From: Ginglymostoma cirratum
Lineage: Eukaryota
Assembly: GCA_024137785.1 (NCBI GenBank)
Contig: JAHRHZ010000085.1
Span: forward strand, 1,863,941-1,927,940
DNA: 64,000 nt
Direction of reading: 5' to 3'
The position numbers and the translations under genes are program-made. A model generated the notes under the pieces. It was given only the letters and a program-made list of their open reading frames with translations, did not search any database and was not told where the DNA came from. Below, one piece after another: positions 1 to 64,000 of this stretch (positions are counted from its first letter, which is position 1; each line of letters starts with the position of its first letter).

Positions 1-545
1 TAGAAATAGAAAGATAAAAATAATGACTGGTCTTATAGAGTAATCAGTAACAAATGGAATTCAATCTGGATAAATGTGAGCTCATGCCTTTAGGTAGGAC
101 AAACAAAGCAAAGGAATACATGAATACATCAGGTATCAGGTCAGGTGGATAAAGTGGTTAAGAAAGCAAATGGGAGACTTGCCTTTATTAGCCAAGGCAT
201 GGAGTTTAAGAGCAGGGAGATGACACTGAAACTATATAACTGGTTAGCCCACAGCTAGAGTAAAATGTGCAGTTCTACACATTCACAATATTGGAGGGAT
301 ATGACAGCACTGGAGAAGGTCCAAATTTACCATGACATTGCCTTGGCTGGAGGATTTCAGTTATGAAGAGATTGGACAGTCTGGGCTTGTTTTCTGTAGA
401 GCATAGGAGATTGAGAGGTGACATAATTGAGATCTATAAAATTATGAGGAACATACACAGTAGACAGGAAGAAACTTTTCCCCTTGATGAAGGGTTCAAT
501 GACCAGGGAGCCATAAATTTAAGATGAAGAGCAGAAGGTTTTGAG
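1..545 (+). mobile_element. Degenerate CR1/HER1-type LINE, ORF2 3' part
   Basis: Decayed matches to CR1 C-terminal motifs (QWEFNLDKC, QLE..VQF, RLRGDIIEIYKIMR). Confidence 0.8.
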
Positions 546-596
546 GATAGATGGATGGATAAATGAATGAATTAGCTTTATTATCACTTTATTATC

Positions 597-695
597 ACCC
601 TTCTTCAGAAAGGTCCCGGCCCGAAACGTCAGCCTTCCTGCTCCTCTGATGCTGCTTGGCCTGCTGTGTTCATCCAGCTCTACACCTTGTTATCA
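597..695 (+). mobile_element. Short Penelope-derived element (hammerhead-like repeat family)
   Basis: acccttcttcagaa...ggcccgaaacgtcagccttcctgctcctctgatgctgc, the same family as 8075, 22364 and 42025. Flanked by ttatcac on both sides. Confidence 0.7.
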
Positions 696-912
696 CAAAA
701 TAATGCAAGTTGAGAGATTGCACCCATACACAGGGAGATCAAGAAGGGTCGACTGTTACTGTGTAAGAGGTAAAAGCCACAGGACCAGCCTCCCAATGTC
801 AACTCCCTTTTTACTGACTTCCATCACCATCAATGTCTACTCACCATATTGACTCCTCATCCTTCTTCCTGAACCCCCTCATCGACCCTTTTACTCATAT
901 TCTTTTGGCAAA

Positions 913-1450
913 TATAAGAACATAAGAAATAGGAGCAGGAGTAGGCCATCTGGCCTCTCAAACCTGCTCCACCATTCAATAAGATAATGGCTAATCTTTG
1001 TGGGGACTCAGCTCCACTTAACCACCTGCTCACCATAACCCTTAATTTCTTTACTGTTCAAAAATCTACCTGTCTTTGCCTAAAAAGCATTCAACAAGGT
1101 AATCTCAACTGCTTCACTAGGCAAGGAATTCCACAGATTCACAACCCTTTAGGTGAAAAAGTTCGTCCTCAACTCAGTCCTAAATCTATTTCACCTTATT
1201 TTGAAGCTATGCCCCCTAGTTCTAGTCTCACTCACCAGTGGAAACAAGCTCCCTGCTTCTATCTTATCTATTCCTTTCATAATTTTATATGTTTCTCTAA
1301 GATCCCCCACATTCTTTTAAATTTAAGTGAGTATAATCCCAGTCTACTCAATCTCTCTTCCTGAACCAGCCTTCTCAATGCTGAAATGAACCTCGTGAAC
1401 CTTCTCTGCACCCCCTTCAGTGCAAGCGCGACCTTTCTCAAGTAAGGAGA
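913..1450 (-). mobile_element. CR1-type LINE 3' fragment
   Basis: ataagaacataagaaataggagcagg tail followed by antisense CR1 3' ORF2 sequence. Confidence 0.8.
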
Positions 1451-2619
1451 GACTGTTCTTCGTATTAGCAGTTGTGTAGTGCTATATCTTAATATGATAC
1501 TGTTTTATTTATATGTATATGCATATATAATATGGAAGCACTTACTCAAAAAGTAAAATGATCAATTGTGACTCATAACCTTTCATTTAAGTCAAAACAG
1601 GTCTAGACTTATGATGCAGGACACCACTGAAAGTGGAAAGAGCAGGACTGGTGATGAGATCCACAAATGATAGTTGGGAAACTGAGCTGGAGTTTGGAAA
1701 AGTTAATTGGAGCATGGAGCTGGGGAACAAGCAGACCAGTCAGAGTACCCAGGGTCTATGGAAAGTTGAATACATAGCAGATTGTGCAGTGTGTTTTAAC
1801 CTGAGCAGTGACAGGCAGGAAGAAGGAGGAGGAATAAATGCATATGGCAGTTTAACTGGAATTTAAAGAGAACAAGAGTTTTACTGTCAGAAATGGTCAT
1901 CAAATTAGCATTGACAAAATATGATCAGAATGCTTGAGCGAGGGAGAGTTGCGTTAAAGGATATTTAATTAACAGAGTTGAACATGATTAATCAGCTCAG
2001 AAACAGGCTAACCAGCAGAAGAAACTTGTGCTGGTGTTTATGCTGTTAATGCTTTACGACACTTCGCCAGATCCTTCTATGCTTTTTTCTTTCATTTAGC
2101 AAGCCAGCTTCCCTTTTGAAGGCCGTTATGTTTCAGGGTCCAATGAGCCATATTCTTGGGTGAAGTCTTCCACCGACTTCACTCGGTAGCTTCAGGGTGA
2201 TAGGTTTTTTTTGTTGTTTATTCACTGAGGTGTTTTTGCAAACAGTCACCAACTGAGAATGGAAAGTTTTTAATTAGAAATTACAGGTTTTATCAATAAA
2301 ACAGATCTAACTGCAATTAGTACAGCCACAAATAAATAACCAATTTCCACTGAATCCGCAAGGCTGTGGTTGCCCAGGCAGAGCTCAGCATTCTGTCGCA
2401 GCTACTTTTAAAATGCTCTGTGCAGGTTAGCTGCGTCACAGTGTGAGGGTATATCTTTGCAAGAATCTTGTCAAACACAAATGCAAAATGTGTCCAGTTC
2501 AATGGAAACATTTGTGGTTTGCAAAGCAAACTGCATCATGTATTTATGACACAGATTATGCCCCAGCTATTTGCAAGTGATTTTCAAGTGACCAAAGAAA
2601 TGCGGCTAGGTTTGCTGCT

Positions 2620-3825
2620 GATTCATAGAGTCATACAGCACGGAAACAGACCTGGTACTCCAACGCATCCATGCCGACCAATTTTCCCAAACTAAACTGG
2701 TCCGACTGGCCTGCATTTGGCCCATATCCCTATAAACCTTCCCTATTCACATACCTATCCAAATGTATTTTAATGTTAAGACCATAAGACCATAAGACAT
2801 AGGAGTGGAAGTAAGGCCATTCGGCCCATTGAGTCCACTCCGCCATTTAATCATGGCTGATGGGCATTTCAACTCCACTTACCCGCACTCTCCCCGTAGC
2901 CCTTGATTCCTTGCGAGATCAAGAATTTATCAATCTCTGCCTTGAAGACATTTAACGTCCCAGCCTCCACTGCGCTCCATGGCAATGAATTGCACAGGCC
3001 CACCACTCTCTGGCTGAAGAAATGTCTCCTCATTTCCGTTCTAAATTGACCCCCTCTAATTCTAAGGCTGTGCCCATGGGTCCTAGTATCCCCACCTAAT
3101 GGAAACAACTTCCCAGCGTCTACCCTTTCTAAGCCATGCATTATCTTGTAAGTTTCTATTAGATCTCCCCATAACCTTCTAAACTCTAATGAATATAATC
3201 CCAGGACCCTCAGCCGTTCATCGTATGTTAGGCCTACCATTCCAGGGATCATCTGTGTGAATCTCCGCTGGACACGCTCCAGTGCCAGTATGTCCTTCCT
3301 GAGGTGTGGGGCCCAAAATTGGACACAGAACTGCAGCTGTAGCTGTATCTACCACTTCCTCTGGCAGTTCATTCCACATGTGAACCACCTGAGAAAAGTT
3401 GCCCCTCATATCCCTTTTAAATCTTTCTCCTCTCACCTTAAAAATATGCCCCCTAGTTTTGAACTCACCCAACCTAGGGAAAAGACCTTTGTCAATCACT
3501 TTATTTAAGCCCCTCATGATTTTATAAACCTCTATAAGGTCTCCCCTCAACCACTGACATTCCAATGGAAAAGTCCTAGCCTATCCAGCCTGTGCTTTTC
3601 ACTAAACCTTTCAGTCCCAGCAATATCATGATAAATCTTTTTTGAGCCCTCTCTAATAATATTCTTCCTAAGGCAGGATGACCAGAACTGTGCGCATTAC
3701 TCCAAAAGTGGCCTTAGCAACATTCTGTACAGTCTCAACATGACGTCCCAACTACTATCGTCAGTGGTCTGAGCAATGAAGACAAGTGTGCTAAACATCT
3801 TCTTAACCACCCTGTCTACTTGTGG
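2620..3825 (-). mobile_element. Nested CR1 LINEs (younger copy 2776-3330 inside an older copy)
   Basis: ORFs 2869-3252 and 3218-3565 carry GDLIE.YKIM and FFSQRVV..WN.LP motifs. A (ccataaga)n tail lies at about 2776-2800. Confidence 0.88.
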
Positions 3826-5074
3826 AGAATATTAGATATGACCAACTCACAGAGAGTCTGCAGACACCTTAACTGAGTGGGCAAGAAGGAAGCAGATGAC
3901 ATGTATAATGTAGAAATGAGAGGTTATTTATATCAGAAGAAAGAACTGGAAAACAATTTACACTTTTAAAGAGTGAACTGTAAAATGTTTACACTTAGAG
4001 TGATTTTGGTGACCTTGTATGGAAATTACAGAGAGTTAAAATGCTGATACAGTGTGTAGTCATGAAAAAGCATAATAATGGAGTTGGAGTAAATGAGCAA
4101 GTGTCACTTTTGATGTCACCATACCTGAATTTCTGTGTTGTGATCTGTAGCTAAGGAAGTATTTACTTACCATATAGAAGGTACAAAAAGGATATCATTA
4201 GATTGATTCCTGGAATGAGAGAGCTGACTTAGAATGAGAGGCTGAGGGTAGTAGGCTTAAGCTGTCTGTCATTTAGAAGAATAAAATGTGATTTGTTTTG
4301 TGTGGTTTTATGCCCACATCCATAATTTATGTTCATGGCAGTCAGACTGGGGAGAAAACAAAGCTAAAAACAACATACCGCACGTCCCTCGTCCGAGTAT
4401 CAGTGATCTCCTATCTGATTAATGGGTTTCTTCTGTCTGAGTGTTTGATAAAGAACTCCCTGATCAAACTCAATGCGTAATTTTATCTCCAAAAGTTATA
4501 AATCTCCTTCAAGCTTGGAATTCAATGTAAACATTGCGATACCTCCCAGAACACCTTGTGCTACTCTGATGGGTTGTCTGTGGCATTGGGTGTGGGATGC
4601 TCTTTTTTTTTCAAAAACAGGAGGAAATCTCATCACAGCAAATAGTTAGTTAAACAGACTGTCCATGGTATCCACATGTAAGACCCTAAAACGTAGGAGC
4701 AGAAGTAGGCCATCGGATCTGTTTTGCAACTCAATGAAATCATGGCTGATTTGATAATCCCCATCACCCTTCATTACCAAACACATTTGAAGATGGATTA
4801 GTCATGGAAAACTGTCCGTGCCTGGATGTGTGCCAGCAGCAATTCTGTCTGAGCAAATGCTTCCTGGCAAAGAAGGCTATGCTGTTTGGACATGCATCAG
4901 CAGCCATTTTAGTGCTCAGACTAATTACTCTGATTTGATAAACTCTACTGTCTACTGGCAGTTGGTGCAGTAAACATGCTTCTCTACTTGCATTTCTTTT
5001 TTTTCTTTTTCTTAACTCCAGCCACATTGTTCTCTTTATACCCAGTGAAAAAGCTGCTTGACAACATTATTGTT

Positions 5075-5549
5075 TCCAGAGGACTGGAAAATTGCTAATG
5101 TGACACCCCTGTTTAAAAAGGGAATGTTTGAGGACTTTGGGACTATACTCATTGGAGTTTAGAAGGATGAGGGGGGATCTAATTGAAACTTTCAGAATAC
5201 TGAATGGCCTGAACAAAATGAATGTTGGGAAGATGCTACCATTGGTAGGAGAGTCTAGGACCCAAGGGCACAGTCTTAGAGTAAAGGGAAGACCTTTTAG
5301 AATGGAGATAAGGAGAAACTCCTTCAGTCAGAGAGTGGTGAATCTATGGAATTCACTGCCACAAAAGGCTATGGAGGCCAGGTCATTGAGTACATTTAAG
5401 AGAGATAGGTTCTTGGTTATCAAGGGGATCAAGGATTATGGAGAGAAAGCAGGAGAATAGGGTTGAGGAACTTATCAGCCATGATTGAATGGTGAAGCAG
5501 AGTCGATGGGCTGAATGGCCTAATTTCTGCTCCTATGTCTTATGGTCTT
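5075..5549 (+). mobile_element. CR1-type LINE 3' end
   Basis: ORF 5128-5460 LGLYSLEFRRMRGDLIETFRIL...SQRVVNLWNSLP, followed by a tcttatggtctt tail. Confidence 0.88.
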
Positions 5550-6190
5550 GAGGTTGGTTGGCTCACCGAGCTGGTTTGTTCCGCAGACGTTTTGTTACTG
5601 TGCTTGGTAGCATTCTCAGTGCAGCCTCTGATGAAGCGTCGGTGTGTTTTTAAACTCTGGGGTCCCACTCCCCACCATGGACAGCACCAATGTCATCTGC
5701 AAGATCCCCTGCACAGACTGCGAGAAACACTACATCAGAGAAAGAGGAAGGAAACTAACAACAAGAGTACATGAACACCAACTGGCTACAAAAAGACACG
5801 ACCAATAGTCACTCATCTCAACCCACATGTACAAGGAGAACCATGACTTCAACTGGGACAACGCCAAGATCCTGGGACAAGCTAGGCGGAGACAAGCACG
5901 AGAATTCCTGGAAGAATGGCACCCCATGAAGCATGTTATTAATAAACACATTGAACTCGACCCCATATACATTCCACTACGGAGGAAACCCGGAAGTGAG
6001 GCAATCCATTGCAACGGACCCCAGAGTTTAAAAACCAGGTGGGAAAACACTCCGACGCTTCATCAGAGGCTGCACTGAGGATGTTACCAAGCAAGGTAAT
6101 AAAACGTCTGCGGAACAACAAACCAGCTCGGCGAGCCAACCAACCTCAACACCCACAACCCGAGCTACAGCTCTACTCCAAAACCTTATA
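5550..6190 (+). mobile_element. Penelope-like element (Poseidon-type) 3' fragment with inverted pseudo-LTR
   Basis: ORF 5827 HDFNWDNAKIL...REFLEEWH...INKHIELDPIY resembles a GIY-YIG C-terminus. 5550-5667 is an inverted copy of 6017-6149. Confidence 0.85.
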
Positions 6191-7904
6191 ATCTTATGGT
6201 ACTGTTGCTGTAGGGTCTTACAGCCATGCAGAACATATTCATTATGAAACATACAAGTGTCATGGACGGCTTTAAGATATTTCTTCAGAATTGCCTATGA
6301 TCAATGTGTTTCGTGGATGTGTGCATTTTTTTTCTCTTGGAGTGAGGGAGTCAATTTTTAAAACCCAGCACGAAGCTTTTTGTATGTAACAGGAAAGTTT
6401 AGCTTAGTTTCATGCTCTTGCCTGGTAAGTCACTCATGCATGCACACACAAAGGTTTGTTTCAATACAAATATAGACTATAAATATAAAATATGGATGCA
6501 GCTCCGTCTCCACTTAAATGCAGGCCTGTTGTTTCACGGTGAAGATGTTAAAATGCTGGAAGTGAAGTCTTTGCAGTTGAAGATCTATCTCAGCAACTGT
6601 GACGTATTCCTCAGTTGATCTGCAGATTGTGAACAGAATGAGTTCAGGGAGAAATTCTTATGCAGCACTGTTGGTGTAGGCTTTTCCAGCCTGGTTGATG
6701 AGAACAGACTGATAGCAGGGCTTGCTATCTCCTGTCTGTCTCCTTGTAGTAATGTTTTGCTTTCTTAGAGAATCTGTCAGTTTGTCACAATTTGGTACAT
6801 TTTATAGAGAGGGAGAATGATCCGTGTGTCCTGAGACTGAGTAACAGATGCCGAATCTTGTACAAATTAAAAGAGTGTGGTAATTTTACTTTAGCATTTG
6901 AAGTGGTTGACTTTTCACATCTTAAGGCTTTTTGAGAATTGTTTTGAATGAGCAGACAAGCTCCAGCTGGAGTGACCTACTCCACCGCCATTTTGGATTC
7001 TAGGACTGACATCGTTAGAAGCGTATCATTAGACAGTGAAGTCTATTTACATTTTTGGACATAATTTCCAAGGTGACTTTCATGTCTGGGGATGTCTTCT
7101 GTTGCTTCCCCAAGATGTAAAGGAGTCTTTGAATCTACAATTCCTGCTGGCTGCTCTGGGATCCATTTTTAAAGTCAGTCTCTTGTTTTCACAAACGTAA
7201 CCTTTAGAAATAGTTTTTCAAAAACCATAAAGCTATTACAACAACACTGACGTGACATAAGATTCAATGAATTTTGATAGTGTTGTGCTGAGAAACTGTT
7301 CACCCCATCTGGAGAGTCTAGAACAAGAGAGGTATCCATTTAGCACTGGGGTGAGGAGCAATTTCTTCACTCAGAAAATTATGAACATCTGGAGTTCTGT
7401 GCTGGAAAATCTTGACAGTGCTCAGTTTTTGTACAGTTTAACATTGAATCAAAAGGTTATTAAATCCCGAGGAAATAAAGGAATTTCCGTATTGAATGGG
7501 ATCTTGCAGTCATGTCAAAGAATAGTCATAATGTAATAGAACAGTGTAACACGCTCAAGGAGCTCTTAATCCGAATGCTCTTTTTCTGTTATTACAATGG
7601 TCAGCAAGTCTGTACTTAATTTATTCAGTTCTTTCTGGCACTTTGCACAGCTTTCTGCAGCAAATGGGTGTAATGGTTTGCAGAGTAAATCTGTTATTTC
7701 TGGAATGTTGTGAGAGAACACAAAGTATCAATTTAAAGCAGAATGAAGTTTCAAATGCATTCCCTTTTATTAAAAAAGTTTCAAGCATAATCAGTGCAAA
7801 TGAGATAACATGGTTGCTGTGATGCTGAATCAGTTAAATGGGAAAGTTTTAGCTTAAAACCAGTCTCAGTCACTGAGTTAGTGATCTTTGAATATGTACA
7901 GAAT

Positions 7905-8282
7905 AGCTGTGGCTATAGTCCCACTGGACCATAAACTTGTTCTTTCATTACAGAGAGATGACTGGTGATTATTTAATCTGAGGGCTACCAAGCCTCACGT
8001 AAGGTGAGAGGCTGAGAAGAAGAGTGCTTCAAAGTAATTTCAGCGGTGTAGCAACTGAACCCATGCTGTTGTTAGTATGGAGCTGGAAGAACACAGCATT
8101 TCTGAATTTTCGAAGAAGGGTCCCAACCCAAAACGTCAACTTTCCTGCTCCTCTGATGCTGTCTGGCCTGCTGTGTTCTTCCAGTCTCACACTGTGTTAT
8201 CTCTGACTTCAGCATCAGCAGTTCTTGCATGCTGATGTTATCGGTCTGTATCACAAACCAGCTGAGCTAACAGACCTCCCTA
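7905..8282 (-). mobile_element. tRNA-derived SINE (possibly MetaSINE-like), interrupted by a short Penelope-derived element at 8075-8227
   Basis: Minus-strand head gggaggtctgttagctcagctgg...ggttcag and core ccctcagattaaataatcaccagtcatctctct. The insert is flanked by a 13-bp duplication catgctg(t/a)tgtta. Confidence 0.5.
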
Positions 8283-8439
8283 TTTGAATGTCAGGCCCCA
8301 GGAGGGATGTGCAGACCGCAATCAAATTGAAAGATTTGGCTGATTTCTGGACAAAATAACAGACATTCAGAGTGAATTGGAGGTTGGAATCTAATTGAGG
8401 AGATTGGGTATTTGATAAAGATATTACTATTTGGCCCAT

Positions 8440-9810
8440 AGCTGGAAGATTGGAGAGAGGCAAACATCATTCCCTTATTCAAAAAAGGGAATAGGGATAA
8501 CCCCAAAATTGCAGGCCAGTTAGTCTTACGTCAGTGGTGGGCAAATTATTGGAAAGGGCTCTGAGAGATAGGATTTATGATCACTTGGATAGGCACAGCT
8601 TGATTTGTGATAGTCAGCATGGATTTGTGAGGGGGAGATCATGCCTTATTGAATTCTTTGAAGAGGTGACCAAACACGTGGATGAAGGTAGAGCAGTGGA
8701 TGTGGTATACATGGATTTAAGTAAGGCGTTTTATAAGGTTCCACTTGGTAGACTCATGCAGAAAGTAAGGAGGCATGGGGTAGGGGGAAATGTGGCAGAT
8801 TGCAGTCAAAATTGGCTGACAAAACAAAGGGTGATAGTGGATGGAAAATATTCAACATAGTGCTCAGTTATGAGTGGTGTACCACAAGGATCTGTTCTGG
8901 GTCTTCTATTTGTGATTTTTGTAAGTGATTTGGATGAAGGAGTGGAAGGGTAGATTAATAAGTTTGCAGGCGATACGAAGGTGGGTCAAGTTGTGGATAG
9001 TACGGAGGGCTGTTCTAGGTTACAAAGGGACATTGATAGGATGCAGAACTGGGCTGAGAAGTGGCAGATGGAGTTTAACCCTGAAAAGTGTGAGGTGATT
9101 CATTTTGGAAGGACAAATTTGAAAGCAGAATACATGGTTAACAGAAAGATTCTTGGCAATGTGGAGGAGCACAGAGTTCCTGGGGTTCATGTCTACAGTT
9201 CCTTGAAAGCTGCCACCCAGGTGGATAGAGTTGTTAAGAAGGCGTATGGTGTGTTAGCTTTCTTTAATGGAGGAATTGAGTTCCAGAGCTTTGAAGTTAT
9301 GCTCCAGCTATACAAAAGCCTGGTTTGGTCGCATCTGGAGTATTGTGTCCAGTTTTGGTCGCCTCATTACAGGAAAGATGTGGAAGCATTGGAAAAGGTG
9401 CAGAGGAGATTTACCAGGATGTTGCCTGGAATGGAGGGAAGGTCTTATGAGGAAAATTGAGAGAGCTAGGGCTTTTCTCTTTAGAATGACGAAGGATGAG
9501 AGGTGACTTGATAGAGGTGTGCAAAATGATCAGGGGTATAGACAAAGTGGACAGCCAGAGACTTTTTCCTAGAGTGGAGGTAGCTATTACAAGGGACCAT
9601 AGTTTTAAAGTGAGTGGAGACATCAGAGGTAGGTTCTTTACTCAGAGAGTGGTAGGGCTGTGGAATGCATTGCTGGAGAGGGTAGTGGAGTCGGCCTCAT
9701 TTGGGGCATTTAAGCGGCTATTATATAGGCATATGGATGATAGTATAAGGTAGGGGTGGAGGTTCGATAGTCCTTGGGATTAGGGTAAAAGTTCGGCACA
9801 ACATCGTGGA
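8440..9810 (+). mobile_element. CR1/HER1 LINE, 5'-truncated RT region
   Basis: ORFs 8534, 8981 and 9496 contain SQHGFVRGRSC, VDVVYMDLSKAF and HLEYCVQFWSPHY, with stops and frameshifts. Confidence 0.93.
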
Positions 9811-10039
9811 ATCAGAGAATCAGAGGATGGACTTCCATGGGGTGAGATTGTAGGAAATGTCACTCGGGTATCGGCGATTAATTACAATGTTATGAAGGAC
9901 TGTGCTGAAAATGGAGGATTTGTGTTCCTTGATAAGGATCGATTGATACACACGCTCCTCCGACCTCAGCTCCTAAATTTATTGTTTCTTGATCTTTTTT
10001 GACAAGGTTCAGTCCATAACCCTCAGATCCACCGTCCTT

Positions 10040-10365
10040 GTGAGTCACAAGTTCAAATCTCACTCCAGAGAAAAGAGCACAATTACAATCGAACATTCTC
10101 GGTGCGGGACAGAGTGGGTGCTGCACTGTTGGTTATGCTGACATTTGATGAGAAGTTAAACCAAGGCCTCATTTGATCTTGAAAATAGAGAATAAAGATA
10201 GCAAGTCACTTTTTCAATGGATAACAAACTTTTCTCTCAATGTTCAGACTGGCAACTATCTCTGAACTGACATTGAAGTGGAACTTATTTGGTCATTTTG
10301 TCCACTGCTGTTTGTGAGAGCTTGCTGTATGCAAATTGACTTCTGCATTTTTAACACTACTGACA
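10040..10365 (+). mobile_element. DeuSINE-like (SacSINE1/AmnSINE-type) remnant
   Basis: gtgctgcactgttgg...gatgagaagttaaaccaaggcc...tgctgtttgtgagagcttgctgtatgcaaattg matches the remembered Deu-domain consensus. Confidence 0.6.
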
Positions 10366-10699
10366 GCTGCGTTTTTTTTTTAACTTTTCTTTCCTTTTAA
10401 TTGAAAAATCAGGATAAGGTCATGACCCTACAATGCTAGACTCCCCCGAGAGTGAAAATAATGGCAGAGGAGGCAAGGACCAGACGGTGTGAGAATGATA
10501 AGATCAACAATGGTCAGTGAGCTTGAGTTTTGTGTTCTTTTGTGAACAAACTCAATGTCCCCGAGCATTGCATGTTGTTGATAGAAGGTTATACCTACTG
10601 TAAGTTTTGGCCCTTTAGGCCACACAGTTTCAGCACTAGGAGTGCCATTCAGGCTTGAAATACCATCTACAGCATATAGACATATTTTCGCTGAGGGCC

Positions 10700-11720
10700 G
10701 TTCCAAATGCTGTGTCCCTGTGGAGTTCCACAGGAGTCAGTGTTGAGACCACAACTATTCACATTATACAAGAAATGATCTGGACCAAGGAAGCGAGCGC
10801 ATCATTGCTGTGTTTGCATATGAGATAAAGACAGGTGGAGGGACATTTAGTGTTGATGAGGCAGGTAGGTTGCAGAAGGATTCGGATTGGCTACAAGAGT
10901 GAACAAAATAATGACAGATGGAATACAATTTGGGAAGGTGTGAGGTTTTGCATTTTGGCTGGAAGAATAGAGGCATGGACTATTTCCTAAATGGGGAAAG
11001 GTTTCAGGAACCTGAAGCACAAAGGGTTTAAGAGTCCTAGTTCACGATTCTCGAAAGATCAACATGCAGGTTGGCAGTTAGGAAGGTAAATGCAATGTTG
11101 TCATTCATTTGGAGAGGGCTAGAATACAACAGCAGGAATGCTGGGCTGTAGAAGGCTCTGGTCAGACTACATTTGAAATATTGCGAGCAGTTTTGGGCCC
11201 TGAATGTAAAGAAGGATGTGCTGGTCTTGGAGAGTCCAGTGTAGGTTTACAAGAATGATCTTCGGGATGAAGTGTTTATCATATGACGAGTGGTTGAGGA
11301 CTCTGGGTGTATACGTGATGGAGTTCAGAAGGATAGTCGGGGGAGGAATCACTTTGAAACTTACAGAATACTGAGAAGCCATACTGAGACATATGGTCGA
11401 TGTGGAATACTAGGACCTGAGAGCACAGTCTTTGAGTGAAGGGATGACCCTTTAGAACTGAGATGAAGAGGAATTTGTTCAGCCAGAGGATGGTAAATCA
11501 GTGAAACTCTGATTGTCACCAAAGGCTGTGGAGTCCAAAAGATTGAGTGTATTTTAAAACTGAGATAGATAGATTCTTGATTTTAATAAGGGGATCAAAA
11601 GGTTACAGGGAGAAGGCAAGAAAATGGGGTAGGGAAACACATCAGCCACCATAGGATGGCTCAGCAGACTCAATGGGCCGAATTGCCTCATTCTGCTCTG
11701 ATATCTTATGGTCTTATGCG
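10700..11720 (+). mobile_element. Degenerate CR1 LINE
   Basis: ggagttccacaggagtcagtgttg (GVPQ.SVL) through to the tcttatggtcttatg tail. Confidence 0.85.
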
Positions 11721-12129
11721 TATTAGCAAGGATTCATGGACTCATGATTGACACCAACATTAACAATTGAAATGTCATTTTGCAGTAAGCTCCTTCTCTA
11801 AACACACAGCCATACACAAACTCAACAACAAGGTGCTGTCAGCAATGCAATGTCAATAATCACAAGCCACTTGCATGTTACTGGATTGTCAAAGTGTTTC
11901 TAGGTTTCAAGAGTTCTACAGAAGTTGCTATATTCATGGTACATGGTAATACAGGTGCTGATGGAATTTTCCCTGAAATCAAGTTATCTGCATTGATCAC
12001 TCAGCCATTGATACAGTAGCAGGAATTTCCCTTGACTTACAATGTGACGAGGATGACCAGGAAAATGATCAGAAATGCTACAGAACAGGAGCTGTTCAAG
12101 GGAGAAGCTAACTCAGTAAAAAAAACTGT

Positions 12130-13735
12130 ATCCACCTATGGTATTCAGGGAAAAATACACCTGTCTGAAGCTTGGCAAGAAATAACATGTCAGACATCTG
12201 CACTTTTCTAAGTCTTGTTCAAAGTACAACCATAACTGCAAACAGAGAAGGACATGAACAGTTTTCCCTGTAGCTTTGATTGTTATGAATTTTCCAGACT
12301 ATAGCAGCAGATATTACAAACACCTCCCAGTTTCCCAACCACTGTTCCAATGAGAAGGAAACTGATACTCTGTACTCCAAGAGAACTTGGTGCATTTAAT
12401 TCTCCAAAAAAAAGCCCAGAGAACTGCGGATGCTGGAAAACAGAAACAAAAATAGAAATTGCTGGAAAAACTCAGCAGGTCTGGCAGCATCTGTGGAGAG
12501 AAAGCAAAAGTAACATTTTGGGTCCAGTGACCCTTCTTCAGAAAATTTACTTCTCTTTTGTGAGAGAGTAGCAGGCAGAATAAATTCATAAATACACAAA
12601 AGTTTGGGGCTTCCAAATGGTGCTAGGTGCTATTGATTGCCCACCTCAGAGGTGTCCTACAACCAAAAGTAATAACATTCTATTTACATTCAGCTGGTGT
12701 ACGGCAAGGTATAGTGTCATGCTACATGGAACAAGCTAAGGCTTGTTTCCACTGGAGTTTAGAATTTATTTCCCAGAGTTGAAATGTCTAATACAAGGGG
12801 GCATGCATTTAAGGTGGAGGGGGAAAGTTCAAAGGAGATTTTTTTTTAACACAGAGAGTGGTTGGAGTCTGGAATGCACTATGAGGGGTGGTGGTGGGGG
12901 CAGATATGATAGTGCGTCTAAGGCATTTTTGGATAAGTACATGAATATGCAAGGAATAGAGAGCTATGGACCAAGGGCAGGCAGAAGGGGTTAGTTTGAT
13001 TTGCTGTCATGTTCAGCCCAACATGGTGGGTCAAAGAGCCCATTCCTGTGCTGTACTGTTCTACGTTCTGTGAATGAAAGGTGATTTATTTGAAGTTTAT
13101 AAGGTCCTTAAAGGTCTTGACAAGGTGGAAGTGGAACGTGTGCTTTTATTTTGTGCATCAGTTCAGAGCTAGGGGCCGCTGTTCTAAAATAAAGGGTCCT
13201 TTTAAGATATAAACAAGGAGATTTTTTTTTCACAAAGGGTGTTGTGCAACTTTGACAGTCTCAGCTTCAGAAAGCAGTGGAGGTGGGGTCATTAAATATT
13301 TTTGAAACAGAGGTAGATAGATTCTTGTTAAGTAGGGAGTCAAGGAGTAGTGGATGCAGGTGAAAAGATAGGATTTGAATAGATCCACCACCACTTTATT
13401 GAATGGTGGAACAGGCTATGAATGGCCTACTTCTAATTCATATGTCTCTGTGTTCTCAGTGAATAATGCAAGTGAGCACCCATTATCCTGGCATCGATCA
13501 TGATGCCTTGAAACCTTAGGGCAGCTCCAAGGTAACAAAGATGGATTTGATAGGAACATGGGAAGATTATGGTGCACAACCTATGCATACAATACACAGT
13601 CAGAAAGCTATACCTGCTTACCAAGTATAACAGAGCACACCACTGGCATACTACAGCAATACTTCCAATGTGTGGGTCTTTCTGGAGGAACCTGGCAATA
13701 TTCAGTGGGGAGTCCATCAAGGTTTGGGCTGACCT
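12130..13735 (+). mobile_element. Fragmented PIF/Harbinger transposase remnant, interrupted by a short PLE element (12410-12545) and CR1 pieces (12725-13450)
   Basis: Colinear HARBI1-like peptides: FQTIAADITNTSQ...ETDTLYSKR (~12292), VLGAIDCP (~12619), HYPGIDHDA (~13480) and EHTTGILQQYFQCVGLSGGTWQYS (~13633). Confidence 0.7.
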
Positions 13736-15125
13736 TATTTCCTTGTTCACTCGTGGGATGTGGGTGCCACTGGCTAGCCAACAGTTATCATCTGTCTGTC
13801 CCTAGTTGCCCTTGAGAAGGTGGTGGTGAGATGTCTTCTTGAACTGCTGCAGTCCAAGTAGACCCACAATGGCAGAACCCTTAGGAGTATTGGTGTGCAG
13901 GTCCACAGATCACTGAAGGTACCACCACAGGTAGATAAGGTAGTAAAAGAGGTCTATGGCATGTTTTCCTTCATTGGAAGGGGCTTTGAGTATAAGGATA
14001 GCCAAGTTATGCCACAGCTTTATAGAACTTTAGTTAGGCCACACGTGGAATATTAAATACAGTTCTGGTCACCACACTACCAGAAGGATGTGGATGCTTT
14101 GGAGAAGGTACAGAAAAAAATTACCAGGGATTTGCCTGGTATGGAGGATTTTAGCTATGAAGAAAGGTTGGATACACTGCATTTGTTTTGACTGGAGTGC
14201 AGGAGGTTGAGGAGCAACCTGATAGAAGTTTATAAGATTGTGAATGGCATGGATCGAGTGGAAAGTATGAGGCTTTTTTCCCAGGGTGGAAGGGTCAATT
14301 ACTTGGGGACACAGGTTCATGGTGCGAGGGGTAAAGTTTAAAACAGATGTGCAAGGCACATTTTTCACACAATTGATGATGAGTGCCTGGAACATGCTGC
14401 CAGAGGAGGTGGTGGAAGCAGATACATGAGCAGCATTCAAGAAGCACCTGTATGAATACATGAATAGGAAGGGAATAGAGGAATACCGATCCTGTAGATA
14501 TAGACAGTTTTAACATGGAAGGGCAATATGTGTTGGTGCAGGCTTGGAGGGCCAAAGGGGCTGTCTTTGTGCTGTATCGTTTGTTGTTCTTTGTCCTTAT
14601 GGAGGGAATTCTGGAATTTTGACTCAGCGACAGTGAAGGACCAGTGATTTATTTCTGAGTCAGGGTGGTGAGTGGCTTAGTAAGGAACTTCCAGGTGGTA
14701 GGGGTCCCATGTATCTGCTGCCTTTGTCCTCCTGGATGGAAATGTTTGTGGCTTTGGAAGGTGCAGTCTAAAGATCTTTGGCAAATTTCTGTTATTGAGA
14801 TAGTACACGCTGCTGCTACTGAGCATTGGTGGTGAAAGGATTGGATGTTTGTGGATGTGGTGCCAACAGAGCGGGTTGCTTTGTCCTGGATGCTGTCAGG
14901 TGTCTTGAGGTTGTTGGAGCTGCACCCATCCAGGCAAGTGGGCCAATTCCATCACACTCCTAATTTGTGCCTTGTAGATGCTGGATAGTCTTTAGGGAGT
15001 CAGGAGGTGAGTTACTTGCTACAGTATTCCTAGCCTCTGACCCTTTTTGCCACTGTATCATTATGGTGAGTCCAGTTGAGTTTTGGGTCAATGGTAATCT
15101 CCAGGATGTTGATAGTGGGGGACAA
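13735..15125 (-). mobile_element. 3' part of the tRNA-headed LINE family, with a + strand CR1 (13875-14595) inserted
   Basis: Antisense tail ttcactcgtgggatgtggg... matches 21400-21478. The inner CR1 has the QFWSPHY.KDV motif. Confidence 0.75.
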
Positions 15126-15639
15126 ATCTTCCACATTGTTGAGTAGATGCCAGTGTTGTAACTATACTAGAGAAGCTTGGCCTGGGCTGCATCAAGTTCT
15201 GGAGCACCAGTTGTACGTTGCACAGCGCGACCATCAGAAGAGCACAGTGTTTTCCACCTATGATGACCAGCAGAAAGGAGAGAAACAGAATGAGCAGGAA
15301 AAGTAAGTGAAGGAGGGAGAGCAGGAGGTGAAAGAAAAGAAGAAGAGAAAACGCTTTAAGCACTTTTTCAGCCAAAGTGACCTTGACTGACTGACTGTAA
15401 ACTAACAAACACAACCCCAATTTCACATTCACAAACCTTCCATATCTTTGCTTGCTTCTGTTGCTGACCATCACAGTATCATCTTGGTAATAATGCTCAA
15501 CAGAAAATCAATATAAGCATTGCAAACCTAACTTACAAAACAGAGCATGCCACATTGCATGCAAATATTAATTATCATTCTGGTGCCTTTGGTATCTGGC
15601 TGCCATGACTTTTTGTCTGTTATTGTGTTCCTATGCAGT

Positions 15640-17020
15640 AATCTGGTCTACCAGTTTTAGTAAGGGTATTATCAAGCTCGAGAGGGTTCAGAAAAGATTC
15701 ACCAGGATGTTGTTGGGAATGGAAGACTTGAGTAATAGGGGGAAGCTGGACAGGCTGGGACTTTTTCACTGGAGAATAGGAAATTGAGGAATGATCTTAT
15801 AGAAGTTTTTAAAATCATGAGGGGTAATGACAGGTGTCTTAGATAGAGAAGAACATTACAGCGTAGTACAGGCCCTTTGGCCCTCGATGTTGCGCCAACC
15901 TGTGAAACCAATCTGAAGCCCATCTAACCTACACTATTCCATTATCATCCATATGTTTATCCAACGACCATTTAAATGCCCTTAAAGTTGGCGAGTCTAA
16001 TACTGCTGCAGGCAAGGCATTCCATGCCCTTACTACTCTCTGAGTAAAGAATCTACCTCTGACATCTGTCCTATATCTATCACCCCTCAATTTAAAGCTA
16101 TGTCCCCTTGTGCTAGCCNNNNNNNNNNNNNNNNNNNNNNNNNNNNNNNNNNNNNNNNNNNNNNNNNNNNNNNNNNNNNNNNNNNNNNNNNNNNNNNNNN
16201 NNNNNNNNNNNNNNNNNNTCCATACCAGGCAACATCCCAGTAAATCTCCTCTGCACCCTTTCCAATGCTTCCACATCCTTCCTATAATGCGGTGACCAGA
16301 ACTGTACGCAATACTCCAAGTGCGGCCGCACCAGAGTTTTGTACAGCTGCAACATGACCTCACGGCTCCGAAACTCAATCGCTCTATCAATAAAACCTAA
16401 CACACTGTGCGCCTTCTTAACAACCCTATCGTCCTGGGTGGCAACTTTCAGGGATCTATGCACATGAACACCGAGATCTCTCTGCTCGTCCACCCTACCA
16501 AGAATCTTACCATTAGCCCTGTACTCTGTATTCCTGTTACTCATTCCAAAGTGAATCACCTCACACTTTTCCACATTAAACTCCATTTGCCACCTCTCAG
16601 CCCAGCTCTGCAGCTTATCTATGTCCCTCTGTAATCTGCAACATCCTTCCGCACTATCCACAACTCCACCGACTTCAGTGTCATCCGCAAATTTACTAAC
16701 CCATCCTTCTACGCCCTCATCCAGGTCATTTATAAAAATGACAAACAGCAGTGGCAACAGATCCTTGCGGTATACCTATGATGGGAGATTCATCCCTATG
16801 ATGGGGGGTTTCAAGTCTCAGGGGCATAATTTTAAGGTGAGAAGAGAAAGATTTAAAAAGGACATGAGGGGCAACATTTTTACACAGAGAGTGGTTTGCA
16901 TGTTGAATGGACTTCCAGAGAGAGTGATAAATGTGGATACAGTTACAATGTTTAAAAGACAAGATTATGGTCGCATGGACTGAAGGGTCTGTTTCCGTGC
17001 TGTATGACTCTATGACTCCC
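15640..17020. mobile_element. CR1 (+, 15640-15840 and 16790-17020) with a nested young CR1 (-, 15845-16752)
   Basis: ORF 16113-16757 contains FVIFINDLDEG...KFADDT...HLEYCVQFWSPHY. Confidence 0.9.
16119..16218. other. Assembly gap (100 N)
   Basis: Run of N inside a CR1 copy. Confidence 1.
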
Positions 17021-17689
17021 AATACCATGTTGCATGAGTCATGGAAAGTTGTTGCATTTCATATGAGATGACTGCTGCTGTTCTTGGAGAATGACTGTGA
17101 GCAGCCATAAGACCACAATGTAGGTCTTGCTACTTCACCTTATTTGATGCAGTTGAGGCTGCTTGACATTAAAAAGCACTGATAGCGTGGCACTGTGGAG
17201 CATTAAACACAGTAATCCTGAGAAAGGATCTTTGTGCTGTGCTGCAACTTCCTTGAGAAAGTGCCTTAACAGTCGTAGTACTTACTTGGAGGGCTGTGAC
17301 ACACAGCCTACCATTTTGAACATTGATCTTTGTAGTCATGATGAAAACGGTCTAAGCTTGCATGACTGCATTGACCTTTATATCGCTGATATCTGAGCTT
17401 CTGCAACAACACTAGGTGTTGGCACTTCCTGCTTGTTTTCCCATTTGAAGCTGCTACATTGGCCATCAGACACAGCTTCATTTTCTGGTCCACAGTAGTC
17501 CTTATGTAGTTGCCTACTTTTCTTTCCTGCAAGTTTCTAAGCAGAACTCTGTGCCCTTTGATGTTCTGACAGGGCAGTAACTGTCTCCTTGTTCAGGCCC
17601 ATATCCTTTTATTGTATAATGTTCTGGTCATTATATTACGGGAAAGATGAGTTCACTTTGGAATGTATACACAGAAAATGTGAACAATG

Positions 17690-20600
17690 GGGGAGGTGCT
17701 GGCCTGGTACTATTATTGCTAGACTATTAGCCCAGAGACTCAGCTAATGTTTTGGGGACCCAGGTTCAAATCACACACAGCACAATTCAATAAAATATGT
17801 GGAATTAAGAATCTACTAATGACAAATGAAATCATTGTCAAATGTCTGATGTCCTTCAGAGAAGGAAATCTGCCATCCTCAGCTAGTCTGGCCTACATGT
17901 GACTCCAGACCCACAGCAATGTGGTTGACTCCTAACTATGGCTTGGCAAACCATTCCGACGTACTAATTGCTGCAAAGTCTCAAAGATATGAAACTGGAC
18001 AGATCACCTGGCATCAACCTAGGCACCAGAAAAGACAACAGAAAAAACAGCCCTGTTGACCCTGCAAAGTCCTCCTTCCTAACATCTGGGGTTGAGTGCC
18101 AAAATTGGGAGAGCTGTCTCATAGACTAGTCAAGCAACAGCCTGACATAGTCATGCTTGCGGAATTTACATCTTACAGACAATGTCCCAGACACCACCAT
18201 CACCCATCCTTGGATATGTCCTGACCCAGCAGCAGGACAGACACAGCAGAGGTGGCATCACAGTGCTGAAGAATCAGGATGGAGTTTCCCTGGGAGTCTT
18301 CAACATTGACTCTAAGCCCCATGAAGTCTCATTGGTTCAGGATAAACATGGGCAAGGAAACTTTCTGGTGATGATACCATCCTCCCTTGGCTGATGAATA
18401 GCGACTCCTCCATGTTGAACAACACTTGGAAGATGCACTGAGGATGGCAAGGGCACAAAATGTACTCTGGGTGAGGGATTTCAGTGTTCACCACCAAGAG
18501 TGGCTTAGTAGCAGTCCAGCTGATTGAGCTGGTCGAGTCCTCAAGCACATAGCTACTAGACTGGATCTGCAGCAGGAGTTGAGGGAATCAACAGGAGGGA
18601 AAAGTATATATACCTCATCCTTGCCAATCTGGCAACTTTAGACGCATCTGTCCCGGACAGTATCGGTAAGAATGACCACCGCACAGTACATGTAGAGAAG
18701 AAGTCCTGCCTTCATATTTAGAATAACCATTCTGTTGTCTGGCAGTTTCACCATGCTAAATGGGACAGACTTCAAACAGATCTAGCAACTCAAGAATGAG
18801 CATCCATGAGGCACTGTGGGTCATCAACAGCAGCAGAATTTTACTCCAGCACAATTTGCAATCTCATAGCCTAGCATATTCCCAAATCAACCATTGCCAC
18901 CAAGCCAAGGGATCAGCCATAGTTCAATGCAGAGTGCAGAAAGGCATGCCAGGAGCAGCACCAGGCATACCTGAAAATGTGGTGTCAACCTGGTGAAGCC
19001 ACCAAACAGGACTACTTGCATGCCAAACAGCATAAGCAGCAAGTGATAGACAGAGTTAAGTGAACCCGGAACCAACGAATCAGATCTAAACTCTGCAGCC
19101 CTGCCACATCCAGTTGTGAATGGTGGTGGACAATTAAACAAATCACTGCAGGAGGAGGCTCCACAAATATCCCCATCTTCAATGGTGGAAGAGCCCAGCA
19201 CATCAGTGCAAAAGACAAGGCTGAACCACTGACAGCAATCTTCAGCAATAAATACCAAGTGGACTATTCGTCTCGGCCTCCTCCAGTGGTCCGCATCATA
19301 ACAGATGCCAGTCTTCAGCCAAGTTAATTCACTCCAAATGGAGACACTGGACACGGCAAAGGCTACAGATCCTGACAACATTCTGGCAATAGTACTGATG
19401 ACTTGAGCTCCAGAACTTACCATTCCCCTAGCCGAGCTCTTCCAGTACAGTAACAACACTGGCATCTACTCAACAATGTGCATAAAAAGCAGGAGAAATC
19501 CAACCCAACCAGTTGATCATCCCATCAGTCTAATCTTGATCATCAGCACAGTGATGGAAGGTCACATCACAGTTCTATCAAGTAGCACTTGCTCAGCCAT
19601 AACCTGATGAGTGATACCCAGTTTGATTCTGCTCAGCTCCTGGCTTCATTATAATTTTGGCTCAAACAGGGACAAAAGAACTCAATTCCAGGGGTGAAGT
19701 GAGACTGACATCACTTGAAATCAAAGCCACATTTGACCAACTGTGGCACTAAGGAGCCCTAGCAAAACTGGAATCATTGAGTATTGGGACAAACTCTCCA
19801 CTGGTTGGAGTTTTATCTGAAACATAGGAAGATGGCCATGGTTGCTGGAGGTCAGTCATCTCAGATCCAGGATATCTCTGCAGGAGTTCCTCAGGGTAGT
19901 GTCCTCAGGCCAACTATCTTCAGCTGCTTCATCAAGGAGTTTCGCTCCATCATAGGGTCAGAGTTGGAGATGTTCACCAATGACTGCAGAGTGTTCAGCA
20001 CCATTCGCAACTCCTCAGATACTGAAGCAGTCCATGTTCAATTGCAACAAAATCTGGACAATATCCAGGCTTGGGATGACAGGTGGCAAGTAACATTTGT
20101 GCCAAACAAATGCCAGGCAATGACCATCACCAATAAGAGACAAATCTGACCACCGATCCTTGACATTCAATGGTGTTACCATCACTGCATCCTCCACTAT
20201 CAACATCCTGGGGGTTACCATTGACCAGAAACTCAACTGACTCACCACATAAACACAGTGGGTACATGAACAGGCCAGAGGCTAGGAATACTGTGGTGAG
20301 TAACTCACCTCCTGATTTCCTAAAGCCTGTCCACCAACTGCAAAGCACAAGTCAGGAGTGTGATGGAATACTCCCCACTTACCTAGATAGCAGCAGCACC
20401 AACAACATGCAGCAAGTTTGACACCATCCAGGACAAAGCAGCCAGCTTGATTGGCACTGCATGCACAAGCATCCACTCCCTCTACCACCAACGTGCAGAA
20501 TCAACAGTGTGTACTATTAACAAAATGCACTGCAGAAATTCACCAAAGATTCTCAAACAGCACCTTCCAAACCCTCAACCATTTCCATTTGATTTGAATC

Positions 20601-21478
20601 ATTTATTATCACATGTACTCAATATAAAATATAGTGAAAAGTGTGTACGATCGCATGGCATAGCACCCTTCACATTAACTAAAATAACAAATAAAAACAA
20701 GCTGACTTAGAGAGAGTCCAACTTTCCTTCTCTACTGCTGCTGTCCTGCTCCGGGCTACAGCAGCCCACACCATGCTGCTACCCCAGAGTCCCACTCCAG
20801 GCTTCCCAGATCATGCCAGGCCGCTGCCAGAGTCTCGTTCTGGGTTTCACCATCCCAGGTCATGCTGCCACCAAAGACTTTGATCTGGACTATTCCAGCC
20901 CATGCCATGCCGCTGCCATCGGCCTACTCCACGCGGAAGTGAAAGTCCCGCTCCAGGCTTCACAGGCCAGCAGACTCTGCAGCCACATGCTTCTGAAGAT
21001 GCTACCACTGCTCCAGAGCCCATTGGAGCCGCCTTCCTGCCGAAGAGCTCTCTTTATCAGTTAAGTTTGAGCAAAACCTAAATAAAACCGAGAAAAGAAG
21101 AAGCGAAAAAGAAAAAGCAAATGAAGAGGACAAGCCCAGGAGCCTAGATGCTTCCCACTCTGCCATTCCCATTTACTATAGAAATCTATAAGGAGAAGGG
21201 CAGCAAATACATGGAACACCATTACGTTCAAATCCCCCTCCAGCTCCTCACTATCCTGACTTGGAAATATATCACCATTCCTTAATCATCCATGTCAACA
21301 TCCTGGAATTCCCTCTCTAAGGGCATTGTGGGTCAACCCACAACCGGGGTTGGAGGGGGGGTGGTGCTGTAACTGTTCAAGAACACAGTTCACTATTACC
21401 TTCTTAATGGCAACTAGGGATGTGCAATAAATGCTAGCTAGCCAGCAATGCTCCCATCCCACAAATGCATAAATAAAA
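17690..21478 (+). mobile_element. Near full-length degenerate LINE (APE endonuclease + RT) with a tRNA-SINE-like 5' head; insertion at ~20585-21170
   Basis: EN start ...NIWG..PKLGELSHRLVKQQPDIV..AE (~18080-18165), RT motifs GVPQGSVL and MFTNDC (ORF 19784), and a 3' tail shared with the short SINEs. Confidence 0.8.
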
Positions 21479-22363
21479 GTGCTGAACAATTTTAGATATG
21501 AGAGAGGGTGCCTTAAGGGAGATTAACTTGATAAAAATAAATGACAGTAACAGACCATTCACCAGCGCTCACGACCTTGGGGACACTGAAGCAGTGTTCC
21601 TATGTAGCAAGACATGCACAACATTCAGGCTTAGTCTATGAAGTGATAAGTAATATTTATACCACATATTGACCATCTTCAAGACAGAATCTAACCTCCC
21701 ATGGATATGCAACTGTATTAGTCTTGGTTTATTCCCCATATCAACAAATGAGTTTCCTTTGACTGAACTGGAACAGTGGTATAAATACTGTGGCTTAAAA
21801 GGCCGTTCAGAGATGAGGACTTCTGCGGTTAGTAACTCAACTCCTGCTGGCATTGCTGTTAAGATTCCTGAACTTAGACTATGTTTTCTTTTTTAAGTTT
21901 CTAAACAGTTTCTTAATCTCCTAGCTTGTGTTTTAAATTCATCCTCATTCATTAATTCACCAAGTGCCTTGATACTTTCAGAATTGTTGAATTTTTGTCT
22001 TCACTTACAGTCAATTTGATGCATGCTTCAAAAGCTCCAAGAAATGTTCTGTATTCGTGGAAGGAGGAGAATAGAACATTTGCAAGAATTCTATATTTGG
22101 GAAGTTTAGTATTTGCAGATAATGTCAAACACTAGCAATAGGAAAGATCATGTTTCATAAGAAGAGATGGTTGTTCACCAAAAACATTAATAAACAATTC
22201 AAAAAACGGTTTGGAAAGAGCTTGATTTGGCACCTTGTTTTGTATAGTTGTAAGACTTAGACTTTAACAAGAAAGAAGATTCGTTTATTAAATGGCTTTG
22301 AATTATGAGGTCTCAGGAGGATGGAAAGAGTCAATTGGACAAAAAAGTTAACATTGATGAAGT

Positions 22364-22550
22364 CAGAGATAGCAGGAAATGCAGATCCTGGAGAATCTGA
22401 GATAACAAGGTGCAGAGCTGGACGAACATTGCAGGCCAAGCAGCATCAGAGGAGCAGGAAGGCTGACGTTTCAGGCCTAGACCCTTCTTCAGAAATCTGA
22501 AGAAGGACTGCTTGGTCTGCTGTGTTCGTCCAGCTCTGCACCTTGTTATC
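22364..22550. mobile_element. Short palindromic Penelope-derived element with hammerhead core
   Basis: Inverted arms 22400-22443 and 22508-22551, a 15-bp TSD taaca(t/c)tgatgaagt, and minus-strand CTGAAGA-AGGGTCTAGGCCT-GAAA-CGTC. Confidence 0.8.
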
Positions 22551-23091
22551 TAACACTGATGAAGTGCTGTGAAGAGGGAAAGAAGAAAGAAATTTGTGAA
22601 TGTAATTAGGAGCCAACAAAGAGTCTAGGCAGGGCTCATTTTAAGAGGAAGTGGACTTGTAAGATACATTATGGAGGGAAGAGTTCAAGGAAAACAGAGA
22701 AAGAGGAAGAAAGAGAATATTAATGGTGGATGATTTGAAAATTGCAGGAAGTCGTTCGCAAATCAAATGACTGATTAAGCATATTGACATTCCTGTGAGC
22801 CAAGGACCTGCTTTAAGCTGAACACACATGACGACGATGATTCCCCAAACGCTCACGTTTATGATCATTTCCAGACCCCTTCTTCCACAAGAGGCTAGTT
22901 CTAATCCTTTAGGAACAGCAACTAATTGATAACTAATTAGAGATCAAGTATGTTCTCCTCTGGTCTGTATTCATTAAGGCTAGAATTGACATTCTGAGGG
23001 AAAAAAAATCTAGAATATCATTATAAATTCACCATTGTTTATGTTGTTTTAAATCAGGAGATACACACTTATCTTCTATTTTATTCAGTCA

Positions 23092-23398
23092 TCATAGAAT
23101 CATGCTCTTCGGCCCAACAAGTCCACACCGACCCTCACAGCATCCTACCCAGACCCATCCCCTGTAACCCACCTAATCTACATATCCCTCAACGCCAAGG
23201 GCAATTTAGCATGGCCAATCCACCTAACCTGCACATCTTTTGAGGAAACCGAAGCACCCGAAGGAAACCCACACAGACACAGGGAGAATGTGCAAACTCC
23301 ACACAGACAGTCACCCGAGGGTGGAAATGAACCCGGGTCCCTGGTGCTGTAGTGGTGTAGAGGCAGCAGTGCTAACCACTGAGCCACCGTGCTTGCCC
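23092..23398 (-). mobile_element. HE1-type V-SINE
   Basis: gcacggtggctcagtggttagcactgctgcc...gtgtggagtttgcacattctcc...gattggccatgctaaattgccc on the minus strand. Confidence 0.9.
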
Positions 23399-24179
23399 CA
23401 GAGTCCTGTTATTTCAGTCCGTAAAACAGTCAGATGTTTTATTCTGAAGATTAAATTATTTGGCAGGATTTTTGGTTTGTTAATCTGACTGGATGATGTT
23501 GAGAGGGTAGGGACAGAGCTGGTGCATCTCATCCATTTAGCCACATGGTGGTAGCAGAGACCAGCAATGTGAGCTCTTGCTGCCTGAAACTTCAGCCTCT
23601 GCTCAGGATTCGTGTTGGTCAGTCAAAACTGAAACAGAAGCTTCAAGTGTCCAGATATTCATATACTGGATGAACCAGTATGAAAGATGTGCATTTGAGA
23701 CCTTTTGCAGGTTTAAACTTCCCATGGGCAATGGTCCTGCATATGAAATCCTTCAGAAGAGCTTCCAACACTGAGTTAGAGCAATACACTTCAGAAAGGG
23801 TCTGACTCACTTTCCTTGGTGGAAGGATTAAAAGCAGTTTTTTCATTAACTACACCACTGCCCTCCTTCAACTCCCACTGGACTTTCCAATTCTTCCTAT
23901 TGAGATCCAACTCACCTGACCACATCCCCCGACCTGAACCTACAACCCAACATAACTGTTCCTCCCCAACCCCCAACAGTGACTCATTCGAACTGTCTCT
24001 AGACTTTATGACCTGATTGGTTAAACACTTGGCCTGATTCAATCACCTTTCTGATTCTCAATTGACCTGACATTCCCACACACTGACCTAGCTGTCACCC
24101 TAGCCACTTACACACCGACCTACCACTCTCCCCTCACAGCCACCTGTCAATCCAGTCCCCTGCTCATTTAAATTTCTGT

Positions 24180-25770
24180 AATTCATTCATGGGACATGGA
24201 CAACACTAACTGCACCAGCATTTATTGTCAAGCACTAACTGACCCTGAGAAGGGGTTGCAATGGCCTAGTGATATTATCACTGGACTGTTATTTCAGAGA
24301 CCCAGGTAAAGTTCTGTGGACCTAGGTTTGAATTCCATGATGGCAGATGGTGCAATTTTAATTTTTTAAATATCTGGAATTAAGAGTCTAATGATGACCA
24401 TGAATCCGTTGTTGATTGTCAGAAAAACCCATCTGGCTCACAAATGTCCTTTATGATGGAAAACTGTCATCCTTACCTGGTCTGGCCTATAATTGACTCC
24501 AGACCCACAGCAATGTTTTTGACTCCTAACAGCCCTCTGGGCAATTGGGGACGAACAACAGATGCTGGCCTAGCCAGTGATGCCCTCATCCCATGAATTA
24601 ACAAAAAAAAGGTAACTGTGAGCTGTCTTATTGAACTATTGTAGTCCACACACTTGTGGTACATCCACAATTCTGTTAGGAAGGGAATTCCAGGCTTATG
24701 ATCAAGCAACACTGAAGGAAAGGCAGTATTATTTCATGTTGAGTAGCTTGGAGGGGAATGTGAAGGCAGTTGTGTTCCCATGTATCTGCTGCCCTAATCC
24801 TTTTAGATAGTAGTTGTTATTGGTTTTGAAGGTGCTGTCTAAGGAGTCCTATTGAATTTCTGTAGTGCATCTAGTAGATGGTGCACATTGCTGCTAATAT
24901 GCATCAGTGGTGGAGAGAGTGAATGTTTGTGGATGTGGTGCCAATCAAGTGGGCTGCTATGTTCTGGATGGTGTCAAGCTTCTTGAATGCTGCCGAAGCT
25001 GCACTGATCCAGGCAAATGGAATGTAGTTTATCACACTCCTACATTGTGCCTTGTAGATAATGGAAAGGCTTTTGGGAATCTGGGATTGCATTACGTGCT
25101 GCAGTATTCCTAACTCTGACCTGCACTTGACTAGCCAAATAAATACAAAGGCTACGAAGTCAGTATTTGGTCAATGGTAACTCCCTGGATGTTGATAGTG
25201 TTGATGTGATGCTATCAAATGTCAGTGGGCGTTAGTTAGATACTCTCTTGTTCCAATGATCAATGCCTGATTGAATGTGTGGTGCAAATATTGCTTGCCA
25301 CTTGTCAGTGCAAGCCTGGATATTGTCCAGATTTTGCTACATTTAGGCATCGACTGTTTCATTATCTGAGGTGTCATGAATATTGCTGAATATCGTGCAA
25401 TCATCCATTACACTATGGGGACTTATGGGGTAAACTGAAATGGATCATCCACTCAGAAATTCTGGCTGAAGATCATTACAAATGCTTCAGCCTTACATTT
25501 TATACTGATGTGTTAGGCTCCCCCATCATTGAGGATATTTGTGGAACATCATCCTTCAGTGAGTTGTTTAATTGTCCACTACCATTCACGACTGGATGTG
25601 GCAGGACTGCATAGCTTAGATCTGACCATTGACTGTGAAATCATTTGACTTCTTATTCTGTTTGGTAATAGAAATAGTCCTGTGTTATAGTTTCACCAGG
25701 TTGATACCTCATTTCTAGACATGTTAAATATTTTTCCTGGCATGTCTTCCTGCATGCTTTGTTGAACCTT
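24180..25770 (-). mobile_element. Degenerate LINE of the 17690-21478 family with a nested + strand SINE (24253-24610)
   Basis: Antisense homology to 19000-21478 (e.g. ORF 24904-25092 KKLDTIQNIAAHLIGT). The SINE has head and tail plus an A-rich end. Confidence 0.75.
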
Positions 25771-27679
25771 ACAGAATTATCCTCTCTGTCACTTCTGAAA
25801 GAGGCTTGGAACCTTAAAATTATTTTTACTAAACTATGGCAGTGAATGCTCTAAGTTCAGGGATGTGGAGTGTCTTCCAGGAATGCTGTCCGCTCTGCTC
25901 CATATGAGGATTGCTGTGCTCCAGTATTTGAGATGGATACTGCTTTGATGATTGGGCCCAAAAACATCATAGGAAAATAATTAAGAAATCTTTCACCTGA
26001 TTTTGGTTTGAAATCATGATTCTGAGCCAGATTGGAAGATTTGATCCTCAAAAATGTGACTGACAGAAAGAGGACATTCAACCTGACACTCGAGTGTAAA
26101 GTGCCATTGTGGATCAGTTTGTAGAAACAGACAGAGTTTCATTTCTTCTTATGTTAATGAGAAGCTGATCCACATCATTGACAGTAGAGAACAAGTAGAA
26201 CAATTACCCCAAGTATCCCTGGTGAATAGTTGTTTTTTTTTTAATTCACTCATTGAACATGGGTGTCAATGGTTCATGAGCCTGTGCCTGCCCGAATGCC
26301 TGGAGATACTGCATTGGTTCACCAGGAATAAGGTTTGTCAAATATTTATTTGCATTGTGATCAGACATTACATTCAGTTAAATGTTGTGCAGTTGGTGCC
26401 AGTGGCCTCAAAGCCAGTTCCCTGGCACAATCCTAACACTGAGCTGCTTTGAAACAGGCCAACAATGGGTTGGATTAAGAATTGCCATTTCCTTGCCTGA
26501 TAGTCCAAGTCAACTTGATGGGAGTAGGTAGGAAAAGGTGAGGAATCTCCTCCACACGCTGACCCCTAATGACTGCAGGGCCACAATCCATCATTGCTGG
26601 CTGTCCCATGGATAGATTGCTGCCTTGCCAGTTATAGCCCAGTTCAAATGTAAAAATAAATAGCCCTGCGCTATCCTCATGATCTTTGATCCTCAATGGG
26701 CCTCTGTGATCTTTGATTCACTGGGAATTTCAAAATGTCTTTGTGAGACTTATGTTGCATGTTGCATGGGAGAGATGTTTCCCAATGGTCACATCTCTGC
26801 TTCCACTCCTCTGATTAGAAATTCAGATTATCATGTTGTATTAGTCAGGTAGACCACGCTCATCCATGCAGTTGTTTTTTGACATCACTGATGTCATGAT
26901 GATTCATTCCACTCTCTCTGCTCCGGTCCCAGTTCTACACCATCCCACACCTCCCTAAATGCCATCAAAGGTCCCCCATGATCCCTACTTGGTAGTCTAA
27001 AAAGTACGATTCCAACTTTTAGCAAATCTGCTGTTTGTAGAGATTGGTCAAAAATCGAATATCTGACAAAGTGATATGGTAATAAAGGAGCATGGTAACT
27101 TCAGAGGGACGTGGTGGCGTATTGTCACTAGACTAGCAACTCCTAAAAATTCAACAAAGCACGACAAATGAATTGATAGAGAGATAATATCAACCTGAAA
27201 TCTACAGCATGTTATAATAGCTTTAGTTGGTCTATAAAATGAAGGGATTATTGAAAGTAAATGTGGGTCCCTGGAAAGTGGATGCTGAAGGAATTATAAC
27301 AGGGAATAAAAGAAATGGCAGACATTAAACACATTAGGAGGAATTTTGTCCGAGCAATGAGGATCCTGATGGGAGATCTGGAATAGTGTGGGACTTCAGC
27401 TTCTTTAAGGAAAGGCTGACCAGGTACAATCACACGGTGACCAGCTAATTAGATACACAGAGGTGTGGAGCCCAGCCAATGGTGCGAAGGGGACGAGTAA
27501 AAACCAACAGCCCTTCATCTACTCAGAGTTTCAACATTCAGGCATCATTTACAAACAGCAGCTAGCCAGGTTTCGTGAACCTTCCAGACAAGCAGCATCA
27601 ATTTTGAAAAGTGTTCTCCTTTGGACCTTGCTGCTATTCCTCAAAAATTTGCAAAATTACCAAGCAAACAACACATGGC

Positions 27680-27865
27680 CCATGGTTCAATGATGTTGCC
27701 TTCAAAGTTCTCCTCCATGCTGTTCCAGAAAGGCAGGAAGTGCTGTTCCCCAGTGGTAGCACATTTTAACCCTCTCACCTTACTAAGGATACCTGGACAG
27801 AGATCACAGCGGACGTTATCAGCCATGTGGTCCACAATCATTCCGGTGCAGTGTCAATTTCCTTT
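27680..27865 (+). mobile_element. Harbinger-type Myb/SANT-like DNA-binding gene remnant
   Basis: PWFNDVAFKVLLHAVPERQEVLFPSGSTF*PSHLTKDTWTEITADV fits the pattern F...L.VL...V..R..VLF...W..I of Harbinger/NAIF1 Myb domains. It contains an internal stop. Confidence 0.55.
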
Positions 27866-27947
27866 GCTCCACCAGGGTTAATGACACAGTGGTATTTTAA
27901 CCAAGTGGCCAGCATTGTATATATTGTATAAGATTTTATAAGCTACA

Positions 27948-28150
27948 GCAGCACGATTGCTTAATGGTTAGCACTGTTGCCTCACAGCACCAGGACCTGG
28001 GTTCAGTTCCCGCCTCGGGCGACTGTGTGTGTGGAGTTTGCATGTTCTCCTTGTGCCTATGTGGCTTTCCTCTGGGTGCTCCAGTTTCCTCCCACAGACC
28101 AAAGATGGGCAGGTTTGGGTGGATTGGCCACGCTAAATTGCCCAGTGTGC
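27948..28150 (+). mobile_element. HE1-type V-SINE (3' truncated)
   Basis: HE1 head and V-domain sequence. Confidence 0.85.
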
Positions 28151-28194
28151 ACTGTCCACTGGCATACTCATGGCCTTCTGTACCTGTTGGCCCC

Positions 28195-28558
28195 TTGGTA
28201 TTTATTCCTTCGTGGAATGTGGGCATCACTGTTCAGTCCAGGACTTGTTCCCAATTTCTAAGTGCCCTTCAGAGTCAGCCGCACTACTGTCGATCTGGAT
28301 TCACATATCAGCCAAACCAGATAAAGGTGGCAGACTTCCTTCCCTAAAAGGTATTGGTGAGCCAGCTTTTATTTTGCAGAAATTGGTGTTGGCTATGTTG
28401 TCACCATTATTGAGACTAGCTTTCAATTCCAAATATGATTAATTAAATTTATTTTCCACAAGTTGGTGTTGTTGGATTTGAGCTCACATCCTCAAATAAT
28501 TAGTTTGGACTTGTGGTTTATGGATCCAGCAGCATTACCACGATGTCATCATCTCCTT
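28195..28558 (-). mobile_element. SINE of the 24253 family
   Basis: Antisense tail and the ggcagacttccttccctaaa core. Confidence 0.65.
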
Positions 28559-29429
28559 GCATTAAAGCCCAGCATGACATTTTAATTTGAATTTTGTAAC
28601 TTGACTTTTGTTACAATGCTCCTTGAAGGGCTGGAACTCTTTCATCTGTCTGTTTTGGTTTAATTTCCTTGAATTTGATTCATTTGATTAAACTCTTTTA
28701 AAATTGCTCAAAATAGCTTCCTGAATTGGCCTTTTTAGCAGAAGATTCCAATCCAGGAAACTCAAGTTGAATTAAGGTATGTGATTCTGATCAGAAAACC
28801 TAAGCTGATTGTCAGGATGGCAAGCCATGGCTAGTTGAGTGCCCCAAGGACCAGTGCTTCGACCCCAACTATTTATAATCTGTATCAATAATTTGGATGT
28901 GTACACCAAATGTAAAATTACTTTTCTTTTCTTAAGTTCCTCCCTAAATTACATTTTTCAGTTTACCACTGCTACTGAGATGTTACCTGCATCCGCTACA
29001 GAAAAGACTGATGCAAAACATCTTTTCAGTTAACCTAACAGTTCCTTATTTATCATTCTTGAATCTCCAGGATCACTTTCTAAAGTTTCAATGCTTGTTT
29101 TGCTAGGTGTGTTCTTTTTTTAAACATATGTATAGAAACTCTTACTATCTGTATTTATATTCCTGCTAGCTTTCCCTTACTGTCTACTTTTTCACTCCTT
29201 GTTAATTTTTGGCCACTCTATACCTTTTTTCCATATTCTTCCCAATCATCTGACCTGCCAACTATCTTCGTGTAATTATATGAATTTTTCTTTTAGTTTG
29301 ATTCTATGTTTAATATTGCCATTTAACCAGATCATAGGTCTATCCCTTTGAATATTCTTTCTCAATAAAATATATCTATTGTGTATTTTGAAATATCCAG
29401 TTAAATGTTTGCTGCTGCATTCCTATTTG

Positions 29430-30040
29430 CCCTTTAGAAGATGATGGTGAGCTGCCTTCTTGAATTCTTGTATTCTATTTAGTTTAAGTAGACCCACACA
29501 ATGACACCGAAGGGATGGTGATATAGTTCCAAGTCAGGATGGTGAGTGCCTTGGAGGGCCACATCCAGGTGTGGTACTTCTATGTATCTGCAGCCTTGTT
29601 CTCCTAGATAGTAGAGATCATGGCTTTGGATGGTGTTGCCTAAGGAACCTTGATGAATTTCTGCATGGTTTCTTATAGTTGGTAAATCCTGCTCCTAGTG
29701 ATAGTGGAAGGATTCAAAGTTTGTAGATGTGGTGCCAAGCAGGCGATTGCTTTGCCCTCAGCGATGTCTAGCTTCTTGAGTATTATTAAAGCAGTACTCA
29801 TCTAAGCAGGAAATAATTTCTGCCTTCTAGATGGTGGACAGCATTTAGGGAGTCAAGAGATAAGTTACTTACTGCAGGATTCCTAGACTCTGATCTGTTC
29901 TTGTAGCCACAACATTTACATAGCCAGTCCAGTTCGGTTTCCCGTCAACAATAATCCATAGAATGTGGATACAGTGATGGTAATGTCAAGAGGTGATTGT
30001 CAGCTTCTCTTTTTGGAGATGGTCATTGCCTGGCAGTTGT
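29430..30040 (-). mobile_element. Degenerate LINE 3' region (17690 family)
   Basis: Similar to 14600-15100 and 24700-25300. Confidence 0.65.
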
Positions 30041-33039
30041 CATTACTGGAATGTGAATGTCACAAACTGTGAATGTTTCTTGCTTGTATTTAATAAATGG
30101 TGACAAGCTCCTCATAATGATTGTGCAGAACCCCGTTTATTGTCCTGCATATGCTTTTAGTGGCTATATGAACCACGAAGACTGAATACTTCCTCAGCCA
30201 CTGCAAGTTCTTCTTCACCTCAAGTTAGACGTTCCAGACCTGGCACTGAGCAAGCAATACAACCAATCTGCCTTGAGCTCTTTACTGCAGAGAATGCTGG
30301 CAATCCCCTTTACTATACTCATCCTTACTTCACCAGTTTCTTTCTTACACCCTCTCATCCACGGCTTCCTGTCCCACATGACAGGATCATTTAATTCTCC
30401 TTTGCAGCCATCACTCTCACCTAAACAAGGAGAAAGAACCTATAACCTGTGAATGATTGGAAAATCAAGGAACTTTGCTCCTTCCTTTTGAGTCCATTTA
30501 TCTGCCTCACTTGTAGTCACAAACTGCTGTCCCTGAACACTGATCAAATCTGGTGACCAGACCCTAAGGAGTGTCTACACGTCTTGGTAGTCAGAATCCA
30601 CGTAACTTTGTGCCAATCCTTGATGCATCACAGTGTCTGCAGTTCAGCCTCCAGCTCATAAAATCTGTGACAAAGCTCCTTGAACTTTAAACATTTTCTG
30701 CAAATCTGTTTCCTCTGGATCAAACTGGCATTCAGAAACTCCTGTATGGTGCAAATGTGACAGATTACTTATCCTGCTATTCTTATTACATTTTTTTAAG
30801 AAAATACTTCATTATTTCATTTGATTGTATATCTACTTTGTTTAAATATATTGTGCTAACCTACCACAAGTTTCTATACTATGTTGAAATTTATGAATAA
30901 CAAAACTTAGTTACTTACCCAAAACTCACCAAATAACTAGCTTCTCATGTAGCAGAATATGAATTAATTCCCGAGGCTGCAAATGTTTCAGAACATTAAA
31001 ATTAAAAGTAACAGACTACCTCTTTCCCTTCTCCCCCTAACTTCCCTTAATCACTGATCTCTGGCATACTGTTGTAAGACACACTAAAATGCTATGTCAC
31101 CCTAAGTTGGCTAGCTTTGCATGATCTAAAAGGATGAAAAAATGCTGACTCAACCCACTCGATGAGGTGAGGCTCAGATTTTTTTTTTAAAATAAGCTGT
31201 TCTTTCACTGGAATCCTTGTCAAAACCCTACTTAAACCATGTAACCCAAATATGGAATTTAAACTGTAGTTTTCAGGACAATTCAAACTACAAATGACAA
31301 AATAAGATTGTTGCAAAATAAAGAAGTTCCTATGCAACAAATGCAAATACCAAATGCTAAGTTAAGCTGTGTTTCTGAGATGAATTTATATGTCCTAAGA
31401 CAAAAGGCCTTTTTGAACCACTCAATGTGAATCCAGTTTGAGTTGCTTCTTAATTAAGCCAAATTGTTCTCTCATGGGAGACTCTTTTAAATACTTATAT
31501 AAGACTGGCAACTACAGACCGTGAATTGTCAATCTCAGGTTCATGCAAATTATCAACTACAAACAAAATTGGATTTGTACAACATGAAAATGTAGACATT
31601 CTTACCAAGAGCTAACTATTGTCACCATTCAGTCTTAAAGAAGATTAACCTGTAACTCAGCATCAGCAAAACCAAACTCCTGCAGCAGTCCTCCACAAAC
31701 AAGCACATAAACCTTCAATGAATGTAATTGATGGGGTGACTATAGAAGTCATTGAAGGTTTCCTGTATCTCAGCAGTTATTTTCATTGAGGTAGAGATCA
31801 GCACAGAATCAGCTATGGCAGAGCAGGTATTCAAGGATTGCACAATCAGGTCTTGGAAAGTCAAGATCTCCATAAGAAAAAGAAGGCTTTAGTTTAAGAC
31901 ACCATTGTTATCTATACCCTCCTGTATGATTTTCAGAATTTCCATAATGTGGTCTCTGCAGGATTAACAATTTTATGTGCGAAGCCAGGTGAACAACTTC
32001 CAACATCCTTATCAAAGCCAGTTCCTCCAGTGTTACAACACAGTCATGGAGGTCTTGTGGCATACTGGTAGTATTGTGATCTCTGGATTCAAGTACCACC
32101 TGCTCCAGAGGTCAGTTATAATACACTTAGACAGGTTGATTAAAAATATCTACAACTCTGATGATATGCAATCACCTTTTCTGGCCTGGATACTACATCT
32201 TCATGAATGATAGAACAGACTCAATGCACAAACGACCTCTTTCTTGTGATTCTATAATTTTGTAGTCATTTATACTTACTGTAATTCTCCAATTCCATGA
32301 ACTTCAATATTATTGATAAGTCTTTTATCCAATAGTCTGTCAAATTCTTTATTAAAAATTACCTAGAAGACATGTTGACTTTCCTCAATAATATTCTGCA
32401 ATTATGTTAGAAATAAAAACCCTTCAGTCAGGTAAGATCTGTCCTTAACCAAATCCCTGTTGGTTCTTTGTAGCTGACTCAAACTTCTCACAGTGTCTGT
32501 TGATTTGGTTCCCTAATTTATTGTTTCTTAAATTTTATCAGCACCCATGATCAGCTGACAGGTCTTTTGCTACAAGAATTAACCTTCCAGCATTATTTAA
32601 GTAAAGGCAACTCATTTGACACCCAAGAATTATTGGGCTCCTCCCCAGTATCTCATAAAGATTGAAACAGCCTGTTAATCCCTTCTGCTATCTCCACGCA
32701 CACTACCTTTAGCAATCTGGAATGGAAACCAATGTCTCTTCTCTAAGGGTAGCCACCATTTCCATAGCATTTTACTTAATGATTTCCAACCATTGTATTT
32801 CCATCCATTATTTCCACCATCTGTTTCTCTCTATATTGTATTTGCATTCGCTTCCTTGGTGACAACTGTCACAAACTACCAAAGAAGTCATTATATAGTC
32901 TCAGATTATTTCTTCACCTCCAAGCATCTATCACTTTCTTTAACCCCAATATGCCTCACTCTGCCTTCCTTGGAGCTTAAAGTTTAAATGGTAGTCAGAA
33001 CTTTGTTCCTTTTTACATTACTGCATTACATTCCCTCAA

Positions 33040-33580
33040 AAAAAAAACTGTGGATGCTGGAAATCAGGAACAAAAACAGAAATTGCTGGAAAAACTCAGC
33101 AGGTCTGGCAGCATCTGTGGACAGAAAGCAGAGTTAACATTTTAGGTCCACTGACCCTTCTTCAGAATGTTTGCTGCTAGGAAAAGGTTGGTATATATGC
33201 TAAAGTTGGGATGCAGAATGGGGAGGAGTGAATGATAACTGAAGATGGAGAGAAAGAAAGAAAGAAAAAAAGCAATTGAGCTGACAAAGGAATGGGCAAA
33301 AGGGCAGCCTGAGAGAATCAATAGCTGCTAATGGGAACCATTAGTGGCTGAAAATGGGTTGTTTGTAGTAGCAGCCCATGTGATGAAGGCCTGGTGTGTG
33401 GGATTGGAGAAAGGACAGGGGAGAAGGTGCTCAGGGTCTAAAATTATTCAACTCGATTTTGAGTCCTGAAGTCTGCAGAGTCCCCAAGCGGAAAATGAGA
33501 GGCTGTTCTTCCAGTTTGCTTTGAGCATCATTGGAGCTCTACAGCAAACTGACAGAAATGTTGCCCAGGGAACATTGTAT
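33040..33580 (-). mobile_element. Penelope-like (Neptune-type) 3' end with attached hammerhead-bearing repeat
   Basis: Minus-strand KLEEQPLIFRLGTLQTSGLKIELNNF resembles a GIY-YIG C-terminus and is followed by the gatgctgccagacctgctgag repeat. Confidence 0.75.
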
Positions 33581-33699
33581 TGTGTTACATTCTCTCATTG
33601 ATATTGACTGTTCTTACCTGATTAACATGAGTTCAAATAATTCAGAGCAAATTCATGTCTTTTTCAATCATTATTGTCTTAAACTCTGCAAAACACCTT

Positions 33700-34020
33700 T
33701 GGTTTGTTCCTGGGATGTGGGCATCACTGGCTGGACCAGCATTTATTGCCAATCTCTGATTTGCCCAGAGGTCAGTTAAGAGTCAACCACATTGTTCTGG
33801 GTCTGGAATCACTTGTTGACCAGAATTCGTAAAGATGGCAGTTGCCTTCCTTAAAGGCTATGAGTGAGTCAGATGGGTTTTCCCAACAATTTCCAATGGT
33901 TTCATGGTTATCATTAGACAGTAAATTCCAGATTGTTGTTCAATTCAAATTCCACCATCTGCCAAAGTGGGATTTGAACGCGCTAATACAGCGCTAATAC
34001 AGTTAAGCCATTGCCTCCCC
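33700..34020 (-). mobile_element. SINE of the 24253 family
   Basis: Full-length antisense match including aattcaaattccaccatctgcc. Confidence 0.75.
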
Positions 34021-34032
34021 CCATTCTCATTG

Positions 34033-34099
34033 TGCCACAATTTGGGATTGAACCAGGGACATTTAGGTTTTCAGTCTAACATTCTGAGCTAATTTTGCC
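34033..34099 (-). pseudogene. tRNA-Phe(GAA) pseudogene
   Basis: Minus strand reads GGCAAAATTAGCTCAG-AATGTTAGACTGAAAACCTAAATGTCCCTGGTTCAATCCCAAATTGTGGCA. This is colinear with vertebrate tRNA-Phe (GCCGAAATAGCTCAG...GTTAGACTGAAGATCTAAAGGTCCCTGGTTCGATCCC...), with a D-arm deletion and a broken acceptor stem. Confidence 0.75.
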
Positions 34100-34549
34100 A
34101 AGTGCCTTTTCTTAAACTTTAGTTTCTACATTGGCCATTTATTGCTCATATGTGCATCTGTAATATTTTGAAATGTTTCCATAATGCCTGAGTCTGGACT
34201 CTCCATAGCTTTCCAAAGTTATGGATGAGTTCAAACAAATTTATGGTGATGACCACACCCTGAATTTATTATCATTATGACATCCCTAACAGAATGGTGT
34301 ATTAAAAGTGAATGGACATTCAACTTTTTCTTTTGTCTCACGATCCAAACTTACATTTATTGTTCATTCTGTCAGGGGATGTGGTGATCACTGGCAATGC
34401 CAGCATTTGTTTCTCATCCTAAATGGGTCTTGAGCTATGTTCTAAGGGTCCCTCGACCCTAAACGTTAACTCTGATTTCTCTCCACAGATGCTGCCAGAG
34501 CTTGTTGTCCTTTTCCAGCATTTTTATTTTTGTGTAGTTCTTGAGCTTT

Positions 34550-36150
34550 CAAGGTCATTCCAGCGGGTGGTCGTTCTGGATTACCCACACCACGAAAAGA
34601 TAACAGACTTCAGAAGGCATTATAAACGTAAGGTTTCTGAATTGAATTTAAATTACATCTGCACCCAGGACATGATATGTACCCACGTCCGCAGAACATT
34701 CTCCTTGAGCTCTGCATTTGCAATGGAGTGGTAAAGCACCATATCTCCTCATTCATGCAGGAGATGTCGTGCAGTGGAGAACACCGTGAGCCGGAGGAAG
34801 AAGTCCTGATAAAAAAATATGGAATCAAAGACGCAGCGAAAGAAGTATTTTACAAATTCAGAGCTCAAACTTTCCTACCACATCTTTGTTTACCGCCTTG
34901 CAACACGCTAAAATTAGCCACTAGGAATGCAGAATCTATTTATTTCTTTGAGCTGTGAAAGTTCTGTTGAAATCGACATATATTTCACGTAGATATTGTA
35001 TAACCTTTCTACCATTTGCTTCTTACCACATCCTGCAACTTATTTTGCAACCATCACGTTTGCAGTTACCATTAGGTCAGCTGGCCAGAGCTTGTTGTCA
35101 ATATTTGTCGAGGGACGCTGCCTTGCCTTGCCCCGCGCTTCATCTGAAGCAGGGCCGCTCATACCACCAATGCTCCCTTCATAATGGAGAGAAAGGTATG
35201 TGGATTGCGGCTATCACCTTTTTACTCCAGATTCTGGATTGTCTGCGGCCCAGATTTTTGTTTTCTCTCAAAATTTCAAATGCCGGGTACTTAGATTTTT
35301 AAAAGGCAAAGAAGTGAATATTCAGGAAGTTAGTTCCACACGTCTGGAGCGTCTGAAATTCACACAAATTGGAGCACTACCTGAATTCTAAGCATCATGA
35401 ATTCTTTCATTTCTGTTTTTAAATGAGCATGCATTTCTCTGTAGCCTGTTTGACATTAACAGGGCGAACGTCTGCCTGAAGGGAATTTCGGGGTAACAAG
35501 CATTATCTAGTTTAGCTGCCATGACCTCACCACTATTTAACACATCTCAGCAAATGGTGCTCCGCCGCTAAGAACCGAGTTAAAAACAGTCGATTACGCT
35601 CGCTTTACTTTACCCCTTAGTGTCAAGTGTTCAAATTCACTAAGCTGCAAGTAAAAAGCATTTCACCGAATTATATCTTGAGTTTGGCGAGATAAAGAGC
35701 TCAAAATTGGCACTTGTAATGCAGGGTGAATTTCACGCAACTAAAGCGGAATTTATTTTTATTGCTGTTCTCATATTTGTTTCTGTAACGTTCTCAGCAT
35801 TGAAAATATTCTCCAGGGTTTACCTCACTGTCTCGTCAATGATAGAATATCATTGATTACCGATTCACTATCAAACCAACTGCATTTTTAACGTTGCAAA
35901 ACTGCAAGCTGAGCTTTACTTGACAAGTCCTTCAAAATAAGTCTCAGCAACAGCGAATTATGTTTTTTTTAAAGCAGAAACAAGCCAGGATTTATTCAGT
36001 GAAATTACATTCTGACAGTTTGACCATTCAACGCGTACATCGGTAAACTGTTTACTATAACTGATCTAGCTCTTTATACAACCTCGTTATACTGCATCTA
36101 AGTATCTGTAGTATAGGAACAACCGTTACCAAAACAAACGGTACAAATAA
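34550..36150. promoter_or_regulatory. CpG-retaining, TE-poor segment; candidate promoter/enhancer
   Basis: Visibly higher CpG density than the flanks, no recognisable repeats, and an NF-kB-like GGGAATTTCG near 35481. Confidence 0.35.
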
Positions 36151-38639
36151 TACGTTAATGTAATCAGTGCTGTTACATTCATTAATTAGGGACATTTCTA
36201 TGTTCTGACCATGAAAGATAATTAACATTCAATTAAGTCTAAACTTTTACTGGTTGCTATTTGTCTCTGAGCTCTGCCAGTTCTTAAGGAATCATTCATC
36301 TTCAACACGCTCATTCATCTTCAATAGAATACACTAAAGATATTTCAGAACTGATGGGAAATAAAAAAAAATACAATCTCCTTGGCTGTGGTCCCAGGCT
36401 CATTTCTCTATCCACCAACACACTATTTTTGGTTGAACAATCAGTTGAATGAATGGTTGACTGCTTAGGGGTTACAACTGATGACCTCACACCCAGATAC
36501 CAGTTGAGTATCAAAGCATCTTGCTGTCTTCATTAAAAAAAACTCCTGCCTTATTTATCTTCCCCCCACCACCACCACAATAAGCAGTGCTTTTCCAAAC
36601 AAACACAATCTTCTAGTCCAATTAAAGCTGGAAAAGATCCCACTCAAAAGTGACATGAAACAAACAATACTGGGGAAGCACAAATGATGAATTGTCATGA
36701 GGAATTCAGACACGTCCAATGAAAAATATTTATCTGTTACCCCTCAGAATTTGAGGTATCAAATTATAAGTAGAGATGATAAAGACAATTATCTGTTATA
36801 AACCTCAATGCCACTGGGCATTCCTGCACCTTGCAAATGTCCTTCACACTGCAAAACGTGTTCTCACAGCAGCAAAGCTGAATTCATAAAAAGTGTCCAT
36901 TCCAAATTTTAAAGGAATCTGGTTTTGTCCCGGCACGTAAAATTTGCACTTGAGCAAAATCCAGATTTATGTTGTGATTTGGTTTTCTAATTTAATATCT
37001 GAATGGCCTAAATCCCTACTTTTTAAAGAAAAAACATCGAAATCCTGCACTAATAGATGTAAGCACTCTACATTCACACGGTAGAAACCCATAACCATTC
37101 TTTAAAAATGTATTAAATAAGAACTCAACATTCTCACCCTAAACCAAATAGGTCAATGAAATATTAAGAACAGCAAGGTCCCCCTTTCTCAAATCTTGAA
37201 GATAACCACTATGGCCCCCATGAAATTGACAATGAAACCAAATGATTTTGATTTAGTATGTCCGATTAAGTAGAAATAAAAAGCTCGAACTGCATATTTT
37301 TTCGATTAAAGAGAAAACTTCATTTCAAGATTAATTGGTTGGGCATCAGGCAATGTATAATGGTTCTATAACATCCTTTCACTTCTCCAGACTGATCTAT
37401 ATGTTTCAACACGCACTCCCCCAATCAATCTACACATAGTCACAAACCCTTATTTAATAATTTATTAAATAATTATTAACTATGATTCTGACACCCAGAT
37501 CTAGTTTTAATTTCAGTAGGAAGGTTTGTGTTGGTTTTGCTGAGTGACCATTGGATATAGTTAAAAGCAAAATCCAAAGAGCCATGTTGGATTGAAACAT
37601 TAAGTCTGCTTCTCTTTCCACCAAGGTTTCCAGGTCTGCTGAGTTTCTCCAGCACTTTCTGTTTTTATTACTAATTACAGTTCTTGCCCTGCAAAGAATT
37701 TACTATTGTACAACTTGTCTACACCTGATTTATAGTGCCGTGCCCAAACAATGTTGTATTCAACAGTGCGCTAACTTAAAAGTACTCTCCCATTAAATTT
37801 CTCTTTGTATACAGAAGACCAATGGTATCAAAACATAGTCCATCCTTCTCTGTATTGTGAAACAAAATGCAAATTTATTTAGCACAGCTTTCACACAAAA
37901 TTAATGTAATAATTTTGATTTTATTTTCATTTTTGAAATACCGGAAAAATTGTTTAACCTATCTTAGTCAAGCCTTTCCATTTGGATTCTGAAGAACAAA
38001 ATAAAACAGGACAGAACAGAAAGTTATTGTCATGTGTACTTTTACATGAAAAATATCGTGAAATATTTTATAAGTTGCCCCACTGTGCAACTTTATTTTA
38101 CAAGACACCCATACACATTCTACCAGTTACTTGTTTAATCATGTACCAGATAATTACTGTTTACATAATTGTTGAAAAATTCGAAGCATCAACTGCGGAC
38201 AGGCAATTAACGGTCGCTTTATTGGAATTCAACTTTTGCCAACAGAAGACCCTTCTCAGGAATCTTGCATACTGTTCACTTCTGCAAAATTTCCATAAGA
38301 GGCTGACTGCTTCTGAATGTAACTGTATTCTCAATTGGAACACATAGTTTTCCTACAGCCATTGGACTACATTCATATGAAAGTGTATCATAGCATGGTC
38401 ATTTTCCGATTGCAAACTGATTGGCAACTTTACAATCAATGTTTCCTTTACATTCATACAGGAATTGCCCTTTCATTTTGGCTTTGGTATATTTTTGGTG
38501 CCTTGACCTCGTCAGTCTTGAATCACCTGGACATGAGAAATAGGATTTGTTAGTTACATATTTAATACATTCATAATCAACAACAATTCCTGAAGGGGCC
38601 AATTATGACATTAAAAGAAAGCTTTCACAGTACTTTTAA

Positions 38640-41290
38640 AAAAAATCATTTGAACAACCAAAGTGTGGCTGATCAGTTCTGATATGCTGTCAGCATTGTG
38701 GAATCTATTACACAATCTGTTGATAGATATGTGGCTTAAATGGTGAGAAATCAGAGCTTATGAACGTAAATCATTAAGAAAAGATAGTGAAGGCAACAAT
38801 AAGGAGGCAGGGTGGCAATACTGATTGTGGGAAAAAAGTTATATTATTGGAGAGAAGTGATAGATGAAGGAAAGCATCTATTTTGTTTATGTTGAGAAGC
38901 AAAACAGGCGTGATCATGCTACTGGTTATTTTATCAAACTTTGAATATTGAGAGAATGAAAGAAGGAGAGGTGCTAAGCTGCAGGGAAACCAAAGCGATA
39001 TGCAGGAGTGGTGTTATTGAGACTTTAACTTCCTAAATATTGCTTGGGATAATATAAGACTAAACCGTTAGAAGGGGAAGAAATTTTTGAAATATACTCA
39101 GGAAGACCTCCTTAACTAGTATGCTATAGCCCAACAAGAGAATGGGTATTGCTGGATCTAGATCCTGGGAAATGAGGTAGTCTAAGGGGACAAAGAGCCT
39201 GTGAGAAAATAATTGGATAAGAATGATCACCATATCATAAGGCTTATTTCAGAAGATATCTAATCTCTATGCAAACAGAAGGGACCTCCGGAAAACATGA
39301 CCAAAGACTGACAAGAAGAACTGTAAAGTGACAATGGTAAGAAAACAATACATTATTCTTCAGGAAGAGATTGTTCATGTGAAGGCTACACAAATTCCAA
39401 CCAGTGCAAAAATTAGGGGGACCAAAAACAGCATTCCTTATTTGTTGAGGAAGTTTGAGATTATGATGCAAAATGAAATGAATATATGATTCATGCCAAA
39501 TAAATTCTTCAAGGGAGAACCAGGTCAAAAGCAATAGATTGGAAGTGGACATAAAGTGGAAATGGTGCTGCAAGGAGCTAGTACGAAAATCAAATCAGAG
39601 TCAGCAAAATGGGAAACTAACACCTTAAAAAGAATATGCAGATAGTAAGATATGGTTGACACTAAGACAGTGAGGTTAGTTTAGTTAATGAATAATTTGT
39701 CCGGACAGAGGAGCAATCTGTCAGTTGAAGTGGAGAAGTTGGAATCCATTGATAGGATGAAAGCAAGCGTGTGAAGGTATTAGAAATGCTGTCCAGTCTT
39801 AGGGTTTATAAATCATCTGGACCAAATCTTTTGTGACCCTAGTTGCAAAAGGAAATGGGAATGGAGATATGGCACAGATGTGAGAGGGTAGAGAGTGGCA
39901 AATGCATGAAAATGGTGGCAGGATAAACTTAGAAACTATTGACCCCTTCATGTAACGTCACTAAGTAGGTGTGTTTGAGAAGTAATTATCAAGGAAATGA
40001 ACAGGTATTGCTGACAAACCGGGGGTTCAGGCATGGGTAGGAGCAGCGTTGCTGATTATTAGTGATAGCCCACACTGATCAGCAAATGACAGATCATGTT
40101 TGAAAACCTGTCTGGAGTTTTGATGGAGCCACAGAGAAAATTGAACAAATGAATATAGTGGATATTGAATAAAAATGCATTCTACAAATTACCACATAAC
40201 GACATTAATGCAACTGAAGCTCTTGGATTGTCCATTCGGATTTATTTTTTAAAAAATGGCTTAATAAATCATGGTAAATAGTTAATTGAAAAATTGCAGA
40301 ATTGACTAAAATTCTTTTCCATAAGGAATAATTCCAGGGGCAACTGCTGTCTTTGTTATATTTTAAAAACTTGGACATTGGAATTCAGAAATGTTAAAAT
40401 TGAAAATGATACTAATTGTGGAGGAATGGTAGACAGGGTCAACGATAAAAATCATGATAGAAACATGACATGAATATAGTCCAGTACAACGGAGATGCAA
40501 ACAGTTGATGAAATGTAATATAGGGAAATGTGAAATTAAGCATTTTGGCAGCTGGTATATGGAGAAAAAATATAGATTCAGTGGCTCATTTCCAAGGAGT
40601 GCTCAAGGCCTGAGGAATGTAGACCATATCATGGATCTTTGACCATATTGAGATACACTGATGGAAGGTCTAGCCAAAAGTATTGAATTTTGAGTTTCAT
40701 ATAGAGGCATTGAGTACCAAAACCAAGAAGGAATGCTGAACATTTGCAAAGTCCTGATTAGGCCTCAACTAGAACATTGTGTACAATTCTGAGCATCACA
40801 CTAGGAAGATTGTGAAGATACTTGACATGGTGCAGGAAAGATCTGCCATATGCTACCAGCTTGGTTGATTCCAGTAGAAACGTTAGGTTAAACAAGCTGG
40901 TACTATTCTCGAGCAAAGGAGGTTGAGGGAAGATTTGATTGAATTCCAAAAGTTCACATGACTAGCTTGGAGAAGGTGAATGAGGAACACAAAATCCCAT
41001 TTGATAGCAAGGGGCAGATGGAAAGGATTTGAAGTTTGAGTAAACATTTCAGAGGCAAAATTTGGGGAGGTACTGTTATATGCAGCTATTTTTAGCAACC
41101 TGCAATTTGGTACACACAAGTGCAACGGAAGCAAAAATAATCAATGAATTCAAAATGAAATGAGTAATTAAACAAAATCTATCCCCTTAGACAAGGGGAT
41201 CGAGCAGGTGCTGGGATTGACTGGACTGCCACCCAAAGAAGGGACAAGGACTCATTGGGCCGAGTGGCCTTACTTTGTATGAGAAATGAC
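38640..41290 (+). mobile_element. Old, highly decayed CR1 LINE (EN+RT)
   Basis: Remnants of GDFNF, LDL.LGNE and ...LEHCVQF motifs in order. Confidence 0.7.
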
Positions 41291-41589
41291 TTTCTACTTG
41301 TGTCATTTTATGAAAGGAACTAAGGGTTTCTGAATTTCCCAATTTATAGCAGAGCATAATGTAGCAGAATTGAAATCTATAGATAGAAACACACTAAAAC
41401 TCATCGCTTGTTTCTCTGTCCTCCAGTCCCAACCATGAAACTCAAAACCAGTAAATTAGCCAAGGTCAGGATTTCGCTGAGAGATCATGCAAAATCAGCA
41501 GAATGACAGTTATTGAATTTTGGAATCAATCAGCAGTTAAAGAATTCACAGCAATTTGTATTTTTTAAATGACTTTTTATAAATTAAAT

Positions 41590-41734
41590 CTAACTGTTAT
41601 GAGTAATTGAAAAGAAAATCTTAATGAAGTATATTTTAAAACTTTGACCATCATATTCCACTGGAGGATGTTCACTGCATGGCTCTAACTTTCCACTGGT
41701 TACATTGTTTCTCTTGGTCGCTTCACTTCGACAC
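41590..41734 (-). CDS. Exon: cytoplasmic tail (R)CRSEATKRNNVTSGKLEPCSEHPPVEYDG..., to TAG at 41590 or spliced out at 41649
   Basis: Acceptor cctcacttttctttgagcag|G is phase 2 and matches the TM exon donor. The frame is open and hydrophilic. Confidence 0.65.
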
Positions 41735-44700
41735 CTGCTCAAAGAAAAGTGAGGAATCAGGATAACCCTTTCAAAATTTCTATGATTAGAAACCATTGAC
41801 AGTAATTTTGCAGTAACCCCTATCAAGGCAGTGACAATGACAGCAAGCTAATTCACAGAAAAAAATGGAGGGCAAGTAATTTAAACACACTTTTGATGTA
41901 AAAGAAATTTAAGTAGAGATTTAACAGGTAATTATAGACTGGTTATTCTGATATCAATAATAGGGAAATTGCTAGAGTCCATTGCAAAAGATTTAAAACA
42001 GCATACTTGGGAAGCAGTGAGAGATAGTAAGAACTGCTAATGCTGGAGTCAGAGATAATGCAGTGCGGAGCTGGAGGAACGCAGCAGGCCAGGCAGCATC
42101 AGAGGAGCAGGAAAGTTTACGTTTCGGGTCAGGACCCTTCTTCAGAAATGGGGCCCAGTGTGTTCCTCCAGCTTCGCACTACTTAGGAAACAGCGACAGG
42201 ATTGGACAGTTAGCATGGATTTACAAAACAGAAATTATGATTGAAAAAAAAAACTACTGGAACTTTTCCCAAGTGTAACTAGTAGAGTTAATAAGAGGAA
42301 GCCAGTGGATGTGCTTTACTTGGACTTTCAGAAGGCTTTCAGCAATGTCCCACATAAGGGGCTGGCATGTAATGTTAAAAAGCATGGATTTGGGGATAGT
42401 GTCTTGAGATGGATAGAAAACTAGTTAGCAGGTAAGAAACAAACAGTAAGAATAAATGGGTCTTTTTTTCTGAGTGGCAGGCTGTGTTGCAGTGTTCAGT
42501 GCTTTGACTCCAGCTATTCACATTTATAAATGATTTCAATGAGGGAACTAAAAGAGTGTACTGATGGAAATGGAGTGTAAACAGATACACTAGTAACATT
42601 CAGAAAGAAATTTGAGAAATCATTTAAAAGAAGTAAAGCAAATGCAACATTTCCGTGAAAGGCCAAGAGTATATGGACTTCTGTACCCACTATTTGAGAG
42701 TGATGACTTATTTGAAGACCTCAGTTCAAAGTGGGAAAAGATTTTTATTGAAGTGTAAATACTGGGAACTTGATAACAGAGCCAAGATTGGCTCCAAAAT
42801 TAATTAACAAATTTCATACCTTCTTTCCATGTTATAAGTCTACAAATGCTGTTGAACATTAGAATTCTGTCTTAAAACGCTTACCGAAAGAACCTATCTG
42901 ATGCAATATGGTCGAATATGATCACTGCTAGTATAATAATTACCAATATCCCCAATATGGATCGATAAATCAGGTGGCCAGGAATGACAACATGATAATC
43001 TGGAAAAGTATAAGGTAATCAGTGACTCACTCAGAACATACCATTTTAATAACATTTTGACAGCTGAAGAATCCAGAATCATCGTGTATTCAACTTGCTA
43101 GCCTCTAAACCCACTCATAGTTGCTCAAAGCAATATAGGCTATTGAATATTTTACAGTTTAAGTGCATTAGGGTACAATAAAAATGAATTTGTTTATTTG
43201 CCAAGAAATTGCCCACGCTTTGGTAAATGTTGTGTTTCTCCGTTATGCTTTTCCATATGAAAAATAAAATCCAAAGAACATAATTTAAAAGTCCTCTTTT
43301 CAAGCAATCATAGATGAATTAGCTATTTAGTATTATTGGATTCATTCACGGGATGCATGCATCGCTGGTTAGGACAGCATTTATTACCTTTCCTGAATTT
43401 GGCACTTGAGCAGTAGTTGGAAAGAGGGTGAGTTTATTAAAGCAAAATAAAAATCATGGGATATGGGCAACTGTATCTAGGCTAAAATATATTGTCCATC
43501 TCTAATTGCCCTGGAGAAGGTAATGATATTATCCATTTTTGATTCACTGCAATCTATGTCAGAGAGTCATAGGGTCATAGAGCTGTATAGCATGGAAACA
43601 GACCCTCTGGTCCAACTCATCCATGCCAACCTTATATCCTGAATTAACCTAGCCCCATTTCTCAGCATTTGGCCCATATCCCTCTCAATGCTATTCATGT
43701 ACCTGTCAATATGCTTTTTAAATGTTATAATTGGACCAGCCTCCACTGCTTCCTCTGGCAGCTCATTCCATACATGTACCAATCCCTCTGTGTGAAAAGG
43801 TTTCCCCTTGGGTCCCTTTTAAATCTTTCCCCTCTAACCTTGAACCTGGGCCTCTAGGTTTGAACTCACCTACCTTGGGGAAAAGATCTTGTCTATTGAC
43901 CCTATCCATGCCCCTCGTGATTTTACAAACCTCAAAAAGGTCACCCCTCAGCCTCTGAAACTTCAGGTAAAATAGCCCCAGTCTATTCAGCCTCTCCCTT
44001 TAACTCAAACCCTCCAACTCTGGCAACATCCCTGTAAATCTTTTCTGAATCCTTTAAGTTTCACAATATCCTTTCTATAGCAGGGAGATGAGAATTGTAC
44101 ACAGTATTCCAATAGTGGACTAATTAATGGCCTGTACAGCCACAACATGACCACCCAACTCCTACACTCAATGCATTGACCAATAAAGACAAGCATACCA
44201 AACGCCTTCTTCACAATTCTGCAACTCCACTTTCAATGAACTCTGAACCTGCACTCCATGGTCTCTTTGTTTGGCAACACTCCCCAGGACCTTACCATTA
44301 AGTGCATGTGATGTACAGTTTTGCACAATTCTGTTAGGGAGAGGGTTTCAGGATTTTGACACAGTAATGGTGAAGGAATAATGATACGGTTCCAGGACAG
44401 GATGGTGTGTGGCCTAGGTTGGAACTTGCAGGTGCTGGTGTTCCCATGTATCTACTGCCCTTGTGGTACTGATCATAGGTTTGTAAATTGCTGTCTAAGC
44501 AGCTTTGAGGAATACAAATAGGACATGTTCAAGAAACATATTTAGATGGCGTGCATGCTGAAACTGACCTGGTACTACTTCTTGATATCATATATTAAGA
44601 CTCCTATTTGTTTTGGTTATCTGTATTACCGATGTTACATTGGGGATTGTAAATAAATAGCCATAGCACCATTTAATATAAGAGCCAATTGAGTCTATTC

Positions 44701-47700
44701 TGCCAGTTAATACGATTATAGCTGGTACGGCAGTACTCAGCAACACTTTCTTGTCTTTTCTTCAACCCTTGATTTCCTCACTCAATAAAATGTATTGCAG
44801 TCTTGAATATATACAATGACATAGTCACTACAGCCATCTGCAGTGAGGAATTCCACAGATTCACTACCCTCAGAGAAGAAATTTCTCCTAATCTCTATTC
44901 TAACTAGATGACTCCTTACGCTGAGATTATGGGTTCTGATCCTAGACAGGGGGTCAGCAACCTTTCAGCATTCAACTTGTCAAGCCACCTAAGAATATTA
45001 TATGTTTCAAGAATGTTACCTGTCATTCTTCTAAACTCAAATGAGTACAGGCCCAACATACTCAACCTTCCCTATAAGAAAATTCCTCGATACCAGGATC
45101 ATCCTAATGAAGCTTCTCTGGACTGTGCCCCAGTGCCAGTATATCTTTACTTCAATAAAGAGAACAAAGCTGTTAATGGCATTCTAAATATGGTCTAACT
45201 AGTGCCTTTAAAAACCTTCCTATTCGTGGATCCCATTCTCTTTGACATAAAGGTCAACTATCCATTTATTTTCCTGATTACCTGCTGAACTTGTATGATA
45301 GGTTTGTGATTAATGCATGAGGACCCCAAATTGTTTGTGCTCCAGTTTTCTGCAAATTTTCTCCATTTCAATAATACTCCATTTTTCTTCCTGCCAAAGT
45401 GGAATATCTCACATTTTCCTACTTTACATTCCAACTGCTAAGTATTTCCCTCCTGCATATCCTGTCTATATCTCTGTAGCCTGTGGCACCTTGGTCACTT
45501 GCCTTCCCATTTATTTTTGTGTCATCTGCTAACGTGGTGATAGCACATTCACTGCACTCATCCAATTCATTTACATTCGAAATACTGTGGCCCGAGCATT
45601 GATGTCTAAGCACTCCACTAATTATAGGTTAAATATAGATTATAGATACCCTCTCTGTCCCAATTTTCTGTTTTCTGCTCGTTAGATAATTCCGTATCAA
45701 TATTAATATATTTCCTCTAATATAATGGACTCATCTTAGTAAGTTGTCTTATGTATGGTACCTTATTGAACACCTTTTTGAAATCCAAAAATATTACATT
45801 TATTGATTCCTCATTCTTGTTTATTAACCCCTGAAATGATTCTAGTAAATTTGAGAGCCATGAATTAGTCTTTATTTTATTAAATAATCCCTACAGTGTG
45901 GAAAGAAGCCACTGAGCCCTTTGAGTCTGCACCAACCCTCCAAACAGCATCCCACTCAAGCCTAGACTCACATTGTATCCCATAATCCTGCATTTACCAT
46001 GGCTAATCCACATAGCCTGCACACTATGGGGCAATTTAGCATGGTCAATCCACCTAACCTGTGCATCTTTGGACTGTTGGAGGAGACCAGAGCTCCTGGT
46101 AGAAACCCACACGGACAAGGGGAGAATGTGCAAACTCTACACGGACCGTCACCCAAGGCTGGAATCAAACCCAGGTCTCTGGTGCTGTGAGGCAACAAAG
46201 CTAACCACTGTGCTGACTTTGCTTACTTATGTTATGTATCTATAAATGATATGCAATTATATAATTTACAATAAGGCCTAATATTTTGCCAATGACAGAT
46301 ATGAAGCTAATTAGCCTATAATTACCTGATTCTTTTTGTTTCCCTTGCCCTTTGAAGCAAAGTGTTACAATGGCAGTTTTCCAATCCTATGGAACTTTTC
46401 CATTAGCTCTCTAGCAACTGTCTTTAATATACTAGCATACATCTGACAGGTTCTGTCAGCCTTTAACCGCATCAATTTCTCTTGGACCTATTGTCTCGTG
46501 ACAATTATTGTATTGATCTCTGCTGACTTTGTGTTTTTCACTTTGAAGAATACGCAATGACAGGGTTAAAGAAGCAACTCTGCTGAAGTGCACTTGTGGG
46601 ACAAAATGCTGTTATATGAACCAGCCTGGGTTTGAGTGGTAAAATTCTGAGAAGATCATAGTCCAATATTTATCCTTTAGGTACCCTGTGTTACAGCAAA
46701 AAGACCATTCCCTGCTCTGAGTGCTAGTTATGTTGTGGAGTGAGTTTGCAGATTAATTTCAATGCAGAGATTAAAAAAAGTAATGAATTTTGGTAGGAAG
46801 AACATGAAGAAACAATGTAGAAGAAAGGTACAATTCTCCAGGGTTGGAAGGCAGGAGGAACATTGATGTTTATATACATAAATCATGAAAGGACACAGGA
46901 CAAGTTAGAGAGCTATTAAAACAAAATTCGGTACTTAGTGCGTTATTGATTGATGCAGAGAGTATAAGAGCAAACAGTTTATGTTGAAAAATTATGAAAG
47001 GCAGCTTGGGTCTCAGCTAGAATACTGCATCCATTTCCAGTCACCACCTTCAGGAAGGATCTTAAGGAACTGACGAGGTTACAGAACCAATTCACAGGAT
47101 AGTTCTAGGGGTGAAAATTTCTCCAATGAATATCAATACAGGTAAGTTATCACTATTTAGCTTAAAGAAAGAAAAGCTGTGATTTAAGTGGATTGAGGTT
47201 TTCAAAATCACTTGTCAGAGTGGATAAGAAGGAACAGTTCCCATCTAAGAAAAAAATCAAGAACAAGAGGGAACAAATTTAAACTAAAAAGTAAAATAAG
47301 CAAAAATAGTGTGGTTTGGTTCCAGAAGGCACCGCACAGGTTAAGAATTTAGAATTTCACAATAGCTTCAAACAAGTAGCTGGGAAGGAAGAATGTGCAT
47401 GATTCTACGGAGAAGACAGGGAAGTGGCATTCAATGTGTTCCTCACACATGGGGTAGGCACCACGAGCCAAAAGGTGTTGTTCTGTGCTGCAAAGCATCT
47501 GTAATTTTGAGACTTCTGTGTGGTAACTTTCATATTTACATATTGATGAGAATTGGGATTAGATTATCAGGAATTTTATGATCCCTTGTAGAACATTGCA
47601 TCCATTGTCAACACATTATTAGAGGTTTGGTTGAAGATGTCACCGGGCATCATCCTCATTTGCTGATTCAATTAAAACTATGCCATATGTTGACTGAGTC

Positions 47701-50700
47701 ATGAAGGAGAATGTTAACTGGCCATTCTCCTTTAACATTTGAAATGTTCCAATTAGCTTACATCTTCACTGCTTTACGTTGATACAATCTAGCTCCCAGA
47801 GCTCAACTTAATCTGAAATGTCACATCTTTGATGCCATCAAACAAATCATATTTTGTGTCATACAAATTAATCAGGCAACATCTTCATATCATGTCTAAA
47901 TTCAGTCTATCCAGCAATGTGTATATGCTAGACATAAACACAGGGAACCCATTACCCCAGTTTAGAAATCTACTGTCCTTTTCTGAGTCTCTCCGACTTG
48001 CTGCCAAGACCATTTTAAACCTCTCTGAAGCAGAACACTAAGCAGATTTTCTATTCAGTTAATTTAAATGCATTTCTACATGACACACTTAAAATTTCAT
48101 TACAACCAGGAGAATTTTCATCTGATATTACTTTGCAAACAATAACATTCTCAGTGTGCTTCTTTTGCAAATCTGCTTCAATGTTTATATGTACCTAAAA
48201 TCATTTTATAGGCTCCTTCACCCCTAGCTTCCTTTATCATTCTATACAGTACAATATTGTTGCCTAAATTTAGATAGATGAATGCATCCTGCCACATTAT
48301 TCATGTTATGTTAAGCCTACATACAATTCTGAAATACTAGTGGATTTGAAAATTCCACAGTACTATCAAAATTAAATACAGAATACTCTTTATATTTTAT
48401 AAGTAACCCAATATCTGCAGTTACAGCTCAACCACTGCTGATTGAACCATATAAATGCATCACGTTTGTTGTAATTTTACCTACGTTGTTGACAATGTAA
48501 CTGCAATTTGCTGGAACAGTGATAGAAACATGATAGACTTGACAGGTGTAAACTGTGCCATGCTCAATTGGCTGTGCCTCTTCTATGGAACTGATGACTT
48601 CATACAGTCCGTCTGCCGTTTCCTGCTGTACAGTTGTAATTCCTGTCAGAATTCTGGTGCTGTTTTTATGCCAGGTAACATTAAATTCCTTCGGGTGAAA
48701 CTCAGCCGTTTGACACTGGAGTCTCAAAAAGGTAGATGAAGACTTGTGGAACGATGTAGAGACAATCTTCAGGGGTACAGGAGCAGCTAAATTTAAAAAA
48801 AAAATAAAAAAAAGAGGATATCTTTAACTGCTTTATTTCATTTACATTGCTCAGCAATCATGTCAAGGCTTTGTAGTTGGATCTTAGATCAATGTTTCAT
48901 GTGAATGGGTTCCAAAATAATTCATTCCTTGCTGTCCAGCACTGAGGTGAAAATGATTGCTCTTCACATTGTGGAAACAGTTACTAAGCAGGCCAAATCA
49001 AAACCTTAGTAAGCCAGAATAAGTCGGGTGGGTGTTGTCCTGAGGAAGAGTCACCCAACCTGGAACATTAACTGATTTTTTTTTCACACACTGAAGCTGC
49101 CAGACCTGCTTAATTTTTCCAGCTACTTCTGTTTTTGTGCTCGTTTAAACATTTTCCATCAGGAATTAAACCAATTTTCCTTTGAGGAGTCTTTGCGAGA
49201 CTTCCTTGGCCAATACATTCCAAATTTAGAGGGATTTCTGTTGATTTTCACAGGTATCTTCCTCATTCTCAACCATTCCTTTGTTGTATGCTGCAGTAAT
49301 GCAGTAACACCACTCGACGCATTTGTACTGAATGATATATATTTATTTGTTTGTTTTCCTTTTTTTGAAAGATGTTATGGCACTAATCCTAAATATTATA
49401 TGCCTACGTGTTAAATATTTTATTTTGGAATATATAAATAAGACTTTAAAAAATTAATTGATGATAAATCTCTCATGTGCTGTTTCAGAAGTGGAAACAT
49501 AGACATTGTAGTCAATCCTTCTCCCTCAACCACACGTGGTATGCCCTCTGTTTTTCCAGCATGTCCAGTTAACATGTTGCTGGATGTTAAGATCCAGCAA
49601 CAACTCCCGTAGATTGTGATGAGCAATATCATTCTTGCATTATTTTACGTTATTGAAGGTTCATTGCTCTAGCTTGTTCAATACTGAGTGTCTATGGAAC
49701 ATATGGTGAACTTTTAGTGTCATAGAGTCATGGTGCAGAAGGAGGCTATTCAGCCAATTATATCTGTACCAGCTGTATTCCCTAGTGCCAATTTTGTGGC
49801 CTGTCCCCATACCCCTATGCAAAAACGTCCAAACACATGTTTTGCACTCATGGGACGTGTGTGTCGCTGGCTGGCAATGACTTTATTGTCCATCCCTAGT
49901 TGCCTTTGAACTGATTGTCTCGATACAGCATTTCAGAGGGCAGTTAAAAGTCAACCACATTGTGTGAGTCTGGAGTCATATGGAGACCAAACCAAGCAGA
50001 TTTCCTTCTTTAGTCATTGGTGAATTAATCATGAGTGAACTCGATCGGTTTTTCCAATGATCGTCAATGGTTGCATTGTCATCAGTCAATTCTTAATTCT
50101 GGAGTTTTTGTTAACTGAATTCAAATTCCACCATCTGCCGTGGTGGGACTTGAACCCGGATCCCCAAAACATTAAGCTGAGCTTCTGGGTTAAAAATCTA
50201 GCAACAATACCACTGCCGCCAGGGCTTCACCTCCCCACACCTCTTGAATTTCTCAATTGAACTTGCCTCTGCTACATTTCCAGGCAGTGCGTTCCACACC
50301 CTAACAGCTTTCTGTGTGAATTTGATTTGTTTTCTCGCATCATCCTTGCTTCATTGGAGGCCACCTCATCCATGTGTCTTTTACTAACAGAAACAGCTTT
50401 GCCCTATCTATTCTGTCCAGCATACTCATGTTTTTGAAAATCTCAATCAGATCTCCTTTCAAACTTCTTCTCTCCAGAAAGAACAATCCCAACTTCTTCA
50501 AGCTATTCTCATAGCTGAAGTTTCTCATCCCTGGAACCATTTTAATAAATCATTCCTGCACTCTCTGCAATGCTTTCACATCATTCCGATAATGTGGACC
50601 ACAACTATACACACTACTCCAGATGAGATCTAATAAGTGTCTTGTACAATTTCAACATCACTTCCCTTTCTTGAGATAGCTTTGAAGAACTTAAATGATC

Positions 50701-53700
50701 TCTGAGTAGGAGATCTGCTGGGGACCAGAAACCATAATATGGTAGATGTTAGCTTTCTGTTTGAGATTGGGTAATTTGGATTGGAGCAATTGTGCCAAAC
50801 TTAAATAAGGGTAGTTAAATAGGAATGAGGGCTGAGTTGTTTAGTGTGGACTGGGAAAATAATTTAGCAGAAAAGATGGTTGAGGAGCAAAAGCAAATAT
50901 TTAAGAAAATAATTCATGACTCATCACAAAGATATCTCCCGTTAAGGAAAAAGGATTCTTGGAAGGACATTCAACAAGCATGGTTATCCAGGAAAGTTAA
51001 GGATGGTATCAATTTCAAAGAAAATACATACAATTTGACAAATCTTAGCTGCAAACCAGAGAATTAGGAATGATTTAAAAGCTGTAAAAGATACATAAAT
51101 AAAATTAAGAGTGATCAAATAAACTATGAGGGGAAATTAACAAGCAAGTAGTAAGAGCTTATTTAAATATATTTAAAAAAAGGACAAGGGATTCCAAAAT
51201 GAACACTAGCTCCATAAACAAAAAGGCAGGGTTGACAAAATAGGAATGAGGAATCTGTAAATAGCAAATTGAAAAAAAATACTATGCATCAATTTTCATA
51301 GCATAGGGCATGTGGTGGTGGTGAAAATAAACACAGCAATTACCATGAGTGTACTGGGGAACCAAATGAGGTTCAAGGCTGACGAATCCCCTGGACCTGA
51401 TGAGGTGTATCCAAGGATTTTAAAAGAAGTAAATGCATATATAATGGATAAATTGATAGGAATCCTTAGTTTCTGGTCAAGTCCCAATTAGAAAACTGCC
51501 AATGTAACATTCTTATTCAAAAAGGGAGGGAGACCAAAAAAAAAGGTTATGTCACCAAAGGTGTCCCACAGGGATTGGTGCTGGTTGCACTTTTGTTTGT
51601 CATTTATATAAATGAATTGGATGAAAATGTAGAAGGCATGGTTAATAAGTTAATGGATGGCACCAAGATTGGTGGTATAGTGGCCAGTGCAAACGTTATC
51701 TAAGATTACAAAGAGATCTTGATGAATTGGGTCAATGTGTTGATGAGTTACAGATGCAGTTTAACTTGGATAAATGTGAGGTATTGCATTTGGTAAAATA
51801 AACAAGGGCAGGAATTATACAATTATAAGTAGGGCCTTGGGAAGTGTTGTAGAACAGACAGACCTAGGGTTCAGGTACATATTTCTTTGAAGTTTGCATC
51901 ACATATAGATAGAGTGGTTAAGAAGTCATTTAGCATGCTTGCTTTCATTGCTCAGGCCTTTGAGTATAGAAGTTGGGACATTATATTGAGGTTGTACAGT
52001 ACATTGGGTGAGGCCTCTTCTGGAGTTCTGTGTCCAGTTCTGGTCACCCTGTTATAGGAAGGATATTATTAAGCTGGAGAGGGTTCAGAAGCAATTTACC
52101 AGTATGTTGCCAGGATGGAGGGCTTAAGTTATGGGGAGAGGCTGGATCAGCTGGGACTCTTTTTCACTGGAGCATAGGAGATTATGGGTGAGCTTATAGA
52201 AGTTTTTAAACCATGAGGGCTATTAAAGAGGTGGTTAGCAGGTGTCTTTTCCATGGGGTGGGGGATTTCAAGAGTAGGAGACATATTCTTAAGGTGAGGG
52301 GAGAGACATTTATAAAAGACATGAGCGGCAATTTGTTATATGCAGGGAGTGGTTCATGTGTGGAATGAGCATCCAGAGGAAGTGATGGATGCTGGTGCAG
52401 TTACATTGTTTGAAAGACATTTGGATAAGTACATGAATAAGAAATATTTGGAGGGAAGGGGCCAAATGCTGGCAAGGTGGAAATTGTTTAGTTCGGGATT
52501 GTGGTCAGCACGGACTGGTTTGACCGAAGGGTTTGTTTTCATACTGTATGACTGTATGACTCTATGACTGTATGACAGGCTGGTTAACTTAACAGCTGTT
52601 AATATGAAATGTTAGAGTCTATTTTATAACATATACTTATGACTTGGATGATGGAATTGTGTATTCCATTGCCAAGTTTGTTGATGGCACACAGACAGTA
52701 AGTGGGTAGGCCAGCGTTGAGGCTGACACTGTAAGTCTTTAGAGAGATACGAACAGGCTAAATTAATGGTCAAAAGCTTGACAGATGTGGACAATATGAG
52801 GTCATGCATGTCAGCCGGAAGAACAGAAGAGCTGAATATGAATTAAAGGGGGAAATATTACAGAAAGCTGCAACACAGAGTGATTTAGACATTCCTAGTG
52901 CATGGATCACAAACAGCTAACAACCTCCAATCAGTGATAGGAAAGGCAAATTGCATGATCTTATTTCAAAAAGAATGGGGCAAAGAAATAGGGACATTTT
53001 GTTAAAACTATACAAGTGAGACACATCTAAAACAGTTCATTTTCCCTTATCTAAGGAAAGATGTATTGGCATCGAAGACAGTTCAGAGAAGGTCCACTGA
53101 GATGTTTCCAGGTGTGGGGGATTTTAGTGTGAGGAAAGGTTGAGTAGTTCAGGTTTGCAATCATTTGAGTTTAGAAGAATAGTAGGCAACCTTGTTGAAA
53201 CAGATATGATTCGTAGAGACAGTTAAAGATTCAATGGCTTCCCAGAGCATTTGCTGGGAGGTTGTTTCTCATTGGGGTTTAATGTAGGACCAAAGGGCAT
53301 CATCTCAGAGCAAGGAGTCACTCACTTAAAACAGACAAGGAAACATTTATTGTATTAGAAGGTGGTAAATCCATGGAATTCTTTTTGGCAGATGACTGTT
53401 GAGAGTGACATAATTCAGAACTGACATGGAGAGATGTTTAATCAATGGTTAGTGGGATAAGGCAGGAAAATGAAGTTGAAATCAGATCAGCCATGATCTC
53501 ATTGAACGGAGGAACAGACTTGATGGACAGAATATCAAACATCTGCTCCTTCAACTTATGGTCTTATTTTGTGATTTTACCAAATGACCATCAAAGGCAC
53601 AAAAACAGAAGTTGCCGGGAAAGCTCAGCAGGTCTGGCAGCACCTGTGAAGAAAAAAATCAGAGATAATATTTCGGGTCCGGTGACCCTTCCTCAGAACT

Positions 53701-54629
53701 GTTCTGTGGCCTACTCCTGTTCCAATGTCTCCTAAACGCTCTACGTTTATCATTTTTGCGACACTTACTGTACACAAGAAGTCGGAATCCGGTTCCTTTC
53801 ACAACTGTTTGATGATGATATTTGATGACACAGTAATACATTCCGGCGTCGGCAACAGTCACATTCAAAACATGAAGGTAGGCGCCGCCTCTCCTCACAT
53901 CGAAACTTTTTCTGCCGTTGGCTTGCAGGAAAGTCTTGTTACCGTCTTTCCACCAGTAAGCGATTACCGCCAAATGATTAAGATGGAAAGGGAAAGGACA
54001 ACGAAACGTAACGTTTCCACCCCGGTGCGTCGTCGTTTGTGCCAGATTTCTGTCATATTCGCCAGAGCTGCACACAGAAACTATCAACAAAATACCCACA
54101 ATTAAATCACAGCCAGAGTGAAAAAAAAAGACACTGCTAAAAATGCTATTGTGCGTCCCCTCATTTGTTACGTTAGTGGTACTGTCTAACCATACAAGTT
54201 AAACTATCCTGCTAACGAATACGTTTCCTGATTAAAATAACTAATGTTGCTTTTCATGTTCACATCATTCTTTTCTGCAAAAAATGCTCAATATGAAAAC
54301 ACATTGATGAAACTACAGCAGCAGAAAGCTACTTCATGTAGGACATTGATTCCATACACAAGTTCTTGTTCAGTGAAGTTTAATAATTAACATAAATACT
54401 AAATGGAAAGGAGCAGTCAACGTTTCGGGTATCACACTTCTTCAGGGCTCCAGTGATAACCGAAACGTTGATTGTTCCTTTCCTCCAGATGCTGCCTGGC
54501 ATGCTGTGATTTTCTCCTCATTGTCTAACTGCATCTGCATTTTTTTTTGCCTGTAATGAAATCCAAATGCCTACCAGCGCACAAAACTTCCAGGAAAGGT
54601 AGGTTGCAAAGTAATCGGATCTTCAACAT
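41590..54629 (-). CDS. Spliced Ig-superfamily type I membrane receptor, leader-V(J)-C1-TM(Arg)-cytoplasmic, ~310 aa (NKp30/SIRP/VJC1-like); join(complement 54575-54629, 53769-54080, 48481-48786, 42885-42999, 41590-41734)
   Basis: Five exons of 55+312+306+115+145 = 933 nt join in one frame through GT-AG introns of phase 1,1,1,2. Canonical Ig V and C1 motifs and a hydrophobic TM are present. The extent of the last exon is the least certain part. Confidence 0.85.
42025..42180 (-). mobile_element. Short Penelope-derived element with intact hammerhead core
   Basis: Minus strand CTGAAGA-A-GGGTC-CT-GACCC-GAAA-CG-TA at ~42118-42145, with a short inverted arm. Confidence 0.75.
42885..42999 (-). CDS. 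Exon: short stalk plus transmembrane helix with N-terminal arginine
   Basis: Acceptor cttatacttttccag|AT and donor TTTCG|gtaagc, phase 1-2. Translation DYHVVIPGHLIYRSILGILVIIILAVIIFDHIASDRFF(R). Not present in the ORF track. Confidence 0.85.
43563..44305 (-). mobile_element. CR1 LINE 3' part (intron 3)
   Basis: ORFs 43567 and 44005 contain LLEYCVQF and VHVWNELPEE. Confidence 0.88.
44680..45850 (-). mobile_element. Older CR1 LINE fragment
   Basis: ORF 45419 TLADDTKI plus CR1 3' motifs. Confidence 0.75.
45885..46213 (-). mobile_element. HE1-type V-SINE
   Basis: HE1 consensus on the minus strand. Confidence 0.88.
48481..48786 (-). CDS. Exon: Ig C1-set domain
   Basis: Acceptor poly-T...tttag|CT and donor GTAG|gtaaaa, phase 1-1. 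Translation (T)APVPLKIV...LRLQCQTAEFHPKEFNVTWHKN...DGLYEVISSI...VYTCQVYHVSITVPANCSYIVNNV has the C1 hallmarks CxxxxFxPxxxxVxW and YxCxVxH. Confidence 0.93.
49843..50222 (-). mobile_element. SINE of the 24253 family
   Basis: Antisense head (gtgggacttgaacccgg B-box) and tail. Confidence 0.75.
50250..53570. mobile_element. Cluster of CR1 fragments in intron 2 (- 50250-50670; + 50680-51540, 51545-52575, 52640-53570)
   Basis: GVPQG, EFCVQFWSP and WNE.PEEV motifs, with a (tatgac)n tail at 52545-52576. Confidence 0.82.
53595..53700 (-). mobile_element. Short Penelope-derived hammerhead repeat ~70 nt downstream of the V exon
   Basis: Minus strand AGTT-CTGAGGA-A-GGGTC-ACCG-GACCC-GAAA-TA-TT. Confidence 0.7.
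53769..54080 (-). CDS. Exon: Ig V-type domain with J-like G strand
   Basis: Acceptor ttttgttgatag|TT and donor TACA|gtaagt, phase 1-1. Translation (V)SVCSSGEYDRNLAQTTTHRGGNVTFRCPFPF...AYWWKDG...AYLHVLNVTVADAGMYYCVIKYHHQTVVKGTGFRLLVY shows B-strand Cys, C-strand Trp, DxGxYYC and GxG. Confidence 0.93.
54575..54629 (-). CDS. Exon: signal peptide MLKIRLLCNLPFLEVLCA
   Basis: ATG at 54629 (ggaggatATG) with an in-frame TAG upstream. Ends G|gtaggc (phase 1), which matches the V exon acceptor. A strong acceptor (ttctatttccatttctag) at 54661 implies an upstream 5'UTR exon. Confidence 0.75.
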
Positions 54630-54911
54630 ATCCTCCAGCGGAAGCTGCTAACTCACAGAGCTAGAAATGGAAATAGAAACAATTAAAACAAAGTTTCCAG
54701 TGTCTACAGCATCGTTTCAGAGCTGTTCGTGATGTCACCTGGCTTCTGCTTGCAACTGTAGAGTCTTTTGGTAGAAATCCGGACAGGTAGTTGGGAAGGA
54801 GATACAAAAGCATTGCCTTTACCCATGAAAGCGAACTTAGTAGAACTGTACGTAAGCCACATCAATTCAATTGTTTCCTTCATCTGCCGAGAGGGTCGAT
54901 AATATTGCATG

Positions 54912-55178
54912 CGGGCGGCACGGTGGCTCAGTGGTTAGCATTACAGCCTCACAGCACCAGGGACCCGGGTTCGATTCCGGTGTCAGATGGCTGTCTGTGT
55001 GGAGTTTGCACATTGTCTGTGTGTCCAAAGATGTGTGGACTAGGTGCGTTGGCCATGCTAAACTGCCCGTAGTGTTCAGGGGTGTGTGGGTTATAGGGGG
55101 CTGGGTCTGGGTGGGATGCTCCAAGGGTCAGTGTGGGCTTGTTGGGCTGAAGGGCCTATTTCCCCATTGTTGGGATTC
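54912..55178 (+). mobile_element. HE1-type V-SINE just upstream of the leader exon
   Basis: gggcggcacggtggctcagtggttagc...ggttcgattcc with A and B boxes. Confidence 0.9.
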
Positions 55179-55424
55179 TTCTTCTACTCAATGTTCTGAT
55201 GGTAAGAACCAAGCTTGATCTTAACCTAACCCTCTTAAGTACCAGAGGGCCATACTGTAGGTGTGTTAGCTGTTGAAATCACGTCTGGAAAACTAGGAAG
55301 TCTCATAGATTACCAAACTTCAGAGAGCAGTCCCATTCACCACGGATGAGAAAGAGCTTCACATTTTTGTCTGTTATCTTTCAATAAGGTCGATGTTACC
55401 TTTGATCATCTACATTAGCTATTT

Positions 55425-57975
55425 AGAACTTAGAACATAGAACAATACAGCACAGTACAGGCCCTTCAGCCCACAATGTTGTGCCAAATTTTTACCATGA
55501 ACTTAGTGTCTATCTAACCTCCACCGCTACCTTATACTATCATCCACATGCCTATCTAATAGCCACTTAAATGCCCCGAATGAGGCCAACGCCACTACCC
55601 TCTTCGGCAATGCATTCCACACCCCTACCACTCTCTGAGTAAAGAACTAGTCTGACGTTTCCCTGAGATCTACCTCCTATCACTTTAAAACTATGTCCCC
55701 TTGTAAAAGCAACCTCCACCCTAGGAAAAAGTCTCTGGATGTCCGCTCTATCTATACTGCTGATCATTTTGTACACCTCTATCAAGTCACCTCTTATCCT
55801 TCGTTGTTCTAAAGAGAAAAGCCCTAGCTCTCTCAACCTTTCCTCGTAAGGCCTTTCCTCCATTCCAGGCAACATCCTGGTAAATCTCCTCTGCACCTTT
55901 TCAAACACTTCCACATCTTTCCTGTAATGAGGTGCCCAGAACTGGACACAATACTCCAGATGTGGCTGAACCTGGCTTTTGTATAGCTGGAGCAAAACTT
56001 CACGGCTCTTGAACTCAATCCCTCTATTAATGAAAGCTAACAAACCATACGCCTTCTTAACAACTCTATCCACCTGGGTGGCAGCTCTCAGGGAACTGTG
56101 AACATGAACCCCAAGAACTCTCTGCTCCTCCACACTGCCAAGAATCTTTCCGTTAACCCTGTATTCTACTTTCAAGTTTGTCCTTCCAAAGTGAATCACC
56201 TCACAATTTTCAGGGTTAAACTCCATCTGCCACTTCTCAGCCCAGTTCTGCATTCTATCAACGTCCCTTTGTAACCTAGAACAGCCCTCTGCACTGTCTA
56301 CAACGTGACCCACCTTCGTATCGTCCGCGAACTTGCTAATCCACCTTTCCATTCCTTCATCCAAATCATTTACAAAAATCACAAATAGAAGAAGACCCAG
56401 AACAGATCCTTGTGGTACCACTCTTAACTGAGCACCATGTTGAATATTTTCTGTCCACTATCACCCTTTGTCTTCGAAGGGTCAGCCATTTCTGAATCCA
56501 ATCTGCCACATTTCCTCCTATCCCTTGCCTCCTTACCTTCTGCATGAGCCTGCCATGGGGAACCTTATCAAACGCCTTACTTAAATCCATGTATACCACA
56601 TCCACTGCTCCACCTTCATCCATGTGTTTGGTCACCTCTTCAAAGAATTCAATAAGGTTTATGAGGCATGATCTCCCCCTCACAAATCCATGCTGACTAT
56701 CATGAATCAAACTGTGCCTTTCCAAGTGATCATAAATCCTGTCTCTCAGAGCCCTTTCCAATAATTTGCCCACCACTGACGTAAGACTAACTGGCCTATA
56801 ATTTCCGGGGTTATCCCTGTTCCCTTTTTTGAACAAGGGAATGATGTTTGCCTCTTTCCAATCTTCCGGCACTATACCCGTGGACAGTGAGGATGAAAAG
56901 ATCATTGCCAAAGGCCCTGCAATCTCGTCCCTCGCTTTCCATGGAATCCTTGGATAAATCCCATCAGGCCCGGGGGACGTATCTATCTTCAACTTCCTCA
57001 GAATTCCTAGCACATCTTCTATACTAACATCAACCTCCTCTCGCCTACCAGCCTGTTTCACACTGTCCTCCTCTACAACTAGGTGCCTTTCAGTTGTGAA
57101 TACCAAAGAAAAGTATTCATTAAGGACCTCTCCTATCTCTTTAGGCTCTGTGCACAAATTCCCTTTACAATCCTTGATCAGCCCTACCCTTTCTCTGGTC
57201 ATTCTCGTGTTCTGCAACATACATGTAAAAAACCTTGGAGTTTTCCGTCATCCTATCCGCCAAGGTTTTCTCATGGCCCCTTATAGCTCTCCCGAGCCCT
57301 TTCTTCAGCTCCTTCCTGGCTAACTTGTATCCCTCTGGATCCTTTTCTGTTCCTCTTTTCCTAAACCTTACATAAGCCTCCTTCTTCCTCTTAACTGTCG
57401 TTCGCCCTCTCTCGAGAACCATGCCTCCATCACTCGACTGCATCTTCTGTGCCTGCTAGGGACAAACGTGTCGAGCACATTCAGTATGCATTCCTTAAAC
57501 AATCTCCACATTTCTGTGGTGCTCTTCCCTGACAGCATCTGTTCCCAATTTATGTTACCCAGTTCTTGCCTAACTGAATTGTAAATACCCTTCCCCCAAT
57601 TATAAACTTTACCCTGCCGTATGTACCTATCCTTATCCATGACTATCGTGAAAGAAACAGAGTTATGATCGCTACCGCCAAAATGCTGTCCTACCAACAG
57701 GTCTAACACTTGGCCCGGTTCGTTGCCAAGTACCAAATCCAAAGTGGCCTCTCCTCGTGTTGGTCTATCTACATACTGTGTCGGGAATCCTTCCTGAACA
57801 CACTGGACAAAATCTGCTCCATCTAAACTATTACAACTAAAATGTTTCCAATCGGTATTTGGAAAGTTGAAGTCACCCATGACTACAACCCTGTGACTTC
57901 TGCACCTTTCCAGTATCTGTCTCCCAATCCGCTCCGCTGCTTCTCTGCAACTATTAAGGGGTCTGTAAAAAGAAC
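55425..57975 (-). mobile_element. Young CR1/HER1 LINE, most of ORF2 (EN to RT to 3' tail), frameshifted
   Basis: ORFs 57368 (MGDFNFP, LDLVLGNE), 56366 (SPGPDGI, NYRPVSLTS) and 55567 (PQGSVLG, KFADDT), with a (tagaaca)n tail. Confidence 0.95.
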
Positions 57976-58179
57976 CCTAATTTAGTTCGTATATCTGCAA
58001 TGATATCCACATTGGATTTAGGATCTAAGTAAGAACATACAACACAGACAGTTTCCCAAGCTTCACATAAATCAAGCCGTGTCAGTATGACCTGCTTTTC
58101 GCCTGGAGATGCAGTCTGTAAAATGTGAAGTAGTAGTTCCTACTGACCAAAGATACCAGGGAAATGAAATAAAAAATGA

Positions 58180-59000
58180 AAGAATACCGATGCTGCAAAT
58201 CAGAAACAAAAACAGAAAAGGCTGGAAAAGCTCAGCAAGTCTGGCCATGGAGTCCGTGGAGAGAAATCAGAGTTAACAAAGAACAAAGAACAATACGCAC
58301 AGGAACAGGCCCTTTGGCCCTCCAAGCCTGCCCCTACACATTTTGCACTTCCATTCTAAAACTGTCTCCACTTACAGGATCCTTATCCCTCTATTGTCCT
58401 CTTATTCTTGTATTTGTCCAGGTGTTTCTTGAATGCTGCTGTTATGTCTTCTTCCACTACGTCCTCTGGCAGCGCGTTCCAGGAACTCATCACCTTTTGT
58501 GTGAAAACCTTGCCTCACATGTCCCTTTTAAACTCCACCCCCCCGCCACTTTGCACCTTAATCATTCCCCCCCTCACTGCCACCTTGCACTTGACCCTTT
58601 GTCCCCATGTAATCATCCCTCCACCCTAGGAAAAAGCCTTACACTTTCCACTCTAACTGTGCAATTCAAAACCTTCTAAAATTCTATCAGGTCACCCCTC
58701 AACTTCCTTGAAAATAAACCCAGTCTCCAAACTTTCTTTAAAGCTAAAATCCCCTATATCAGGCAACATGCTGGTAAACCTTTTCTGTATCCTCTCCAAA
58801 GCATCCACATCATTCTGGTAGTGCGGTGACCAGAACTGTATGCAATATTCCAAGTGTGACCTAACTTAAGTTCTGTAAAGCAGCACAAGTAACATTTATA
58901 ACGAGGAAGGGTCACTGGACCCAAGATGTTAATTCTGATTTCTCTCCACAGATGCTGCTAGAGCTGCTGAGCTTTTCCAGCAATTTATATTTTTGTTTCA
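58180..59000. mobile_element. Palindromic Penelope-derived element (58180-58275 and 58890-59000) split by a CR1 3' end (-, 58276-58888)
   Basis: Inverted arms of the gatgctgc...ctgctgag repeat, and taaca at both CR1 junctions. Confidence 0.72.
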
Positions 59001-59975
59001 GGGAATGCAATCATGGCTGTCGGATTACCGTTGGACAAAGCCATTGGTCAGTTAGCCGGCCGTTGAAGAAAAGTAATTGCTCTGTAGATAAAGTAATTGC
59101 TTTTGGATTACAGATAGCCGTAGTATTTACCTTAATAGTCATTAATCAAAATAATTATTAGTCATATAGAAAGACAGAATACCAGGTTCATGAACGGTTA
59201 TCTGATAAGCAATATGAATTCGGGGCAAATCTGTTGACACCCCGCCATAACTTGAATTAATACTAAATTTGGATGCAATTAATCCCAAAGTATTATGGCG
59301 TGCCTCTTTAATTTCCCAGTCATTTGTTTCATGAGAGTTTCTGTCTTTTTAAAAAAAAATCAGGTTTATTTGAAGGGAAAACCTCACAAAGAGCAAATCG
59401 ATACCTGGCATCACTCAGAAATCTATAACGAAAATAAGCCTGCCGTATGCTTTATGAAATTGAGAAAAGACTTCTAAATACATCAAGAATACTTAGAATG
59501 CTTAGAAGATCCAGAAGCATCTGTCAAGAGGAAACATATACAACATGTACCTGTGTGTGCGCGCTTCCCAGCAAACCCCCCAGTGTCCAGGATGGTATTG
59601 GCGTCACAGGAAACGATTGTGTACCAGCAAAATTTGAAGTATGATGTTGTCAACATTCACTAGAATGGCAGCAACAGCTGAACTGATCATGACGCTGAAT
59701 AGCTATGTTCCCTGTGATAGAAGGCCTACCTTATTCTATAATGGTAAACATACGTTATGAATGTATTTTAAATAAAACAAGTTTGTTAACTAACATCCAA
59801 CCAAGCACAAGTGTGAAACCCCCAGGGGAAAATAAGCTAGATGTATTGATATGAGGTTAAGTCTATAATGTGTCCATTTGATGCAACAAAGGACTGAAAA
59901 GGAAACATTGCATAATACATGGCCGCAAGTGTGTTTCCTGTGGTTCACGGAGCTTTTGATCATGCTTAGACTTAC

Positions 59976-60089
59976 CTTGCATAAATATCTAACCAAAAAA
60001 TTATGGATTTATTTTCCTTTCAATAAAAGCATGCCCATTTCACATATAGCCGTGAGTCTTACATTGAGTGAGAAGCAAGAGAGAATCAC
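59976..60089 (-). other. Candidate non-coding 5'UTR exon of the Ig receptor gene
   Basis: Acceptor gtctttcag|G and strong donor CAAG|gtaagt bound 114 nt with stops in all three frames. A closer alternative donor CAG|gtgaca lies at 54738. Confidence 0.3.
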
Positions 60090-60119
60090 CTGAAAGACAT
60101 TTGTGGTAATTCTCTTTCT

Positions 60120-60432
60120 TTGATATGCATTCATGGTACACCAGCCAGCATTTCTTGCTCAAGTCTCATTACCCAATGGCCAGTTAAGCTTCAACCATAT
60201 TGCTGTGGCGCTGGAAACAGACCTCGGCCTGAGCAGATAAGGATGACAAGTCATCCGGTTTGGTCAGTGACATGAGTGAACTAGACGGTGTTTTTCAGCA
60301 AAAATTTACAATATTATTATGATTAACAGAGCTTTCTACTGGATCCTTTTTTTTTTCATTTACCATGGTGGGACTCAAGATCATGCGCCCAAAACATTAG
60401 GCTGAGATTCTGGATGAGTCGTCCAGTGACGT
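60120..60432 (-). mobile_element. SINE of the 24253 family
   Basis: Antisense tail and head. Confidence 0.65.
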
Positions 60433-60444
60433 TGGGTCTGTACA

Positions 60445-61690
60445 CAGGTCGTGTCTCACAAACCTCATTGAAATTTTTGAGAAGGTGACCAAGCAGGTGG
60501 ATGAGGGTAGGGCAGTTGACGTGGTGTACATGGACTTCAGTAAAGCCTTTGATAAGGTTCCACACGGTAGGCTATTGGAGAAAATGCGGAGGCATGGGAT
60601 TGAGGGAGATTGAGCAGTTTGGATTAGAAACTGGCTTTCTGAAAGAAGGCAACGAGTGGTGGTTGATGGAAAATATTCAGCCTAGAATCCGGTTACTAGT
60701 GGTGTGCCACAAGGATCTGTTTTGGGACCACTGCTGTTTGTCATTTTTATAAATGACTTGGACGCAGACATACGTGGATGGGTTAGTAAGTTTGCAGATG
60801 ACACTAAAGTCGGTGGAGTGGTGGACAGTGTGGAAGTATGTTGCAGGTTGCAGGGAGACTTGGATAAACTGCAGAATTGGGCTGAAAGGTGGCAAATGGA
60901 GTTCAATGCAGATAAATGTGAGGTGATGCACTTTGGGAAGAATAATAGGAAGGCAGAATACTGGGTCAATGGAAAGATTCTTGGTAGTGTGGATGTGCAG
61001 AGGGATCTTGGTGTCCAGGTACATAGATCCCTGAAAGTTGCCACCCAGGTTGATAGTGCTGTTAAGAAGGCATACGGTGTGTTAGGTTTCATTGGTAGAG
61101 GGATTGAGTTCCGGAGCCGGGATGTCATGCTGCAACTAGACAAAACGCTAGTGCGGCCTCACTTGGAATATTGCGTACAGTTCTGGTCGCCCCATTACAG
61201 GAAGGATGTAGAAGCATTGGAAAAGGTGCAGAGGAGATTTACCAGGATGTTGCCTGGTCTGGAGCGAAGGTCTTATGAGGAAAGGCTGAGGGACTTGGAT
61301 TGGAGAGAAGAAGGCTAAGAGGGGATTTAATAGAGACATACAAGATGATCAGAGGATTAGATAGGGTGGACAGTGAGAGTCTTTTTCCTAGGATGATGAC
61401 GTCGGCTTGTATGAGGAGGCATAGCTGCAAAGTGAGGGGTGATAGATTTAATACAGATGTCAGAGGCAGGTCCTTTACTCAGAGAGTGGTAAGGGTGTGG
61501 AATGACCTGCCTGCCAATGTAGTCAACTCAGCCACATTAGGGGCATTTAAACAGTCCTTGGATAAGCATATGGATGATGATGGAATAGTGTAGGTTAGAT
61601 GGGCTTCAAATTGGTTTCACAGGTTGGCGCAACATCGAGGGCCGAAGGGCCTGTTCTGCGCTGTATTGTTCTATGTTCTATGTTCTATGT
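60445..61690 (+). mobile_element. Young CR1/HER1 LINE RT to 3' end
   Basis: ORF 60704 PQGSVLGPLLFVIFINDLD...KFADDT, with a (ttctatg)n tail. Confidence 0.95.
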
Positions 61691-62114
61691 ACTACTGTGT
61701 GGAATTAGTGGAACTAGCTACTGTTTTGACCATCCTCTTAGAGGGTGGAAACATGAAGAATGATCCAAGAGTAATGTTGAAGATCATCAAAAAACAAACC
61801 GACCCTCGAAATTGTTGACAGTTTCTGAAAAGGAAGATGACTAATAGATTGTTCCCTTTTTGTACCTAGGAATCCCGTCTCAAATTTTATCTGTAAAACA
61901 GCATGGCTGATCTTCTAGCCTGATATAAACAATAGACTCGGCGGTGGGGGTGGGGGGCTTTGGTATGTTGGGATATGCATGACATTATCGATTTAGACTG
62001 GATAAAGTCGCCACTGACAATCCACAGCACCTGTTACAGTTGTTTAAGATGAACATTTATCAGTCCATTTAAGACATCAACACAAATTGTTTGACTGTAA
62101 CAAGTGGATCATTA

Positions 62115-62255
62115 AAAAAAACTGAAAGAACTGTGGATGCTGTAAATCAGGAACAAAAATAGAAGTTGCTGGAAATCTTCAGCAGGTCTGGTAGCATCTG
62201 TGAAGAAAAAATCAGAGTTAACGTTTCGGAGCCAATGACCCCTTCTCAGAACTGT
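62115..62255 (-). mobile_element. Short Penelope-derived hammerhead repeat
   Basis: Minus strand AGTT-CTGAGA-AGGGTCATTGGCTCC-GAAA-CG-TT-AACT. Confidence 0.7.
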
Positions 62256-62628
62256 GTTCCTCGGTCTGTTTCCAGAGTCATGGTAATGTGGTTGAAGCTT
62301 AACTGGCCGTTGGATAATGAGGCTTGGGCAGGAACTGCTGGCTGATGTACCATGAATGGATATCAAGCATTGTTTATTAAGATAATGAATGGCCTTTTGT
62401 TTTAAATTACACATAGTGAAATCAATGGCATTGAAACCTATTTTGAAATTATTTCCAAGTGTGCCAATTCAGGATTGTAATGGTGAGAGGTCATTTTGTC
62501 AAAATTCAATGTCCAAATCATGAGGGTGTTTTCAATTTTCTTTGATAGTCCATTTGCTATAATCAATGATGACATGTTTTATCTATACAGTGATGGGCTT
62601 TCTTCAATTTTACAGATGATGTGTTAAC

Positions 62629-62764
62629 TTAGGTGCGTTCTTGTTTCATTTCTTCTGGTTTTGTGTTTTCGTTTGTCTTTTCAATCTCACAGTATGAATG
62701 CAAAGTGGGAGATGTTTTCTGTTTACCATTTCTCGGTGTCTCAATCTGCTCTGCAATTACAGAT
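62629..62764 (-). CDS. Candidate terminal cytoplasmic exon of an upstream gene (SVIAEQIETPRNGKQKTSPTLHSYCEIEKTNENTKPEEMKQERT*)
   Basis: Acceptor gtttgttgcag|A, open phase-2 frame of 44 hydrophilic codons with YCEI, TAA stop, and AATAAA about 250 nt downstream (62373-62378). The surrounding sequence is not a recognised repeat. Confidence 0.35.
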
Positions 62765-63769
62765 CTGCAACAAACTGCAAATGGATGAATCAGTGTGTTG
62801 TCATCAGGGAGTTTCCTAACTAAAAGACTCCTAGTCCCATTCTGTCTGAAAGATCCATCTTACTCCTGGGAAAATTAACTTAGCATTGCACCTTTGAAAA
62901 CATGCACCACTGGATTGAAACAACTTGTAAAACCCTCCTTGTATACGAGCATTAGAGCAGAGTCCAAATACATTCCAGATTATATTCCAAAAAGGAAAAC
63001 ATGGCACATCATGCCACCTCCTATAAGAGGGGGAACACAGTTTTTAATATGTTGCATAATGAAGTAAACAAAACAATACAACACAAGAAAATTGCCTCAC
63101 AGACTAATCAACTAGCAGCCACACATATTCATTCTCATGGAATAACACCTTAAAAACAATGCCCCGCATGACACCACAATATCACTGCATATTTCCTGTC
63201 TGACCAAGCACAGATGGGAAGACAATAGCTGATTTTGGTTTTGCAAGTAGGTCAACAATGACTACATACCCCATGAAGTCTCATGGTATTAACCCAAATG
63301 CGGGCAATGGCTCGGCAGCACCAGTACTTACTGAACTAATTTAATCTTCACAGACACCTTATAATCTTTTGGATATGACAGCTGAAAAGTGCTACTTTGT
63401 CAGTTTGTATTCTTGCTGAAAACATATTGCTTCCCACTTTATACTGATAAAATAATGTTTTTGGCATAGGACCTAACTACTCAGCCAAGTAATGATGGGA
63501 TATGGTTTAATAGTCAATATCTACCCAAGAATAGCTTTCTTGGCAATTATGCCAACAGAACAAAATCAGTGCTTCAACTTTGTTCAATTTAGGAAAGTGG
63601 CAGCGTAGTGGTAATGCCAGTGGATTAATATTCTAGAGGTGCAAAATTAATATTCTGGGGAAATGAGTTCAAATCCTATTATGGAAAATGATGTATTTTG
63701 GATCAAATAAACATCTGCATTACATCCGCACTGTTGTCAGTCACTAACAGTCCCCATTAAAAACTATTC

Positions 63770-64000
63770 ACCCTCCCAGCCTGATTGTTTTCAACTCCTT
63801 TGTCTGCCCAACTGTCTTTCTCTCTCTTTGGGCTTGATCCAATCTTTTACTCCCTACCTCATCCACATCCCTATTTACTGCATATAAACTGATGTTTTCC
63901 CAGCTACCATCAGTTCCGTGGAAGGGTGACCGGACCTGAAACGTTAACCTTGTTTTTTTCCTTCACAGATGCTGCCAGACCTGTTGGGCTTTTCCCACAA
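63770..64000 (+). mobile_element. Penelope-like 3' region with hammerhead repeat (runs off the window)
   Basis: Reverse complement of 33100-33350, including ggaagggtgaccggacctgaaacgttaac. Confidence 0.7.

What the first reader, a model, noticed from the sequence alone, without database searches (positions are those of the whole stretch)
41590..54629. Non-rearranging antigen-receptor-like gene (leader-VJ-C1-TM-cyt) hidden among transposons
Seen: five exons with canonical splice sites and matching phases encode ~310 aa, with one V domain already carrying a J-like GxG strand, one C1-set domain, a TM and a tail. The leader and TM exons are absent from the ORF track. Established: C1-set domains are essentially confined to jawed-vertebrate immune molecules (Ig, TCR, MHC, beta2m, tapasin, SIRP, some B7 members), and V-C1-TM is the layout of a single TCR chain. 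Inference: this is a cartilaginous-fish innate receptor resembling the proposed pre-RAG VJ-C1 ancestor of antigen receptors, possibly from a poorly described multigene family.
Basis: partly seen in the sequence, partly recalled or inferred. Interest (0 to 1): 0.9.

Follow-up and report, generated by a model that had tools for sequence, protein, structure and literature searches.

The report
Shark SIRP-like V-C1 activating receptor gene
This is a real, intact and transcribed shark gene for a small cell-surface immune receptor (one variable-type domain, one antibody-type constant domain, a membrane anchor carrying an arginine). It is one more member of a large SIRP-like receptor family that public annotation already predicts in sharks, rays and chimaeras, not a unique relic of the antigen-receptor ancestor.

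Summary
The five-exon minus-strand model is confirmed. All junctions are GT-AG with phases 1-1-1-2, and the product is about 310 aa: leader, V, C1, TM and a short tail. Pfam gives V-set (6e-9) and C1-set (5.9e-11). Assembled contigs from two runs of the same species end or join exactly at the V boundaries, and one joins V to C1 across the 4,982-base intron. The gene is therefore spliced and germline-joined.

It is not an orphan. An "uncharacterized" Chiloscyllium punctatum protein is colinear with the V, C1, TM and tail exons, and its leader resembles the predicted one (V 79%, C1 87% identity, near-identical TM). Every V+C1 relative I looked up was chondrichthyan, labelled automatically SIRP-alpha/beta-like, NCR3LG1-like, tapasin-related or Ig-lambda-like.

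The family has inhibitory members with ITIM tails and short-tailed members with an arginine in the TM. The window gene is the arginine type, so it is probably an adaptor-coupled activating receptor (inferred).

The V domain is compact (56 residues from Cys to Cys, no C'' strand). Its likeness to antigen receptors is architectural only.

This scan has already followed up the same family several times on this chromosome and elsewhere in this genome. Verdict: new member of a known kind, moderate-to-low interest.

The parts
54575..54629 (-). Exon 1 coding part: start codon and 18-residue leader (MLK...), phase-1 donor GTAGGC. The 5' UTR was not mapped.
   Evidence: Read from the sequence. It has the same length, the same phase and the same MLK start as the leader of orthologue P0001. 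No RNA contig shown to me confirms it. One X1 contig runs through the donor to 54544.
53769..54080 (-). Exon 2: compact V-type Ig domain with a germline-joined J-like G strand (GTGFRLLV). Cys27 to Cys83 of the exon translation; three N-glycosylation sequons.
   Evidence: Pfam V-set 6.1e-9. 79% identical to the P0001 V domain. AF2 model pLDDT 90.1 with no C'' strand. RNA-type contigs start exactly at 54080 (X2 record 15) and end exactly at 53769 (X1 record 7, X2 record 9).
48481..48786 (-). Exon 3: C1-set Ig domain (YTCQVYH motif).
   Evidence: Pfam C1-set 5.9e-11. PDB hits are Ig CH, MHC-I alpha3, UrIg2, Ig CL and SIRP-alpha d3. 87% identical to the P0001 C1 domain. X2 contig record 9 joins 53769 to 48784/48786.
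42885..42999 (-). Exon 4: short stalk and transmembrane helix, with Arg near the outer end and Asp-His at the inner end (LIYRSILGILVIIILAVIIFDH).
   Evidence: Hydropathy scan; sequence. Family HMM hit 3.5e-5. tblastn to P0001 gives 79% identity. The core motif HLIYRSILGILVIIILAVIIFDH is identical in P0001 and closely similar in S. torazame and Heptranchias proteins.
41590..41734 (-). Exon 5: 47-residue cytoplasmic tail and stop codon. One conserved tyrosine (VEYDGQ); no canonical ITIM or ITAM.
   Evidence: Sequence. 58-59% identical to the tails of P0001/P0151. The GenBank model P0151 reads on in the same way (GYDGECFKIHF against EYDGQSFKIYF).
48787..53768 (-). Intron 2 (4,982 bases), filled with high-copy repeats, including LINE reverse-transcriptase debris at about 51.3-52.6 kb and very high-copy elements at 49.85-50.25 kb and 53.45-53.85 kb.
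   Evidence: ORF translations with RT-like motifs. Contig depths of 10^3 to 10^6 in those bins against single digits over the exons.

Best explanation
The locus is an intact, transcribed, single-copy gene for a type I membrane protein of about 310 aa. Its parts are a signal peptide, one compact V-type Ig domain whose G strand carries a germline-encoded J-like motif, one C1-set Ig domain, a transmembrane helix with an arginine near its outer end, and a 47-residue tail without ITIM or ITAM.

It is the short-tailed, charged-TM (activating-type) form of a receptor family found throughout cartilaginous fishes. Other members of that family have almost the same ectodomains but uncharged TMs and long tails with LTYAAL-type ITIMs.

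The likely mechanism is that of paired receptors such as SIRP-beta/SIRP-alpha. The V domain binds a ligand that is still unknown. The TM arginine recruits an ITAM-bearing adaptor with an acidic TM residue (of the FcR-gamma, CD3-zeta or DAP12 class), and this triggers activation in leukocytes. ITIM-bearing relatives deliver the opposing signal.

Shown here: gene structure, domain types, V-C1 splicing, family membership, and the existence of both tail types in the family. Inferred: adaptor coupling, cell type, ligand binding and activating function.
For: Gene model:
- Canonical splice sites and compatible phases.
- Pfam V-set and C1-set, both above the curated cut-offs.
- Spliced contigs from two runs of the same species (0 mismatches). 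X2 record 9 joins 53769 to 48784/6, X1 record 7 stops at 53769, and X2 record 15 starts at 54080.

Orthologue and family:
- Orthologue P0001 (XP_072403667, C. punctatum, 292 aa) is colinear with the V, C1, TM and tail exons, and its leader resembles the predicted one in start, length and phase. Identity is V 79%, C1 87%, with the same TM core motif.
- V and C1 trees both put the window exon with P0001/P0151 (SH-aLRT 99). Both place it inside a 12-13-member elasmobranch subfamily (99) that also holds ITIM-tailed Heterodontus proteins P0003 and P0159.
- The family alignment shows the conserved NGTGxxLxV J-like strand, the C1 hallmarks and both tail types.
- The TM arginine recurs in shark and ray members.
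- NCBI's automatic names for members include SIRP-alpha-like and 'signal-regulatory protein beta-1-like'.
- A family profile finds SIRP-alpha (6e-28) and SIRP-gamma (8e-25) in PDB. Among the 60 hits shown these are the only named cell-surface receptors other than CEA; the rest are antibody chains, UrIg2 and titin.
Against: - No experiment or expression profile links the gene to leukocytes or to any adaptor.
- SIRPs have two C1 domains; this gene has one (one search finds no second C1 exon).
- PDB scores do not separate SIRP from Ig light chains or UrIg2 as the nearest relative.
- The tail keeps a conserved tyrosine (VEYDGQ; VGYDAL in P0001, which fits the ITIM pattern), so signalling may not be purely through an adaptor.
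- An acidic residue at the inner end of the TM (FDH) is not a feature of classical activating receptors.
- The leader exon and the last two junctions lack RNA confirmation.
Confidence: 0.7

Rival explanations
1. It is a B7-family-type ligand (B7-H6/PD-L1-like V-C-TM with a short tail) rather than a receptor. It would be displayed on cells and read by a receptor on lymphocytes.
For: NCBI names several family members 'natural cytotoxicity triggering receptor 3 ligand 1-like' or 'CD276 homolog'. The PD-L1 V domain is the best V-type sequence hit in PDB for the V exon (about 6e-7). The PD-L1 ectodomain gives the best TM-score for the two-domain model (0.46/0.60). The layout V-C-TM-short tail with phase-1 exons is shared.
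Against: The family has ITIM-tailed and arginine-TM members with near-identical ectodomains, which is the hallmark of paired receptors and not of B7 ligands. It has a conserved J-like GxG-x-L-x-V strand. The family profile hits SIRP-alpha and SIRP-gamma, and no B7 member appears among the top 60 PDB sequences. PD-L1's better TM-score reflects the straight V-C arrangement of the model, at only 16-17% identity.
Confidence: 0.08
2. [quoted passage not shown] On this reading it stands closer to antigen receptors than to SIRPs.
For: It has a single-exon V with a J-like strand followed by a C1 domain. UrIg2 is the second-best PDB hit of the family profile (3e-33) and a top hit of the C1 exon (9.6e-9). 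Foldseek puts lambda VL, TCR V-alpha and shark IgNAR V among the neighbours of the V model, at 24-27% identity. Published work treats VJ-C1 genes as relics of the precursor (PMC12227049, PMC10751288).
Against: The V domain is compact and lacks C''. No Ig or TCR V appears among the top 60 PDB sequence hits of the V exon, which are I-set domains and PD-L1. Among the best 150 of 1.84 billion representatives, every V+C1 protein I looked up was a chondrichthyan family member and none was an Ig or TCR. UrIg/UrIg2 are multi-C-domain homodimers linked to the MHC or the antigen-receptor complex, and that linkage could not be tested here. UrIg2's high score is inflated by its three C1-type domains.
Confidence: 0.12
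3. It is an expressed but decaying copy: a pseudogene in the making, or a decoy without signalling function. Several neighbouring family members reported by this scan are of that kind.
For: Earlier notes of this scan report broken copies in the same cluster (not tested here). The tail diverges most (58% to the orthologue) and lacks canonical motifs. The leader has Asn, Pro and Glu inside its hydrophobic core. One X1 contig reads through the leader donor.
Against: All five exons are open and all splice sites are canonical. Key structural residues are kept: both Cys pairs, the Trp, DxGxYxC and YxCxVxH. The TM core motif is identical to the orthologue's. Spliced contigs are present in two runs.
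Confidence: 0.1

Closest known systems
SIRP family (SIRP-alpha/PTPNS1, SIRP-beta, SIRP-gamma) of tetrapods
   Same: Both have an N-terminal V domain with a germline J-like G strand, followed by C1-set domain(s). Both are paired receptor families, with ITIM-tailed inhibitory members and short-tailed members that have a basic TM residue. The ITIM wording of the shark inhibitory members (LTYAAL.L) resembles SIRP-alpha's; this last point is from my memory of SIRP-alpha and was not tested. NCBI's pipeline names many members SIRP-alpha-like or SIRP-beta-1-like. SIRP-alpha and SIRP-gamma are among the best PDB hits that are not antibody chains.
   Different: This gene has one C1 domain, not two. The V domain is compact (56 residues from Cys to Cys, no C'' strand). 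The TM has an arginine near the outer end plus Asp-His at the inner end, where SIRP-beta has a mid-TM lysine. Orthology, synteny and CD47 binding were not tested.
XP_072403667 / GCC37682 (Chiloscyllium punctatum, 'uncharacterized protein'), the orthologue or closest relative
   Same: It has the same five-part layout and the same exon phases, as implied by the junction residues. It shares the same TM core motif and is 79% identical in V and 87% in C1.
   Different: It comes from another species. The tail is 58% identical, and the RefSeq model ends earlier (VGYDAL) than the GenBank model.
UrIg / UrIg2 (elasmobranch non-rearranging antibody-like genes; PMC12227049)
   Same: A non-rearranging single-exon VJ-type V followed by a C1-type domain, in elasmobranchs. 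UrIg2 is a strong profile hit.
   Different: UrIg has three C domains and is secreted. UrIg2 has nine C domains and forms disulfide-linked homodimers. Neither has paired ITIM and arginine-TM forms. They are linked to the MHC or the antigen-receptor complex, which could not be tested here.
NKp30 (NCR3)
   Same: A V domain with a J-like GxGT-type strand, an arginine in or near the TM, a short tail and adaptor-coupled activation. This is from established knowledge and was not tested here.
   Different: NKp30 has no C1 domain. NKp30 structures do not appear among the top 60 PDB hits of the V exon.
Ig light chains / TCR chains (including shark germline-joined Ig genes)
   Same: A V + C1 two-domain ectodomain. 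Fab light chains are the top Foldseek hits for the two-domain model, and lambda VL is among the top hits for the V model.
   Different: Identity is only 17-27%. The locus has no RSS and no separate V and J segments. It has a TM exon with an arginine and a cytoplasmic tail. It belongs to a family with ITIM tails. The V domain is compact and lacks C''.

Membership tests
Chondrichthyan SIRP-like V-C1 paired-receptor family (known only from automatic annotation) | Leader, V with an NGTGxxLxV-type G strand, one C1-set domain and a TM, all colinear with family members | tested here: met
   tblastn of 28 family proteins hits the V and C1 exons colinearly; P0001, P0151 and P0156 also hit the tail, and P0001 and P0151 the TM. 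Family HMM E-values are 1e-43 (V), 8e-52 (C1) and 3.5e-5 (TM).
Chondrichthyan SIRP-like V-C1 paired-receptor family (known only from automatic annotation) | Phylogenetic placement of both domains inside the family | tested here: met
   V tree: with P0001/P0151 (99) inside a 13-row subfamily (99). C1 tree: the same, inside a 12-row subfamily (99). No outgroup families were available, so the trees show placement within the family only.
Chondrichthyan SIRP-like V-C1 paired-receptor family (known only from automatic annotation) | Activating-type signature: a basic residue in the outer TM and a short tail without ITIM | tested here: met
   The TM reads LIYRSILGILVIIILAVIIFDH and the 47-residue tail has no [SIVL]xYxx[IVL]. 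The same R-containing core motif is present in P0001, and closely similar ones in P0156, P0157 and P0158; rays keep WIVRG.
SIRP family proper (tetrapod SIRP-alpha/beta/gamma) | V-C1-C1 ectodomain (three Ig domains) | tested here: not met
   There is only one C1 exon. The family HMM finds no further Ig exon anywhere in the 64 kb window. The orthologue P0001 also has a single C1.
SIRP family proper (tetrapod SIRP-alpha/beta/gamma) | Sequence closer to SIRP than to other C1-bearing families | tested here: inconclusive
   SIRP-alpha scores 6e-28 and SIRP-gamma 8e-25. UrIg2 (3e-33), Ig heavy chains and light chains (about 1e-23 with only two domains) score similarly once domain number is taken into account. 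No SIRP reference sequence could be fetched for a tree.
SIRP family proper (tetrapod SIRP-alpha/beta/gamma) | Conserved synteny with the SIRP locus; CD47 binding | not testable with these tools
Rearranging or germline-joined Ig/TCR genes | V and J as separate segments with RSS, or a V domain that groups with Ig/TCR V | tested here: not met
   The V exon runs uninterrupted through the J-like strand to a GTAAGT donor. The transcript contig splices V directly to C1. No Ig or TCR V is among the top 60 PDB sequence hits. Every V+C1 protein among the 150 best representatives that I looked up belongs to this family. No formal tree with Ig/TCR was built.
VJ-type V domain (as in antigen receptors, SIRP, NKp30) | G strand with a J-like GxGTxLxV motif | tested here: met
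   The window has GTGFRLLV, with Phe in place of the canonical Thr. The family consensus is NGTGSKLxV.
VJ-type V domain (as in antigen receptors, SIRP, NKp30) | Full V-set topology with C' and C'' strands (about 65-75 residues from Cys to Cys) | tested here: not met
   Cys27 to Cys83 is 56 residues. The AF2 model (pLDDT 90) has no strand between C (38-44) and D (57-62). The Pfam V-set match covers only model positions 44-109, and I-set domains are the top PDB hits.
C1-set Ig domain | Pfam PF07654 above the gathering score, and the YxCxVxH motif | tested here: met
   43 bits against a cut-off of 21, E=5.9e-11. YTCQVYH is present. PDB hits are Ig CH, MHC-I alpha3, Ig CL, UrIg2 and SIRP d3.
UrIg/UrIg2 | Several C1-type domains after the V domain, homodimer, linkage to the MHC or the antigen-receptor complex | tested here: not met
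   It has a single C1 followed by a TM. Linkage could not be tested.

The most novel reading that the evidence does not exclude
The window gene and its shark and ray orthologues could form an old orthologous lineage, kept since the shark-ray split. It would be an activating V(J)-C1 receptor with an unusual TM signature: Arg at the outer end in sharks and rays, plus Asp/Asn-His at the inner end in the shark members. Such a lineage could stand near the common stem of SIRPs and antigen receptors. That would make it a minimal one-V, one-C1, adaptor-coupled receptor of the kind proposed for the pre-RAG precursor.
Probability: 0.12. Interest if true: 0.65.

Novelty: new member of a known kind. Interest (0 to 1): 0.33.

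Why it matters
Non-rearranging receptors that join a J-bearing V domain to a C1 domain are the material from which models of antigen-receptor origin are built (SIRP, NKp30, UrIg/UrIg2, PRARP). Cartilaginous fishes carry a large, clustered V-C1 paired-receptor family that is annotated only automatically and under inconsistent names. I found no held paper that describes it.

This gene adds one intact, transcribed, arginine-TM member with an orthologue in another shark. It is a usable entry point for asking which adaptor and which ligand the family uses. It could also be included in domain trees with SIRP, UrIg and Ig/TCR.

As a single locus it does not change the picture. The scan has already met the family repeatedly in this genome.

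Tried and rejected
- **Chance ORFs or pseudo-exons.** Rejected: Pfam, the family HMM, the colinear orthologue and the spliced contigs all agree.
- **A second C1 exon or other family copies in the window.** None found.
- **Relatives outside Chondrichthyes.** The V exon was searched against 1.84 billion representatives, followed by three word-indexed searches (P0001, alignment A1, P0159). Every V+C1 protein I looked up was chondrichthyan. The three small non-chondrichthyan hits I looked up (frogs, a goby) are multi-Ig proteins without a C1 domain. My A1 search used a 1e-10 cut-off, which hid any weaker hits. The word filter also limits reach, so absence from bony vertebrates is not shown.
- **ESM Atlas look-alikes of the V exon.** Only generic V-set/I-set clusters came back.
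- **Foldseek of the two-domain model and of the V model.** The first gave Fab light chains and PD-L1. The second gave lambda VL, IgLON5, BTLA, IgNAR V, TCR V-alpha, titin and PD-L1, all at 15-27% identity. This does not discriminate between families.
- **Literature.** Searches for NKp30/shark/C1, SIRP/cartilaginous fish/paired receptors, PRARP, 'antigen receptor precursor' and 'signal regulatory protein'/shark found no description of this family. The NKp30/B7H6, UrIg 2023 and coevolution papers are not held.
- **Joined protein.** Exons were searched apart by reference, and the orthologue P0001 served as the full-length proxy.
- **C1-TM and TM-tail junctions in RNA.** Not testable.

Full report
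**Observation**

The gene lies on the minus strand. Reading the DNA and checking it by script gives five coding exons:

| Exon | Coordinates | Boundaries |
|---|---|---|
| Leader | 54629-54575 | ATG at 54629, 18 codons plus 1 base, donor GTAGGC |
| V | 54080-53769 | acceptor TTGATAG, donor GTAAGT |
| C1 | 48786-48481 | acceptor AAATTTAG, donor GTAAAA |
| TM | 42999-42885 | acceptor TTTTCCAG, donor GTAAGC |
| Tail | 41734-41590 | acceptor TTGAGCAG, stop TAG at 41592-41590 |

The phases are 1, 1, 1 and 2 and they fit one another.

Each exon was searched by reference, and the full-length orthologue from another shark served as a proxy.

**Domains**

- Pfam scores the V exon as V-set (E=6.1e-9, 36.5 bits, cut-off 26). 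It scores the C1 exon as C1-set (E=5.9e-11, 43 bits, cut-off 21).
- The C1 exon's best PDB sequence hits are Ig constant domains, MHC class I alpha3, UrIg2, shark NAR C and SIRP-alpha d3.
- The V exon ends in KGTGFRLLVY, a J-like GxG-x-x-L-x-V strand contiguous with the rest of V. There is no RSS and no separate J segment.
- The V domain is compact. The exon translation has 56 residues from Cys27 to Cys83.
- The AlphaFold model of the window's own V exon (pLDDT 90.1) has no strand between C and D, so there is no C'' strand.
- Consistent with this, the V exon's best PDB sequence hits are I-set domains (titin, contactins, DCC) and the PD-L1 V domain, not Ig or TCR V.
- Foldseek neighbours of the V model are a mixture of lambda VL, IgLON5, BTLA, shark IgNAR V, TCR V-alpha, titin and PD-L1, at 15-27% identity.

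**Transcription**

Two runs labelled as the same organism match the window without mismatches over the exons.

- X2 contig record 9 carries 53865-53769 followed directly by 48784-48650. The two bases between the aligned blocks fit 48786-48785. It therefore skips the 4,982-base intron exactly at the predicted GT...AG.
- X1 record 7 ends exactly at 53769, with 20 further unplaced letters.
- X2 record 15 starts exactly at 54080, with 149 unplaced letters upstream. That is enough for the leader plus a 5' UTR.

A contig that skips an intron at its splice sites can only come from cDNA or from a processed retrocopy, so the gene is transcribed and spliced.

Several things are not shown:

- No listed piece covers the leader exon in spliced form.
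- One X1 contig (record 8) reads from upstream through the leader donor to 54544. It may be unspliced RNA, DNA or repeat-derived; that bin has high repeat depth.
- The C1-TM and TM-tail junctions lay outside the 6 kb I was allowed.

A third run set (organism B) carries colinear genomic contigs about 3-4% diverged, including the V exon.

**Relatives**

The V exon was searched against 1.84 billion representative proteins. The best hit was a 292-aa protein, P0001, at 79% identity (E=1e-50). Below it came a series of 250-450-aa proteins that match in a single stretch near their N-terminus.

P0001 is XP_072403667, an 'uncharacterized protein' of Chiloscyllium punctatum, and GCC37682 is an older model of the same gene. 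It aligns colinearly to the V, C1, TM and tail exons of the window, at 77%, 78%, 79% and 58% identity by tblastn.

- Its leader begins MLK and has the same length.
- It has the residues V-D at the C1/TM junction, which fixes the C1 donor at GTA G|gtaaaa.
- Its TM core motif HLIYRSILGILVIIILAVIIFDH is identical to the window's.

Every V+C1 relative for which I looked up names came from a cartilaginous fish: Heterodontus, Heptranchias, Scyliorhinus, Carcharodon, Mustelus, Stegostoma, Hemiscyllium, Chiloscyllium, Pristis, Hemitrygon, Hypanus, Mobula, Narcine, Leucoraja and Callorhinchus.

Their automatic names are inconsistent. They include 'tyrosine-protein phosphatase non-receptor type substrate 1-like' (SIRP-alpha-like), 'signal-regulatory protein beta-1-like', 'NCR3 ligand 1-like', 'tapasin-related protein-like', 'immunoglobulin lambda-1 light chain-like', 'CD276 homolog' and 'uncharacterized'.

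The three small non-chondrichthyan hits I looked up (two frogs, a goby) are multi-Ig proteins without a C1 domain. Within a species the members sit on one chromosome-sized contig.

**Family anatomy**

The alignment of 28 members shows these conserved features:

- a YWW(K/R)xG motif after the C strand;
- DSRKxF, LLNV and DxGxYYC;
- a G strand reading NGTGxxLxV;
- the C1 hallmarks (CxTAxFYP, W, YTCxVSH).

Two kinds of C-terminus occur:

- an uncharged TM with a long tail carrying LTYAAL-type ITIMs and TVYAE/Q motifs;
- a TM with Arg near the outer end and a short tail, followed in the shark members by Asp/Asn/Glu-His at the inner end.

Several species have pairs with near-identical V domains but opposite tails, for example P0170/P0176, P0137/P0177 and P0135/P0143. 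That is the pattern of paired receptors.

In separate V and C1 trees the window exon groups with P0001/P0151 (SH-aLRT 99). Both place it inside a 12-13-member subfamily (99) of sharks and rays that contains arginine-TM members and the ITIM-tailed Heterodontus proteins P0003 and P0159. These were quick trees on about 100 columns without outgroup families, so they place the gene within the family and nothing more.

The window holds a single copy. A family HMM run against all six frames hits only the V, C1 and TM exons, and there is no second C1 exon.

**What it most likely is and does**

It is the activating-type member of a chondrichthyan paired V-C1 receptor family. The arginine sits four residues into the helix (LIYR|SILG...). 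From established knowledge of FcR-gamma/CD3-zeta- and DAP12-coupled receptors, this is the arrangement that recruits an ITAM adaptor through an acidic TM residue.

The tail has no ITIM or ITAM, but it keeps a tyrosine conserved with the orthologues (VEYDGQ here, VGYDAL or GYDGE in Chiloscyllium, GEYECH in S. torazame).

Adaptor coupling, ligand and cell type are inferences; nothing here tests them.

**Comparison with known families**

The closest named family is SIRP. It shares a V with a J-like strand, C1 domain(s) and the paired ITIM/basic-TM forms. Automatic annotation uses the name. SIRP-alpha (6e-28) and SIRP-gamma (8e-25) are, apart from CEA, the only named cell-surface receptors among the 60 PDB hits of the family profile that were shown.

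Membership in SIRP proper is not established:

- there is one C1 domain instead of two;
- the V domain is shorter;
- the PDB scores do not separate SIRP from UrIg2 (3e-33, but with three C1-type domains), from Ig heavy chains or from light chains (about 1e-23 with two domains).

The two-domain model of the orthologue (pLDDT 82.8) finds Fab light chains and PD-L1, which is again generic.

It is not a rearranging or germline-joined Ig/TCR gene. It is not UrIg-like in architecture. It has a C1 domain, which NKp30 lacks.

I could not fetch reference sequences of SIRP, UrIg, PRARP, IgL or TCR, so no cross-family tree was built.

**Context**

The rest of the window is transposon debris:

- LINE reverse-transcriptase and endonuclease ORFs at 55.6-57.9 kb, 60.7-61.3 kb, 8.9-9.5 kb and 16.1-16.8 kb;
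- very high-copy repeats inside intron 2.

Earlier notes of this scan, which I did not test, report further SIRP-like V-C1 genes on the same chromosome at about +55 kb, +370 kb, +745 kb, +845 kb and +7.7 Mb from the window's end, and more on other pieces. If so, this gene lies at one edge of a large cluster. The scan has already found this family repeatedly in this genome.

**Literature**

The held library has the UrIg2 paper (PMC12227049) and the cartilaginous-fish MHC paper (PMC10751288). Both discuss VJ-C1 genes (UrIg, NKp30, PRARP) as relics of the antigen-receptor precursor. Neither mentions SIRP or this family. Other searches found nothing specific. Several key papers are not held, so 'undescribed' means 'not found in what I could read'.

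**Verdict**

The gene is a real non-rearranging V(J-like)-C1-TM receptor from a poorly described multigene family. It is one ordinary member with an annotated orthologue, of the SIRP-like paired-receptor kind. Nothing found here places it especially close to the antigen-receptor ancestor.
- Novelty: new member of a known kind.
- Interest: about 0.33.

Noticed in passing
window 53450-53850 (peak about 53599-53707), also 49850-50250 and 51450-52450: Extremely high-copy repeats lie inside intron 2. Summed contig depth reaches 10^4-10^6, against single digits on the exons. Many contigs join the 53.65-53.70 kb element to the 49.04-49.12 kb region in opposite or skipped arrangements. This suggests copies of one short interspersed element directly downstream of the V exon.
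   Followed up: no
window 55567-57880 (-): A LINE with three consecutive open pieces lies just upstream of the gene: endonuclease (Exo_endo_phos_2, 1.6e-6) and two reverse-transcriptase parts (RVT_1, 9.5e-19 and 3.6e-10). Further RT fragments lie at 60704-61318 (+), 8981-9460 (+) and 16113-16757 (-).
   Followed up: partly
window 45968-46245, 27964-28347 and 54791-55218: A recurring short element appears on both strands and flanks the gene's 5' end. Its translations share motifs such as HSTRD(L/P)G(L/S)IP and AKLP. It is probably a SINE family.
   Followed up: no
window 16119-16218: A run of 100 N (assembly gap or mask) lies inside a LINE RT fragment.
   Followed up: no
window 54544-54640 and upstream: A 402-base contig of run X1 matches without mismatch from upstream of the start codon, through the predicted leader donor, to an A-run at 54548-54541. 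It could be unspliced pre-mRNA, DNA carry-over or an alternative first exon.
   Followed up: no
family proteins P0170/P0176, P0137/P0177-P0178, P0135/P0143, P0003/P0004 (other species): Within-species pairs have nearly identical V domains but opposite tail types (ITIM against arginine-TM or truncated). This suggests repeated gene conversion or recent duplication between inhibitory and activating partners.
   Followed up: partly
P0182 (Callorhinchus milii, 489 aa): One chimaera member has a tandem V-C1-V-C1 ectodomain, so the family also makes four-domain forms.
   Followed up: no

Follow-up and report, generated by a model that had tools for sequence, protein, structure and literature searches.

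The 64-kb stretch of Ginglymostoma cirratum DNA analysed here (the window) contains a gene that probably encodes an activating member of a SIRP-like family of paired receptors, predicted to signal through a CD3zeta/FcRgamma-type adaptor. What makes an activating receptor with an adaptor of this kind likely is the paired-receptor pattern in which an arginine in the transmembrane (TM) segment and ITIM-bearing tails are distributed over the related proteins of sharks and rays.

Gene structure and predicted protein

Five exons on the minus strand (leader, V, C1, TM and tail) join in frame to encode a protein of 310 aa. The relevant features are:

54575..54629, minus strand: coding part of the leader (signal peptide) exon, ATG at 54629, phase-1 GT donor after 54575
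53769..54080, minus strand: V exon, Pfam V-set E 6e-9, splice sites present
48481..48786, minus strand: C1-set exon, Pfam C1-set E 6e-11, phase 1/1
48428..48480, minus strand: reading frame that stays open beyond the C1 donor until a stop codon
42885..42999, minus strand: exon for a short stalk and the TM, 115 nt, phase 1 in, phase 2 out
42962..42964, minus strand: CGA codon of the TM arginine, at about TM position 4 (4-5)
41590..41734, minus strand: cytoplasmic tail exon, 47 codons to the stop

The product is a type I membrane protein. It consists of one VJ-type V domain, one C1 domain, a TM with the arginine in its outer third and a short tail, in which no ITIM, ITSM or ITAM consensus was found. 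Its leader exon is the top-scoring match to the leaders of homologs in the whole window. The V domain is short, with 55 residues between the cysteine pair, is encoded in one exon and ends in a J-like G-T-x-x-x-L-x-V motif; a scan of positions 48300-54700 for recombination signal sequences (RSS) gave no match. The closest database protein stems from Chiloscyllium punctatum and is 87% identical in C1.

An additional cysteine (residue 217) is located near the end of C1, where among 11 aligned proteins it is common only to the Chiloscyllium ortholog. It falls within an N-glycosylation sequon and could provide the disulfide of a homodimer. Between residue 217 in C1 and residue 264 in the tail there is no cysteine and thus no stalk cysteine for a heterodimer disulfide. 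The tail exon contains a weak internal GT at 41648-41649 (minus strand), where the Chiloscyllium model P0001 takes another end that creates an ITIM-like hexamer; a contig from sequencing run X3 ends nearby at 41676. An alternative last exon near 41648-41649 is possible.

The transmembrane arginine

The TM exon (42999-42885) is bordered by a pyrimidine-rich AG acceptor and a GTAAG donor and encodes the short stalk, a hydrophobic segment and the start of the tail. Its translation contains LIYRSILGILVIIILAVIIF, exactly as given in the preliminary description, which had noted a TM with an arginine at the outer end of the helix; exon, sequence and arginine codon are confirmed. Over 39 aa, the exon product is 79% identical to that of the Chiloscyllium punctatum ortholog. 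The arginine is the single basic residue of the TM, which is free of lysine. As a control for chance, we searched all 2805 stop-to-stop pieces of the window for a 19-mer with a mean Kyte-Doolittle value of at least 2.5; five pieces contain one, and among these the TM exon alone matches the family profile (E 0.0012). Used by itself as a query, the exon found no sequence match in the PDB at E 10 and nothing above cut-off in Pfam. The CART signature of T cell receptor (TCR) TMs was judged by eye only.

The preliminary description had also proposed a check of the TM boundaries, and this places the arginine inside the best Kyte-Doolittle windows of 21 residues (position 5) and 23 residues (position 4). 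The best 19-residue window begins past the arginine, so that the boundary is slightly loose by hydropathy alone. In an AlphaFold model of the Chiloscyllium ortholog, the TM helix starts at residue 231, five residues before the arginine. The cytosolic Asp follows 17 residues on, with 16 residues in between. Family members without the arginine mostly carry Gly or Ala at this column, mostly 17 residues ahead of a cytosolic Lys/Arg, and in the usual case 3-9 uncharged residues precede it. The column should therefore lie within the membrane segment, as it is apolar in paralogs, has the same spacing and is preceded by uncharged residues. In the family alignment described below, the 17-residue spacing to the cytosolic stop residue is found in 11/20 rows with Arg and in 22/35 rows with Gly; the stop residue is Asp or Asn, not Lys/Arg, in 10/20 Arg rows, including the window protein.

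It is very unlikely that the arginine only snorkels at the outer edge of the membrane without a partner. The short distance of 16 residues to the cytosolic Asp and the exclusion of the arginine from the best 19-mer would agree with such an arrangement, but in the inhibitory paralogs this column holds apolar residues within the hydrophobic span, the arginine is mutually exclusive with multi-ITIM tails (see below) and its position runs contrary to the positive-inside rule, by which a basic residue on the outer membrane side is disfavoured.

A chondrichthyan family with arginine or ITIMs

By sequence comparison, the window gene is a member of a large chondrichthyan V-C1-TM family. A family profile search among 1.84 billion representatives yielded 84 proteins at E <= 1e-30, including some long ones with multiple Ig domains, and the best 150 matches were used. 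Proteins shorter than 500 aa were kept as rows, with the exception of 13 isoforms or duplicates, 15 that end after C1 or are without the C1 motif and 17 more that are without a TM by threshold, although two of the latter, P0037 and P0094, show an Arg TM on visual inspection. Gene models built automatically account for many of the rows, tails are truncated in some, and many of the representative matches stop after C1. Family names assigned automatically include SIRP-alpha-like, tapasin-related, NCR3 ligand-like and Ig lambda-like. A Callorhinchus protein matches the family at E 8e-54, which implies that the family spans cartilaginous fish. The V domains have 53-59 residues between the cysteines, a J-like G strand is present in 51/65 aligned rows, and an in-frame C1 exon between V and TM is also found in all homologs.

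Arginine occupies the TM column in 20 of the 77 TM-bearing rows. None of these 20 has two or more ITIM-like motifs in its tail, as opposed to 30/57 of the other rows (Fisher p 8e-6); at least one motif is found in 4/20 and 35/57 rows, respectively. When we restricted the comparison to tails longer than 20 aa and removed four non-family or broken rows, at least two motifs were counted in 0/13 Arg rows and 29/48 others (p 6e-5). The Arg rows with one ITIM-like hexamer, four in number, include one Chiloscyllium model and P0032 from Mustelus. In P0075 the arginine is shifted by one column, and the protein was scored as non-Arg in the count tables and as Arg in the tree. On these counts, the arginine and multi-ITIM tails are mutually exclusive in the family, which is the pattern of paired receptors: related ectodomains are combined with opposite signalling modules, and sister genes without Arg carry ITIM/ITSM-like tails. 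The motifs of the inhibitory tails are mostly LxYAxL and TxYAxI/L, and 24/57 non-Arg rows combine ITIM- and ITSM-type motifs. Ala at pY+1 has been described as favouring SHP1 (PMC8631942).

As to conservation of the arginine, which the preliminary description had proposed to examine in orthologs, the nearest homologs from sharks and rays retain the residue. It is present in P0001-P0004, P0010 and P0015-P0017; the homologs that have it come from Chiloscyllium, Scyliorhinus (two species), Heptranchias (two paralogs), Pristis, Hemitrygon and Mobula. Across the family, the named members with Arg represent 10 shark and ray genera. Within each of four species (of Heterodontus, Mobula, Heptranchias and Mustelus), members with Arg and members with ITIMs come from contigs of one and the same length, and accession numbers are close, as a tandem cluster would give. 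In the 64-kb window itself, neither a second family member nor an ITIM-tail exon was found.

Some family members deviate. The Arg column is occupied by Gln in P0053 and by Glu in P0056, and P0068 has a Lys three residues upstream of it. Among the ITIM-tailed models, P0176 and P0177 are without a TM exon and P0028 is without a C1 exon, which suggests exon skipping or model errors in inhibitory members.

Possible repeated gain of the arginine

In an ectodomain tree of 53 V-C1 rows, the window protein is part of a clade of 11 rows with 100/100 support (eight Arg, two ITIM and one short-tailed non-Arg row). The arginine is present in all eight non-ITIM full-TM members of this subfamily on the tree (window, Chiloscyllium, Scyliorhinus, two from Heptranchias, Pristis, Hemitrygon and Mobula), while the two Heterodontus proteins in the same clade combine Gly at this position with 2-4 ITIM-like motifs. 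Across the tree, Arg forms are mixed in among ITIM forms; the Arg label needs 11 changes, nine of them forced by well-supported branches. Nine independent pairs could be formed, in which the ITIM trait differs in the expected direction in 6.6 on average and in the opposite direction in none (median p 0.016); with tails longer than 20 aa only, 3.5 of five pairs point the same way and none the opposite (p 0.25, too few pairs for power).

The TM sequences themselves speak on the same point. The Arg TMs of P0042/P0170 are identical to that of the ITIM-bearing P0088 in 17-18/25 positions vs 8/25 for the next Arg type, and those of P0047 and P0095 share 14 identities with inhibitory TMs vs 8-9 with other Arg types. 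That some Arg TMs are nearer to inhibitory TMs than to other Arg TMs suggests repeated Gly-to-Arg gain at one TM column. Part of the Arg/ITIM pattern could also be due to paralogs having exchanged TM exons or ectodomains.

Relation to known receptor families

'SIRP-like' appears to be the best working label for the family, as SIRP gives the best links, followed closely by Ig light chains and B7-H6. SIRP-alpha is the top PDB match of the subfamily profile and the fourth with the wider profile; Ig light chains score equal or higher per V-C1 stretch with the shark profiles, and UrIg2 is also among the top matches. With a V-only profile, PD-L1 is the best single-domain match and SIRP is outside the top 60 PDB matches. 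A coelacanth (Latimeria) protein, P0180, has V-C1-TM architecture as well as ITIM- and ITSM-like motifs and matches the shark family in hhalign at E 4e-28. Its clear best PDB matches are SIRP-gamma/SIRP-alpha (73 bits vs 61), so that P0180 seems to bridge the shark family and the SIRPs. The nearest matches outside cartilaginous fish also include a coelacanth V-C1-C1 protein named SIRP-beta. The SIRP-named turtle protein P0121 was dropped as SIRP evidence, as it has no V domain, no normally placed TM and no ITIM tail.

Like SIRPs, the shark proteins have a V followed by a C1 domain (an arrangement documented for SIRP in PMC2785349), a J-like G strand, inhibitory and activating members, and tails of ITIM plus ITSM type. 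They differ in that they have one C1 domain, where SIRP has two, and a shorter V domain. The putative activating members also differ from SIRP-beta in carrying an outer Arg and no TM Lys; SIRP-beta1 uses a central TM Lys for DAP12.

With NKp30 and NKp46 the window protein shares the TM Arg, the short motif-free tail and the predicted use of CD3zeta/FcRgamma. Shark NCR3 genes have reportedly been described separately as a family of their own. NKp30, which also has a joined VJ domain (PMC11599192), consists of a single V domain in its ectodomain and NKp46 of two KIR/LILR-type Ig domains, in contrast to V-C1 in the shark gene. NKp30 was outside the top 60 of every PDB profile search and was also unlisted in the fold searches. 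The preliminary description had spoken of an NCR-like receptor with a TCR-like V-C1 ectodomain. The outer TM Arg and the V-C1 arrangement stand, but the two labels are not the best description of the lineage, as the best links are to SIRP. It had also called the combination unusual; V plus C1 occurs in SIRP and B7-H6 as well, and the unusual part is a SIRP-like V-C1 family in which the putative activating members carry an Arg instead of a central Lys.

LILRA/LILRB, FcalphaRI and GPVI resemble the window protein in the outer-TM Arg, and LILRs also in the pairing of Arg with ITIM forms, but these receptors of the leukocyte receptor complex (LRC) have C2-type domains. A 2014 survey reports that LRC homologs were not found in sharks (PMC4016189). 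The likeness to LRC receptors is convergent.

TCR chains, Ig light chains, UrIg/UrIg2 and PRARP have in common with the shark gene the VJ plus C1 arrangement and phase-1 domain exons. The shark gene differs from TCR and Ig genes in its single V exon, the lack of RSS and of a stalk Cys, and the single basic TM residue. A TCR chain was rejected because split V/J with RSS and the stalk Cys are both absent. UrIg is secreted and has three C1 domains, and UrIg2 has nine (PMC12227049); identity with UrIg was rejected because of this difference in architecture.

Structure comparison was based on the AlphaFold model of the Chiloscyllium ortholog from a 65-sequence alignment (pLDDT 85.6, pTM 0.67; the interdomain angle is uncertain); a model from 11 sequences (pLDDT 61) was not used. 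The model is an extended rod, different from Fab and TCR, and overlays with B7-H6 and PD-L2 at 2-3 A, with SIRP-gamma at 5.9 A and with Fab/TCR chains at 9-14 A. B7-H6 is the best low-rmsd structural match over the whole V plus C1 (Z 14.3, rmsd 3.3, 183 aligned), Foldseek ranked PD-L1 first, and ESM Atlas returned generic Ig clusters only. B7-H6 thus shares the V-C1-TM rod and the good structural overlay, but is a ligand and not a paired receptor. These matches, together with the preference of the V-only profile for PD-L1 and the automatic naming of several members as NCR3 ligand 1-like, would fit a family of expanded B7-H6-like ligands for shark NKp30-type receptors. We consider this scarcely probable: B7-H6, SIRP-gamma, Ig and TCR differ by no more than about 1-2 in structural Z, the profile searches by sequence do not have B7-H6 among their top 60, the Arg/ITIM pairing is a design of receptors, and most aligned rows have the J-like G strand.

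Sequencing contigs and a putative secreted form

Contigs of four sequencing runs were compared with positions 40500-55500. None of the runs is recorded as RNA, and the comparison carries no information on expression level or strand. Support for splicing comes from where the contig fits end and is a geometric inference. In run X2, the fit of one contig begins exactly at 54080, the start of the V exon, after 149 letters that do not fit, and the fit of a contig of run X1 stops at 53769, the end of the V exon, with 20 extra letters. In the region of the C1 acceptor, contig fits stop with 99 (X2) and 478 (X3) extra letters. Contig X3-19 fits to 42883 and carries 27 more letters beyond this point, and 41706 is where unspliced contigs stop in X2 as well as in X3; the ends at 42883 and 41706 are as the TM-to-tail junction predicts. 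A C1-to-TM junction was not seen among the contig pieces listed for the four runs, and repeats are abundant among the joints. The X3 contig that carries the TM exon runs on into the upstream intron. Contig depth in X3 steps from 13 to 45 at 42650-42710, inside the TM-tail intron, which may reflect a repeat or a cryptic exon.

Read-through of the C1 donor is predicted to give rise to a secreted V-C1 form of 241 aa. Contig X3-24 (1306 nt) begins with 478 non-fitting letters upstream and then runs unbroken from 48784 to 47957 across the C1 donor, which is also crossed by contig X1-6. The catshark model P0009 ends like the read-through form, and three catshark models (P0007-P0009) are without a TM. 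It is conceivable that the gene product is mainly a secreted or non-signalling decoy, with most transcripts reading through the C1 donor and the membrane form competing with the inhibitory siblings for ligand. The read-through contigs in X1 and X3, the missing C1-to-TM junction among the pieces listed, the TM-less catshark models and the many representative matches that stop after C1 all agree with this; we nevertheless judge it unlikely. Sharks and rays alike have conserved the TM exon with its Arg, which is intact here; the contig ends in X2 and X3 agree with splicing from TM to tail, and a decoy does not need the recurrent Arg. Moreover, contigs that cross introns may be pre-mRNA or DNA, and within 1 kb after the read-through stop there is no AATAAA or ATTAAA.

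Proposed mechanism and adaptor

For the activating receptor that we favour, the TM Arg would pair with the aspartate pair of an ITAM adaptor of the CD3zeta/FcRgamma type, and receptor and adaptor would assemble in the ER. Binding of a ligand by the V domain may then elicit ITAM-Syk/ZAP70 signalling and so oppose the inhibitory siblings, which would recruit SHP, probably as part of an arms race in which pathogens imitate the ligand of the inhibitory members.

The N-terminal Arg had been taken in the preliminary description as a signature of coupling to FcRgamma/CD3zeta, and the literature bears this out. In PMC1440944, an N-terminal TM Arg is the mark of Fc-gamma partners with a basic TM residue, at position 3 in FcalphaRI, and type I partners of DAP12 have a more central TM Lys; NKp46 and NKp30 combine a TM Arg with CD3zeta or FcRgamma (PMC6514059). 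The window gene has such an N-terminal Arg in a type I protein and a short tail without ITAM or ITIM.

Which adaptor is available in sharks bears on this assignment. The 2014 survey reports no FcRgamma in cartilaginous fish (PMC4016189). CD247 is present in the bamboo shark, where cd247 marks T cells (PMC11372145), and, with FcRgamma perhaps absent in sharks, the adaptor could be CD247. In the bamboo-shark single-cell marker table, which contains markers only, 'fcer1g' first occurs in the zebrafish and not in the shark sheet among the rows listed, and two C. plagiosum family loci are not among these rows. One supplementary file of the elephant-shark genome paper (PMC3964593) gave 0 matches for SIRP, FCER1G, CD247, TYROBP, NCR3 and ITIM. 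An activating receptor with another adaptor, either of the DAP10/DAP12 type or a novel one of sharks, would accord with the lack of FcRgamma in the survey and with the use of Arg together with DAP10/DAP12 by NKG2D and rodent Ly49 (PMC1440944). NKG2D and Ly49 are type II proteins, though, and the N-terminal Arg of a type I protein mismatches the central Asp of DAP12 (PMC1440944), which leaves this possibility with little probability.

Surroundings of the gene

No other host gene was recognised in the 64-kb window, flanking genes included, and no tRNA genes were found. Broken LINE-type pieces with Pfam RVT_1 and endonuclease matches are located at 55570-57976 (minus strand), 60686-61315, 8954-9457 and 19781-20146 (all plus strand), and most of the window consists of similar retrotransposon fragments and short repeats. 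A run of 100 N (assembly gap) at 16119-16218 lies inside a retrotransposon fragment. The highest hydropathy in the window belongs to a low-complexity Leu/Phe-rich open frame at 15091-15507 (minus strand), which is probably repeat-derived.

Significance

That an Arg recruits an ITAM adaptor and that receptors occur in activating and inhibitory pairs is textbook knowledge. We found no description of the family in the open-access literature, parts of which (papers on shark NCR3, on the origin of antigen receptors and on the evolution of B7-H6/NKp30) may cover some of it, as may work on chicken SIRP, PRARP and hagfish APAR. As far as checked, paired Arg/ITIM receptors are known and a chondrichthyan VJ-C1 version with Arg is apparently new. 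Little is known about the activating and inhibitory receptors of shark leukocytes, for which the VJ-C1 paired family provides a concrete candidate. It bears on the origins of SIRPs, on the role of a germline VJ-C1 receptor before rearrangement and on the onset of Arg coupling to zeta/gamma adaptors, and the putative recurrent Gly-to-Arg switch at one column could serve as a natural test for the origin of activating from inhibitory receptors.

A more far-reaching proposal, which we put forward tentatively and regard as rather doubtful in its entirety, is that sharks retain a large, non-rearranging VJ-C1 paired cluster near the ancestral SIRP state, in which Gly-to-Arg changes recur and which signals through CD3zeta if FcRgamma is absent. 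If true, this would give sharks a candidate receptor system for NK or T cells and be an extant germline VJ-C1 receptor coupled to CD3zeta, the very design that has been proposed for the pre-RAG antigen receptor.
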